DNA of 63,502 nucleotides, filler included. It is 10 parts of 10 records of this genome, joined end to end, with 100 filler letters (N's around TTAATTAATTAA, not from the genome) between each part and the next. Parts side by side here need not be neighbours in the genome. Positions count along the whole stretch, not along the records: positions 6,534 to 15,429 come from SRR15195285_709; 9 more parts are not named here. One strand, written 5' to 3'. This document shows positions 1-63,502 of this stretch, in pieces (position 1 is the first letter of the stretch; the number at the start of each line of letters is the position of its first letter). Position numbers and translations under genes: made by a program. The notes beneath the pieces were generated by a model. The model was not told the DNA's origin, did no database searches, and saw only the letters and a list, made by a program, of their open reading frames with translations.

Positions 1-309
1 TACACAGAAATGAACACGAGTTTTACTGTGTTGAATCCCTGTGGAACCGCGGCCGGCGGCCGGGCGAAGGGTCGGTGCGTGGGAGGCATCGATCGATACT
101 AGATTAGATCTAGATCTAGTGTACGTATTCACAACGTACGCATCGACTCGCGCGCTGCCGAAAGGTACACCGTGTGCGGTCGGCGGTCGGCCGCCGTCGG
201 CGTGCGAGGTTGGCTTCGTCGCTGTTCGTAGCAACTGCTGGCTGCAGTCGTGCATTGCCGGCTGCGTGCACACGGTGGTCAGTGCCGCGGCAGGGCAGCC
301 GGCTCACAC

Positions 310-1431
310 ATGAAACATTTCTCCTGCATTTCCATTGGAATTCGCCTCCTAAAGTTTGCAGTCTCAGTGAGTTGTTTGCGTCGCTGCGCCGCCCAGAGTG
401 CGGGCGGCTCGCTGGACGGCTGGAGCTGGGAGTGGGGAGGCCCTCAGACCGTGTCGCAAGGTCAGAAGCCTGAGCAGGGGCTCTGCCTTTCAGCTCCGCC
501 GCTGAGCTCCGCACCGTGCGCCGCCACTGCGGCACCAAACGGGCAGTGCGCAACCGCGGTCAGAGATGTGCCGAGCGACTTCGTGTCCGTCTCGCTGGAG
601 CAAACCAACGTACAGCAACAGATTGGGCTGCACACAGCACACAAGTGTTCCGATCGCGAGCTGTGGGACTTTGTGTTTGTTTCCGAGTTGGGCGGCGGCA
701 TTTATTGTGGCCGTGGACCTGGCTGGAAAGTAGTGGAGTGCGGTGCGACGGCCAAGGATGGCGACACGATACAGCTGCGCCGGATTGGTGACTCCGTGAG
801 CTACGAGCTCTGCCCCGCGGCGCCAGAGGGAGCCCCATGCAAGGTGCAGCACACCGAAACAGTGGCACCCACAACGCCGAAGCTCTATGCCCACGTCGGT
901 ATCCACAATTCTGCCACTGCTGCAGAGCTCTGCCACCTGCAGCCGATGGCGGGTTCGAGCTGGGGGTGGGGCTTTCTACTTGGCATCGGGCTTGTCGCGG
1001 CGGTATATTTGGGAGGTGGGGCGTATATCGGACGCAAAAACGGCAGCGAGAGGGGAGCGAGCGCAGCTTTGCAGCGCCACCCACACTTGGCAAAGTGGAG
1101 AGAACTCGCCTCGTTGGTACACGATGGCGTATGTTACAGCAGGGCTTACGTCGGCCACAAATCTGCTAGCCATGCTGCCACCGCCGCTCGTGCTAGCTAC
1201 CAGCCAGTGCAAAAGCAGGCGTCTCCGAGTGGCAAAGCAAAAGGGTCCACATCTAAGAAGAGCTCGCGGAAGAGCGAAGATAAGAGCCCGGCCCCGGACT
1301 CTTCGCCGCCATTAATGCGCGGCAGCAACGAGGAGTCTGGCTCTACAGTCTCCGTTGACGATCCTGACGCAACGGCTGCACGGTCGGCTGCAGCGGGAGG
1401 TGGAGGCCGGTGGGTTCATGTCGAGCAATAG
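310..1431 (+). CDS. Type I membrane protein with ATG27/mannose-6-phosphate-receptor-like TM and cytosolic tail
   Basis: ATG at 310 is followed by a signal-peptide-like segment and a Cys-containing ectodomain. The TM helix GFLLGIGLVAAVYLGGGAYIG is followed by HPHLAKWRELASLVHDGV, which resembles the post-TM PxxxFWxxLxxLVxDG motif of M6PR/ATG27. Confidence 0.5.
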   Translation: MKHFSCISIGIRLLKFAVSVSCLRRCAAQSAGGSLDGWSWEWGGPQTVSQGQKPEQGLCLSAPPLSSAPCAATAAPNGQCATAVRDVPSDFVSVSLEQTNVQQQIGLHTAHKCSDRELWDFVFVSELGGGIYCGRGPGWKVVECGATAKDGDTIQLRRIGDSVSYELCPAAPEGAPCKVQHTETVAPTTPKLYAHVGIHNSATAAELCHLQPMAGSSWGWGFLLGIGLVAAVYLGGGAYIGRKNGSERGASAALQRHPHLAKWRELASLVHDGVCYSRAYVGHKSASHAATAARASYQPVQKQASPSGKAKGSTSKKSSRKSEDKSPAPDSSPPLMRGSNEESGSTVSVDDPDATAARSAAAGGGGRWVHVEQ

Positions 1432-1938
1432 CGGCGCCGATGCCTACACAAACCCTGTCCTACGTAGATCGATGGTAGAATAGTCCCAATGTCTTTTTCT
1501 CCTCTCCTGGCTCTACGGGGCCGTTGAGTTCTGCTCATGGGACCCCTTGGTACTGTTCAAGCACTGTGTACCGTATGTGTGGTCCACTCGAATCGACCAC
1601 TCGCAACCGCTCGTACTGGTGGAACCAGCGGATGAGAGCAGCTGGACGGACCCAGTAGGCCCAGAACAATAGGATCAATGTGTGCAAGAATGGCTACAAC
1701 GAGTGGGTGTGCAGTCATGGGAGGCCATGGAGGTATACCGGTTACTAAGACTACTACCGGTAGTGTACCACAAGCAGTTCGAAACACTTCGGGTCTCGGT
1801 TTAGCTTGATTCGATTTGTACCGCGCAATCACTGCAGCAGCCTGAGAAAACGAATTGTATACAGCCATGATTATTATTCGCTTCCTACAGCATCACCCCG
1901 CTGCCCCTTTGCAGCCATTTATTCTCGGAAAACGCGTT

Positions 1939-3294
1939 TTACAGGCGTGCTGAGACAGCATTCGCCTCCACTGCTGCCACCGATACCTCGCTGCCAAGCT
2001 CCGCTGCGACCTCATCACATGCCACGCCAATACGGACCGCCGCCTCGACTAGCTCCTCCTCCGATGCCCCGATAAATGCCAGCCGAATATGCCCAGCATG
2101 CTCGCGCCCGTCATGAGTCGTACCGTCGTGCTTGCCAGGCCCGAAAAAGTTTTCTCCCACGCCGGCCAAAACGCCCTTACTCATCATCTTCAGTTGCACT
2201 TCCTCTGCTGGTAGCTGGTTCAACTGCATCCATACGAAAAATCCCCCCTGGCTCTTGTTGATCGTGATGTGCTGTCCAGCGTTTGACTCTAGAGCGTCCA
2301 CGAACACGTCCAGCTTGCGGCCATAAGCAGTCCGCGCACGATCGACGATGGTGTCAAATTTGCCATCAGCCATGAGCTCGCCGATACCGTACTCGATCAT
2401 GACTGAAGCCTGAGTGAGGCTCGTCACGCGAATTGGCGCCAGCATCTCGGGCGCCGAGTGAACATACCCCAGCCGGAGGCCTGTCCCAAGTGTCTTGCTG
2501 AAGGTGTGAATCGTCAGGACGCCGTAGCCCCCAGAGAGCGCGGACAGGTAGGTCGGCTCCCCGCTGTAAAGGTAAGCTTCATATGCCTCATCACAGACCA
2601 CCACGACCTTGTGCTTCGCAGCGAGGGCAAGCAGCGCCTCGGCACGGGCGCGACTCATCGTGACGCCGGTGGGGTTGTGAAACAGAGGTTGCAGGTAGAT
2701 CATCCGCACGTGCTTACCAGCACCGGTAGCCAAATGGATCTGCTCCTCAATCTCCTTAAGATCAATGCCCTCGCTGTCCATCCCCACGCAAGCAACATCG
2801 GCGCCTGTAGCCTTCACGATTGTGACGGTGGAAGTCCACAGGGGACTCTCGATTATCGCGACATCGTTTGGCCCGAGGTATGCATCGCACACCAGTTTGA
2901 TGCCGCCTTGGTTTCCTGTGCTGATAACCAGCTCTTCGGGCGCCACCGGCACGCCGCGTGTGCGTTCCAAGTACTGGCAGATTCCCGTCTTCAGCAAACT
3001 CGATGAGCCATACTCCAACGGCGAAGGGGAGCTCTTGTCCCACGCGACCTTGATATACTTGCTGATCTCCTCCATCGGAAGAAGTGCGTGCTCCGGCATC
3101 CCGCCGCCCATCGAGATGACATTGGTGCCTGCAGGGAGGCTCGCGCGGGCCTCCGCCTCTCGCTCACCATTCCGGCGCCCCATGCCTTGGTACTGTTGCC
3201 GAAATTCGTGCAGTCCAGTGACGTTCGGCGCGCCCAGCTCCGGCACCGTCATGCTCCCCCAGATATCCTTCAGCTCATCGATCATGCCGGACAT
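1939..3294 (-). CDS. PLP-dependent class I aminotransferase (2-aminoadipate transaminase/MocR-AAT-like), C-terminal PTS1 -ARL; 5' start uncertain
   Basis: Motifs ISMGGGMP, YLQPLFHNPTG, DEAY and the PLP-lysine motif TFSKTLGTGLRLGY. The protein ends in SARL. The ORF track opens at a GTG at 3510; the first convincing ATG is at 3294. Confidence 0.85.
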   Translation of the reverse strand: MSGMIDELKDIWGSMTVPELGAPNVTGLHEFRQQYQGMGRRNGEREAEARASLPAGTNVISMGGGMPEHALLPMEEISKYIKVAWDKSSPSPLEYGSSSLLKTGICQYLERTRGVPVAPEELVISTGNQGGIKLVCDAYLGPNDVAIIESPLWTSTVTIVKATGADVACVGMDSEGIDLKEIEEQIHLATGAGKHVRMIYLQPLFHNPTGVTMSRARAEALLALAAKHKVVVVCDEAYEAYLYSGEPTYLSALSGGYGVLTIHTFSKTLGTGLRLGYVHSAPEMLAPIRVTSLTQASVMIEYGIGELMADGKFDTIVDRARTAYGRKLDVFVDALESNAGQHITINKSQGGFFVWMQLNQLPAEEVQLKMMSKGVLAGVGENFFGPGKHDGTTHDGREHAGHIRLAFIGASEEELVEAAVRIGVACDEVAAELGSEVSVAAVEANAVSARL

Positions 3295-4018
3295 GTCAGT
3301 GGCTGTCAGCGGCGCGTGCGGCGTGCGTGCTCCAAGCTCAGAAGGATGTCCTCCGTCCAGCTGGCCGCCGCGCCCGATCCAGCAGCCACGCACCACGCAC
3401 CGGGCGGGATCGATGGCGCTGCCTCGTGCGGTGGACCAATGGCATGCATGCAGGCAGTCTGCGATTCGTGTGCGCGCGCGCGCCGCCGGCGGCTGCTGGT
3501 GCGTGGCCACGCGCGAGCGGACGCAAGGATGCTGGGCTGCTGATCTCAGCCTACACTGTAACCGTACTCGTCACTGGGTTGCGTTCTTGCTTTTGCGTCG
3601 TGGGGGGAAAATCAAAATTAGAAGAACAAATGTGTCCTCCTGCGCCATCACACTAAGTGCATCTAGTGGGATGGCGCACGACATTGATAGAATGTGCACA
3701 GTCAAATGACTGGTATGCATAGCCACACAATACCTCGGCTGTACTGCCCACGCACCTTTGTTTCTCGTGCGTCCCCTTTCGGCCGGTTTGCTCATGTAGA
3801 CAGACAATTGATATACTCGATTGATTGTCTTGGATAAGTTCATCTGGTATAATTGTTCTGGCGTTCTGCTATTGCAGCAGATAGCTGAAAGGGGATGTGT
3901 AATGCATGTGGGTCAACGTGTGCACGCGTAGAAAGCGCCAAGCTAGAAAGCACTCATGTTTGCTAATTATCCCTACATCTTGTACTAGATCTAGTGCCCA
4001 TTAGCGCAACGACGTTCA

Positions 4019-6318
4019 TCAAGAGAGTCTCGGGGTGACAACAAGACCACTTTGTGTCTTTCCCTCATCCACTCTCGAGCGTCCTCCCTTCCCTCTGATT
4101 GCAAGCATTAGCGCAGCTCCCACAACCAGCGTGGCGATTGTCACCCAGTTGAAGACACGAGATGAGACACGATCACCAATCAACTGCATCGCAAAAATAT
4201 ACAGCAAGTTGCCGAGGACCGCGAGAAACGTTGCACTGGTCTCTTCGCCGACCGGATACGCGATCTCCGCCCCGAGCTCATAAGATAGAGGACCAATGCC
4301 AGCGTTGAAAACTCCTTGTGCAATACAAGCACCAAACACAGGCCAGTACAACGCGTGCGCTGCGCCGAATACACCCGGCAAGTACACGGCGACAAGGAAG
4401 AAGAGAATAGACGCTGCCTGCGTCAAATATAGACCAATGATGAGGATTTTGATCGGAACTTCTAGCTTATCGACGCACCTACACGTCGCAGCATCCAACC
4501 CACACGCTTGTGTGTCAGTCAATATCCGCACTGCATGGTGGCCAAGTGCACCCAGAAATCCACCACAGCACGCGAATCTACAAGCCCGAAATAATGAACA
4601 GACGCAAAAGTACACACAGCGCAAATGTTACACCACCGACCATGCCAGCGAGGTTAAGCGTCGTGCCTATCGCTCCCTGTCGCAATGACCACCGGAATGA
4701 AATTGATCAGTTTCAAGACAAAAACAAGCTAATAGGATCGGATATGATGAACCATGTGAGCCGCGTGGTTTCTTCACTACACTCACCACCCTACTGATGG
4801 AGAAACCTGGCAACTCGTCCAAAAACTCATCGATTAGCGTTTGCCAAGTAATGATTATTGCCATATTCACGGCGTACACCAGAGCGAGAAGAATAAATGA
4901 CTTGTTTCGAATCAACGAGAGGTTTCCAGCTGTGCGCATGCACAAGAAAAATGTGTTGATCAGAGATAGATCACACGTAAAATGCATGCAAAATGAAGAG
5001 CACAGTCAACAATTATGGTGAGAGCGTAGCAGGTTCAATTTTGAATTCAGACTCAGCACACCCCAGAAGGAAGTCTTGATCGAGGCTGCGGAAAGCGATG
5101 GGGCTGAAACAGGTGGTGCCTGCCAAAGCGCCACACAAGTACAATCACAGGCATTCCTCAGACTACAATAATCAACACATCTCACTTGGATGTTCTCGCA
5201 CAGGAAATGTTAGCGACGCAGCAAAGACGACGAGACCGATCCCAGCCTCAAGCCACAGCAGGGTCGGCATGTCGCCGGGTTGTCGCATGATCCAGGTACC
5301 AACCAACCAACCAGCCCCACAGCCAAGACCCTGTGATCCTAGACCAACCGCCGAGGCGGTGGTTCGCTCGTGCGGCGGAAACCAGTCAGCAGACAGTCGG
5401 GTAAAAATGTTCCCGATGGCTGGGCCGGCGGCAGCATTCAGTGACTGTCCAATCTATCGAGACGCGAGACCAAACACATGAGGGAAACATTTAGTGGCAT
5501 TGGCAACAGCAGAGCGAGGAGACGCAGGTTTGCAAACCCATACCACAATCCAATGATAGGTCGATGGACCAGTGGCGAGCAACCGAGCCCCAACAGCCAA
5601 GAGGATCAAGAAGTTATTTCCAATCGTTACCGTCCGCACTCCAAACCGCCTGCGCGCACGAACGTGCGGGAAGAATGCACGATCACATCCGGACATTCGT
5701 GGATGAAAACAAGCTCACAGCGCAGACAGTCTTGCGTGAGCAATTGCTGCACGCGATGTGCTTACTCGATAAGTGGCGTCACAGCAAACGAGCAAGGCAC
5801 GTAAAAAATACCACCCAGCACAACCAAAAAGTTGACGTCGTCTGTAGAGACAGAGTAAAATGCAACAGTCTGCGACACGATTGTCGAGAACTGGATCCAC
5901 ACCACCTGGAAAGGCAGGAGTTTCAGTGCGTACGTTCGGAAAAAACAACTGGTGGCAGTTTCACGTACGTTCTGGTAGAAACTACCGAGGCTGCAGTCCG
6001 CCCACGCACATGTAGTCCGCCCACGCACATGTACATGTACATGTACATCAGAGATAGCCACGCCCACTGGTCAATACAAAGATCCACGAGGCTGACCAAC
6101 AAGACGCACCAGTAGATAAAGAGTGCCCAGAACCGCATGCGTGTGACGGCGACCGAGGAATGCGGGCCCTGCTGGTCTGGCGACAGGAGCGCGGTCTGCG
6201 CTGATTTCGCCGAGGGCGGGTTGCAGCACGGGCGCATACAGACTAGCGTAGGGATGAGCCATGAGAGCGCGAGGGCACTAGAGACTAGGATTACGGCGAG
6301 TGTTGCGCTCAGCGCCAT
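4019..6318 (-). CDS. MFS transporter, FLVCR/SLC49-like (multi-exon)
   Basis: Successive hydrophobic exons: RFWALFIY, DDVNFLVVLGGIFYVP, RFGVR, SADWFPPHERTTASAVG, LIRNKSFILLALVYA, PLSYELGAEIAYPVGEETS. They are separated by GT-AG introns. Confidence 0.85.
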
Positions 6319-6433
6319 GTGTCGCGTAGGTGGCGACGACGGACTCGGCGAGAGGCTCGCACCCTAGCTAGACCGCGGTCCGTGCGGACGGACCCTGCCG
6401 GCGGCCGGCGCCGCGCGCCGCGGCGCCGCGCGG

Positions 6434-6533
6434 NNNNNNNNNNNNNNNNNNNNNNNNNNNNNNNNNNNNNNNNNNNNTTAATTAATTAANNNNNNNNNNN
6501 NNNNNNNNNNNNNNNNNNNNNNNNNNNNNNNNN
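6434..6533. other. Artificial contig linker
   Basis: N-run, then TTAATTAATTAA (stops in all six frames), then N-run; 100 nt in total. Confidence 0.97.
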
Positions 6534-6679
6534 GGCGGCGGCGGTGGCGGCGGCGGCGGCGGCTGCACGAGGAGCGGTTTGAGCAGCTGGCGGTGCGAGA
6601 TGTGCTGGTCGGTGATGGTGCTGGGCAAGGGCGCGATCTGCTGAGCGGCGGCGAGGGGAGGGTGCGCTGCAGGTGTGCG

Positions 6680-9600
6680 ATGGAGCTCTCGCTGGGCGAA
6701 TGGCTTGGCGAGCACAAGGCAGCCGAGTACGAGGCAACGCTGCGTGCCGAGGGCTGTGAGTCCGTCGAGGTGCGCGTACGCGATATCGTCAGCACTGCGT
6801 TTGAACGACAAGCCTTTGCCTGCCCTTCTGAGATCCGCCGCGATGCCGCCGCGCAACAGGACCTGGTCGATAGCGAGCTGACAGAGCAACACCTGGGCGA
6901 ACTCGGTCTGAAGATGTTCGCGAAGATACGCGTCTGGGGCGCCATCCAGAGCCTGAGGCGGGCCAAGCGACCGCAGCTGGAGCAGCCGCCTACGCCGCCT
7001 GACGCCGCCAGCGCCACGCTCGAGTTGACGTCGCGCCTCCACTCGAAAGTCCCGCGGTTCAATCGGGCCGATCCATCGGCCAGGTCGCTGACCTGGTCGC
7101 AAGCCTCGCAGGCCGATTCGCAGCTCGAGAGCGACAACGCGCCTGCCGGCTGGCGACAGACAAGGCCGCGCAGCCCAAACGTCGACGAAGTGGAGGCCGA
7201 TGCGGACGGGCGCCCTGCGAAGGTACCCCGACACGATGTGGACGAGCGTCCGGCGCAGGATGCCTGCATCCCCGATGAAGAAACCCCGGACTCACGCGAC
7301 AGTGACGGTGCAGGCGCGTTCCCAGCCGTGCTCGATTCGGTGGATCAGAAACTCGTTCGGCTCAAAGAGCTGTACGAGAAGCAGCTGATCACTCGGGAGG
7401 TATACGAAGCCAAACAGAAAGAGCTACTTAACCAACTGATGCCACCGCCGTTGTCAAATGCGGAGCGAAGCAAGCGCTCGCGTGTCGAGCAGGTTGGCGC
7501 GGTCAGCCCGCACTATGATGGCGACGCTTCATCCATGGAGACTGCTACAAGCCAGGATGATGGCAGCCGGCGCAGTCCGCAGTCAGTTGCGCCATCTGCT
7601 TCTTCTGTTGCTCCTCCTGCTCACGCCAATGCGGCGGCGGCGGCGGTTGGTAGTTCTGCAGCAGTTGCGTTTGCGCCGCGGCGAAGTGGAGACCGATGGG
7701 GCCGGAGTAGGCGAAAAGTGATGGGATCACAGGACTCGAGCTCGCTGCCATTTGCTTCAGATCGCTCGCCAGACGAGGATCAACATACCCAGACAGATAG
7801 GCCTCCGCCACGTGCGGCCTCATCCTACGTGCCCAGTAGTACTCAGAACTCAGTTTCAGATTCCGAGAGCTCGGGCAACACCCCTTCTGCAGCTCGACGC
7901 GATCGCTGGAGCCGGAGCCGTCGTCGTGCAGAGGCATCGCGTACGATCATGCCAGCAAACGTAGCCGACGTATTTGCTGAGAGCAGCGAAAGTGCCGATG
8001 AGGCTTGTGCGGGTCCAGTCCTTGCCAACCGAACGCAAGCAGTGGAGACTACGGAATCCGAGAGTTTTAAAGCCTCAGCTAGCTCGGTGGATACCTCTGC
8101 CAGTTCAGCAGCATCTCTCAAATCTACTGCGGATGCTCAGCCTCAAGCATGCGATGCCGACGACAACTGGTGGGAAAGTAGCAGCGGGAGTGATACGGAA
8201 GACTTGCGTAAAGATGCGGATGACTCGTCTAGTCTCCGAGCATTACATGCGTCCTCTGTTGCGCGGTCACCAAATCATCAGCGTCATCGTGGCCGCAGTC
8301 CGTCTGCAGCTACTTCGGCCGTTCGCTTAGGAGAGGGCGCACACGCACCAGCAACAACAACTTCGCTGCAAGACGCACTTGTCACCATCAAATCTGAGAT
8401 CGCCCCAACACAGCCCTCTGCTTCTGCACTCAAATCTTCATCCTTTAGGACGGAAGCTGGCGATGGTATAAATAAAGGAAATGTTGGACGGGCAGTTGGT
8501 GCTGTTGCTAGTGGTGGTGGTCGGCAAGAAAACCGATCGCAGAATGGCACCGGTGTCCACGTGGCCGCAGCCTTCTCTCGAGCCCCAGCTGCCGAGGAGA
8601 GCGCCCGGATTGAAGTACAGGCTGCAGCTGCATCTGCCCCTGGCGGTCGAATTTTCACGGGCATGTCATTTGCTTTCCTGCTGGATCGTGACGGGCTACA
8701 GCTTGGCAAAGGTCGGCAGTTGATCTTCTCGAACCGAGTTCGAGAGTTGGGCGGCCTAGTGTACGACAAACTGCGACCAGATTCTACAACGCATATTGTG
8801 ACAGGTAAACGTCATGACCATCGCAAAATAATGGGATTCTTGTCCGGGATGGGCGTCGACACAGACCAGGCCAAGCTTGTTTCAGTAGTGTGTTGTGACT
8901 GGATTACTCAGTGTTTAAAGGTGAAGAAGCTTGTGGATGAGACTGATTATCTCTCTGACCTATCGTGCCGCCTGCGACCATACGCATGGAAGGTCCGACA
9001 GCAGCAGTCAGATGGGCCAGGCGCGCTCTCGGTGATCAACACGCTCACTGCAGGGGCGCGTGGTGCTGCCGTACTGGCCTGCGCACCTGCAGCAGTGCAA
9101 CGCGACCCTGGGTCGGAAGAAGGTCTCACTGACAGGGTGTCGGTGAAGCTGCGCGAGGATCAACTGACAAGTGGGGACCGCCAAAAGCTATCTGACGTCC
9201 GCCCTTCATCTCGCTACAGCAAAGTAGCCTTCTTGGATGTACACAGCAGCAGCACAAACAGAGAATATGATCGTGGAGCTGGTGAGATCAAAAATCTTAG
9301 CGCCCCTCCCGCACACATGACTGATATTGATGTGATGAAGTTTGTACGCGTGCCTGTGACATGGGAGGCAAGCTATCCTGAAGGTGCCCAGGCATCCGCA
9401 GCCAAGCACGCTGAGCTAGTCGGGCCGATCGAAAAGCTCCAGGGACTTTGGCAGCTTGCGAAGAGATGGCAAGAGCAGTACTGGCAACAGCCGCTGGCGG
9501 GTCGCAAAATTGAGACGGACTTTCCATACCCGCTGGCATGTTTCACCCGAGGGCGGACTGACGGCCACCTCAACTTCGAGCACGACAGTATGCTAGGCAG

Positions 9601-12293
9601 CGATGCGACCTACGGACAAGGAACGAAGCCTGCTGTCTTGATTGTAATTGACCCGCAAGAGTACGAGGCTTACCACGGTCACTGGCCGCACCACCTCTTT
9701 TTCTTGTTGCCCGAAAGCAACCGCGGTGTTGGGTACGCCCGGCATGTGTTCAAGGAGTTTGCGCTGAGTGGTCGTGCAGTGCAGGACCAGACGAAGCTTG
9801 CGTTTCCATTCTACTACGAAATTGACGATCTGATGTACCATTTCCGTGAGCTTGTGCGCGACGACAACGGCGTCAAACAGTTCGGCACGAAATCACGGCC
9901 GAATCTGCTTCGCTCTATGCTCAGCCTTCAACGACTACCTGACCTGCAGAAGTATGGACTGCTTGGTGTGGGAAGGGACCGAGGACCAATTGCGGGGAAG
10001 GCGAACGAGTTTGCGGTCAACACAATGTCCATCTACAAGTTTCGCCTCATCAATGTCGATCTTACTCGGGATGTGCACTACGTTCCACAGCTGAAGAAGT
10101 TCGAAGACATAGCTTTCAACTACCAGCTGCTTAAGGACGGTGGAGGTGCTGGCTCATATATACCGACGTTTAAATCTTTCAAGTTTGTTGCAAGGGCCTC
10201 GCTTCGGAGCGGTGGAGGTGCGGCCGCTGGGCGGCAACGCCTAACGCGTCGTTGTCAGCCCGAAGATCTGTTGGAGTCAGGGACCCAGCTCGATCAGCTG
10301 CGCGTTGAGCATCAACAAATCGTGCAGGAGCTGGTTCAGTGGGTGCGTGACAAGCAGGACGAGGATGTGCGCCGTGCCAAGCGGCGGCAAGACGCTATTT
10401 TGGCGGCCGCAGCAAACGGTGGCGCGACTCCCGCCGCTGCTGTAACTAGCACGGCCGATCTGAGTGATGACGAAGACGAGGAGGAAAACGACGATCGACG
10501 TCTGGACTTCTCGCGCGATGGGTTCGCATCACTGACTTCGAAGCTTTTTGCACACCAAAAGAGCGCAGTTCGATGGCTGGTCAAAGTGGAGAAGACCCCG
10601 GGCTTACACGGCGGCATTCTGGCAGACGAAATGGGCCTGGGCAAAACGATCACGCTGCTTGCCCTCATTGCGGGCAATACTCCGGCAAATCGAGATGGCA
10701 GTCGACTGCCAACATTGGTTGTGTTGCCGCTCTCACTACTTAACCAATGGGACCGTGAAATACGGATACACACGCATGGTCTGAAGACGCTTGTGTACTA
10801 TGCCGAGGGGCGCGCAGCGAGTGCCACACAGCTTGCAGAACACGAGATCGTGCTAACGACGTACGATGTCCTCGTAAATGACGACGAGTCGTCAAACGTG
10901 GATGATGGGTCTCATTCCCAGGCGTCACAGGATATCTCACGCGGTGCGCTGCGTGGCGTTAAGTGGCATAGGCTTGTCTGTGACGAGGCTGCATTTATCA
11001 AAAATTTAGATACGCAGCGGGCCAGGGCAGTGTACCGGCTGAAAAAGTCACATGTGTGGCTCGCGACTGGCAGTCCCGTGCAAAACAATATCAAGGAGCT
11101 GCAGACACTGTTGCGGCTGTGCAATTTCAGCGGGTCTTTCGTAGACCGGGACTGGCGTAGCCTTTGCAGACACGTCATGCTGCGGCGCACGATGGCATCA
11201 GTAGCTGGCGAGGTTGGCTCTGCAGGCAGCGGCCTGAAGATGCCAAAGCTTGAGGAGACGACGGTCACCTTGAGGTGGATCACTGATAAAGAGGGTGACA
11301 CGTATGAAAAGCTTGCATCCAAGGCTAAGGCTGTCAAAGGTGCCGTACATCACGAGCTGCTGTCGAATGTGATGCGCATGCGCCAGGCATGTAATCACCC
11401 GAGCTTGGCCACAGTGGTGGACCGGGAGGATACAGTGGAGGTGGATGAACACGTTGGTGGCGGGCCCGCGGCAGGAGCTGCAGCGAACAGCTTTGCCCTG
11501 GACGCTGAGGGCAGTCTTGTCGAGAGTGATGACGAGACCATTGGAACAAGCGACAGCAAGTACGAGTGTGCGAAACTGACAGCTTTGATGAAGGTACTAG
11601 ATGAGGCTAAGGTGCGAGTGGGCCCAGCAGATATCATTTCTACGCTTGCGTTTCTTGCGTTGTTTGCCTCGTTTTGATATGTGTGCGTGTTTCGCTTTAG
11701 GTGTCTGGGGAGAAGGTCCTCGTGTTTTCGTTCTTCAAGCGTTTTCTTGACCTGGTCGCTGTTGCACTGGTGGAGCGTAACATCGCGCCAAACCGGATCG
11801 TGCGACTGCACGGATCAATGCCCGCACATGGTGAGCCGATTGTGGTCTGTCATTATCGTTGACTTCGCTGCTTCTTGCGTCACACTGTACCTTCTCCTAA
11901 TGCTGCCTTGGGCACCGCTTGAGATTCTATTCCTGACGATGTGGCATTGCTGGCGCAGCTCGTGACGCTGAAGTGCAGCGTTTCCGCACCGAGCGCACAG
12001 CAGATATTTTCCTGATATCGACCAAGGCAGGTGGTCTGGGACTCAATTTGACCGCCGCTTCAACTGTCATAATCCTCGAACCTGGCTGGAATCCAACCGA
12101 CGAGGAGCAGGCTGTGCGTCGGGCGTATCGTATCGGGCAGCTTCGTCGTGTGCGTGTTGTGCGGTTTGTCATGCACAACACGATCGAGCAGCAAGTGGTG
12201 CGCTTGCAGAAGGAGAAGCAGACGCTGGCTGCCAGCGTCCTCACGTCGAGTGCGCTGCACCGCATGATCCAACATTCGCAAGAAGCAGCATGA
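6680..12293 (+). CDS. SAM-SHOCT-BRCT-GREB1/TAGT-like glycosyltransferase-SNF2 ATPase/helicase-C fusion protein
   Basis: Exons about 6680-6769, 6860-11611, 11701-11830 and 11959-12293. SAM: LGEWL..YEATLRAEG..E|DL..LTEQHLGELGL. SHOCT: LKELYEKQLITREVYEAKQKELL. BRCT: IFTGMSF..GG..THIVT..DWITQCL. GT domain ~9520-10220. SNF2 motifs: LFAHQ, GGILADEMGLGKT, DEAA, TGSPVQN, QACNHP, KVLVFS, STKAGGLGLNL, WNP, QAVRRAYRIGQ. Confidence 0.85.
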
Positions 12294-12454
12294 ATGGCGA
12301 TTGTCGAAACGTGGTGGTCGCTGTCGACTGTGCAGGGGTCGATGCTTGGTTGTTGCAACCTCAATACAAAGAAAGTCAGTGACTTTCTGCGTGCGCTCAC
12401 TTGCGCCACGCATTACACTACACGCACACGCGCGCTCGTGGTCGCCGGCGTTAG

Positions 12455-12976
12455 TTACTCTCCATCACCGCCAAACAACGAGTAGAAGAGCATGACGAGC
12501 AGCAGGACCACAACCCCGGCGATCGCTCCTGTGAGCTTCCAGTTCTTGAACATTTCTGCCTTCTTCGCTTTCGTTGCGTCCAAATTGAAGGCTTTCGACT
12601 GGCCTTTCATCATCGCTGCCTTTTCCTCCACCTCTTGCGTAGACTCGATGTTGGTTGCTAAGCTAGTGATATTATCGCTCATCACCTGCTTGCCCACCTC
12701 TACCCCAGCTTGCACCGCCGCGAGCTTGTCGGCAGTCTCCAGCGGAGTTGTCTCCGTCGAGACCTGCAGCACATGTCAGCTCTTCGGTCAGTCAGGCAGC
12801 GACCGAGTGGGCGAACACAAAGGATGCAATTCCATGCTACTACTGCGCCGAACACAGCACCACGCAACGGATGGGGCTCGTGGGTACACGACGTGTGCAG
12901 CGCTTCACACCCGCGCGCGCACACGCACACATACCTCCACAGAGTCTCGCCCAATGTCCTCCAGTCCCTGCGGCAT
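12455..12976 (-). CDS. Short R-SNARE (synaptobrevin/VAMP)
   Basis: Exon 1 12976-12935 (MPQGLEDIGRDSVE), GT-AG intron, exon 2 12763-12455. SNARE coil VQAGVEVGKQVMSDNI..KSKAF-like, then KNWKL and a C-terminal TM helix. Confidence 0.8.
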
Positions 12977-13881
12977 CTCGACCGTCCTGCAAGCGACTCC
13001 GACGGACGCGACCGGGCCAGCCAACCACCCGCAGTCTGTGATCGCCTTAGCCCGTCTGCGTTCCGTCTGCCGTCGACGACTGAAGGCCGACAGAGCCAGC
13101 CAGCGATCCTCGCCCGCCGAGCGCCAACGAGCTATCGATACGGCTGCGTGGTCGGGAGTGTGCGTCGAGCGAGCGAGCGCGCAGCGATGATCTCGCTCGC
13201 GCGCTCGAGAACGTCAGCGAGAACGACACCACTCACCCGCCGGCGCCACGGCGCCACCGTTCGCGTTCCCACGTTCCGCAAGAATCAAGAATCATTAACG
13301 GTTCCGGCGGAATCTGATTCAGAGGGTGCAGGGCTCCGGGGCGCTCAGCAACCATCGCCATTTTTTGCCTCATTCGGTGCACCTAGGGCGTGACTCCCAG
13401 CAGCCGAGAGTCGGCCAGTGACCCGAGCACTTCGCGCCGTCTAGCACGCCGTATTCGCCCTCGCGAGCTGATAGCTAAGCACGCCCGCCCAGAACCACGA
13501 CGACAGGCGAAATAGCAGACGTCGGAGACGTACAGAGGCCTGCGACGACAACTGCACGATACCATGGCGCAGCCAGATCTAGTACGATGTCGTGTCTACA
13601 GGTACGGTAGTCTAGAGCTATCGAGTGTGACCCAACAGAGTCGCTCTTGTGCTACTTCTAGCTCCTGATTTTGAAAGTGTTTCATCCACTCTTCCCCCAC
13701 ACCTCATTCGAAATAATGCTATATTGAATTTGGCTGTTCATGTGCATTGTAGTGAGTAGTGAGAACACGACCCTCTCTCTTTAGCTAGCTTCCCAGCTCT
13801 CTTGCGCACGCCGCGCTCATGTTGTTGGCAGTTTGTGGCACGATATGCTCCTACAGGAGCGTGGCACGCATAGTGCACGAA

Positions 13882-15090
13882 TCAGATCTTAGAGCTGCAC
13901 GGGCCACACCTGGCACTGCCGTCTACATCTTCGTCTTCAGGTACCACCACCACCTCTACCCACCAAGGATGCCTGCCTGTGCCATATCTCTTCATAGGTT
14001 CAAGACTCCCTGTCTCGACGTCAAAGCACAAGCAGGTGATAGTATCACACTCTTCCCCCGCGCTGTAGAGAAAACGTCCATTCCCTGGTTCAAAATCGAA
14101 AGAGCGTGGTGTAGCGTCAACCGTTGTGCAGCCTACGCGCGTCATCCATCCAGTGTGCTCGTCAATTGCAAACACGGCAAGCGAATTATGCCCTCGGTTC
14201 GCCACGACAAGCCACTTCCCGCTCGGGTGTATCACTAGTCGTGCAGCGGCACACTCCGCCGAGTGTTCGCTCGTGCCCCGCTCATCAAAATCATCGGGGT
14301 GCGACGAAACCGTTTGTAGGACAGCCAGCCGACCAGAATTGCGGTCATAGCTGTAGCACGTGGCGGAATTATCTTGCTCGTTGGAAGAGTAGGCGAAACG
14401 AAAGTCTGGGCGGAAGCGCAGATGTCGCGGCCCCACCTCGTCGCCCAATGCACGAGCGGCTGTCCTGTCGCCACCACGGACACACAGCGTCGGCACAGTG
14501 GAGTGAGGGATGAGCTGACCAGTATCGTCGTCACTTAGAGAAAACTGGTAGACTGCATCGCCAACTGGACCAGTCTCGCCTGGCCATGTACCACCAGCAT
14601 GCGGGATGAAGATGTGACGATTGGTAGGTCCTACTGCCACACCATGTGCATGCCGGGCGGTACGGACGACGCAGGACGCAGGACGGCGGGCGGGGGCTGC
14701 AGCGCTGATACCAGTTTCGGACCCATCATCAACGGAGTCAGTACCATTGCCCAGTGGGAATGTCGCGACGCAGCCGCTGCGGTAGAAGGGAACGATCAGA
14801 TGTTGGCCCTTGAGATCAGTCGCCAAATACGCTGGATCCTCGAGCCCTGTATCTAACACGTGCAGTGGCAGCGGCCTGCCAGCACTGTCGAGCTTGAAGC
14901 TGCATATGCGACCGGTGTCATGCGTGGCCACGTACAGAGTGCGCCCGTCAGGGGACGAGCCGATACCAGCTCCGTGACCGGGCAACGGCACACTACCGCA
15001 GAGCTCCAATTCTCCACGGTCGGCCTCATCGACACGGTACCACACCAGTGCATCTTCGCCGTACAGTGTGGAGTAAAGGAAGACCCCCAT
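13882..15090 (-). CDS. Lactonase, 7-bladed beta-propeller (6-phosphogluconolactonase Pgl/YbhE family), intronless, ends -SKI
   Basis: Motifs SPDGRTLY, PAYLATD, HAHGV, GPRHLRFRPD, HPSGKWLVVANRGHNSLAVF, TPRSFDF, TGRHPWWV. Confidence 0.88.
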   Translation of the reverse strand: MGVFLYSTLYGEDALVWYRVDEADRGELELCGSVPLPGHGAGIGSSPDGRTLYVATHDTGRICSFKLDSAGRPLPLHVLDTGLEDPAYLATDLKGQHLIVPFYRSGCVATFPLGNGTDSVDDGSETGISAAAPARRPASCVVRTARHAHGVAVGPTNRHIFIPHAGGTWPGETGPVGDAVYQFSLSDDDTGQLIPHSTVPTLCVRGGDRTAARALGDEVGPRHLRFRPDFRFAYSSNEQDNSATCYSYDRNSGRLAVLQTVSSHPDDFDERGTSEHSAECAAARLVIHPSGKWLVVANRGHNSLAVFAIDEHTGWMTRVGCTTVDATPRSFDFEPGNGRFLYSAGEECDTITCLCFDVETGSLEPMKRYGTGRHPWWVEVVVVPEDEDVDGSARCGPCSSKI

Positions 15091-15429
15091 ACTCGTAGGA
15101 GATCGGCCAACCTGCGTCGGTACTAGAGTCCTACAGCTGGACAGCTGTACGGGACCTGGATCGCGCCAGGCCAGGGATACTCAAGCGAGGTAGCCTGATC
15201 TAATTGCCGTAGAAGCTACGTACTCCGTCGCACGCGTCAGGGTCAGCACCGCGCGCGCGCGCGCGCGGCCACGCACGGGCGCCACGCACGCACCCGCGCG
15301 CGTTTTATTCATTTTTTCGTATTTTGACTTCTGGTCAACCTGGGTACTGCGAGCGCTGGGTGCTTCCTGAAAACTCGTAGGATAAATGGGGGACACAGGG
15401 ATACTGGCAAACGTGATTTGGCGGTCTTT

Positions 15430-15529
15430 NNNNNNNNNNNNNNNNNNNNNNNNNNNNNNNNNNNNNNNNNNNNTTAATTAATTAANNNNNNNNNNNNNNN
15501 NNNNNNNNNNNNNNNNNNNNNNNNNNNNN
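15430..15529. other. Artificial contig linker
   Basis: N-run/TTAATTAATTAA/N-run. Confidence 0.97.
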
Positions 15530-15909
15530 ATATATCAGCACTCCTCCGATTAGGGGATAGCTAGCTAGGGACCCTCTCTACCGTACAGCTGTACAGTGCT
15601 ACTATGGTACAGTACAGTAGTAGGATCCTACAGTAGTGGAATGACGTACCGGTACCGGGATCCCAGCCGCACATGCGCTACTATTTATAATAGTACGTAC
15701 TACAGTAGTAGGCACATTGCAGCAGCTGTTCTCACCCGCGGCGACCGAAGTGGTTTTCAAGGTTGGTCGGGTGGATACATTATAAGCTCGTATTCATGGA
15801 TCTGCAACTACGGTATTATACCATAATAGTACATACTAGCTAGTACAGCGGGGAATGTCGAATGACCATTTTGCGGTCGTGATCTCCAGTAGGCTGTCCT
15901 CAGCTGGTT

Positions 15910-15959
15910 GGGCTGCGTGGTTGGGGGGTGGGGCTGCGTGGTTAGGGGGTGGGGCTGCG
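15910..15959 (+). repeat. G-rich tandem repeat, 21-bp unit, ~2.4 copies
   Basis: GGGCTGCGTGGTTGGGGGGTG / GGGCTGCGTGGTTAGGGGGTG / GGGCTGCG. Confidence 0.75.
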
Positions 15960-16045
15960 GGCTCTTCATCTGAGGGTTGCACCGGCTCGCTCGCCTGCTT
16001 GGGCAGGCTCTCTGGACCGCCTGCGGGACCTTGCTCCTTGGGGGG

Positions 16046-19000
16046 ATGATGAAGGCGGCGTGCTCGCTGCTGGCGGTGCTGGCCGCCGGGGTTTTCGGGC
16101 CGGGAGGGGTGGAGGGACAGACGGCGCATGTGGCGGGCGTGTGCGGCTGGGATCTGAACAGTGACGGGCTTGTCAGCACGAACGACTTGCTCTACCTGCT
16201 GGCGGTGTTTGGGGACGACGTGGGGGGCAACCCGTCCGTGGCCATCGCGGATGGCAACGGCGATGGACGGATCGGCACCAATGATCTGCTCGGTCTCTTG
16301 GCCTTCTTCGGCCGCTCGTGCGAAGACCTGGCCGCCCCCCCACCTCCGCCGCCCGTCACCCCAGAGGCCGCGGCCGCCGAGTTCGAGGCGGCGCTTGCGG
16401 CCGTTGCCAACGACCCAACCGCGCCGTTGGTCGCCATCGCCTCGGTCATTACGTTCGAGGGCGACGTGTCCATGGTGGCCGAGGGCCAGGCTCGCGACGA
16501 GTTCGAAGAAAGCTTCACGATCAACATGGCTGCATCTTTCGGAGACGGTGCGCAGAGACGAGCCTCCGCGCTTATCTGGGGCGCTTCGCGCGCGGGGCGG
16601 GGGCGTAGGGAATGGAAGGGAAGGGAGGGGTGGGCAGCAGCAGCGACAACACCTCACGCGCTCTTACAGCTGTACAAGGTTCTGCGTTTAACACGACTGT
16701 GCTGTGATGGTCGCAGGCAGCACTGTCACGCCCGAAATGGTGGTCGTGGACGAAATACGCGGTGGAAGGTAAGGCATCCCATGTCTCGCAACTTGTGATT
16801 CTCTCAACGCCAGTCAAGGCTCCTCTGACCCTGCAGAAATCTGCGCCGTGGTTTGACAGCATCGTAGTGCTGTTCCACATCAACGTCCCCGAGGCGCTTG
16901 CCGACACTGGCACTTCGCTGGTCCAAGGGCTCATAGACTCGGGCGAGACCATAGAGATCTCAACCTCGTTCTCTTCCTTTGCCGCCGACACAGCGACTAT
17001 GGAACGCCCGACAGTCGCGCCAGCGACTGTCGACTGCGTCGGATCTTGGGTGGCTGATGGAGAATGCAGCGAACCTTGCGGTCCTGACGGAGTCGTGAGC
17101 AGCTCGTTTGTCGTCACGCTCGTAGCCCAGAACGGCGGCGCCGATTGCAACGCAGCGGATGGTGACACTGCCACTGAAGCTTGCAACACGAACGTGCAGT
17201 GCCCGATTGATTGCGATGGTGTGTGGACCGAGTGGTCTGTCTGTCCAGTTCCGTGCGGCGGCGGGACATCCATCCGATCCTACACCATTCTGGCTGAGGC
17301 ACAGCACGGAGGCACATGCGATCTAGCAGATGCAGTGGAGACCCAGGACTGCAACACCGACCCGTGCCCGCCCCCGCCCGCGGAGCCGACCGACTGTGTC
17401 GGAGGTAAGCACGCACTCACGCCCCTGGCCGTCGTGCCCGAAATACACCTAAACCCTTCCATTTTTGTGCAGACTGGGGCGAGTACAGCGCCTGCAGCCA
17501 CCCCTGCGCACCAGCCGGCGAAATGACGCGCCAGTTCGACACCACCGTGGCGGCATGGGGTGGCGGAGCAGAGTGCATGGGAAATATCGCCGTTGGCAAG
17601 CGGTCGAGTGCCAGCTCCGAGGCCTTCGGTGGGTTGGCGTGGAAAGGAAACGATGGAAATACGAACGGCAACTACGGCGGCGGAAGCTGTACTCACACCC
17701 AGGGCGGGCCGAGTTGGTGGCAGGTCGACCTGGCCGGTGTCTACAACATCTCATCTGTCGAAATTTACCACCGTTCTGGCATGTGCGGGTCAAATCCGTG
17801 CGCGGCTCGGGGGGCGAACTCCAAGGTCTACATCAGTGACACGCCGGACTACAGTACGGGCTCAATGTGTGATATGGAGGGATACACCACCGAAACACCT
17901 TCCAGCGAAATCTCGTGCAACATGGCGACGGCCCAGTATGTTACCATAGCGCCAGTCGTTACTGTGTGTGAGGTCGAGGTCAACGTTCCGCTCCATGCGG
18001 GTCGCGTCGACACGCAGCCATGCAACACCGAGACCCTGTGCCCGATCGACTGCGAAGGTTACTGGCGCTCCTGGAGTTTGTGCTCCGAGACGTGCGAAGG
18101 CGGCACACAGACGCGGTATTTCGAAGTCACGACCCCGAATCAGCACGGCGGACTGTGCCCTGAAACCGACGCGGGGACACAGGAACAGGAGTGCAACACC
18201 CAGCCCTGCCCAATCGATTGCGTGGGCGAGTGGCAGGATTGGAGCGACTGCTCTCTCGCGTGCGGCGGCGGCGTTCAGACTCGCGGCTTCACTATCACAC
18301 AAGCAGCACAGTTCGATGGCATCTGTACACATGAAGGCGTCACTCAAGAGCAGGCCTGCAACCAGATTCCGTGCTCGCCAGACGGCACACCCGCGGAAAT
18401 TGTGCTGGCAGACGGCCTTGAACTTCAAGCCAATCTGCAGTACGATCTGCCGTTCAGCGCACCGAACATGCTGGCGACGCTGTGGCGTGTCGAAGCTGAT
18501 GCCAGAGAGTACGAGGTTGGTCGCAGCTATGATGCCAATGAGTGGGAAGGGGTGCCGCCGACCCCGCTGAGCTTCGACTGCTCTGCTGGCGATAAGTGCC
18601 AGGTTGTTCTACCAGCGGACGGCTCGGGTGGTGACGTTTACAGGATCGACGTCATCGAACGTGATGATAGCCGCACGGATGACATGATTCTGGCCCAGTT
18701 CCTGATGAGTGCAACCTTCGGACAGACTCGCGCCTCGATTGACCAGATTCGGAGCATGGGCTCTACCAACGACGAGCGAATTACTAACTGGCTGGATGCT
18801 CAGATGTCGCTGCCTGCTGGCCTGCATCGAGCATACTGGCGTAGAAACGTGAACACCCCAGTGAGCACGCCGAATCGTCAGTCGGGACCTAGCCACCCGT
18901 GCCAAGAAAACAGCCTGTGGCATCGATTTGCATTCTCGGAGAGGGACCAGGGCAGAATCGTCGATGTGACGGAAACGACAGAGGGCTACAGTCTGTCGAT

Positions 19001-22000
19001 CAACGGTGTTGTGCGCACGGAAGTCGCGGCAGCCGATGTGGACTTCAGCGGCGCGGAGCCACCTTACTACATCTGCAAGGTGAACATGCCAGCAAAGATC
19101 GGAGTTGGCGGTCACGTTGCCATTGGCAACTCCGACACCTGCGACTCAAATGCACACAACAACGTGCTAAACGATCTAAACGGTGCCCCTTTGGCCCGCT
19201 GGGAGCAGCGGGTTGTTGGACCTGTGAACATCGCTAATCCGGCGATCAGCTTCTCCACAGAGCCGGACGGCGCCATGATTTTGAGTGAGGCCGATGCCGT
19301 CCTGGTGGACGGCGCGGACCCGGATACGAAAGTCATCCAGGCGCTCAATGTTGTCTGCCCGCTTACAGACGTGGGCCCGGAGGACGAAACGTACATGCGC
19401 CATGGTGACACTTACTACAGGCACATCCCGACGTCTCGTTTCCTCGAAAATACCCTTGAGAATCCGATGACCACTCCACCGGACTCGTTCGCGTTCTCGC
19501 CTCGTCTGTATGGGGACTCGGTCTGCCCGAACGTGCCGAAGACGTTCCTCAATCGCGACACGTGTGTCCGTCGACCGGAGTGTGTTGGTCCCCTCGAGTA
19601 CTCGGACACAGAGCTCGTGCTGGACGAAGCAACGATCCTGGCGATGTACTCAACGTCGGCAAACCGTCACGTGCACTACGTCGACGGCCTCGAATTTCAG
19701 CGCGGCCAGCGCAGCGGATACAATCCGTTCGATCCGGCTATGCCAGACCTCAGCGGTGGTTACGGAGCCAAGGGCCAAATTGGCGCGGGCACTCTGATGG
19801 TGAGCCCTTGCGCTGGCTCCTCGCGCTGGCGCAGCAGCCCTGGAGCCTGCGCGGCGGAAACTGCCCTAGGTGATGACACCAAAGCTTCAATCCGATCAGC
19901 GATCCAAACCAGCGAAGATACCAACCCGCTGGTGAAAGATCTCGTCACCATTGCCGGCGTCTGCAGCGGAGACGACGTGATCGGGGCGGCTGTAACAGTT
20001 GGGGATCAATGCTGGGAACACACGCACCCCGCCAACCTCAACGTGATCGATTTCACGCAATGGACTGTTGGCAACGCCCAAGTCCAGAGTTACTTTAATA
20101 CTATCAGAGAAAGTCCAACCGCCAAATACGCGTGGAACAACGAGGCTGCCTACATGTTCTCGCTTGAGCAGGATGGTGCTGCTTGGAACGCATTCATCAA
20201 CGCTTACACGCGAATCTATCAGGACATGAAGATGAAGCAGGCGATGGGGCTACCCACCAAGTGGAGGGGTGCTGGCTGGGTGATGGGCAGGCTCGGAGAT
20301 ACCATCTCGTTCAACGACCTGACCCCCGAGTTCCAGACACCAGAGTTCGCTGCCTATGTCGGTGCAACTGTCGTCGGCGGCGGCGAGTACGACGGCACCG
20401 AAGCGTGTGGATCTCCGGGTGAAGCTGCTAGCGACGCTTCGCTCGGCATGAACTACGGCAGCTATGGCGTCGGGCGCCTGGTCGGAGACGTTGGGGCCAC
20501 ACAGTTCTATAAAGACGCAGGTCAGCGAATCAAACAGTCAGGCGGAGACGACAAGTCGAACCTGTTCACGAACGTGGTGGTGAAAGCGGACGATCAGTTG
20601 CGCCAGCGCGTGGCATGGGCATTCGCTCAGCAGCATGTTGTCTCGCGAACTGCGTTTCCGAGAATCCATTCATCGGAGGGTGAGATGTGGCCTCAGTACA
20701 TGGACATTTTCGTGCGTAACGCTTTCGGCAACTTCAGGGACATCATGCGCGAGGTTGCGTACAGCCCGATGCAAGGCAAATACTTGACGTTCCTGCGCTC
20801 GATTGCTTACGCCGCGTCGGGCAAGTATCCTGACGAGAACTTCGCGCGCGAGTTCATGCAGCTGTTCACAATCGGAGTCAACAAGCTGAATTCTGATGGC
20901 ACGATGCAGGTCGATGCTGACGGCCGCCCCCTGGAGACATACGCCAACAGAGACATCATGAACTTCGCGCGACTATGGACTGGCTTTGTAGCGCCTAGAC
21001 CACGCAATAACAAGGAGGATCGGTGGGAAAATGGTGATGAGAACATACAAGACCCGATGGGCCTGCAGCCCCGCTGGAGAGATCCGTGGCCGAAAACGGA
21101 CCTCTTCGGTGGACACATCGGTGACGGGACGCCCGTTTGCAGCGACCTGCCGGAGCAGATGTTCCTTCGCCCAGGCGCCACGTACGTGTACCGCGGGTAC
21201 ACTGAGATATGCTCTGCAAGCTCGGTTTTGACAGGCGGCCAGGGGCTGGGCGGGTGTTCGGACAACACTGCGGATATGCCTCGGGGGCACTACGCCGGTT
21301 CTGTTGGGGCCATTGCGCTGTCAGACACGAGTGCACTCCGCCAGCAGCTGTGTGCGGTAGATGCCGATGGGGCGTGCGCGTTCCCCTCTGTGGTCACGCT
21401 GGCTGTTGTCCTGCCATGCGACGGCGACGAGTGCGATGTTGAGACCCTAAAGCAGGTCAAGGTCGAGACTGCAACAGAGGTCGTGTTCTACGAGTACGAG
21501 CCACCACCGTGCGTCAACCTGGCCTTCTACAACGACGCGAAGAGAGTCAGGGCCAGCAACCAATGGAATAAGCACATGTGCGCAAACCCGCTGACAGCAG
21601 CTGCAAGCTCGTCTTGCTGCAACGCGCCGGACAACCCAGGCCAACCCGCGATGAGCATGTGCAACTACAGACGCGAGCGCACGACGTACGCAGAGGCCGA
21701 GCGTCGGTGCGCCGCCATCCCGGACCTTGGCATTATCCAGTATCCCGGTGGCGCCGCATGGCAAAAAACCTACGAGCCGCTTCCTGGTGGTGGCGTCGGG
21801 TACTTCATGGCCGTGGACCCAGGGGGCAATCCTGACCTTAGCGAGTGCAGAATTGAAACCGACCCGTTGGAGGTCCGCTGCTGCTCAGACACTCAGGTCG
21901 GCAGCCTTTTGTCACCGGCTGGCGTTGACAGTGCAGAAGCAGCGGCCAACGTGGCACTGGGCCGTCCATGCACCCAGTCCTCTGTGCACGGTGGTGGCGT

Positions 22001-25000
22001 GTGCGAGCGCGCGTTCGACGGCAACACTGATGGAGCCTGGGCGGGCGGGAGTGTTATCCACACGGGGCGCGGAGGGGTTGACCAATACGTGCAAGTTGAT
22101 CTCGGTGCTGACACCCTTCTCGAAGGAGTCACTGTGTACTTCCGCACCGACTGCTGTGCCGGACGCCAAAATGGGGCGACGATCAAGGTATCGAGCACGC
22201 CCGACTACAGCGCGGCTGATGCGGTGCAGTGCGGTGGACAATTCACGCATGCGGGGATCGCGACAGGTTCGCAAACACTCAGCTGCCCTGGTGTGACGGG
22301 GCGGTACGTGACGCTCTACCAGTTCGACATGTTTATCCACATTTCTGAGATGCAGGTGATGGCTGCCCACACAGAGACGTGCTCGACGGCGTTTCCCGAC
22401 GGCATGCCCTTCAGCTCGGCAAGCTTGGACAACGCTGTCACGCAAGCGCAGCGTGTCCCAGATGCTCCGCTCTTCGCGGTACAGGAGGGACCTTGTGGCA
22501 GTGCGTACGAGCCCATCCTGACGTTGGAAGAATGCCAGGCCGCCCAGGACTACCTGCCTGAAATTGCTGCGTACGGCTGGCTTGGGGGACGCGATGCGCC
22601 TACTGAGCCTGGCGTGCACTGGATTGAGGGATGCAGCCACCGCAACACCCAGATTCTTTTCCACGAGCTCGGAGCTACCAGTACCACCGGCTGGGGCAGT
22701 AACTGGGCCCCCAACCTCCGCTCCATCTGCAAACTCACACAGGATGTCGACACCATAGGTACCTGCGTTCGCGCACGTACGAAATCTTTCGCCGAGCAGG
22801 TGTGCGAAGCCGAAGGCGCACGCCTATGTACCCAAGCGGAAGTGGCTGCGGAGTGCGTCTCCCAAGCGCCATGTACCTACCGCCAGGACCTGATGTGGAC
22901 CTCGGATACTTGCGTGCCGCCGGACACAATGGCGGTATGCCAAAACTACAGATGGGTGCCCCCGGCTGCACAGCCTGAAACGGAGTGTGGCCAGGAGGAC
23001 TGGATGTGGACCTCAGATTCTTGCAATCTCCAAGTCAACGTCAACGCGGACGGCGGGCTCAACGTCGTGCATGACGTCCCAGGTGTGCCAAACTACACTC
23101 CAGGTGTTGGAAACGGATATGTGGTCGAGACGGTCAGACTTGACCACATTAAGTCGCTAATGAAGTGGGACGTTCAGTGGGTAGATGGCCTGTTCCCAGA
23201 CCCAACCCAAGACTGCTTCGGGTCCTCGGATTGTCAGGTCCACGAGGCCGAAGGCCAGGCCGCGACGTGCCTGTGCTCAGTGTCCGTTGAGGACACTGCT
23301 CCGTTCACGGACATGGCAGCCCTGCCGTCTCGTGACGACGTGATGTCTCGTCTCAAAATCGGCGCTGCGTCCCCAGCGGTGTTCGATGCGGGCACCTACA
23401 CGCAGTGTGTCACCGCCGAGTGCGCTGCTGTGGCCGACGTGCAGATCTGGACCACCGCGGGTGTACTCGACACGGACACGATTTTCGCTGTCGAGTTCCA
23501 CACCGAAACGCGCTACTTCCTGAACAAGGAGTCTGCAGTGGGATTCAGCGGCTTCAGCTTCCGCAACCCTCCACAGTTCGCCAAGTGGGACGGCATGACA
23601 CTAGACACTGACGTGAGATACGAGACCGAAGCTCTGTTTGACAGCCTCCTCCATCATCCCAACACCGCGCCACATACTGCCAAGTCGCTGATCCAGCGAT
23701 TCGTCACGTCGAACCCTTCCACCCGCTATGTATCCGTAGTGTCCGAGGCGTTTTCGACAGGCACGTACGCCGGCCGCACCTACTCCGGCAAGTACGGCGA
23801 CCTCGCTGCTACTGTGGCCGCCATGTTGCTGGACCGGGAGTCGCGCTCCGCGGCTGTCAAAGCGGATCTCAACCACGGTATGCTACGGGAACCGTACGCT
23901 TCCCTCATCCACGTATTCCGCGCAATGGAGTATCAGAGCCCTTACGAGATCAGCATGGAAGGGCTGCGCAACAAAATCGGGCAGGAGCCGTACAACTCCC
24001 CGTCTGTCTTCAATTTCTACAGCCCGACGTACTCGCCGACCGGGAAGGTCGCTGACGCCGGTCTCGTTAGCCCCGAAGCAGAGCTGCTGTCTGCGCCAAA
24101 CACGGTCGGCCTGTTCAATGGACTCCACGCTCTGGTGGATTACGGTTTGTCCGGGTGCAACGGCGGCTTCTCTGCGTGGTACGCCGCAAATGATATCGGC
24201 GGAGTAGACTGCAACCACCAAGAATCCGCCCGAGAGGGCGCCCTTGGCTTGCTCTCGCTACCACCCCCGGAAGATCGTACAGCAGAAAGCGTGGTCGATC
24301 AGCTGGACCTGCTCCTCACCGGCGGACGGCTTTCTCCCGCGACCAGGGCGTCGATCATCGAGAGCGTCGATGCAGCGCACTACCGTAACATGTACATGGT
24401 CGCCCATGGTGCCGGCCTTGTCAACCCGGTGACAGGCGACACTGGCCTGGCGTCATACTGTGCCGCCAGTGGGGAGATTCACGACGTAGCCTGCTGCTCA
24501 GACGAGCGGGACACGCACGGCGACCTCCCGTACGGAATGGGCCACCGCTTTGCGGAATGCGCCGCTGTGACCAACCCGCTGTGGGTCGGATCCTGGGTCC
24601 TCGAAGGCTGCGGCGACTGTCCCAACAACGGGTGTAAAAATGCGTGCTGCATTGAAGACGTGGAGTTCCAGGAGGCTCAGGCTACGTGCGCTGCCGACAA
24701 CGCGCGCATGTGCACAGTCGAGGAGCTTGAAGCCGGCTGCGCAAGTTACAACGGCTGCGGCCACGGCGGTGACTTCCTCTGGTCTAACACGCCCTGCGAA
24801 GTCGACGCGACTGAGGATGCGCAGCGTCTGGCCGCTAAGCTCATTCTCGGCACAAGTGAATTCAAAACGACTGCTGACAACAGGCAGAAGGCAACGCCGC
24901 GTGTCCCACTACCGGCCGTAGAATCACAGGGTAGGCCTTACAAGGCCGTGGTCCTCATCTACTTGAGCGGCGGCGCGGACACGCACAATCTGGTCGTCCC

Positions 25001-26225
25001 TCACAGCAACTGCGATGCGTCCGTAGGGGACCTGTACGCCCAGTACCAGGAGGTGCGCGGAGTCGGAGAAGGCGGCGTGGCTCTGATGCCGAATCAGCTG
25101 CTCCCGATCGCGCTCCCAGACGGCACGCAAGTATGCAACACGTTCGGCATGCACCACAAGCTGGTCAACTTGAAGCAGATGTGGGATGCTGGCGACCTAT
25201 CGTTCTACGCCAACGTCGGCTGTATGATTGAGCCCCTCACCAAGGACGAGTACCGGGCCAAGACCAAACGTATCCCAAGCAACCTGGGCAGCCACGCTCA
25301 CCAGACGCAGACCGCTCAGAGCGTCTGGGCAAGCTATTCCGGCGCCAAGGGCATCCTGGGCCGGATGGTGGACGCACTCATGTCCCAGGACAACGCCTAT
25401 AGGTCCGCCTCGTACAGCATTTGGGGAAACCAGAAGGCTGTGCACGGCTACCGCGCCCCAACCTTCATCCACTTCAGGCGTGGAATTGCCCAGTTCAGGC
25501 AGTATGGCCAGATCGCGCGGCACTACCAGAATATCTCAGGTCTGGAGAGCATGTCGATCTTCGCTGACACTTGGGCTGAGGCGCTCGCCGACACGCTGGT
25601 CAAATCTCGATCAATCGCCGATCAGTACGCCGCGGGCTCCACCACGGAATCGTTCGGCATCAACTGCCCGTCCCTCGTCACCTGTAATCTGGCGGATCAA
25701 CTCAAGTCGGTTGCCCAAATGATGTCTTCGCGCGCCCTGACCGAAAATGAACGCGAGGTTTACCTCGTTTCCATGGGCACGTGGGATTACCACCAAGACA
25801 CGCGTGACAAATTCAGCAAGTCACTCGAAGTGGTCGACGCCTCGATCGCCGCGTTCAAGCGCGAGATGGATCATCAAGGCCTCTGGGACAACGTTGTGCT
25901 GTTGATCTCCTCTGACTTCGGTCGCACGCTCACGAGCAACGGGCTCGGGACCGACCACGCCTGGGGAGGCAACTACTTCGCTGTCGGAGGCAGCATCAAT
26001 GGCGGCCAGATGCTCGGCGTTTACCCATCGGACCTGCGAGAAGGGAACCCTCTTGACTCAGGCCGCGGCCGTATGATTCCTACCATGCCGTGGGAAGGCA
26101 TGTGGCACGGCGTTGCCCAGTGGATGGACATCGCGCCAGAAAAGATCTTGGAGGTTCTGCCCGATGCTGCAAATTTCGAGGCAGGAACGACGCTGACGAC
26201 TCGCGAACAGGCGTTCGTGAACTAA
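16046..26225 (+). CDS. Giant secreted protein (~3,280 aa): signal peptide, dockerin-like twin EF-hand, SEA-like, TSP1 repeats, F5/8-fucolectin domains, split DUF1800, C-terminal DUF1501
   Basis: Exons 16046-16547, 16717-16768, 16860-17404 and 17473-26225 splice in frame. TSP1: WTEWSVCPVPCGGG, WSDCSLACGGG. Fucolectin: SWWQVDL, NVALGRPCTQSS, RTDCC. DUF1800: QLRQRVAWA, PDENFAREFMQLFTIG, FVTSNPS, PSVFNFY. DUF1501: YKAVVLIYLSGGAD, SDFGRT, GTDHAWGG. Confidence 0.88.
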
Positions 26226-27204
26226 AGCAAAATGTAAAGTTGTTGTCACACAAGAACACAAGAGAAAGAACTTCCGGAGTGAAAAATGTAAAGAAGTGTA
26301 CATGATTGTTGCAACCGAGCCTAGCAGCTAGCACTTCCTAGGCGGCCTTCGCGGCGCACTGCATGCGCGGGCTGGTGCATGCGTGCGTGCGCTGCCGCCC
26401 CTACCATAATGTGCCATATACTCGACCATTACACCGGGGCACACGTCGGCTCGGTCCCGCGGATTTTGGCGACAGCGAGCATCCAGAATTCTGAATCCAG
26501 GATCAGTCATTCTTGGCTTGACTAAGTAGAGTATGTTGCATTCAACCCTTATCGCCCTTGTGCCCGCATGGTCAACTTTATCGAGGGGCCACATCACTTC
26601 AGTAGACCCCACACACAGGGCATACGAGCCCCGTCCGCCCCGGTGCGCTGGTGTGCGGTGGCAGGACCGCTAGGGCCCTCACATGTATACAGCTGTCATA
26701 GCACCCAGGTCGATGCTCACATGTCACATACAGTATCTCTAAGCTAATACGTGGCTTTGTGTGGGCGCTCGCGCCAGCGTTCCTACTGGCGACTGGCCCT
26801 TTCGGCGCTCTCCTGTGTCTCAGCGCTTCAGCAGCTCAGCTAGCTGTCTGTGGTATCTTATCTAGCGCCTTTAGAAGGGTGATGCCAAGCTATAGTTTGC
26901 TACAAGTGGGTCCTGGGAACGGAAGGCCAAATCTACCCTGAAAACCAGGGCGAAAAGCACGAAGAGAAGATGGCGTCGAGCGACACCAGGCGATCCGCGG
27001 CCATGAAACTGCTCTTCTACGGTGTACCCCGGGCAATTCGAAGGTGCCCGAAGCGATGGTGACCAGCCCGACCGGCAGCAGTGAGGGCAAACCTGTGATA
27101 TGCTGGGCTTAAGTGCAGCCCAGCAGCATCGTCCGCGCGAGGCTGATTCGCAAAGGGAGAAGCACGTGCCCTCGTGCCCTCGGCGCCAGCCACTTACCGC
27201 AAAA

Positions 27205-27304
27205 NNNNNNNNNNNNNNNNNNNNNNNNNNNNNNNNNNNNNNNNNNNNTTAATTAATTAANNNNNNNNNNNNNNNNNNNNNNNNNNNNNNNNNNNNNNNN
27301 NNNN
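27205..27304. other. Artificial contig linker
   Basis: N-run/TTAATTAATTAA/N-run. Confidence 0.97.
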
Positions 27305-27306
27305 TC

Positions 27307-30300
27307 GAGGCGCCTGCGGAGGTCGAGGCGCCTGTCGGCGCCGGCTCGAAGCAGCTCGAGGCCGCGCGGAATAAACTGCGGCTATGCACGAGAAAGCTGA
27401 CTGCAGGGGCACCGATCGACAGCCATGGTATGCTGTCAAGTGCGCAACTCACTGCAGCGCGCGAGGCGGCAGCGACCGAACGCGAACCAGTGCACGAGCG
27501 CGGCCCGCAGCAGAACGACCCGGAGGGCTTGGCGAGCCCAACCACGAAAGAGCGTGAGGGTGGCGTTGACTTGGTGTGGTTCAAACAGAAGGTCGAGTTC
27601 GAGAAGGAGCACAGCAAAAATAACCGACGGCACTACCTCGACTTCTACAAGAAGTACGAGGACAACCCGACTGAACCGCAGACTGATCTCGGTGAAATTC
27701 AGTACTCGTGGGGCATTGTGTTCGCTCTGCCCGATATGAAAGAGGAGAAATGGGCGAAGAAGGCTGGAAACGACTCTGAGGTGCAACTGATCCACCCAGA
27801 GTGCTGGTCCCTGGTGCAGCGCATGTGGTCGGCAGACTTGGAGATTGCGATGGAACCATCGTCAGACGGTACAGAGGTCCATGTATCGGTCGGCGCGTCG
27901 TACGAAGTATTGGTTGACGAGGCGAACGTGCTGAAGCCGCGCATGCGGATGATCAGCTGCAAGGGTACATCGCTATTCGATTCCGAGATGATCTCGAACT
28001 ATATGCCGTCACTGTTTGATGAGCCTGAGAAGGCTACTTGTTTCACCTCCGCTCATGCTCAGACACTGGTGCTGAGTCGAATGAACCGGGTTGCAGGCAT
28101 CGAGTGGGAAGAACGCGTGCGCTCTGTGGCACGCGAGAAGGCAATGGAGCTCGTCAAGTCTGACCTAGACCGCAAGAGGCCAGTTCGTGCGCGACGCGTG
28201 CGTGAGTTGTTGGCCTCACACGGCGCCTTCCGCCCGAATGCTCGTAAGATTCTCGGCGAGGAGATTGATGTACTGCGCGAGCAAATTGTGGCCGATCCGT
28301 TTTACAAGATAGAGCCAGAGCACGAGCTGACCAAGCATGAACTTGCGATCCTGCATGCCGAAGAGGAACACATGGCAGCTCTTGGTCTCCAAGTCCCAAA
28401 GTATGAAGATGTGGTTAGGGTTGTCGAAATTTTGGAAGAGTACACTTCTAAGGAGCCTGGCCTGTCCGAGGAGTTTATTGGCGCTGTGAAGATGTACTTC
28501 CCACTGCACAACGCAGATGAAATCGACTTCTTGAAGCGCACCTGGGGTTCGTATCACTTGATCTGCCAACCTTTTGTCACCGGGAAAACAGTGGAGGGCG
28601 AGAGTAGCGCGAACTACTACCGTGCTTCGATGGAGGATAAGCAGTTCTCCGCCTTGTACACTCCGCTCGACACAATTCGGGATTACTTCGGTGAGCACGT
28701 TGGACTGTATCAGGCGTGGCTGACTCTCTACACAAGATACTTGATCTTCCCAGCGTTTATCGGATTGATTATTCAGTTCTATCAGATCTTTGCGCCAAAC
28801 GTTGACTCGACCAACAACTGGTTGATGGTACCGTACAGTGTTTTCCTCTGCCTGTGGTCGGCACAGTTTAACAGTTCGTGGAATCGGCGTGAGCACGAGC
28901 TGCAGTTTCTCTGGGGAACCGAGCTAGTGGAGGAGGAAGAGCCGGTGCGCGCGGACTTCAAAGGAGCTCTCGTCATCGACCCTGTCACTAAGGGCGAGGA
29001 GATGCAGTACTACAGCGCCTGCGCTCGTGCTACACGCATCATTCTCTCGACTTTGATTAGCATCACGATCATGCTGATAGTGGTGTTTCTGGCCTTCACT
29101 GCCACAACCGTTCGTTTTCACAACGCCCCAGACCCTTCGGACGTCTACTGCGCAGAGCAGATCACGTATGAAGGACCGCTGGTAGTGAACGGTACGCAAC
29201 GGAACATAACCGCCAACGGCACAGATACCGGTGTCCCGATAGTGGTCAATATCACAGACCATCTGCGAATAGAAGGAATCTACACAAAGGTCGACTGCCA
29301 GGCGCTTGCCACAAAGGAGACCGTCGACGTGCTTGGAATCATTGACGAAATTTCGGTTGTCCATCACGTGGATGATGACGACATTATCCACACCACATGG
29401 GTTGATGGTTGGCCATCAGAGACGACAGACTTCGACAAAAAGAAGTGGGGCTGGCTCAGTGCATTTCTCAATACAATCATGATCGTTATCTTCGGCAACA
29501 TCTACGAGTCGCTGGCTTTGTCCTTGACAGACTGGGAAAATCATCGCACCAAAACTGAGTATATGGACCAGTTGATTCTGAAGAATTTCGGGTTCCAGTT
29601 CATCAACAATTATTTTGTTCTCTTCTACATCGGGTATATGCGCCAAATCGACACCTCATCATTTGGAGGTCCACCTGTTGAGGTGACTGAGTGTCGGAGT
29701 GGCACCTGTCTCGGCCAATTGCAGACACAGATCGTCGTCGTCTTCACGTGAGTCCTGCGCTTCTTTGCACATGTTTCGATGTTCAATTTCGATTGATGTC
29801 CTGAGACTGCAGTTGTGCGGATTGGATATCTTTCTGCCTGCAGAACCAAGACGATGGTTGCACAGCTGCTCGAGATATTTAAGCCACGCATCAAAGCGAA
29901 ATCGGAAGAAGCAAAACGACTGCTGCGAATTCGGGAGCTCAAAAATGCAATGGGTCAGATTACAACTCAAGCGGCGAATGCAACGATGAATGCGGAGACC
30001 AGGGAGATGATGGGTCTGGACAAGGATTCGATTGCCCATGAACGAGCGCAGCAGAAGAAGCGACAAGAGATTGAGATGCGGTTCGCTGCAGCTGTAGCAG
30101 ACGACTCACAGTCTGCTGTTGAGCGCGAGTCGTTCCTAATGCCGTACGACTCTACTTTTGACGATTTCAACGAGATGGCCATTCAATTCGGCTACTGTAC
30201 GTGCGGTACTTTCGTTCCCGAGACCTACAAACCACAATTTTATGGAGCTCATTGCTTACCAGCCGTTCTTGATTTTGCCTGCTGCAGTGGCACTTTTCTC

Positions 30301-31176
30301 GCCGGTCTATCCATTCGCCGCATTCCTTGCTTTTCTAAACAATATCGTGGAGATCAGGGTCGACGCTGCAAAGCTGTGCTATACGATGCGACGCCCGCAA
30401 TGGACGGCAGCGGCTGACATCGGCAGCTGGTATACAGTTATGAATGTTCTTGGGTTCGTGGCAGTGATCACCAACGCAACGATGATCACTTTTGTCGGGA
30501 AGTTGCTAGCCGATACAGAGGAAGCAGCAACGGGTGGACTGAACGCCCGAACCAAAAAGTGGCATCTTTGGGGCATCGCGGTGGCTGTTGAGCACTCGGT
30601 ACTCATTGGACGCGTGCTCATCCTTACTGTGTGGCCAGAGACTCCTAGATGGATCGAAACTGCCAAGAGGCAGCTCGCTTGGCACCAGGAGGTGAATGAT
30701 ACACAGCCACAGCAGCAGGCATGTTCATCGTTCCTGTAATATATTGTCGTCTCACCATCTCTGCTGCGTGTGTTCGTGTCGTTCTGTCGCCGCAGAAAAT
30801 GAAGCCTGGACGACAAGTCCTGGAAGAGCTCGAGCTTCACACACAGTATAAGAACAAATACGACGTCTCTGACGACCAAGTCGACCCGGCGGTTGAGCGC
30901 CTTCTTCTAACTCAGAACAGCATCCGCAAGTACATGGAGGATCGTGGAATGGGCCCAGAGCAGAGGAGAGCAGAAAGGGAAGAGCGTCGGACGCGCGCAC
31001 TTGCTGCGATTGAGCGCGGTGAAGTGCCGGAGGTGAAGAAGCCAGAGAAATCATCTCCGAAGAGTCCAGGCGACACACATGTGAAGATTTCCAACCCGTT
31101 GCAGCAGGAGTTTGACATCGATGACTTCGATAACAGCGACGACGACACGGATGACAATGTCGGGCCGGAAAACTAA
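27307..31176 (+). CDS. Anoctamin/TMEM16 family Ca-activated channel/scramblase (5'-truncated)
   Basis: Motifs PLDTIRDYFGEHVGLY, LTDWENHRT, FQFINNY, DDFNEMAIQFGY, NNIVEIRVDA, DIGSW, AVITNA, EH. Introns 29748-29843, 30197-30287 and 30692-30795. The frame is open to the contig edge. Confidence 0.92.
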
Positions 31177-31331
31177 GACCCCAAAAATGATGGCAGCAGT
31201 ACTGTTTAGTATGTAATCTGCATTCTCTGCGATCTCATCAGTACACGTAGGTATTCAACGGTGAAGTGGTGTTCACATTTTTATCCGCTACCAGCTAGGT
31301 TTCTTGGTAGACTAACTTGCCAAAAACGCTA

Positions 31332-31997
31332 TCAACGTATAGCAAGCAGCTCAACAGTGAAAATCAAGGTAGCCATAGGCGGGATCGGCCCGGTACCCGC
31401 GCTGCCGTAGGCAAGGCGGGCTGGGATCGTTAAGACTGCCTTGGAACCAACCGTCATGTTGCTTAGCCCTTCCGACCAGCCAGCAATCACTCCATCCAGT
31501 GAGAACACAGCGGGCTCACCCCGTTGCAGCGATGAGTCGAACACTGTACCATCTGCCAACCGACCCTCATAATGTACACGAACTGTATCCGTTGGTCCTG
31601 GTTGTCGCTCACCTGCATGCACACCACAGGTGTTGATCAGGTCTTCACCGCAGCCTATGTGTACTCTAAGCTAAAACCGAGAAAGGAGGAGCAAAGCAAG
31701 GTTCATCACCACAAGCCCTAAGTTTCATGCGGTGACTGGTAGCTGGTGACTGTCAGCTAGCAGTCGCTTTGAGGAGCCTCACCGTTTCCAGGAACAACGA
31801 TACGGATGACCATTCCGCTTCCTGTCACCCAAGCGCCCTGAGACTTTGTGGCCTCACAAATGATCTCATCTTCGGCGCTTCCGCCAAATCCGTACTCTGC
31901 GCCCTGTGGACCCTCCCAGAACACGCCCACTCCTCGGCGCTCTCCTTCTTCTGCTCTCCGCGCCGCGCCTCCCTCTGCCTGTACTTCTACCGCTTCC
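31332..31997 (-). CDS. FKBP-type peptidyl-prolyl isomerase (FkpA/Mip-like), 5'-truncated
   Basis: [49 protein letters not shown]. The upstream exon ([16 protein letters not shown]) joins via intron 31613-31782. Confidence 0.9.
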
Positions 31998-32097
31998 NNN
32001 NNNNNNNNNNNNNNNNNNNNNNNNNNNNNNNNNNNNNNNNNTTAATTAATTAANNNNNNNNNNNNNNNNNNNNNNNNNNNNNNNNNNNNNNNNNNNN
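31998..32097. other. Artificial contig linker
   Basis: N-run/TTAATTAATTAA/N-run. Confidence 0.97.
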
Positions 32098-32442
32098 GAG
32101 GGCTGCTGCGGCGGAGGCGGAAGCTGCTGACGCCACAGTACGCTAGCGCGAGTGGTCCACCGGTCTAAAATCGTCCAGGTAGAAAAAAATTGATTCATTT
32201 CCTCATACAGGGTATGCTAGTCGCACACAATCATGCGACCAGATCGTAGATCTGATTCACTATGCATGTATGCGCGAATAATTGACGGGTCTGGAGCTAA
32301 TCGGGCTTTTTAAAAAGTTTCTATGCGCATGGTGCAGGTGGTAGAGGGCATAAGGGCCTTGTATGTATGCCCTCTATCAGCCGCGCTGTGGGGCTCCAGA
32401 AAACGGACCACCAAACTAAAGCCATCAACATTTTGCTACGCT

Positions 32443-35400
32443 TCACACGATTACGTTTACCTTCACGTCATCCCCGTTGCCGCGGCTAAAGAGAAGCTCG
32501 TGTGTGCCACCATACATTTTCTTGCTGCCATCACTGGTGGTTAGTGCGAACTTGGTTCGTGGGATCGCGAACGCCACCGTCGCACTGGACCCGGCAGAAA
32601 CGCTCACTCGTTCAAAGTCTACGAGCCGACGAATCGGCACCGGGTGAGATGCACCAACCGCTTCCCGGACGGCATCTGAGAGCGTGTCATACACAAGAAC
32701 AACCTCGTCCCCTGCGAGCTCCCCCGTGTTCTTAACCGTACAACTGCAGTGGATCGTGCCTGCATCGTCATCTGCCGGCGGTGAGCACGTGCAGCTGTGC
32801 GTAAACGTGGTCAGAGACATTCCTGTTCCAAAGGCAAAGAGCGGAGTCCCGCGGTAGTATCTATAGGTTCGACCGGGAGAGGACGACATGTCATAGTTCT
32901 GCAACGGTTGAGGCGGCAGGATTCCATCGCCAGTCGTGTAATTTTTCGAATAGATTGTGACGGGTAGCTTTCCCTACCGCCACACGCAATTTTCACCACG
33001 AGGCAGCATTTGCACTAAAAGAAACTGCGGATGTGCGTTTTGCTTACCCAACGGTTTGCATCGCCGAACAGTAGCGCCGCAAGCTGTGGAGTGTTGTGCC
33101 CCTATTATTCCAGACAGCCAATGTCTACTTAGTGCCACCGTACACTTCAAAAGCTAGCGAAGCGGATGTGGGTAGAGTAAGGCAATCGTATAGCCGACGC
33201 ACAGGGTCGAACGTCTCCACGATCGCATGTGAGCCTCCAATTAAGCCATCTAGCGCAATCGAGCACCCGTTGCTCAGCAAGAGCAGTGTGGGTTTGCCTA
33301 GAGCAAATACTCCTGATGCCAAGCTCAGCTGAGCTTGATCCAAGACAATATCGGGTCGGTCGTGTCCTTCGCCTTCTGTATTGATCTCACCGAGGGCCAA
33401 GATCACAGTATCTGCCGCTTTAGCGACAGCCAGCGCTGCTGATATGGAACGGTTGACTAAGGAGTGAGAGTGGGCACCAGGCCATGCACTGGCCTGGGTT
33501 ACTCCTCCGACATTACGTTCAGCAATTGCTTGCGTGATGGTGATAATGCATTTGTCCGAACTGTCAGGCCAGCAGCCTCCATAGCCGCCGCCGTTCGGTC
33601 CTCCACCAGCGTAGTCGCTTGTCAGGTGCTGAGCTGAAGCGAAGGGACCAACTCTACAACCACGTACGTACCATCTGTCACAACTACAACACACATAGAA
33701 CCAAGCAGGGGTTCTTGAAACTTACACAGCAATATGACTCCCCTTCTTTAGTGGTAGCATACTATTGGCGTTCTTCAACATCACCATACCTTGCAATCCC
33801 GCCTCGTTTTGAATCTGCTGGTGCAGCGTGCTGTTGATGTCCTCGGCTCCCAGTTCTGGCCAAACGGCCTCATCAAAACGCCCCGCTACAAACTGATTGC
33901 GTAGTCCGCGACGCAGCGCGAGAGAGACGGCTGCTTCAGTGGCGAGCCCTTGCTTGACCGCTGACTCCATGTGCATTGTCCAGATCGTCGATCCCTGTAC
34001 ACCAAGAACTGGGTCAGATCTCTAGGGATTCCACCTAGAGATGCGACATTCGAGGAAGTACCATCTCAAGGTCAGTTCCATTCATAATTGACCACCCTGC
34101 TGCTTCCTCGAATGTTGCTGCAAGCCTTGAACCCCCTGGGTGTGGCTCTAGCAACCCCTGTTCCAGCATGACAAGTTTTCAATGTGTAAGTCTAGACGCT
34201 AGCTTGGTGGAATTATTTTCAATCAATTGTAATCTTCAGATTAGTTTCCAGATACCATCATATTGAGCACAGCACCACAGTCAGTGCTGACGAATGCATG
34301 CACTGCACCCCATCGTTTACGCATCATCTGATTGAGGAGGTAATCGTTCGAGCATGATGGGGTCCCATTGATTGAGGTGTATGAGCACATCACCCCGCTG
34401 GCGTTTGACTTGAATGCTTCCTCGTACTAAAGTACAGTGACCATGCAATACACGAGTCAAAGAAATGGAATCTGGCAGACGGAACCAACGGTATCCATAG
34501 CAGATCATCCAGTGGTGTACCTGCGGCAGGTAGGAATCGTGCAAGTCGTATACGGAGATGTTGGCTTCGCTATGCATGCGATTTGTCTCCCTTGAGTACT
34601 GCAAACACAGAGCAGCATGGTTTCAACCGTGGACTACAGCATGAATGGGCTGATGTCACTACTCACAGCTGTATAGTGTTTCAGGTGCGCCAACATTTTT
34701 GGATAGCCCTTGGCGTTCTTGGTCTGCATTCCAGCTATCATTTCTCGGCCGTACACCCCACTGTGCACGGGATCTTCCGATGACAACTCGGACGTTCGAC
34801 CGAACCTAGGACTACAATTGAAAGTAGAACGTCAGCATACATACACGTGTGCGAGTGACGTGAATACGGCAATGGAAGAGGCACGCACTCCCGAGCAAGA
34901 TTGATATTTGGTCCCCAGCCAGTCAGACCGAGCAGATCGCCTGAGCGCACCCACCCTAGGTTATTCAGCGCGCGGAACTCAGTCCCAATCACATCGCCTT
35001 TCAGGCGCCAGCTGGTTTTGTTGAAACTTGCACCCATGTTCATCGGACCTACAAATGTTGTCGGGCAGCGCCACGGGTCGCTTTTGTTCGCTGTGTAGCA
35101 AGACGCCGCCACATCTGAGTTTGCTTCGACCAGCCAGGAGTACTCCCCGAGACCAATGGAAGGCTTGCCACACACGTGCGTTTCACTGCAGGTCGGAGCA
35201 GCTAGTCAGGCAGGGCAAAATGCACAGTGTTTTACCCAGCAGGGCATACGCGTCCAGTGGCTCACCACGTATTGCCGAGGTCCGGCTGCGGCGAGATGGC
35301 TCGAATTTTCTCAACCAGAGTCATGTTGGCCACGATCCAGTCGACACGTTCGTCGATACTCTTACTGGTGTCGCAGTACGGCATAGACTTTGCGAGCGGC

Positions 35401-35984
35401 GAGGTGCAGCCCTTCATTCCTGGCAGGACCTGCGTGCCTGGCTTGGGTGGCGTCCACGGTGGCTTGCACTCCTCGCACTCACCAGTACACGCGAGGCACT
35501 TCTTCGTGCCACGTTGGCTGCCACACAACGTCAGCGCCTGGGCGGCTAGTGCCATTGAATCCACGGGAGGGCAAGTGGTTGGCCCGACGCTGTCGCACTG
35601 CCCGGGCGAGAGGTCGCTCTCGCAGAAGGTGTGCCCAGGATTGGATCCGCCACAGCCTTGTGGCGTGGAGTTGGTCGCCATGGGCGCCGAGCAGCTCAGC
35701 TTCTTGTGGCAGTCGAACGCTAGCATACGGCTGCATTTCGGCAGGCCGAGATTATCACAGATCTCGTCACCCGTCGTGGACCCGTTCCACCAGCCGTGCT
35801 GCGCAGGGTCCAGCAGCGTGATGTTGGAATGCGGTGCACACGGGCCACCGTCAGTCTGTGCGCACGCGGCGAACTGAGCGCTGTGGCGTGCGCTGGCGAG
35901 GCCGACCCAGGTGCTCTCGTTGGCTGCGGCGACCGGGGGCGTAGCCATCGCGGCCGTGGCCACCCACGCGGCCATCGCTGCCAT
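32443..35984 (-). CDS. GH3 beta-xylosidase-like glycosidase with Cys-rich N-terminal extension and Fn3-like C-terminus (multi-exon)
   Basis: PYCD..IDERVDWIV, WGPNINLAR|DPRFGR, LKHY, VMCSY, nucleophile STDCGA, EGEGHDR, GRTYRYY, PLFAFGTGMSLT, GDEVV. Confidence 0.9.
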
Positions 35985-35989
35985 CCTCT

Positions 35990-36089
35990 NNNNNNNNNNN
36001 NNNNNNNNNNNNNNNNNNNNNNNNNNNNNNNNNTTAATTAATTAANNNNNNNNNNNNNNNNNNNNNNNNNNNNNNNNNNNNNNNNNNNN
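35990..36089. other. Artificial contig linker
   Basis: N-run/TTAATTAATTAA/N-run. Confidence 0.97.
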
Positions 36090-39000
36090 AGCAGCAGCAG
36101 CAGCAGCAGCAGCAGTGGCGGCGACGCGGGCTACACAGAGGGACGGGGGCTACACAGAGGGTGGCTGTCGCCGCGTCTGCCGCCTGGCGACCGTGCCCTT
36201 GCGCTGCTTCAGGCGATGAACCTGTCCGAGAAGGCAGCGATGCTCCACGGGCACCCTGAGCCCAACTGTACATACTCCGGCAAATGGTACTTTTTTGACC
36301 ACCGATCGTTTCATTTTTATTGTACTGCGCACGTGGTATTTGCGACTGCGATACTCAAGGCCCATTCAGCATGTATATCGGTGCTTGAAACAGGTACCGC
36401 GCCGTTCTCAGGAACTGCCCCAAGCACTTGCGTACGTAGCCAATGTTCCCCGCTCGAGTCGCGTCCAACTGATTGCTACTGCGTTTATCTGCGTGTACAC
36501 ACAGTACGTGGGCTTCATACCTGCAAATCCGCGGCTCGGTATCCCCGCCCTGCGCTTGGAGGATGGGCCAAGCGGCGTGGCTGATACAGTCTCGGGAGCA
36601 ACGAAATGGCCTGGCGGCCTGCACTTGGCGGCCATGTTCGATCCTTCCCTGGTCAGTGCGTTTGGCGCCGCCGTCGCCCGCGAGCATCGCGCGAAGGGTG
36701 TATCTGTGATGCTCGGCCCTGGAGTTTGCCTGACCCGCGTACCGACCGGAGGTCGCAACTGGGAGTACGCTGGCGAGGATCCGTTCCTGGCGTACACTAA
36801 CGTACGCGCTTTAGTGCAAGCCGTGCAGCGCGAGGGAGTCATCGCTTGCGCCAAGCACTTCGTCGACAACAACCAAGAGGTGTGCTGCCAGTGAACGTGC
36901 AATAAATCAGATGCATATTGTACGGGCTAACTTGACACTTGGCACTGCCGGTGTGTGTGGTGACGAAAGGGTCCAGGCTCAAACGGCCGTCTCCAAATGT
37001 CAGTGAACGTGAGCGAGCGGGTGCAGCACGAACTGTACTTTGAGCCGTTTCGAGGTGCAGTGGACGGAGGCGCTGGAGCAGTTATGGTGCGCTCTCTAGG
37101 TCGGTAAAGCATCATGGGGCTCACTTGTCCTGGCCTGAACAGCTGGCTTTGCATTGAGCTCCGCAGTGCTCGTACAACCGTGTCGGGAATGTTTATGCAT
37201 GCGAAAACAGACAAACGCTTTCCAAGGGACTCAAGGGACAACTCGATTTCCAGGGATTTGTAGGTCTCACTGCCTAAGACTACCCCCAAATCTGCACTGA
37301 ATTGAGCTGAAATGATTTTTAACTGCACTTCACTGTTGCTAGAATTGCCATGTTAGTAATCCTCGATTTTACCCTAAACCGGGCTAACGACCTGATTCCT
37401 AAAATTGAACTTAGTCATGGAGTTGGACTTGGATTTGGATCAGGTTGTTTCCGACTGGGGCGGCACACACAGCACTCGTCTGGCAGCTGAAGCAGGGCTC
37501 GATATGGAAATGAGCGACGCGACGTACTTCACCGAAGATAAACTCCGAGTTGCAAATGTGACAGAGAGCACAATCAATGGTATGGTGTATCGAATTTTAC
37601 GTAGCATGTTTGCAGCAGGGCTATTTGAGCGAGCAAGCGAGCCTGGGGGAGAAGGGAACATGAGGAACGACGCGCGTTCTGACGCACATCGGAAGCTGGC
37701 AGCTGACCTAGCTGTCGCTGGAACAATACTACTGCGAAATGAGGGCAAACTTTTGCCACTGCCGTCATCATTGGCATCGTTGCTGGCGTCACCAGACTGG
37801 GACATTGCTGGAGACGACGAGCAAATATCTGAACCGGACGCTAAACCAGACAATGTGCGGATCGCTGTAATTGGCGACGAGTTTACAGCCATCGGTGGAG
37901 AAGCTGGTCAGCTGGGATGGCCGGGTCGCGGCCCTGATTACCTAGTAACTCCGTCCGAAGCAATTGCACGCCACCTGGCTGGGCAAAACTGGAGGCCCCG
38001 TGTGGCGTCACGGTGCGTCAAGGCAAACGGCGTGGACTACACCCCCATGCATGATACGTGCGTCACTTCAATCAGTATTGCAAACATACTGTCGTCCCGA
38101 TATATGACATGTCCTATATGCATTTCTGCGCCGCTACCATGCTGCCTTTCCGCCATGGAACACACCCACATGCAGCTCAGATCCAAACATGGCGCCCGGC
38201 TATGAGCTGGGGACCGATATCGACGACTGCACTGCTCGATGTGCTCGATTGCCATGGTGTGTGGGAGTTTCATTCGAACCCGTGAGTTTCCGCTGTTATC
38301 ACGCCACAGCGACCACACCGTCACGATCTGACCCACATAACAGCAGTTTCAGTATGCTGTGCCCGCTAACTTCAAGTGGACAAGAATCGCAACTGCAAAA
38401 TGACACCTGGAGCTACACAGCGGGCCAGGGCAGCGAGGGGGTTACTGCTGCTGCTCGCGCTGCGGCTGCAGCAGAAGTGACGGTGCTGAGCGTTGCGACG
38501 CAAAGTGCTGAGGGCAAGGACCGTGCAGACCTATCGCTTGGTAAACACCAGGAAACACTGATCCAAGCAGTGCTGGCTGCTGCACCTGGTCGAGTGGTTA
38601 TCGTTGTTCGTGCTCCTGGTGCGGTAAGTATGCCGTGGGCGGCTAATGTCACTGCGGCTCGAGCGATCATGCTGCAACTGATGCCAGGCCAGGCTGCTGG
38701 GAGTGCCCTTGCGGCGATCCTCTTCGGTGATACCGAGCCGACCGGGAGGCTACCAATTACATTTCCATACTCAATGGCTCAAAGTTGGCTTGAAAACAAA
38801 ACAAGTCGATTCCCAGGGGTGAACGATTCGGTAACCTGGGCTGATGACCACCAGCCACAGGACGTGCAGGCCACTTACAGCGAAGGCTTGTACATGGGAT
38901 ACAAGTTTTACGGTAGCGCACTTTCTGGCAGCCACAGCAATGACGATGACGACGCTTTTCGCGGCGGATTGAACGGACAATTGCCTCTGTGGCCGTTTGG

Positions 39001-39517
39001 TCATGGATTGGGGTTCAACGAGTGGACATGGAACGATTTACGTGTGGTAGGTATGGTCAGCGAGCACACAAATGCCACTGTGCATGTTACCCTCTCCAAC
39101 TACTACGGCACGACTGCGAGCAGGTGAGACAGTACACGTGCAACTTGCGATCGTGTTTACGACTGTAGGATTGACACCCTTGACATGCTGTGCGTGCGAC
39201 TGTGTTTTAGCACCGTGGTTCAATTGTACGTCGCTTTCCCCAAGCATGCAGATGAGCCATCAGAACTACTTAGAGGATTTATGAAGGTGACAGCGCCCGC
39301 AGGCGGGCAGGCCGTCGCTTCTTTTAGCTTGGATGCACGTGCACTGTCCATTTGGAACGCCACTCCAGGAGTCAACCAGTGGAGCCTGGTGGAGGGCGAA
39401 TTTGGTGTGCGTGCAGGATCCTCTGCGCGAGATGAGCTCGGGCAGTCGTCTCTCCACGGATCGGTGCAATCCAAGCGAGTGTCGCCAAACCGGGAGGCTA
39501 CCAATGATGCATCATAA
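36090..39517 (+). CDS. GH3 beta-glucosidase with PAN/apple-like insertion and Fn3-like C-terminus (multi-exon, 5'-truncated)
   Basis: RLGIPALRLEDGPSG, GGRNWEYAGEDP, CAKHFVDNNQE, VVSDWGG, EGKDRADL, PTGRLPITFP, YSEGLYMGY, PFGHGL, VVQLYV. Confidence 0.9.
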
Positions 39518-39756
39518 TTATCAATACTGGTAGACACTTGATGCCACCAAACTCTGGTCGGTGACTGTGAAACTGTGGAAACTGAGGCTCTACGAGCTTA
39601 TTTGTGCTCAACTCCACTTCATTGCGTTGACCGTCCTCGAATTTCAGTGCAGTCACCACGCAACAGAAGTTTAAGCTGCTGCTAGCAAGCGCCTCTTCGA
39701 AAAGAGGCAGTGATCAAATTAGTCAACTCTCGGCCGCCACAACACCGGCGCGTATG

Positions 39757-42700
39757 CTAGTGCCCACCACCACCGTCCCCCGCCACGATGTGAAGTCCAC
39801 CGTACCCACTGTGGTCACCCCACCCATAGATCGCCGCATCTGGCGACGAAAATGGAAGGCCCGAGCTCGGATCTGAGTAGCGGCTGTAGTACTCAAAGTT
39901 GTGGCCGACGGTGTCGCAGTCCGCGAGAACATCACTGTTACCCACGCCCCACACAGTGCTACCGTCGCTGCTGTCCCAATACCGGAATAGCACAGGGCCG
40001 TATGAATCAGCCCCTCGCTGGTAGACTGGAGCTGCGTCGCAGAGCGTCGCATCGGTCCATCCTGGCCGCGCGTGACGGCCACTGGGGCAATGGCCACGAG
40101 CATGGTCGACGCAATGTGCGTCTACGCGCCTGAATACTCCGCAAAAGGCTGGATCACGACAGCCATTGAGCGTGTAGCTGTCGGCAAACTGCATGGGGCA
40201 GGCAACAAGGCAATCAGAAGAGGTGATAGAAGGACGGGAAGTTTGCCGACAAACAGTAGCAGCTGTAGCTTACTGATGACGTCTGCACGCAGCTTATACA
40301 GACGTCGCACGTCAACCCACTCATCCCACTGCTGCAGATGCAGGTAAACCCGGCAGCTTCACCACTACTCGTGACCAGCGCGCTGCTTGAGATGCAGGTG
40401 CCGCCATTTTGGCACGGATTCGGATCACACTGACCGGTCGGACAGAGCTTGCTCTCGCCGTCGTCGTCGTACAGCGCCACGTCATCAAACGTAGCTACAA
40501 ACGGTGGCTGCAAGGGTGGTGGCGGCCCTCCTGCCGAGGCCTGTACTCTTCGCCCTAATGATGGGTTCTTGCTGCCTTGGCTCGGCGGACTCGTCTGCAC
40601 ACGCCGGTGCTGGCCATTTGCGCAGTCAAATGCCGTCAGCTGTTGCTGTACGCAATCCACAAGCTGAGTCCGCGTCAAAGAAAAAAGTCCACTTTGGCCC
40701 TCGCTGCTAGTCGTGAATCCGTGGTCGATACCGTATGAGGTAGTTGCTCCTGGACCCATCATTGCAACACGAGCGTGCACATTTTGGCAGTGATCACTCG
40801 CTAGGCCAGAGGTCTGGCCACGACAGCGCATTGTCACAGCAGCCAACTGTAGCCCCGGCTCAGGCTCAGGTTCAGGCTCCGTGCCTTGTGTCCGTCGGCG
40901 CCCACTACCAGACGGGTTCGAAGAGCTTGAGCCAAGAGCACCGGGCTGCGCCTGGTTTTCAATTATCTCGGTACAGTCCAGCCCAGCCCAGCTGGGAGTA
41001 CACTCGCACCGATAGGTCGGCGAGTTTAATACACCGTCAACCATAGACAGGGGCATATCAATACAGTCGCCTCCATTCTGACAGCGAGGCATGCTACAGT
41101 CTCCTCGTCCCACAGGTACAATGTCCGTGATGTAGGCAATTGCTGGGTGCTGAGACAACGCAAAAATACTAGCGAGCTGTGCCTGCGCCTCGCTACCGGG
41201 GATCAACATGCCTGGATCGACTAGTAGAGTCGACTGCTCAGAGATAGTCGTTGACTCATCGACGACGTCAATTGTCAGCCTAGTCTCGCTGCTGCACTGG
41301 CTATCTGCTGCGTTCGGGCACTCCCATTCGCCGTCTAACTGCTGATTACAGCGGGATATATCGCTGTAGAATGGAACATCGCAGTTCGCGGTGAACTCAA
41401 TGAAGTACGTACCAGTGACTGCACATGGCCAATCGAACTTGTGGCTGGAGTCAAACATGCCGGATGGGTACGTGCGGAAATCACCAACGTCTTGGCATCG
41501 TAAGTCACTGTGGCACAGCTGCTCGTCACCTCCACAAGGTACGCGCGTGAGACGATCCGGATCGTCCTCGGACGGCATGCACTGGTAATGCTGGGCGTAC
41601 GTTTGACCTCCAGGTGGCGTGACCGTCCACTGGCCAAGTGCGAAGTCATTGCCTTGTATCGGCTCAGAAGATTCGCTGCCACCGAGGGCATTTTCGTGAT
41701 AAATGCCAATAGAAAAATGAGTGCCACTTGTCGATATGCCATTCATGAGTTCTGCTGTGAAAGAGTAGGTGAGACCAGCGACAGCGTGCACCCGAAGCTC
41801 GAACCGCGAGCCAGATCCTCGCAGCTCCTCGCCGTGGTATCTGTAGGTGCAGTCATCATCCCACTGACACTCGATTGCAATGCTCACATCTGTAGCCACG
41901 GATGGAGGGATTGTGATGGCCTCAGGCGCCAGATGCTCAATTGTGCCGACGATTGTTACCTCCAGCTGAAAGTCACCCCCCCCATCCAGAGCCTCGACGC
42001 TGATTTTGACCCCCGCCTCGTTTTGTGTTGCGACCCACTGAAGAACCTTCCGGCCTACTCCGTGTGTCGACGAGTCAAAGCGAGAGGCCATAACATGGTG
42101 GGTGTGGGGCGCGATGACTTGCAATCCACTTCGCTTGAGCACATCGGTGTCCATCGGGACCATCTCAACCTTGTATTCAACGTCTCGCTCCGCTGCGAAG
42201 GTTGTAGTCCAAGCTGGACCACCGGACTGCACTGTTCCATGCTCGGACTTGACCAGCATCCTCGCGTGCGTGCGATCACACTGGGCTGTGAAATCCGTAA
42301 AGGTTCCTGGGAACGCATTGTTAAGGTACTCTTGACAGTCTTGAGAGTACTCCCACCAGATGTGGGCGCAGTCATACTCACAGCGAGACGGGGGTGCCCC
42401 GTCGATACACTCGCCTTCGTCCGTGCAGCATCGAGTGCGTACTTCCTCCTGGACGAGATGCAAAGCAGTCTCGCAGTCATCGGTTGTGTAGCCTGGATCG
42501 AGTAGCAAAGCTGAGTCCGAGCTCATCCCAGAGCATTCCTCCTGCCAAGTTGAGTCCTGCCATGGAGGAAGACTCTCATAGCTCTCAAACTCAGCGAAGG
42601 CTGTTTGCGTGTCTAGCCCTAGTCGCCACCGGTCTGGACTGTCTGACCAAAAGAGATGTACCTGCTGACGTCCACCGCTAGCATGCCATGCTCTTTTCGC

Positions 42701-43654
42701 GCCAATAGTTCGCTGGTCCAGCACGTAAACTCCGTTCGCGAACGGGTGGCATCGCAGTCCCGAGATCGTGATTGTCGATGGGGCAGCTGAGAGAAAATCT
42801 GTAGCCGCCGACTCGCACAACGCTGTGATGACGTTGAACTGTCCGAGGCTACTCTCGCAATGCTCCCACAACGGCAGCCATGCTTCGGCGCATTGAATGC
42901 TGCACGTTGATGGTAAGTTGGAGTTGGCGTCACAAGCGCCCGTGGTGCCAGCGCAGCAAGTGTCGATGACCTCTGGTGCCTCCACATAGCAGTACGATGC
43001 AGCGAAGGAGCCATCCGGTAGCGTCTCGGGCTCACACGTCACACCTTGCCCTAGGTACGACGCTGTTGCGCCATCGGCGGAGAGCACGCATGTGCCAGCT
43101 GTGGGCAGATTGGATGCTCGGTAGCCCTCCTCACAAGTGAGAACACATGGATCCCCGAGATGCCCTCCACTGAGGCAGCCCGAGAGTACGACAACGCCAG
43201 CTGAAGCCACTTCTTCTGCAACGAATTGCGGACAAAGTGGGGCGGGGCTACAAAAGGCAGCTGCTCCGCTGCCAAGCTCGACCAATTGTAAGCTTGCAAG
43301 AGGTAGTGGAGACGCAGAATGGTCAGTGCAGCACTCCTCCGCAGTGCAAGGGTAAGCAGCACATGTGGCAGTGTCGCTCAGGCTGTTCGTCTCGGTACTG
43401 CAGTCGAAGGCAGTGCCGCCGCCATCTATGTCCGCACAGGTAGGAGACACGGTTGCAAGAAGACCGGGAGGTGGTGATGGTGTAAGCACCGAGTTGGAGA
43501 ACTGCAAGTTCTTGGACTCCCAGTCCTCACCGACGAACGCGCGACCTTGGGCGGAAAGTTGACCCGAAAACTCTGTGCCCGTCTGCACGGTTAATTGCAT
43601 GAAGACGACTGGCTCGGCTTCCGCACCGTGGTCTGGATCCATGAAAAAGACTGC
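39757..43654 (-). CDS. Large Cys-rich extracellular protein with EGF-like domains (5'-truncated)
   Basis: EGF motifs CQNGGDC..CECTPSWAGLDC and CDPNPCQNGGTC..CICSSGMSGLTC. Repeated PxxCxxxCAxxW module. Intron 40189-40273 joins the 40214..43642 and 39757..40194 ORFs in frame. Confidence 0.75.
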
Positions 43655-43754
43655 NNNNNNNNNNNNNNNNNNNNNNNNNNNNNNNNNNNNNNNNNNNNTT
43701 AATTAATTAANNNNNNNNNNNNNNNNNNNNNNNNNNNNNNNNNNNNNNNNNNNN
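43655..43754. other. Artificial contig linker
   Basis: N-run/TTAATTAATTAA/N-run. Confidence 0.97.
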
Positions 43755-44464
43755 CCGATGCAGTGCTGTCGCCAAGGGACTGTCCCTGTTCGGCTGTTCC
43801 GAGTGTTCGGCGCGGCCACCCGGGGAGCAAAGAGCAAACATTCGGCCAGTCCCTGCCTTGCCCCAGTCTCCCATATCAATTATCATATGAAAAAATAGGA
43901 GACGGTCTCGCTGAAATCGGATGCGATCCCCCGCAGCCTCATTTCGCCCCAATTCATGGATATTTTGTGATTACACGGTGAGTTAGATGAATAGTATATT
44001 GTCCACCGTTTCTTTGGTTGTAAAGGGGATTTTCCGTCTGCGAGAAACCTGAGAAATGGGGGATCGGTTGGTCAAAAGCCGTGACACGGTGTTGTTGGCT
44101 GTGCAAAGTGCTCGCCGCGTTTTGGCCCCATAGAGCTGAGCGCAACCGTTACGCACTCTCCCCATCCACCCGCTGTGCGCTGGGCGAGGGGAAGTGGAGG
44201 GACTGCGAGAGCGTGCAGGGGTGGAGTTTTCGGCCGACGGCTGTCTGGCAGGATGGCGATGATGGAGGGCGTCGCGGCATAGACGGCGCCGAGGGCCCTC
44301 CAGGTTGTAGCCCTGCCTTTGGTGGTGCGCGTGTGCACCGGAGGGGAGGTGTGGGAAGGAGGGGAGCAGGGCGGCGGGGGGAGACGGCGCGGGGGCGGGA
44401 TGTAGGTAAGATTTGAGGGTCTGGGACTGTGGAGCGAGGGAGGCGGGTGGAGGGGCCATCTGCG

Positions 44465-47400
44465 ATGGACGGCGGCGTGGCGCCGCCTCCGGTGTCGCAC
44501 GTGGGCAGCGTGTCGCACGGCGGGGCGCAGGGCAGGTATATTGCGGAGGGCTGGCTGCATAAGCGCTCCTCGAACCACCACCTGCACAAGGACAAGTTCG
44601 TGAAGAGATGGTTCATGATCGAGAACACAGCGGTCGGGCCAGCGCTGTCGTACTGCCCGTCGCCCGACGACAGGACCCTCTCAAAGGATCCTCTCGTGCG
44701 TCGCCCCGCCTCATCCCACGCCGCCGCGAGACTCTCCTCCCGGCGCCCTTGCTGCGCCCGCCGCTCGTCGGCGCGCGGGATGGGCAGCCGCGCTGCTGGG
44801 GCGAGTCCGTGCGCGAGCAGTGCAGCCACGCTCGAGCCACGCCTTGATCGTCTGATACAGAAAGCTGACCCCTCCGACGCGCCCGTTCGCTCGCAGCCGC
44901 TGGACGACGTGCTGACTGTGCACGAGGGGTTCTCCGACAAAAAGTACAGCTGCGGGCTGGAGCACTGCGAGTTCCAGATCACGACGGAGCGGCAGGTTCT
45001 GCTGTTCCGCGCGGGCTCACGTGAGGAGCGTGATGCGTGGATCGAAAATCTCAAGCCGATCATGCAGGGGTACCTGCTACATGCGCTGATCACACAGCAC
45101 GGGGTGCGCACTCATCCGCTTCGACCGGTGACCTTTGCTAGCCCTCCGGGGCACCTGCTGCGCGCCTGGCTCGTGCCGCGGCAGCTTGAGCTGGCCTCCA
45201 AGCTCTCCGTTGTTCGGCTGCCTGTGATTGTCAGCGCACATGCGCCCAGAGCTCTGTGCATGACCTGAACCATCCCCGTTGCGCAGATCAAGCCGTTTAA
45301 AACGATGTGGTTCGTGCTGAAGGCGAACAAGCTACACTGCTTCAAGAAGCCAGACGATGTCAAGGTGGCGATGACATCGCTCACGGTGAGTAGCGTTGTC
45401 CTGCGCACCAAGGAGGAGGCCGGGATGACGGACGAGAACATCAGTGACGACTTGGACTTCCTGCTCTACTATGGCGACGACGTGCATCTGATCCGATGCG
45501 CAACCGAGGAAGATCGAGACGAGTGGGTTGAAAACCTGAGGATGACGCCCACCACACAGACGGGTCGCGTTTCTGGCTTTGAAGCCCACGGTCCAGTGGC
45601 GGCAGTGCAGTTTGGGGGAATGCGTGGGCCAGGGGAGTCCCACGCCAGCCCCCGTTTTGGCGGATTGAAGAAGGGCGCCAGGGTGCTCTCCAAAAAGATG
45701 GGCTCGGCGGCTGACCTGGTCGATGGGGCAGTGCACGGGAGCGTGAAGATGGGCAAAGGGGCAGTAGACATGGCTGGCGGGATTGCTGGCGGTGCCGTGC
45801 ACCTCGCAGGTTCCGCAGTTGGTATGGGCACTGATGATGAGGACGAAGAGTATTCGGGGGTGGGCCCGGGCAATGTCGTTCCGATACTAGAGGGCGGCAA
45901 AAAGATGGTCAACCCGATGGCTGGAGGCATCGGGGCGGGCGGCGACGATGACGGTGACGCCACGCCACCGCCGCCTCTGCCGGACCCCATGGCTGGCAGT
46001 AAACGACAGATCAATCCGATGAATGCCATGGGGCTGGGCCATATGGACGATGATAGCAGCAGCGACGACAGCGATGACGGCGTGCCGCTGCCGGGTGCAA
46101 GCGTTCCGTTGCCTGGAGGCGGCAGAGCTGGAGGAGGAGTTGGTGCAATGAGTGACTCGATGCAGTCGATGGACCTGGGGGCTGAAAGCGACGCCCCGTC
46201 GGTTGGTGGTGGCACAGATAGTATGAACGGCAGTTATGCCAGCGGTGGAAGTTATGCCAGTGGTGGTGGGGATGGTTCCGATGCCGGTGCGCCTTAGTCT
46301 GAAACTTGTGCTGGGTTCACTTTTCTCTCGCTGTCAAGAATCTGCTGGCTACTATTCCTCCGTCCTCGAGTGACGATACTTTGCGCCGTTGTCATGTGTT
46401 CAGAGCATTCGCGACGGGAGAGTAAAATTGATTCGGATTTGCTAGAGATTCCATATGAGGAGCTAGAGTTAGATAAGAAGATCGGGCGTGGATCATTCGG
46501 TAAGACGGGCAAACTACTGTGGCGCAAGATTGACCTGTCGACACAACTTCTGAGGCTGTCTATCTATTGCGCCCCTGTTCTGTCGATTGTCTCGCAGGTG
46601 AGGTGTACAAGTGTCATTGGAGAGGGACCACGATTGCCGTGAAGGTGTTGACAGACCAGGCGATGAACGAAGAAACGATGGCTGAGTTCAAGACGGAGGT
46701 TAACATGATGAACAAAGTGCGCCACCCGAACGTGGTGTTGCTGATGGGGATATGTAGCACGGCCCCACATTTGTCCATCATTACCGAGTACTTGCCGCGT
46801 GGGTCGATGTACCGCTTGCTACACCACACCCAAGTGCAGCTGGAGTTCCGGCGGCGGCTGAAAATGGCGATCGACATCTCCAAGGGCATGGCGTACCTAC
46901 ACTCGGCCACGCCAACCATCGTGCACCGAGACCTGAAATCACCGAACCTCCTGGTTGACGAGAATTTCACGGTCAAGATATGCGACTTCGGCTTGGCGCG
47001 TGTCAAGGAGAACACCTTCGTACAGACGATCAACGGCTGTGCGGGGACACCCAACTGGATGGCTCCAGAGGTCCTGCGGAACGAGAAGTTCACTGAGAAG
47101 GCAGATGTTTTCTCGATGGGGGTGATCCTCTGGGAGGTGAGTGAGACGAGTCAACCGCTCTCCCCACTGCTGTTAGAGCGGCTCGCTTCTCGTGAATCCA
47201 GTGCTTTCTCCCTGTACGGAGGCCGCAACAGAGGATGCCCTACAGAGGAACTGCCTTTCTTGCTTCTGTGCCTCGGCTTTTTGTTGATGATGCACGCTTG
47301 GTTCGCTGATGCGCTGCTGCGTGTTCTGAATGTTTGCAGTTGATCACACGACGAGAGCCTTACAAGGGAATGCAGCCGTTGCAGGTCATTGCAGCGGTCG

Positions 47401-47710
47401 TCTTCCAGGGCAAGCGCCTGCCACAGCCTCAAAAAACAGACCCACGGTGCGCCTCATCACGTGTCGCTGGTAGTCCTCACACATACACTCTTCACCATCG
47501 GCCCTTTGCCTGCGACTATATCGCTGATATACTGCATCACGGTGATTGCGCAGGTTGTGTGCGTTAATTGACAAGTGTTGGGCGGAAAATGCCGACCACC
47601 GTCCGGCCTACGCGACGATCCAAGAGATCCTGCAAGGCCTGTTTGCCGAGTCAGTGCAGCAGGCACAACGCCAACCGAAGGTTTCGACGACCGTCATCGG
47701 CAAAGCATGA
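44465..47710 (+). CDS. PH-PH-TKL (Raf/CTR1-like) protein kinase, 7 exons
   Basis: PH1: EGWLHKRS..KRWF..ERDAWI. PH2: QGYL..MWFVLK..DRDEWV. Kinase: GRGSFG|EVY, AVK, HRDLKSPN, DFG, GTPNWMAPE, CWAEN..RP. Introns 44696-44860, 45104-45286, 46287-46403, 46500-46597, 47137-47339 and 47447-47553; stop at 47708-47710. Confidence 0.92.
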
Positions 47711-48582
47711 GCGTGCTGCGTTTGGAGCTGGGAAGGACTAGGTGGTGGAGCGGCGCCACCTCTTCGGGTGCATGCTTGACATGCTTGGAGTCACAGTTCA
47801 ATGCGTAATTTATGGTATTGTCAGCTTAGTTCTTCGATGCCCTGTGGGCACAGTCACGGCCAGCCCGTGGTTAACACGCAATCGAACTGTCGCGCTGCGC
47901 GATGCACATGAGACAGCCCCGGGCTCTTTTGAAATTAGCATGGGGCGGTACGGCTAGCGGCGAGACGGCTGCCGACGGTGCGAGCGCCACAGACACTGGT
48001 GCCAGCAGCGAGACGGCTGCCGTCGGCATGTGCACCGTCGGCCAGGAGATTGTCTACTTCAATGCTGTGACGGTCGAGCCTCACAAGTTCGAGGCGGACA
48101 GGCCAACCTGTCCGACCACCGACCGCGAGACCCACGAACGGTGGAAGACAAAGCGGTTCAGACCGCAGAGCGAGATGTGCCACACAAACCGAGTCCAAGC
48201 TCGCCGCTCAACTTCTCCTTGCGTGACGTCCGTTCCGCAGGTCGCAGTCGAGGCCGTCGCCGGCCGATCCGACTACTGGTGTCTGCGTATCGCAGCAGCG
48301 ATGACGACAGAGGTGCATGGCGAGGCGAGCTGTGCAGAAAGAAGGTGGTTCAGACCACCAAGCATCATGTCACAAAAAATCGAGTCCAAGCTCGCCACTC
48401 GCCGTCTCCTTTTGCGCACTGTCCTTCCCACTTGTCCTCCTCAAAGAGGATCGCAGCCCCAGCTGCTCGCCTCCACAGACTGCAGCCCGGCGCAGCCCCT
48501 CAACCACACACCACAGCGCTTCGTGGCACCACCAGCCTGGTGCTCCGGTGCTTCGGCCCCCACGTAACCCAGCAAACCAGGC

Positions 48583-48682
48583 NNNNNNNNNNNNNNNNNN
48601 NNNNNNNNNNNNNNNNNNNNNNNNNNTTAATTAATTAANNNNNNNNNNNNNNNNNNNNNNNNNNNNNNNNNNNNNNNNNNNN
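48583..48682. other. Artificial contig linker
   Basis: N-run/TTAATTAATTAA/N-run. Confidence 0.97.
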
Positions 48683-49443
48683 CTCTAATCTCCGATTAGA
48701 ATATTCCTCGAGCATGGACGGAGCATCCAAACGGAAACGCCGCGGGGACAGTCGCGCCGGTGGCCCGGTGCGCCGCGGATGATCGCGGTGATTACGACGA
48801 TGACGGCGCGTTGAAGCATGTGGGATACGATATGGCAGACAGACCACTGAGCGCTGCCCCATAGCCATACAGACGAGCGCGTGTGCACATAGGAGTGTCA
48901 GGCTACAGATGATGCAACAGGACGCTGCCCGTACAGACGCGCGCGTGTGCAGATAGGAGTGCCATTTATCCACAGATAAATCGGCGTACCGGGTGCGGAC
49001 GGATGGCTGTGCGCTTCTCATACAGATGAGTGTGTACATAGGAGCGCCACACCACGGTTGAGCGCCGCATAGGTGTGTTATAGTGCCGCATAGGAGTGCT
49101 GAAGTGTCACATCGGACAGGAGTGCCACACATAGAAGGGCTCCACCCGACGGAGGGAGGTGTGCTGGTGGTGGCGATGAGATGCTCATGAGCGTCTGGAG
49201 ATGACAGCCACGGTGACGCCGGTGGGTGGCAGCCCGGACTATGCGGCCGAGCAAGACAGGGAAACGGACAAGCTGCATGAGGGTATGGATTACTGCCGCG
49301 AGGATGGTCGCCACACTTGGGTACGTACACTGCTTGCCACCTCGCTTCAATGTGGCATGCGTGTGTCATGCTGACCGACCGTGTGGGCGGTACGTGCGCG
49401 CGGTCAGGCGAAGCAGCGGCACCATCTGTACCTAGAGAAGCAA

Positions 49444-50826
49444 ATGGAGCACGTGCATACCACGCAATCTGCTGCGGCTGATCGCTTCGCCGCGTTCTGC
49501 ATGTGCCTGGGCTTCGGTGGCCTGCACGGTGGACACTGGATATTCCTGGCAGCGAAATCTCGAGCAGCGCGCGCCAAAACGCACATCGGCGACCCCGCAC
49601 AGCCGCGCATCGCGCAGGTGGTACCATGCGCCGCAGGGCAAGAAATCGCCGTGTTTGTTGAACCCCCGCCAACGAGGGTCGGCTGTGCGCTTTGTGGGAA
49701 GGCCGTGGCTTGCGATCCGTGTGGCATTGATTTCTCGGTCGGGCCGCAAGCCATTCCGTGCGAGCATGCGTTTTGCCGGCACTGCTTGGAGGCAGAGTTA
49801 GCTGTGACGTGGGGCTGCCCGACGTGTGGCGACAACCCGGTTTGGAAGTTCGAGACAAGATGGAAAGGGCTCAATGACGTAGTGGAAACACGGGATGCTG
49901 TTGTAGACGAAATCGCTGCCCTCCGCTGCCACTGTCGTCACGGTTGTCGCTGTGCATGGGGCGATACCAGGCACGAGCACACTGTCGACATGCCAGTAGA
50001 GCTTAGCACTGAGCGTCAGGCACAGGTGCGTGCAGAACTGTTGGCTCTCCGAAACGTTGGCGAGGCCCTTGGCCCACCAGGTGGAGAGAATGAGCGGCAC
50101 CATCGAAAGGCTCTCATGGCGCGGTTAGCCGTGGTGGACAATTTGGAGGGTGTGAACACTGGCCAGCGTCGGCGGTTGCTGCAGCAGCACGCACAGGAGG
50201 TAGAACAGCTGCTTACGACGAGGCATACAGAACTCGGCTGGTCCGCAAATGATGATGGCTGTGGCGCAGTGGTACCACTGGGGGGCCGAGAAGGGCATCA
50301 AAAGCATTGCTACAAGGCAGTGGCATATGAGACAACATGCATTCGGCACGCTGCTCTATACTGGGTGGCGAACACAGCATTCATACTGCTGTGGGCCGTG
50401 TTCTTGCTGCCAGAGGTGTGGCGCTGCCAGGAGGATACTGCGGCAGCCTTGCGCAGTGAGGGCTTTTCAGGACCGGTAAGGGAACAATTGGCTGAGAAGG
50501 AGTGCCTCGTGTGGACGCGCTGGGAGTTTCATTACGCTGTCGGTTGGGTATTGCAGCTTGTGTTAGGCTGCATCAGCGTGACACACTGGGCGCTTGATCT
50601 GCTGATGATACAGATGCACGCCAGCGCAATCGCACGACAGCAGCGGCTCCGACTGCTGCCAGACCTCACTAATTGTTGTGGAATCAGGCAACAAGGGAGC
50701 CGATGCGGATGGCTGGATGCGTGCTTGCAGGTGCGGCTAGCGGAGAGCTGGTCCTTTGCAATCGTCTTCGTTTTTGGTGCAGGGATTGGAGGACTGTGGA
50801 CAGTCTGGGATCTAGGATTTCTTTGA
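49444..50826 (+). CDS. Membrane protein with C3HC4 RING and TRAF-like zinc finger, TM2-like N-terminus
   Basis: RING: CALC..PCEHAFCRHC..CPTC. TRAF-like: CRHGC..GCGAVVPL..HQKHC. Hydrophobic segments lie at both ends. Confidence 0.7.
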   Translation: MEHVHTTQSAAADRFAAFCMCLGFGGLHGGHWIFLAAKSRAARAKTHIGDPAQPRIAQVVPCAAGQEIAVFVEPPPTRVGCALCGKAVACDPCGIDFSVGPQAIPCEHAFCRHCLEAELAVTWGCPTCGDNPVWKFETRWKGLNDVVETRDAVVDEIAALRCHCRHGCRCAWGDTRHEHTVDMPVELSTERQAQVRAELLALRNVGEALGPPGGENERHHRKALMARLAVVDNLEGVNTGQRRRLLQQHAQEVEQLLTTRHTELGWSANDDGCGAVVPLGGREGHQKHCYKAVAYETTCIRHAALYWVANTAFILLWAVFLLPEVWRCQEDTAAALRSEGFSGPVREQLAEKECLVWTRWEFHYAVGWVLQLVLGCISVTHWALDLLMIQMHASAIARQQRLRLLPDLTNCCGIRQQGSRCGWLDACLQVRLAESWSFAIVFVFGAGIGGLWTVWDLGFL

Positions 50827-50904
50827 GTACTCAATCACGCACCGCATGTATTCCAATGCAGAGCCATTGCACTGCCTCCAGCTGACTGCGATTCAAGCTT
50901 CTGC

Positions 50905-52919
50905 TCACATCTGGGCCATGCTCTGAGTGCCGAAGCGTGTTGGGTCCATGTCCATCCGGTTGCTCGTCGGGATCGCCATACCTGGTGACAGGTTCTCTGG
51001 ATCGATGTGATCTGCTACGTGGTTTAGATGAGCACGGAGCTGAAGTGCTGCACCGATGCCCTGAAACCGTGGTAACGAAATCTTAGACTGTCCGTTTCGA
51101 AAAACAAGAACTATGCTGGCATACAGCGTCTCAGAATACAGTGTCTCAGAATCGCACCATATCTCGCGGGCAACATATTCTGTCACGCGTGTATCGCAGC
51201 GCCCCCGCACCACTAGCGCCGTCTTGACTTGCGCCATCAGGGGCTTCACCAGAGCCGTTGAGTCTGCCCAACAACGCAGCGACTGTGGCGCGAAAAGCCG
51301 CATCCTACAGGCGGAAACGTTGTCCATCTCAGGTTTCTACATTCCGTCTCCCATCCAAAGAACTTCACTAGGGACTCACCGCAGCGTCCGGGCTGGATCC
51401 TGCAGCAGCTGCAGAGGACGAGACGATATTTTCATGGTGCTGAATCAGCGCCAGTGCTGCCTCCGTGCGATCGGCGTCCGACTGATCTGATCCGATGGGG
51501 GCTGACATCGCGAATCAAACACAATCAGATGAGCAACAGAGGAAACGCAGAGGCACCATGCTGCAGATTTGACGGTAGGGAGGCCGAGAGGATATCGCAC
51601 CAGGCTCGAGTGTGTTCGGCGTCAGCGGCAGTTGCCAAGCAACACCTGCGCCAACCACGCAACAGTTCCAAATTCAATCGCTCTGAATCTGCATGGAAGA
51701 TTCTATATTCACTCACCGTCCGTGCCGTCAATCGACGCAGCTGCAGCCACCTGTTCTGGCGTGCCCGAGGCGAGGCACCCGCCGATTTGGGGGGGCAAGT
51801 CGTGTACGTGGGTGTGATAATCACTTTGCGTAGCACTGAGACAGCAGACGGTCTCAGCACACAAGCTTCTGGCATTACCACAGATAATGTCTGTGCTCGT
51901 ACCGATATGCTGGACGGCTTTCCATAGCTGCAAACCAGCTGTCCACGTGTGCCCACCTCCCAGCGCCCTTCACCTGCACCCCCTTATAGTACAGGATTGA
52001 AGCAGAGATTCGCTCGAGTGACGACGCAAAGATGCAGTCTGCTAGAGACACTTCGGCGCCACCAAAATAGGGGCCACCACCATTGCTGGCCAGGAGTGCG
52101 TCAGTTTTGTCCATCGCGTGCTCAAAGCCCTTGCGTGCGCGTGGTGACTCATCCGCCCGTAGCCAGCGAAGCCAGCTGCCGAACAGATCTCGCTCCATGG
52201 CCATCTGAGCATCCGTCGTCTTGCGTGCAGGGGAGCCACGAGGAGCGAGCAGTGGCGTGTAGTCTGGAAATGTATCCTCAAGCTCTTGCATGATAACGCT
52301 GGATTCAGTGATGACACGGCCGTCGATTTCTACCACCGGAAGCATCCCCGCGCCCCGCGTCAGGCGTAGAAAGTCTTTTTTCTTCGGACCATAACTACCA
52401 CAGCGAGCGAGCACGACGCTGAGCCATGTGCCCGCAATAGTGCGCTTTACTCGCAGCAGCCCGGACAGACAGCTGCCCTGGGAGTACGAATGCCCAGTCA
52501 ATTGACCCAGTGGACAACTGTGGTGGTGGCTATGATCGTCTTCGTACCATCTCATGTTGATCTTCTCGACGCGGTAAGGCACCCTCTTCTCTTCGAGCTG
52601 CAGCCATACTTTGTGGCAGTACCTGGTCCGACCAACACCTCTCGTGTCGATCAGCTGCCGCTCGCATGACAGGCAAGACAAAGAGCACCACTCTTGAGCG
52701 GGGTTCCCACGGGCACCACGCGTGCGTATCTCTGTACAGCGTCACGCGCACGTTCGCCGGCACTTCCCCGAAGGTCCGCATCCGGGCTTGCGCAGACGGC
52801 GCACCCTCCTCGCTGCCGCCCCGCCGCCCCGCCGCAGTCATCACCTCCGCACCGATCGCCGCAGCCGCCTGCTTCGCGATCTCAGCCAGCACCGCCCAGG
52901 ACGGCGCGGCGGCGAGCAT
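50905..52919 (-). CDS. Glutathione S-transferase, cyanobacterial/algal CPYC type (multi-exon)
   Basis: Spliced sequence reads [37 protein letters not shown]|YGPK, then [26 protein letters not shown], and YTRDRICCPRDM|GIGAALQLR. Confidence 0.88.
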
Positions 52920-53215
52920 TATACACACTCTGCTCCAACCACACGGTGGGCTGAGAACACTCTGCACGAACCACCGTGTTGTTGTTCGGAAGTGCGAACG
53001 TCACCTGCAGTCGCGTGCGTGGTCGCGCCGCGCGGCCGCGGACGCGTGGCCACGTGGGTGCGCACTCAGCGGCACTGTCTGTCGCCCCCCCGGCTCGGGG
53101 CTCGCTGCCTGCCAGCCACACACACACACCGGCCGCAGATCGAGGGCCGCGAAGTGCCGATAAGCGGATAAGGACCTAAGAGACGTCCGAAAAAGTCTCC
53201 TCGGGAGACTTTTTG

Positions 53216-53315
53216 NNNNNNNNNNNNNNNNNNNNNNNNNNNNNNNNNNNNNNNNNNNNTTAATTAATTAANNNNNNNNNNNNNNNNNNNNNNNNNNNNN
53301 NNNNNNNNNNNNNNN
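53216..53315. other. Artificial contig linker
   Basis: N-run/TTAATTAATTAA/N-run. Confidence 0.97.
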
Positions 53316-54539
53316 ATTACGATGCGATGGAAGAGCTTGATTAGCGCCCGCATTCCCGAAATGAATTTTGGAACCTACCGTACGGTACTCTTGATCTTAT
53401 GCAAGACGCCTCAATACTCCTTTTGCTGCCGCACTGGCACTCACCACCCAGCCTCCGAAGCCGGTCTCTGCACCAGCCCCTGCTAGTACCACCCCAGGCG
53501 CGCTGGGCGCCGCAGCACCGTGGCGGGAGACTTATCAGCGGATGCCTCCTGAAAACACTTGAGAGTTCCACCTACTCATAGTCTTCGTGTGTGGAGGTCG
53601 CATTTTCCGCCCTCCTTGGGCGAAGCCCTAGGGGCGTATGCCACGTGCCGCTTCGGTGGGCGATAGGCCAATATCCCCGCTGCCGTGGTAAGAGGCCCCC
53701 CGTGGCCAGGCGGGCCGCCCCCTGTGTGCGAGCACAGGCGTTGTGTTGTTTTGTACATGTCAACTTATCCGAACAGCTGGAACGTCTTCGATGAACATCA
53801 CACGCACTTTCATCACAATGTGATTCCGGGTTGGGTCAAGGCACAAGAGGATAAATTGCCCCCTCAATTTTCTCTGGCCTGCAATGGATCGAGAGAGCCC
53901 CAGTCAAATTCCCCAGTGTTCCAACATCGATGCCATTCAAAAAGTCCCCATCCGATCGAGACAATCGCGGCCGCCACTCAAACCCCCAGTCAAATCCCCC
54001 CGCCAGCGATAGCAAAATGGGTGGCGGACTGCCGAGAACTCAAATCATTTTGACTGCGGTCGAACCGGATTTGTATCTGAGTTTGACTGGCGGATGAAAG
54101 AGACGGTGGAGAAATCGAAGTTCTATCTGTGTCGATTCAGAAATTCGGACTTGAATTTCTATCCGAAATTGGCTATCTCGATTTTGGACCCAGAACACCA
54201 GAATCCTCATTTTCTGACAAAGCAACGCCGTCATTGGACATACCAGCTCGATTCTCAGTACACCCTGGCGACGCCCGAAGTTATATACCTCTCCGAGAGT
54301 AATATTTTCCAATACAAGCTTCGGAAATGTTGAAAGAAAATTACACCGGCGCTTGGTATTGCAGAAATGAGAATCGACCTGGATAAATGATCTTGCGTGT
54401 GTTTGACCAACATGGCAGGTCTCCCGAATCCCCTGCCGGATGGAGAGACGGTGGACGGTGGCGAATCGAATCTCTCATTGTCACCAACAACGCACAGAAC
54501 GCCAAGCACCACCACCACAACACCTCTCTCTCTTTCACT

Positions 54540-55248
54540 ATGGGCAAGGGCTTCGGCGATGGCGGCAAGAGCGGCGGCAAGGGCAAGGCGGGCGAGCCGA
54601 AGAAGCCGGTGACGCGCTCGGCGCGCGCGGGTCTGCAGGTGCGCGGGGGGTGGTTTTGTGTTGTGTCGATAGGTTTTGGGATGAGTTCGGCGCGATTGGG
54701 CAGCAAGGGGCGCGGGACGCTGCTGCTTGCCGGGGTTGCGGCCGCCGGCCCCACGCCACACAGCCTCGCTACACTACGCGCGCCACACACGCGACCGCCG
54801 CGTCGTGCCCTCTGCTTGGGGCGCGCCCGCCGCCACATCTTCATTGCTGCGTGCCCCCGTCGCGGGAGTATTGCTGGATTTTTTTTGTCGGCCTCCGCCA
54901 CCGGCTGACATCATGGCTGCCGTGCTGTTGTCGCAGTTCCCCGTGGGCCGCATCCACCGCTTCCTGAAGAACACCGTGACGGCCAAGGGCCGCGTTGGCG
55001 CCACCGCTGCTGTGTACAGCGCCGCCATCCTGGAGTACCTCACCGCTGAGGTGCTCGAGCTCGCGGGCAACGCCTCCAAGGACCTGAAGGTCAAGCGCAT
55101 CACGCCGCGTCACTTGCAGCTCGCCATCCGCGGTGACGAGGAGCTCGACACCCTCATCAAGGCCACGATCGCTGGCGGTGGTGTCATCCCGCACATCCAC
55201 AAGTCGCTCCTGACCAAGGCGCGCTCCAAGAAGAGCTCAAGCGATTAA
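54540..55248 (+). CDS. H2AZ: Histone H2A.Z
   Basis: Exon 1 54540-54638 (..SARAGLQ) and exon 2 54937-55248 ([81 protein letters not shown]), diagnostic for H2A.Z. Confidence 0.97.
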
Positions 55249-55435
55249 ATCTGACCAGTGGTGCGTCGCTCCCGGCGCTGCCGACCTCGCTGCCGACCGC
55301 TGGCGCTGACGCGGCGGGTCTCGTTCGTGCAGGGCTATGCTGTCGTCGACGGTGGAGACGGGCGCCACTTTGTTTCGATGTGACCTGTCCCCATGGTGCG
55401 GCACTGTGCACGTGCCGGCTACCAGCGGGGGGAAC

Positions 55436-55441
55436 AATAAA
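55436..55441 (+). promoter_or_regulatory. Candidate polyadenylation signal AATAAA
   Basis: AATAAA lies ~190 nt after the H2A.Z stop codon. Confidence 0.4.
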
Positions 55442-55528
55442 GACCCAAAACTACGTGTATTCCGCACGCTTGTACACAATCCACGCCGCGCGCGCGCTGT
55501 GCCGTCCCCAGCCAGCGCGCGGTCAGGG

Positions 55529-57551
55529 TTAGTAGCCCACGTCGTATCCTTGATCCTTGAGCTCTTCGCACGCCGGCATTTTCATATTCTCTGCCTTCTT
55601 CCTCCGAACCTTCCTCTCGTTACCCATGTACCATCTGCAACAGCCGCGGACTCAGCACGAGCAGTGCGGCGCGGCCAACAGCCTTGCTGGCAGGAGGACA
55701 TACTAGTATGAGCGGCAGCACGCGCGCACCTGGATTCCTGCATCATCTGGCGCTGCGCCACCTTCTCTCTTCGGCACTCGTTCATCAGATTGTTGAGGTA
55801 GTGCTTGTCAACCTCCCTTTCCACCTGCTGCAACTGCAGGACTCGAACGCACGACCGCAGAATGCCATCACGATGCAACGCCTAGCTCTCGCCCACTCAG
55901 ATAGACACAGGACGTAGCGTTCCAGCAAATGTGTGGCGCACCTTGCTTCTGGTGCCGTATAGCTTGTCAAAGTTTGCCTGGACGTAATACGGTGTCCCTG
56001 AAGCCGCTGTCTCCCGGCGGAACGTGAACTCTGGCGGAGTACGCTGCAGACGGAATGGCAAGTCGTTGCGGCCGGCCTGGTTGCCCAGGAACGAGAACAG
56101 GAAGAGCAGCAGCAACGGCATCAGCTGCAAAAGCTGTGCATAATTGCCAGCATCTCCTTGGCGCTGATGCTGCTGTTGCTGCCGCTGCTGCGGTTGCTGA
56201 TAGTGGTAGGTGCGGCCCCGTTGAGGCTGCATCCCAAAAAACATGTTGAATATGTCCTCTGGGTCTATGTCGCCGTGGGCGTGGTGCCCACCGCCCCTTC
56301 GGCGCTGCCTCACCTGCGGACCGTCGGCTCCAAACCGCTCATAATCCTGCCGTTGCTCTGGATCACTCAGACACGCGTACGCCGCGCCAACCGCTGCGGC
56401 CGTACACACGAGCATACACGCGTGAGCCACAGGCGCCCAGCTGGTGCGGATTTTCGCTCACTGATTATGCCGCGGCGTGCGTTCGTTGGGCACGGAGTGG
56501 TGCGCACCCTTGAAGGCCTCGTCAGCTCCCGGGGCGGAACTGTCCAAGCAAAACGCACGGGCAGGCAGACACACGGCACCCAGTAGAGACGAGGTGTCAG
56601 TCACGTGCCACTTGCAACCGATGTGATCTCAGTAGGTGCATCCACGACCAAATGAGAAACGATCCTGCGTCTGCACTGAAAAGGCGATCTATCGTCACAC
56701 TCCGTACCATTTGTCCGGATGCAACTTCACGGCCAGCTGCGCAACCATTGGGAGAGCCGTGAAGACGAGACAGGTCGGGACAACGCGGCGGGAATCAGCG
56801 GCACTTGCGCCTGGACGGTACAGCCGAGGGAACGAACACGGGCTTAGGCTTACTTTGCGGTACGCCTTTTTTAACTGTCCACTATCGCAGCCCTTCGGCA
56901 CACCAAGGATCTTGTAGTAATCCTTTCCCGCGGCTCTGATCGCGCGGACTTGCTGGACCTGCAGCGAAATCAGGAACATTCGAGAGTGAGCGGTGACAAG
57001 AAAAAAGAGCGCGCGTGCGCGTGCGGCGCGGTGTGTGGTGGCAGATTCTTGAGTAGCTGAAGGCGCGCCCCGCCAGTAGAATCTTCCCAAACTGGCGTGC
57101 ACAGTGTGGCGCACCTGCTCAGGTGTGTAAGCTTTCGACGGCGACGCTGCCGCCGGTGCTGGGGCGGGAGACGGTCGAACTGGCTTGCCGGCAGTGCTAG
57201 AAGACGCTTTGCCCTGCGACCACAGGCCGAATGTATAGGTACGATCTCATGCGGCCAACATCGACGGTCGCAGGCGGACACGCAGTAGCAGGCGCACTGA
57301 ACGCACCGAGGTGGCCTTCATCTTCAACACGTGGGCTTCAGCCTGCACAGTACACGTGTTTCGCGTAAGCAAACAATCCGCAGCACGCCCTCCCGCGGCC
57401 CGCAGCGATCGGAAAAAGGGGCCAAACGCACTGCATTGTCCGGATTCAGCCGGATGGCCTTGTCCAGCATGCGGATGGCCTTGTCCCAGTCCCCGCCGGC
57501 CATCGCCGTCTTCGCTCCCCTGATGCATTGCTCGGCCGCATCCTGGTTCAT
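55529..57551 (-). CDS. DnaJ co-chaperone, DNAJB12/14 (Hlj1)-like, with TM helix and DUF1977-like C-terminus (~9 exons)
   Basis: MNQDAAEQCI, DYYKILGV..LKKAYRK|LAVKLHPDK, ADEAFK, AYACLSDP, DIDPEDIFNMFFG, QLMPLLLLFLFS, VEREV..C..E..MPACEEL. Confidence 0.92.
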
Positions 57552-58590
57552 TTTTGCGCTCCAAAATTCACCACTCCCACACACCCGAGACCCTCGAACC
57601 CTCACAGTCACACCACCGCCACCACCGCCCCTCACCACCACCCCAGGCCGCGCCAGACCGCCTGCGAACGCGCCGCCTTTTCCTCCGCCTGCGCCTCCGT
57701 CTGCTGCACCGTCTCACCAGCAGGCCACTGGCAAATAATCTCGTAATTACAACAGGTGTAAATGCGATTTTCATATAACGTAAATGCATGTTTTTGTCAC
57801 GCTGACTCTCACGAACCGGGGACGGAGTGAGCACTGACTGAGGAATCGAAAAGACAGTAGACACAAGTCGAGAGAGTCGACTCTGTTTGTGCGCGAGTTA
57901 GTACAGAAATTAGCGTTGTTCTCGATCACTCCGCTGAGGATTGAATTCCGAGCAGTCAGCGTGGCGGCGCTGCTGGTCAGCGTCATACCGGTACGTACTA
58001 GTAGGAGTCCTACGATGTGTACACCGTACAGTACTCTGTCGACTCTGCAGAGCTCAGAACCCGAATGATCGACCAGCCGCAAGCGCGCCGGCGAGGTGTG
58101 TGAATTACACACTGAATTTCGAGGTTCGCCCCCTGCCGCCTCCCGGTGACGATTCAGGGATTTTGCATAGTTTAGATGACGCATAGTACAATATTGCGAC
58201 GGTGGGCGTGAGGGTCGGGTGGAGAGCGGAGGAGGAACGCTGACCGGGCGCGCCCGTTGTTGCAATGAAGCTAAAAGGTCAAAATGCCTTATGCTTATCA
58301 TTAACAAGGTGTAGTTTGGACGAGCGAGGCGCACTGACACCACTGTGAAACTCGACTATCATGGCCGCTGCCGACCGTCGTCCTGCGCATGACACGAAAT
58401 TCGCAGCAACTCAGATCGTCACAGCATAGTGTCCAATGTAACAACCGGTGATAGGAACATAGAATCGCGCTGGATATCAGCGATTCGTTTGTCAGTCAGC
58501 TCATGGTCGTACCGAGGCAAACATGAGTCGTGTAGACACAGACCCTTGGTCATCGTCGTCCTCCTGCTCCTCCTGCTGCTGCTGCTGCTG

Positions 58591-58690
58591 NNNNNNNNNN
58601 NNNNNNNNNNNNNNNNNNNNNNNNNNNNNNNNNNTTAATTAATTAANNNNNNNNNNNNNNNNNNNNNNNNNNNNNNNNNNNNNNNNNNNN
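58591..58690. other. Artificial contig linker
   Basis: N-run/TTAATTAATTAA/N-run. Confidence 0.97.
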
Positions 58691-58724
58691 AACTCCAATG
58701 CCAAACTGATCGCTGGCGCTACAG

Positions 58725-59585
58725 ATCAACGTCGGCGGCCGCGTTTTCCTTACTTCACGGGCAACACTTTGCTCGCAACCCGGTTCGATGCTGGCAGCGT
58801 TGTTCGATGCAGACAGCAACTTTCAACGTCGAACAGTGGACGATGAGGGGCGAGCCTTTCTTGACCGAAATCCGGACCTGTTTCATCATGTCTTGGAGTT
58901 CCTGCGGTCCGGTCGCTTCTTGTATCCGACGTGCTTGTCGTCGAAGCCGAGTGATGGAAAATCTGCCACGAGAAAGATAGACCTCATCACGCTGGCTAAA
59001 CTTTTCGCCGAGGCCGAATATTTTGGGTTGGACCAGATGGTACGAATGATCCGGGACTGTATTAGAAGGCAAAAGTTGACTGATCTCATGAATCTGGGGC
59101 TTACCGCTGACTTGCTCAAGCAGTGTAGGTTTAGCGCGTATAGACTCATGCAGCAAGGCGGGTTTTCACTCGACGAGCTGTATCCGCTTTGCTCGACTGC
59201 GCCAGTCGAAGGCCTGCCAAAGGGCGAGTGTTCGCGGAATGCCACAGACTTGCCCCTCGTGATCGTCAGTGGAGAAGGAGGTAGGTCCAAACGACTTGGG
59301 GTGATGAGGTCAATCCCGCGCGCTCAGAAGACAGGCAACAGCGACGGATTGCAGATGGTTTGGATAAAATTGCCGGCAAATTGGACAAAGCAGGAACCGG
59401 CAAACGGGAATGCAACCACAAACGGCAAGAGTGACGATTCGGGTTTCGGTGATTTGTGCAAGATCAGTGACATCTTGGGTGCTGGTGGTGGGGTGCGCTA
59501 TCTTAAGTTCGCCGGTGATCCAATCGTCGGAGTCTCTGGTGAGAGTCTACACAGTAGCACTGAGTGGTACAAACTCGCAGACTGA
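58725..59585 (+). CDS. KCTD-type BTB/POZ (T1) domain protein, last exon; 5'-truncated
   Basis: After an acceptor AG: INVGGRVFLTSRATL..PGSMLAALF..FLDRNPDLFHHVLEFLR..EAEYFGL. Confidence 0.85.
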   Translation: MNVGGRVFLTSRATLCSQPGSMLAALFDADSNFQRRTVDDEGRAFLDRNPDLFHHVLEFLRSGRFLYPTCLSSKPSDGKSATRKIDLITLAKLFAEAEYFGLDQMVRMIRDCIRRQKLTDLMNLGLTADLLKQCRFSAYRLMQQGGFSLDELYPLCSTAPVEGLPKGECSRNATDLPLVIVSGEGGRSKRLGVMRSIPRAQKTGNSDGLQMVWIKLPANWTKQEPANGNATTNGKSDDSGFGDLCKISDILGAGGGVRYLKFAGDPIVGVSGESLHSSTEWYKLAD

Positions 59586-59810
59586 CTTGTCGGATCCGTG
59601 CATCTTCGAACCAAGCAATGGACTCGGTGGCTGTGCACGGTTGCCACAGTCAGTCGCTTCTTGAGTGCTGGTGATTCGCTATCGTCAGTTCAACACTGCC
59701 CCAATCGTCGGATACACTGGCCAGTGGGTGATACCGAGTGAAATTATAGAACAATGAAGATCCATGATCTGCCTTAAACGAAATGCACTTGCACTGCAAA
59801 GCTTCTGTAA

Positions 59811-59958
59811 TTTTAGCCCGTATAGACTGAAGGAATGCAGCTTTTCATTCGGCGAGCTGTATACGCTTTGCTCGACTGCGCCAGTCAAAGGCCTGCCAAA
59901 GGGCTAGTGTTCACGAACTGCCGCAAATTTGCCCCTCGTGATCGTCAGTGGAGAAGGC
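59811..59958 (+). pseudogene. Degenerate partial duplicate of BTB gene segment 59130-59279
   Basis: Near-identical blocks (CGCTTTGCTCGACTGCGCCAGTC.AAGGCCTGCCAAAGGGC, TTGCCCCTCGTGATCGTCAGTGGAGAAGG), with a GAG to TAG nonsense change. Confidence 0.75.
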
Positions 59959-60320
59959 AAGGACAATGGTGACTCTTGACACCGGGCATAAGGTGTCAGC
60001 TGTGGTCCCCCCGATATATCGGGATTTCGAAAAGTAGCAGCGTGCCGAGGCAGGACAGACGCCCGTGGAGAATTTTTGGCAATAGAATCGTACATCTCCA
60101 GAAGTTTACCCAAGGTGTGGTGGCCTCGGGCAATGTGGCGTAATAGTACACAACATAGCCCAATCTACTGTATGAGCATATACAAAGGGGTTCCAGGTGA
60201 TTCGAATGGCATCCATTTGAATAGAAGTACAGACTACCGCATATACAGCGCGTCTCCAGCCCCCAGACACGCCAACACTTCGTCCAAGATGACACGCTGG
60301 TCCCAGCCTGAGCGTGGTAT

Positions 60321-63283
60321 TTAGTTGCTGCGAACGTACATGCACAGTCCGGACTCCTTGGCGACGATGTGACCGGTTGATGCTTCTACTGTGAACGCTT
60401 GGTTTCCTGCAGACGCTGGGGCATGACACGAGTATAGCTCAAGCATTTTGTCTGTCGCGTCGGTGTCAATGCACGACTTCGGCTGGGAACTCAGGGTGAA
60501 CTGCCCAGCACTATTCTGTGTCCACGCTTGCTTGCCGGCATACGCCGGGTCGTTGCACTTTTGCATCTCCAGTGCAGGCGTATGTGAGTCCACTTCAGAG
60601 TCCTTGCCGACTGTGACGCACATCGCCGGCGTCTTCCCAACCTGAGTGATCAGACCACTCTCAGCATCATAGGCGAACTTCTGCGGCTGAATCTGGTGGT
60701 GCTTGACGGTGTCGCATGCTTCTAGTCCAACATGATCTGATCGCGCACCCGAGGACAGGACCACTTCAAAGCCTTCTTTGCTTGCCATCGGCGGAAGTTT
60801 GATGTAAACGATCGCCTTCTCTTTTTTGTTGCCCATCGCGAGGTGATTGAAGAACCAACCCATGGGACGGTACTCAACGGCAGGTACAGATTTGAACTCG
60901 GGGATCTCAATGCCTTCCCCAGTCGTGGAGTTCCGTAGCGTAACCGAGATCGGAGCGGCCTTGGAGTGCACGTTCAATACCCAGGAGCGCTCTTGAAGCT
61001 GCCCAGTAAAGCCCTTGCCTGCAGCAGCAGATACCCTCACGACAACGTCCGGCTTGCGCTTGGTGCTGAAATTGGTCATGGCAGACATGCTGATCGTAGT
61101 GGTCGCGAACATTCCCGTCTCGTGCTGACGAGTAACGCCATCATCCTCGTAGAGCGAGAACGACGAGTTACCTTCAGGATACAGCTCAAGCGTCATCGGA
61201 TCATACGGTTTCGAGCCATTTCCAACAGTATGAAGCATAGGCGGAATCTTCGGAATGATTGCACCAGCTCTTGCGAACAGAGGCAAAGTATCCAGCGGCG
61301 CATTGTAGCCGTCGAGGGTGGAAGGCCCCTGATACACTGTGTCGTCCCAAAAGTCGTACCAGTCACCAGCAGGCAAATAGATGCCATCCCGAGTAGTCTC
61401 GTTACGGTACACAGGCGCTACGAGCAACCAATCACCGGACATGAATTGATACGCCGAACCTGTGTGATTGTCGTATGTGGAGAGGTCTTCTGGGAACTGT
61501 AGCGCCATCGCACGAACCGGCGGCATTCCTGTTTCGGCAGCGATCCGCGAGTACGTGTACTGGTAGGGAGTGAGAGCAGACTTGAGCTGCAGGTACATGC
61601 GGTTGATTGATGTATACGGCTCGCCATAAGTCCACGGCTGCTTGTCCGGATTGGCAGCCCAGCCAGACATGCTCATCAAAGTGGTCATCAGACACTTGAA
61701 CTGCAGATCACGCACGTATGTATGTGGCGAACCACCAAAGATACCATCGATGTCTCCTGACACATGCGCTTGAGCGGAGAAGCCAGTGCCGACGAAGGTC
61801 GTCAGCTGCCAGCGAATATACTCAAAAGATCCGGAGTCGTCGCCCGTCCACATCACAGCGTTGCGATGTGTGCCCGCCCAGCCACAGACCGTCCAGATGT
61901 ACCTCCGTGCGTCACTGTTGTCCTCGAGACCGTCAGCAACAACTTGCACAGAATCGAAAGCATATTGGGTACCACCATTTCCGATCCACCCCACATCTGT
62001 CTTCGCAATGCGTGTTCCGGAGCCAGACACCTCGCGTTTGATGTTCGGCAAGCCGGTTGAGGACCACAGTCCCGCCACGAATCCACGCTGGTTGAGTTCA
62101 GAAACGACAAAGTCCAGGTCGTCGAAGTCATGAGGGAAAGTTTTGGTGCCGTTGGGAAATGTGAAAGGACCCTCGCCGTAGCCGCAGCCGTAGCCGTCGT
62201 TCACAAGAAACCAGGAACCCGGCATCTCTTCTTCATGGAACTTGTCGGCAATGGCAATCACAGTGCGAGTAGAGTTGGCATGTCGCGGGTTGTGGTAGCA
62301 GTCGGAATCTCCAAGTCCCAGTCCATAAATCGGAACCATAAAAGGACGGCCCACGAGCTGGGTGTAGGAGTTCAGGACCTCCGCGAAATCTCCGACAAAA
62401 AAGTACGCATCGAAGCGACTCTCGTTGTGGCTGAGCTTGGCTGTGCCGTCAGAAGTTGTGAAGTCGTACGTGCCAGACGCCCATGTATTTCGGAAACTGC
62501 CGAAGCCAGCATTGCTCAAGTAGAATGGCACCGAGCCTCCTCCGTGCCCACCCCCGCCCTTCCCTGGGTCCCAGTCGAAGTTCTTGGACACCACCAGCTT
62601 CTGCCCTTTGTGCGAAAACCGTCCGTTCTGCATTCCACCACCAAAGAAGTGCGCGTCTGCAGGAGAATCTCCGGCTTGCAGAGATTGCTCAGTGGTGGTG
62701 GCGTTCCAGTGAATCGGGGCAGCTTCCTTCCACAGGAGCTTCGCCCCTGCGTACATGGAGAACGTGAGTGCCGGGTGCTTGTTGGCACGGAGCGTCACGC
62801 CAGTAGGGGAAGCCGCCCCTGCACTTATCTCGTAGTAGGTACCCTTGTCCTGAAAGCCCGCTTTGATCCCTGTGCTGTTGCCGATCACGATGCCCTTGGA
62901 CACACAGCCTGGATTCGCTGTGCAGGGCGTGTTCGGGCCCGCGGGGTCGGTGAAGTTGTCATTGACTCCTGCTGCAGATTGCGTCCCCACCCAGATCCGC
63001 GCGACCGAATGCGAGTGGAAGGAGACCCGCACGAGGTCCTGAGACGTGCACAGGCGGAGTCAGCAGTCGCACAGCATCAGTGCAGCACACTCAAACGGTG
63101 GTTGGCAGTGAAGGCGGGACGAACCTTCCCACAGGTAATCTCAACCGCGTCCCCCGCTGGCTTGATCGCCGTCACCGCGCCCAGCGTGCCGGGCTTGAAC
63201 TGCCCCTCCTCGCCGGCGACCGAACTCGCAGCGATCAGCGAGGATACGAGCCCAAAGCCAAGCTTGGCGAGCGCTCCCATCAT
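60321..63283 (-). CDS. Secreted GH31 glycosidase (alpha-N-acetylgalactosaminidase, Nag31-like) with C-terminal ricin-B/CBM13 lectin
   Basis: Signal peptide in exon 1 (63283-63125); intron 63039-63124. Motifs FFGGGMQNGRFSHKG, WFLVNDGYG, KTDVGW, WTGDD, DIDGIFGG, YVRDLQFK, LYEDDG. Ricin repeats QKF/QAW/NQAF with C-x-D pairs. Confidence 0.9.
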
Positions 63284-63502
63284 CAGTCGGTCAGCCTGAT
63301 GGTCACTGGTCAGCAGCGCCTCGCCAGTGCCAGACAGGGCGACGAAGTGGCGGGAGCGGTGTCCGTCGGCGGGTGCGAAGTGAGCTCACTGCTCGCCTGC
63401 ACCGGCCACCGGCCGGCGGCATCCCACGCACCTCACTGCTCGACTACCGGTATCAACAGTACATGTACTGGCTCAACACTGGGTGGGTGACTCTCGATCA
63501 CT

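Follow-up and report, generated by a model that had tools for sequence, protein, structure and literature searches.

To our knowledge, kinetoplastids and related groups are the only organisms for which enzymatic glycosylation of nuclear DNA is established. As the available accounts of base J have it, the SNF2 domain of JBP2 is required for de novo synthesis (PMC10057400), and JGT, a predicted TAGT-family enzyme, transfers glucose to hmU in dsDNA (PMC10057400, PMC7968844); this agrees with the first-pass annotation, which had placed the kinetoplastid SNF2 domain on JBP2 and not on JGT. GREB1, the single animal TAGT protein so far characterised, is described as joining a circularly permuted SF2 helicase without catalytic activity to a glycosyltransferase (PMC7968844, PMC6163654) that O-GlcNAcylates a protein (ER-alpha) and not DNA (PMC7968844). 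The GREB1-type helicase has its own Pfam model (PF20692).

The gene reported here comes from a stretch of 63,502 nucleotides (hereafter the window) made of about ten short contigs joined with N-linkers, in which only positions 6534-15429 are physically linked to it. The spliced coding sequence (5307 nt; all three introns GT..AG) has zero internal stops, and the domain order of the protein was confirmed as SAM-like, ~590 disordered residues, BRCT-like, TAGT, SNF2 ATPase and Helicase_C (Table 1). The continuous frame first read across exon 2 was recovered, lying within an open frame at 6482/6593-11677. The start methionine is common to the window gene and its 99% and 93% relatives; the 30 codons of intron 1 are absent, exactly from GT to AG, from four 93% relatives (P0004, P0011-13), and at the boundary of intron 2 three relatives (P0157, P0005, P0006) run uninterrupted from SNF2 into Helicase_C. 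Considering the spliceosomal-type introns and the synaptobrevin and lactonase genes on the same contig, we regard this as a cellular gene. Among RNA-library contigs matched to it, no splice joints were found; one contig begins within intron 1 (at 6836) and another (11685-12164) traverses intron 3 unspliced, and a protein made from a message retaining that intron would end before motifs V and VI.

Table 1. Features of the gene, in window coordinates (residue numbers of Pfam matches count from the ATG at 6680)
Feature	Position	Strand	Basis or detail
Whole gene	6680..12293	+	Four exons; 1768 codons and a stop
Exon 1, first half of SAM-like domain	6680..6769	+	Intron-removed reading resembles P0004 N-terminus
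Intron 1	6770..6859	+	90 nt, in frame, GT..AG
Exon 2	6860-11611	+	Spliced gene model
Second half of SAM-like domain	6860..6970	+	Profile matches of 93% relative
Long linker of low complexity, enriched in A, S, R, D, P	6971..8641	+	Composition
Coiled-coil-like stretch in linker	7331-7438	+	Composition
Two DRW[GS]RSRR repeats in linker	7691-7714, 7901-7924	+	Motif positions
BRCT-like domain	8642..8995	+	Probable, sub-threshold
TAGT glycosyltransferase domain, GT-A fold	9401..10300	+	Pfam core 9533-10144
TAGT motifs	FTRGR 9542-9556; WPHH 9683-9694; GVGYAR 9725-9742; EIDD 9818-9829; FEDIAFN 10100-10120	+	
DD (DxD-type), predicted catalytic, metal-binding motif	9824..9829	+	Family conservation
SNF2-related ATPase lobe 1	10553..11404	+	Pfam SNF2-rel_dom, residues 1292-1575, E 3.9e-45
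SNF2 motifs	Walker A GLGKT 10634-10648; motif II DEAA 10982-10993; motif III 11066-11086	+	Motif alignment
Intron 2	11612..11700	+	89 nt, GT..AG
Exon 3, Helicase_C start (motif IV region)	11701..11830	+	Helicase_C E 0.013; aligned block VLVFSFF
Intron 3	11831..11958	+	128 nt, phase 1, GT..AG
Exon 4 (motifs V and VI of Helicase_C; stop codon)	11959..12293	+	E 1.3e-13; motifs GGLGLNL, QAVRRAYRIGQ

The TAGT and SNF2 domains are joined in one chain, their order is conserved and their catalytic signatures are intact. The frame runs from one to the other without a stop, and the same domain order was found in P0004 (93% identity), P0157 (about 81%), P0005 (58%), P0006 (52%), P0017 and P0085; because independent relatives at 52-93% identity, some labelled Picozoa, retain it, we conclude that the glycosyltransferase-SNF2 fusion, as originally proposed, is no artefact and that misassembly is largely refuted. 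More distant TAGT-SNF2 proteins were found too, and a branch that has the fused proteins together on the same side appears in the TAGT tree (SH-aLRT 87) and again in the SNF2 tree (support 69).

The glycosyltransferase domain was recognised by Pfam as TAGT (PF20691, residues 952-1155, E 4.8e-12, 46.7 bits; curated cutoff 27.5), and its AF2 model is confident (pLDDT 91.9, pTM 0.91). Foldseek searches with this model, a check for which the first-pass annotation had called, returned GT-A enzymes on top in the PDB (84 matches at E <= 1e-3) and TAGT-domain proteins in BFVD, where ranks 1-22 (E 3.7e-13 to 5.7e-7) include 8 proteins named as TAGT-domain, one beta-glucosyl-HMC-alpha-glucosyltransferase (rank 12) and 8 nameless rows, and proteins named GT2 begin only at E 2e-5. 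As modelled, the domain is nearer to phage TAGTs than to generic GT2 enzymes. By tblastn, a phage gene annotated as beta-glucosyl-HMC-alpha-glucosyltransferase was matched weakly (E 5e-6), and GREB1-type proteins occur among the sequence matches. The proposed TAGT/GREB1-type GT-A identity thus stands, and the motif series quoted for it was located between 9542 and 10120. Within the DD motif, which the model places at the end of a strand (137-142), D142 never varies among 34 sequences, where D143 shows conservation of 90% or more, and across 53 long relatives both residues reach that level; such retention of family-conserved positions, the DD included, is as expected of an active enzyme.

The SNF2 ATPase that was claimed to follow is complete, with motifs I-VI present and matches to SNF2-rel_dom and Helicase_C (Table 1), the latter split over two small 3' exons. 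In the alignment, motifs I, III, V and VI are intact, as is the D-E of motif II, which reads DEAA in the window clade versus DEAH/DEAQ in its kin. The nearest named relatives are of the Rad5/16-like group (Rad16, Ris1, HLTF/CHR28 and TTF2; 26-36% identity).

The claim of SAM and BRCT domains fared less evenly, since with the window protein neither gave a Pfam match at E <= 0.1. The SAM exons of the window are on their own too short for a profile match; the N-terminus of the 93% relative P0004 matches SAM_2 below cutoff (E 0.0035) and 14 of 14 PDB chains that hold a SAM domain (best E 7.9e-5); an N-terminal SAM-like domain is moderately supported by sequence profiles. The long linker, which yielded no Pfam family except a weak GvpG match (E 0.047), persists in the 93% relatives, where its indels keep the frame. 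The BRCT-like domain is probable: Pfam matches to the region are sub-threshold (LIG3_BRCT E 0.031, RTT107_BRCT_5 E 0.05, BRCT_2 E 0.13), as is that of the ortholog P0005 to PF00533 (E 0.015), and a PDB profile search had the Pol lambda BRCT as its top match (E 0.0072), followed by ubiquitin chains. Its AF2 model is poor (pLDDT 45.5), and Foldseek found no match with it.

We tentatively favour, at a little under an even chance, the view that this nuclear protein of ~1770 residues is a SNF2-driven TAGT writer acting on a hydroxymethyl-pyrimidine acceptor and recruited through its SAM and BRCT-like modules. The SNF2 motor would bind duplex DNA and track along it, as the SNF2 domain of JBP2 is reported to do on behalf of the hydroxylase when base J is made, and so would bring the TAGT domain fused to it within reach of chromatin; that TAGT domain may transfer a sugar from a nucleotide-sugar to the acceptor, most likely a hydroxymethyl-pyrimidine in DNA, yielding a base-J-like mark, while the SAM and BRCT-like modules might recruit or multimerise the enzyme. 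The family context points to nucleic acid or chromatin: among 53 long relatives, 12 carry a helicase (4 SNF2-rel_dom, 5 cpSF2-GREB1, 3 type-I-restriction-like SWI2_SNF2), and PHD, FHA and RAMA domains occur once each. Against this view stand the search for a source of hydroxymethyl-pyrimidine (no TET_JBP domain among the 53 window ORFs scanned, nor any fused to TAGT in the 53 long relatives), the protein substrate of GREB1, the DEAA of motif II, the sub-threshold BRCT, the splicing without RNA joints and the unspliced intron 3.

Several of these observations bear on the best-surviving alternative, possible yet rather unlikely in our estimation, namely that the protein is a chromatin-targeted O-glycosyltransferase of histones, repair or transcription factors, whose SNF2, BRCT-like and SAM domains only direct it to DNA or phospho-marked sites. 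GREB1, which itself pairs a glycosyltransferase with a helicase-type module, is reported to O-GlcNAcylate a protein, ER-alpha (PMC7968844), the family pairs TAGT with readers of protein marks (BRCT-like, FHA and PHD domains), histones are present in the organism (an H2A ORF lies among those scanned in the window), and TET_JBP was seen neither in the window ORFs scanned nor fused to TAGT in any of the 53 long relatives. The window TAGT falls outside the GREB1 clade, however, its model is nearest to phage TAGTs that include a DNA glucosyltransferase, and its SNF2 retains ATPase motifs whereas the GREB1 helicase is reported inactive. Distinctly improbable, by comparison with either enzymatic reading, is a repair or transcription-termination translocase of Rad5/16, Ris1 or TTF2 type in which the glycosyltransferase-like domain would bind a nucleotide-sugar or glycosylated DNA non-enzymatically: the named SNF2 kin and a BRCT-like domain would suit it, but the DD and other family-conserved positions are kept in both sets of relatives, and Pfam found neither RING nor HIRAN in the window protein. 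That two adjacent genes or a chimeric contig were misread as one protein is highly improbable, for although the assembly is fragmentary, the window is glued from contigs, no RNA contig spanning the whole gene was found and no splice joint was seen, the TAGT-to-SNF2 stretch is stop-free, RNA-library contigs of two runs tile 9805-10670 bar 14 nt, and the fusion is retained at 52-99% identity in separate ENA, JGI, EukProt and NCBI assemblies.

Returning to the SNF2-driven writer of DNA-base glycosylation, we consider it doubtful, yet worth stating, that Picozoa-like and other marine protists bear a base-J-like glycosylated base written by such a self-translocating TAGT-SNF2 enzyme. If true, it would give eukaryotes outside Euglenozoa their first enzymatic system of DNA glycosylation, and the pairing of TAGT with helicases of three types would represent a general design for DNA-sugar writers. 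A conserved protein in which the transferase is welded to a DNA translocase that seems active by its motifs offers a concrete candidate in the search of uncultured marine protists for DNA or chromatin that carries sugars, and its domains lend themselves to separate expression and assay. GREB1 raises the question of whether TAGT-attached helicase modules are relics of a DNA-directed ancestry, a question to which the 12 relatives with helicases of three unrelated types are relevant. The architecture had been put forward as one with no known description, and this was overstated: TAGT with SNF2-rel_dom sits nameless in public protein sets, but the pairing of TAGT with an (inactive) SF2 helicase has already been described for GREB1 in the literature cited above, which, along with those 12 relatives, makes the idea less new than first thought.

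Among known systems, the base J pathway likewise couples a DNA-modification enzyme to a SNF2 ATPase, which in the published account sits on the hydroxylase (JBP2), whereas here it sits on the transferase; TET_JBP had no Pfam match in the window protein, so that the domain pairing of JBP2 is not reproduced in it. GREB1/GREB1L resemble the window protein in combining a TAGT-family GT-A domain with a SF2 helicase-type module in a long protein; in GREB1 the permuted, reportedly inactive helicase is N-terminal to the glycosyltransferase and the substrate reported is a protein, whereas in the window protein the glycosyltransferase precedes a canonical SNF2 with ATPase motifs, and the Pfam models cpSF2-GREB1, GREB1_N, GREB1_2nd and GREB1_C, present in P0102, are absent. 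The Rad5/16-like SNF2 proteins differ in that the named kin carry RING, while the window protein lacks a RING insertion or HIRAN and has DEAA as motif II. The best structural matches, phage TAGT/beta-glucosyl-HMC-alpha-glucosyltransferases and TET-associated glycosyltransferase clusters, are stand-alone enzymes of about 230-310 residues, mostly encoded beside base-modifying genes, in contrast to this eukaryotic multidomain protein with introns. In the helicase-TAGT proteins of the dinoflagellate Durusdinium trenchii, the ATPase is of the type-I-restriction-like SWI2_SNF2 kind (PF18766) and N-terminal to the glycosyltransferase, and the TAGT falls in a separate clade, but they share with the window protein the fusion of TAGT to a SF2 ATPase in a marine protist.

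The gene at 6680-12293 (residues numbered from the ATG at 6680) encodes a single chain in which a SAM-like domain, a disordered linker, a BRCT-like region, a TAGT glycosyltransferase, an SNF2 ATPase and a Helicase_C domain follow one another, and these domains, their order, their conservation on one chain and their intact catalytic signatures are observed directly. The frame passes from TAGT into SNF2 without a stop, and the same domain order recurs in independent sources (NCBI at 99%, as an unspliced and cut-off model; ENA at 93%, four contigs; a cluster at ~81%; JGI at 58%; EukProt at 52%), so that the single-chain fusion proposed in the first-pass annotation is borne out.

The assignment of the transferase to the TAGT/GREB1 type, also proposed there, is upheld by a Pfam match above cutoff (PF20691, residues 952-1155, E 4.8e-12, 46.7 bits against a cutoff of 27.5) and by a confident GT-A model (pLDDT 91.9, pTM 0.91), built for a 300-residue segment (9401-10300) from an alignment with 33 relatives. 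By structure, the model retrieved 84 PDB matches at E <= 1e-3, GT-A glycosyltransferases that include B4GALNT1, an archaeal mannosyltransferase, the LH3 GT domain, TarP/TarS and SpsA; by sequence, the TAGT profile had chance-level PDB matches only (E 0.16). Against viral models the structural comparison led to phage TAGT-domain proteins: the best 22 matches (E 3.7e-13 to 5.7e-7) include eight named as TAGT-domain, one beta-glucosyl-HMC-alpha-glucosyltransferase and eight nameless, and those named GT2 rank behind the TAGT-type ones (E of at least 2e-5). A phage gene annotated as beta-glucosyl-HMC-alpha-glucosyltransferase was likewise recovered by tblastn (E 5e-6), and the most conserved position of the domain is its DD pair.

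The SNF2 ATPase and helicase-C were rightly described as complete, given the SNF2-rel_dom match (Pfam, residues 1292-1575, E 3.9e-45), a Helicase_C match split over the two 3' exons, and the retention of motifs I, III, V and VI together with the D-E of motif II. This motif is DEAA in all four aligned members of the window's clade, whereas distant TAGT-SNF2 proteins and the Rad16, TTF2 and HLTF kin have DESH, DEAH, DEAQ or DEGH. The closest named kin are Rad16, Ris1, HLTF/CHR28 and TTF2 (26-36% identity), and neither RING nor HIRAN was found in the window protein by Pfam scan. A phmmer search of the PDB did not distinguish the SNF2 subfamily (SMARCAD1, DDM1, SWR1 and ISWI scored about equally), NCBIfam returned bacterial SNF2 helicase models only, far below cutoff, and the ESM Atlas returned, for the TAGT+SNF2 part, generic SNF2 clusters only (scores <= 0.79, below lead level).

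Of the two accessory domains claimed, SAM has moderate support and BRCT stays at sub-threshold level. In an intron-free 93% relative, SAM_2 matched under cutoff (E 0.0035) and all 14 PDB matches of the N-terminus were SAM domains (best E 7.9e-5). For BRCT, the window piece gave three weak, sub-threshold Pfam matches (E 0.031-0.13) and the 58% relative a weak PF00533 match (E 0.015); a PDB profile search ranked the Pol lambda BRCT first (E 0.0072), with ubiquitin chains close behind. An AlphaFold2 model of this region from a five-sequence alignment (pLDDT 45.5) had no Foldseek match at E <= 1e-3, BRCT included, and is too poor to weigh either way. Between SAM and BRCT lie ~590 residues of low-complexity linker, with a coiled-coil-like stretch (LDSVDQKL...LLNQL), which we take to be similar to a SHOCT-type motif, and a basic DRW[GS]RSRR motif that occurs twice and may mark nuclear-localisation or nucleic-acid-binding patches.

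The long open frame (6593-11677, + strand) starts 146 nt past an assembly linker and ends in an intron-like read-through, the remainder of the helicase being encoded in two more small exons. Four exons give a spliced total of 5307 nt (1768 codons, no internal stops), and the three introns (90, 89 and 128 nt) all show GT..AG with similar donors. This model is supported by the relatives, since the 30 codons of intron 1 are exactly absent from four of them at 93%, and in P0157, P0005 and P0006 (~81%, 58% and 52%) the SNF2 lobe is continuous with Helicase_C. In RNA libraries (four runs of a single study), marine metatranscriptome contigs of ~99% identity cover 26 of 30 bins in run X1; they may derive from DNA or pre-mRNA and are no proof of transcription. 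No splice joint occurs among those matching the gene, and the RNA gives no confirmation of splicing. One 480-nt contig (11685-12164), colinear and unspliced through predicted intron 3 (11831-11958), may be an unspliced transcript or DNA carry-over, and another starts within intron 1.

Coordinates of the gene, its surroundings and the assembly linkers
Feature	Position	Strand	Remark
Exon 1	6680-6769	+	
Exon 2	6860-11611	+	
Exon 3	11701-11830	+	
Exon 4	11959-12293	+	
Coiled-coil-like stretch	7331-7438		Pfam: weak GvpG only, E 0.047
Basic motif, copy 1	7691-7714		within disordered linker
Basic motif, copy 2	7901-7924		within disordered linker
TAGT DD	9824-9829		
SNF2 motif II	10982-10993		
Synaptobrevin-type SNARE gene	12455-12775	-	same contig, downstream
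7-bladed lactonase gene	13885-15180	-	same contig, downstream
DUF1800/DUF1501 frame	17409-26222	+	different contig
GH31 glycosidase gene	60324-63059	-	
Assembly linker	6434-6533		
Assembly linker	15430-15529		
Assembly linker	27205-27304		
Assembly linker	31998-32097		
Assembly linker	35990-36089		
Assembly linker	43655-43754		
Assembly linker	48583-48682		
Assembly linker	53216-53315		
Assembly linker	58591-58690		

The nine linkers, each 44 N + ttaattaattaa + 44 N, separate ~10 short contigs; physical linkage to the gene extends over 6534-15429 alone, and neighbourhood across linkers is meaningless. The synaptobrevin and lactonase genes share its contig, which argues that the gene is cellular. 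Elsewhere in the window, one open frame of 2938 residues carries DUF1800 plus DUF1501, a pair that is usually bacterial, along with thrombospondin type 1 repeats and F5/8 type C. A ricin-type lectin domain is joined to a GH31 glycosidase, and other ORFs have matches to histone H2A, anoctamin, a protein kinase, GH3, GST and DnaJ.

Relatives are labelled 'Picozoa sp. SAG31' and 'Picozoa sp. COSAG06' (with more fragments named COSAG05, SAG11 and COSAG06), and we infer a picozoan-like marine protist as the source. Further-off TAGT-SNF2 proteins were also recovered (P0017 and P0085; fragments P0016, P0023, P0097 and P0130). The TAGT tree places all seven fused proteins inside one 11-row group (SH-aLRT 87), the window's clade of five members having support of 100; an SNF2 tree built together with 116 further SNF2 proteins also puts them on one side of a branch, weakly supported (69, with long-branch warnings). 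Both trees are consistent with, without proving, one ancient fusion event. Metagenome contigs scanned with the 58% relative held no orthologous locus, the sole locus (L001) being a 28% match to SNF2 only.

At E <= 1e-3, the search with the TAGT segment found 129 representative relatives, among them named dinoflagellate (Durusdinium) and Amoebophrya proteins. TAGT was matched in all 53 that reach at least 500 residues; their helicase partners are SNF2-rel_dom (four), cpSF2-GREB1 (five) and type-I-restriction-like SWI2_SNF2 (three), and the pairing of TAGT with a helicase module thus recurs. PHD, FHA and RAMA occur once each in these 53, and TET_JBP in none. Individual proteins join TAGT to a PHD finger (P0060), to cpSF2 and a methyltransferase (P0120), or to an RSN1/PHM7 10-TM channel (P0082, which may be a merged gene model).

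We reason that the SNF2 motor would engage duplex DNA and let the glycosyltransferase reach its acceptor, for which a DNA hydroxymethyl-pyrimidine is the leading, if tentative, candidate; an excerpt of PMC10057400 describes hmU in dsDNA as glucosylated by JGT. Caution is due over a DNA acceptor because GREB1 glycosylates a protein, ER-alpha (excerpt of PMC7968844), and a scan of 53 ORFs in the window turned up no TET/JBP. The GREB1 precedent leads to the main rival, a chromatin protein as acceptor, which we consider less likely.

Neither the fold nor the family is new, nor is the concept of linking a TAGT to a helicase, and TAGT-SNF2 proteins are present, nameless, in public sets. TAGT was reportedly defined by Iyer et al. 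in 2013, in NAR 41:7635. The first-pass view that the architecture is undescribed may hold for the form with canonical SNF2: no description of TAGT with a seemingly active canonical SNF2, SAM and a BRCT-like region was found in full-text searches, whose scope stopped short of the TAGT-founding paper. It fails for the TAGT-helicase pairing as such, known in GREB1, which excerpts of PMC7968844 and PMC6163654 present as a GT with a Zn-binding domain and an SF2 helicase that is circularly permuted and inactive. For the SNF2 motor that would give the glycosyltransferase its reach, the parallel is JBP2, whose SNF2 is required for de novo base J (PMC10057400, in excerpt); there the SNF2 belongs to JBP2, whereas in the window protein it is attached to TAGT itself.
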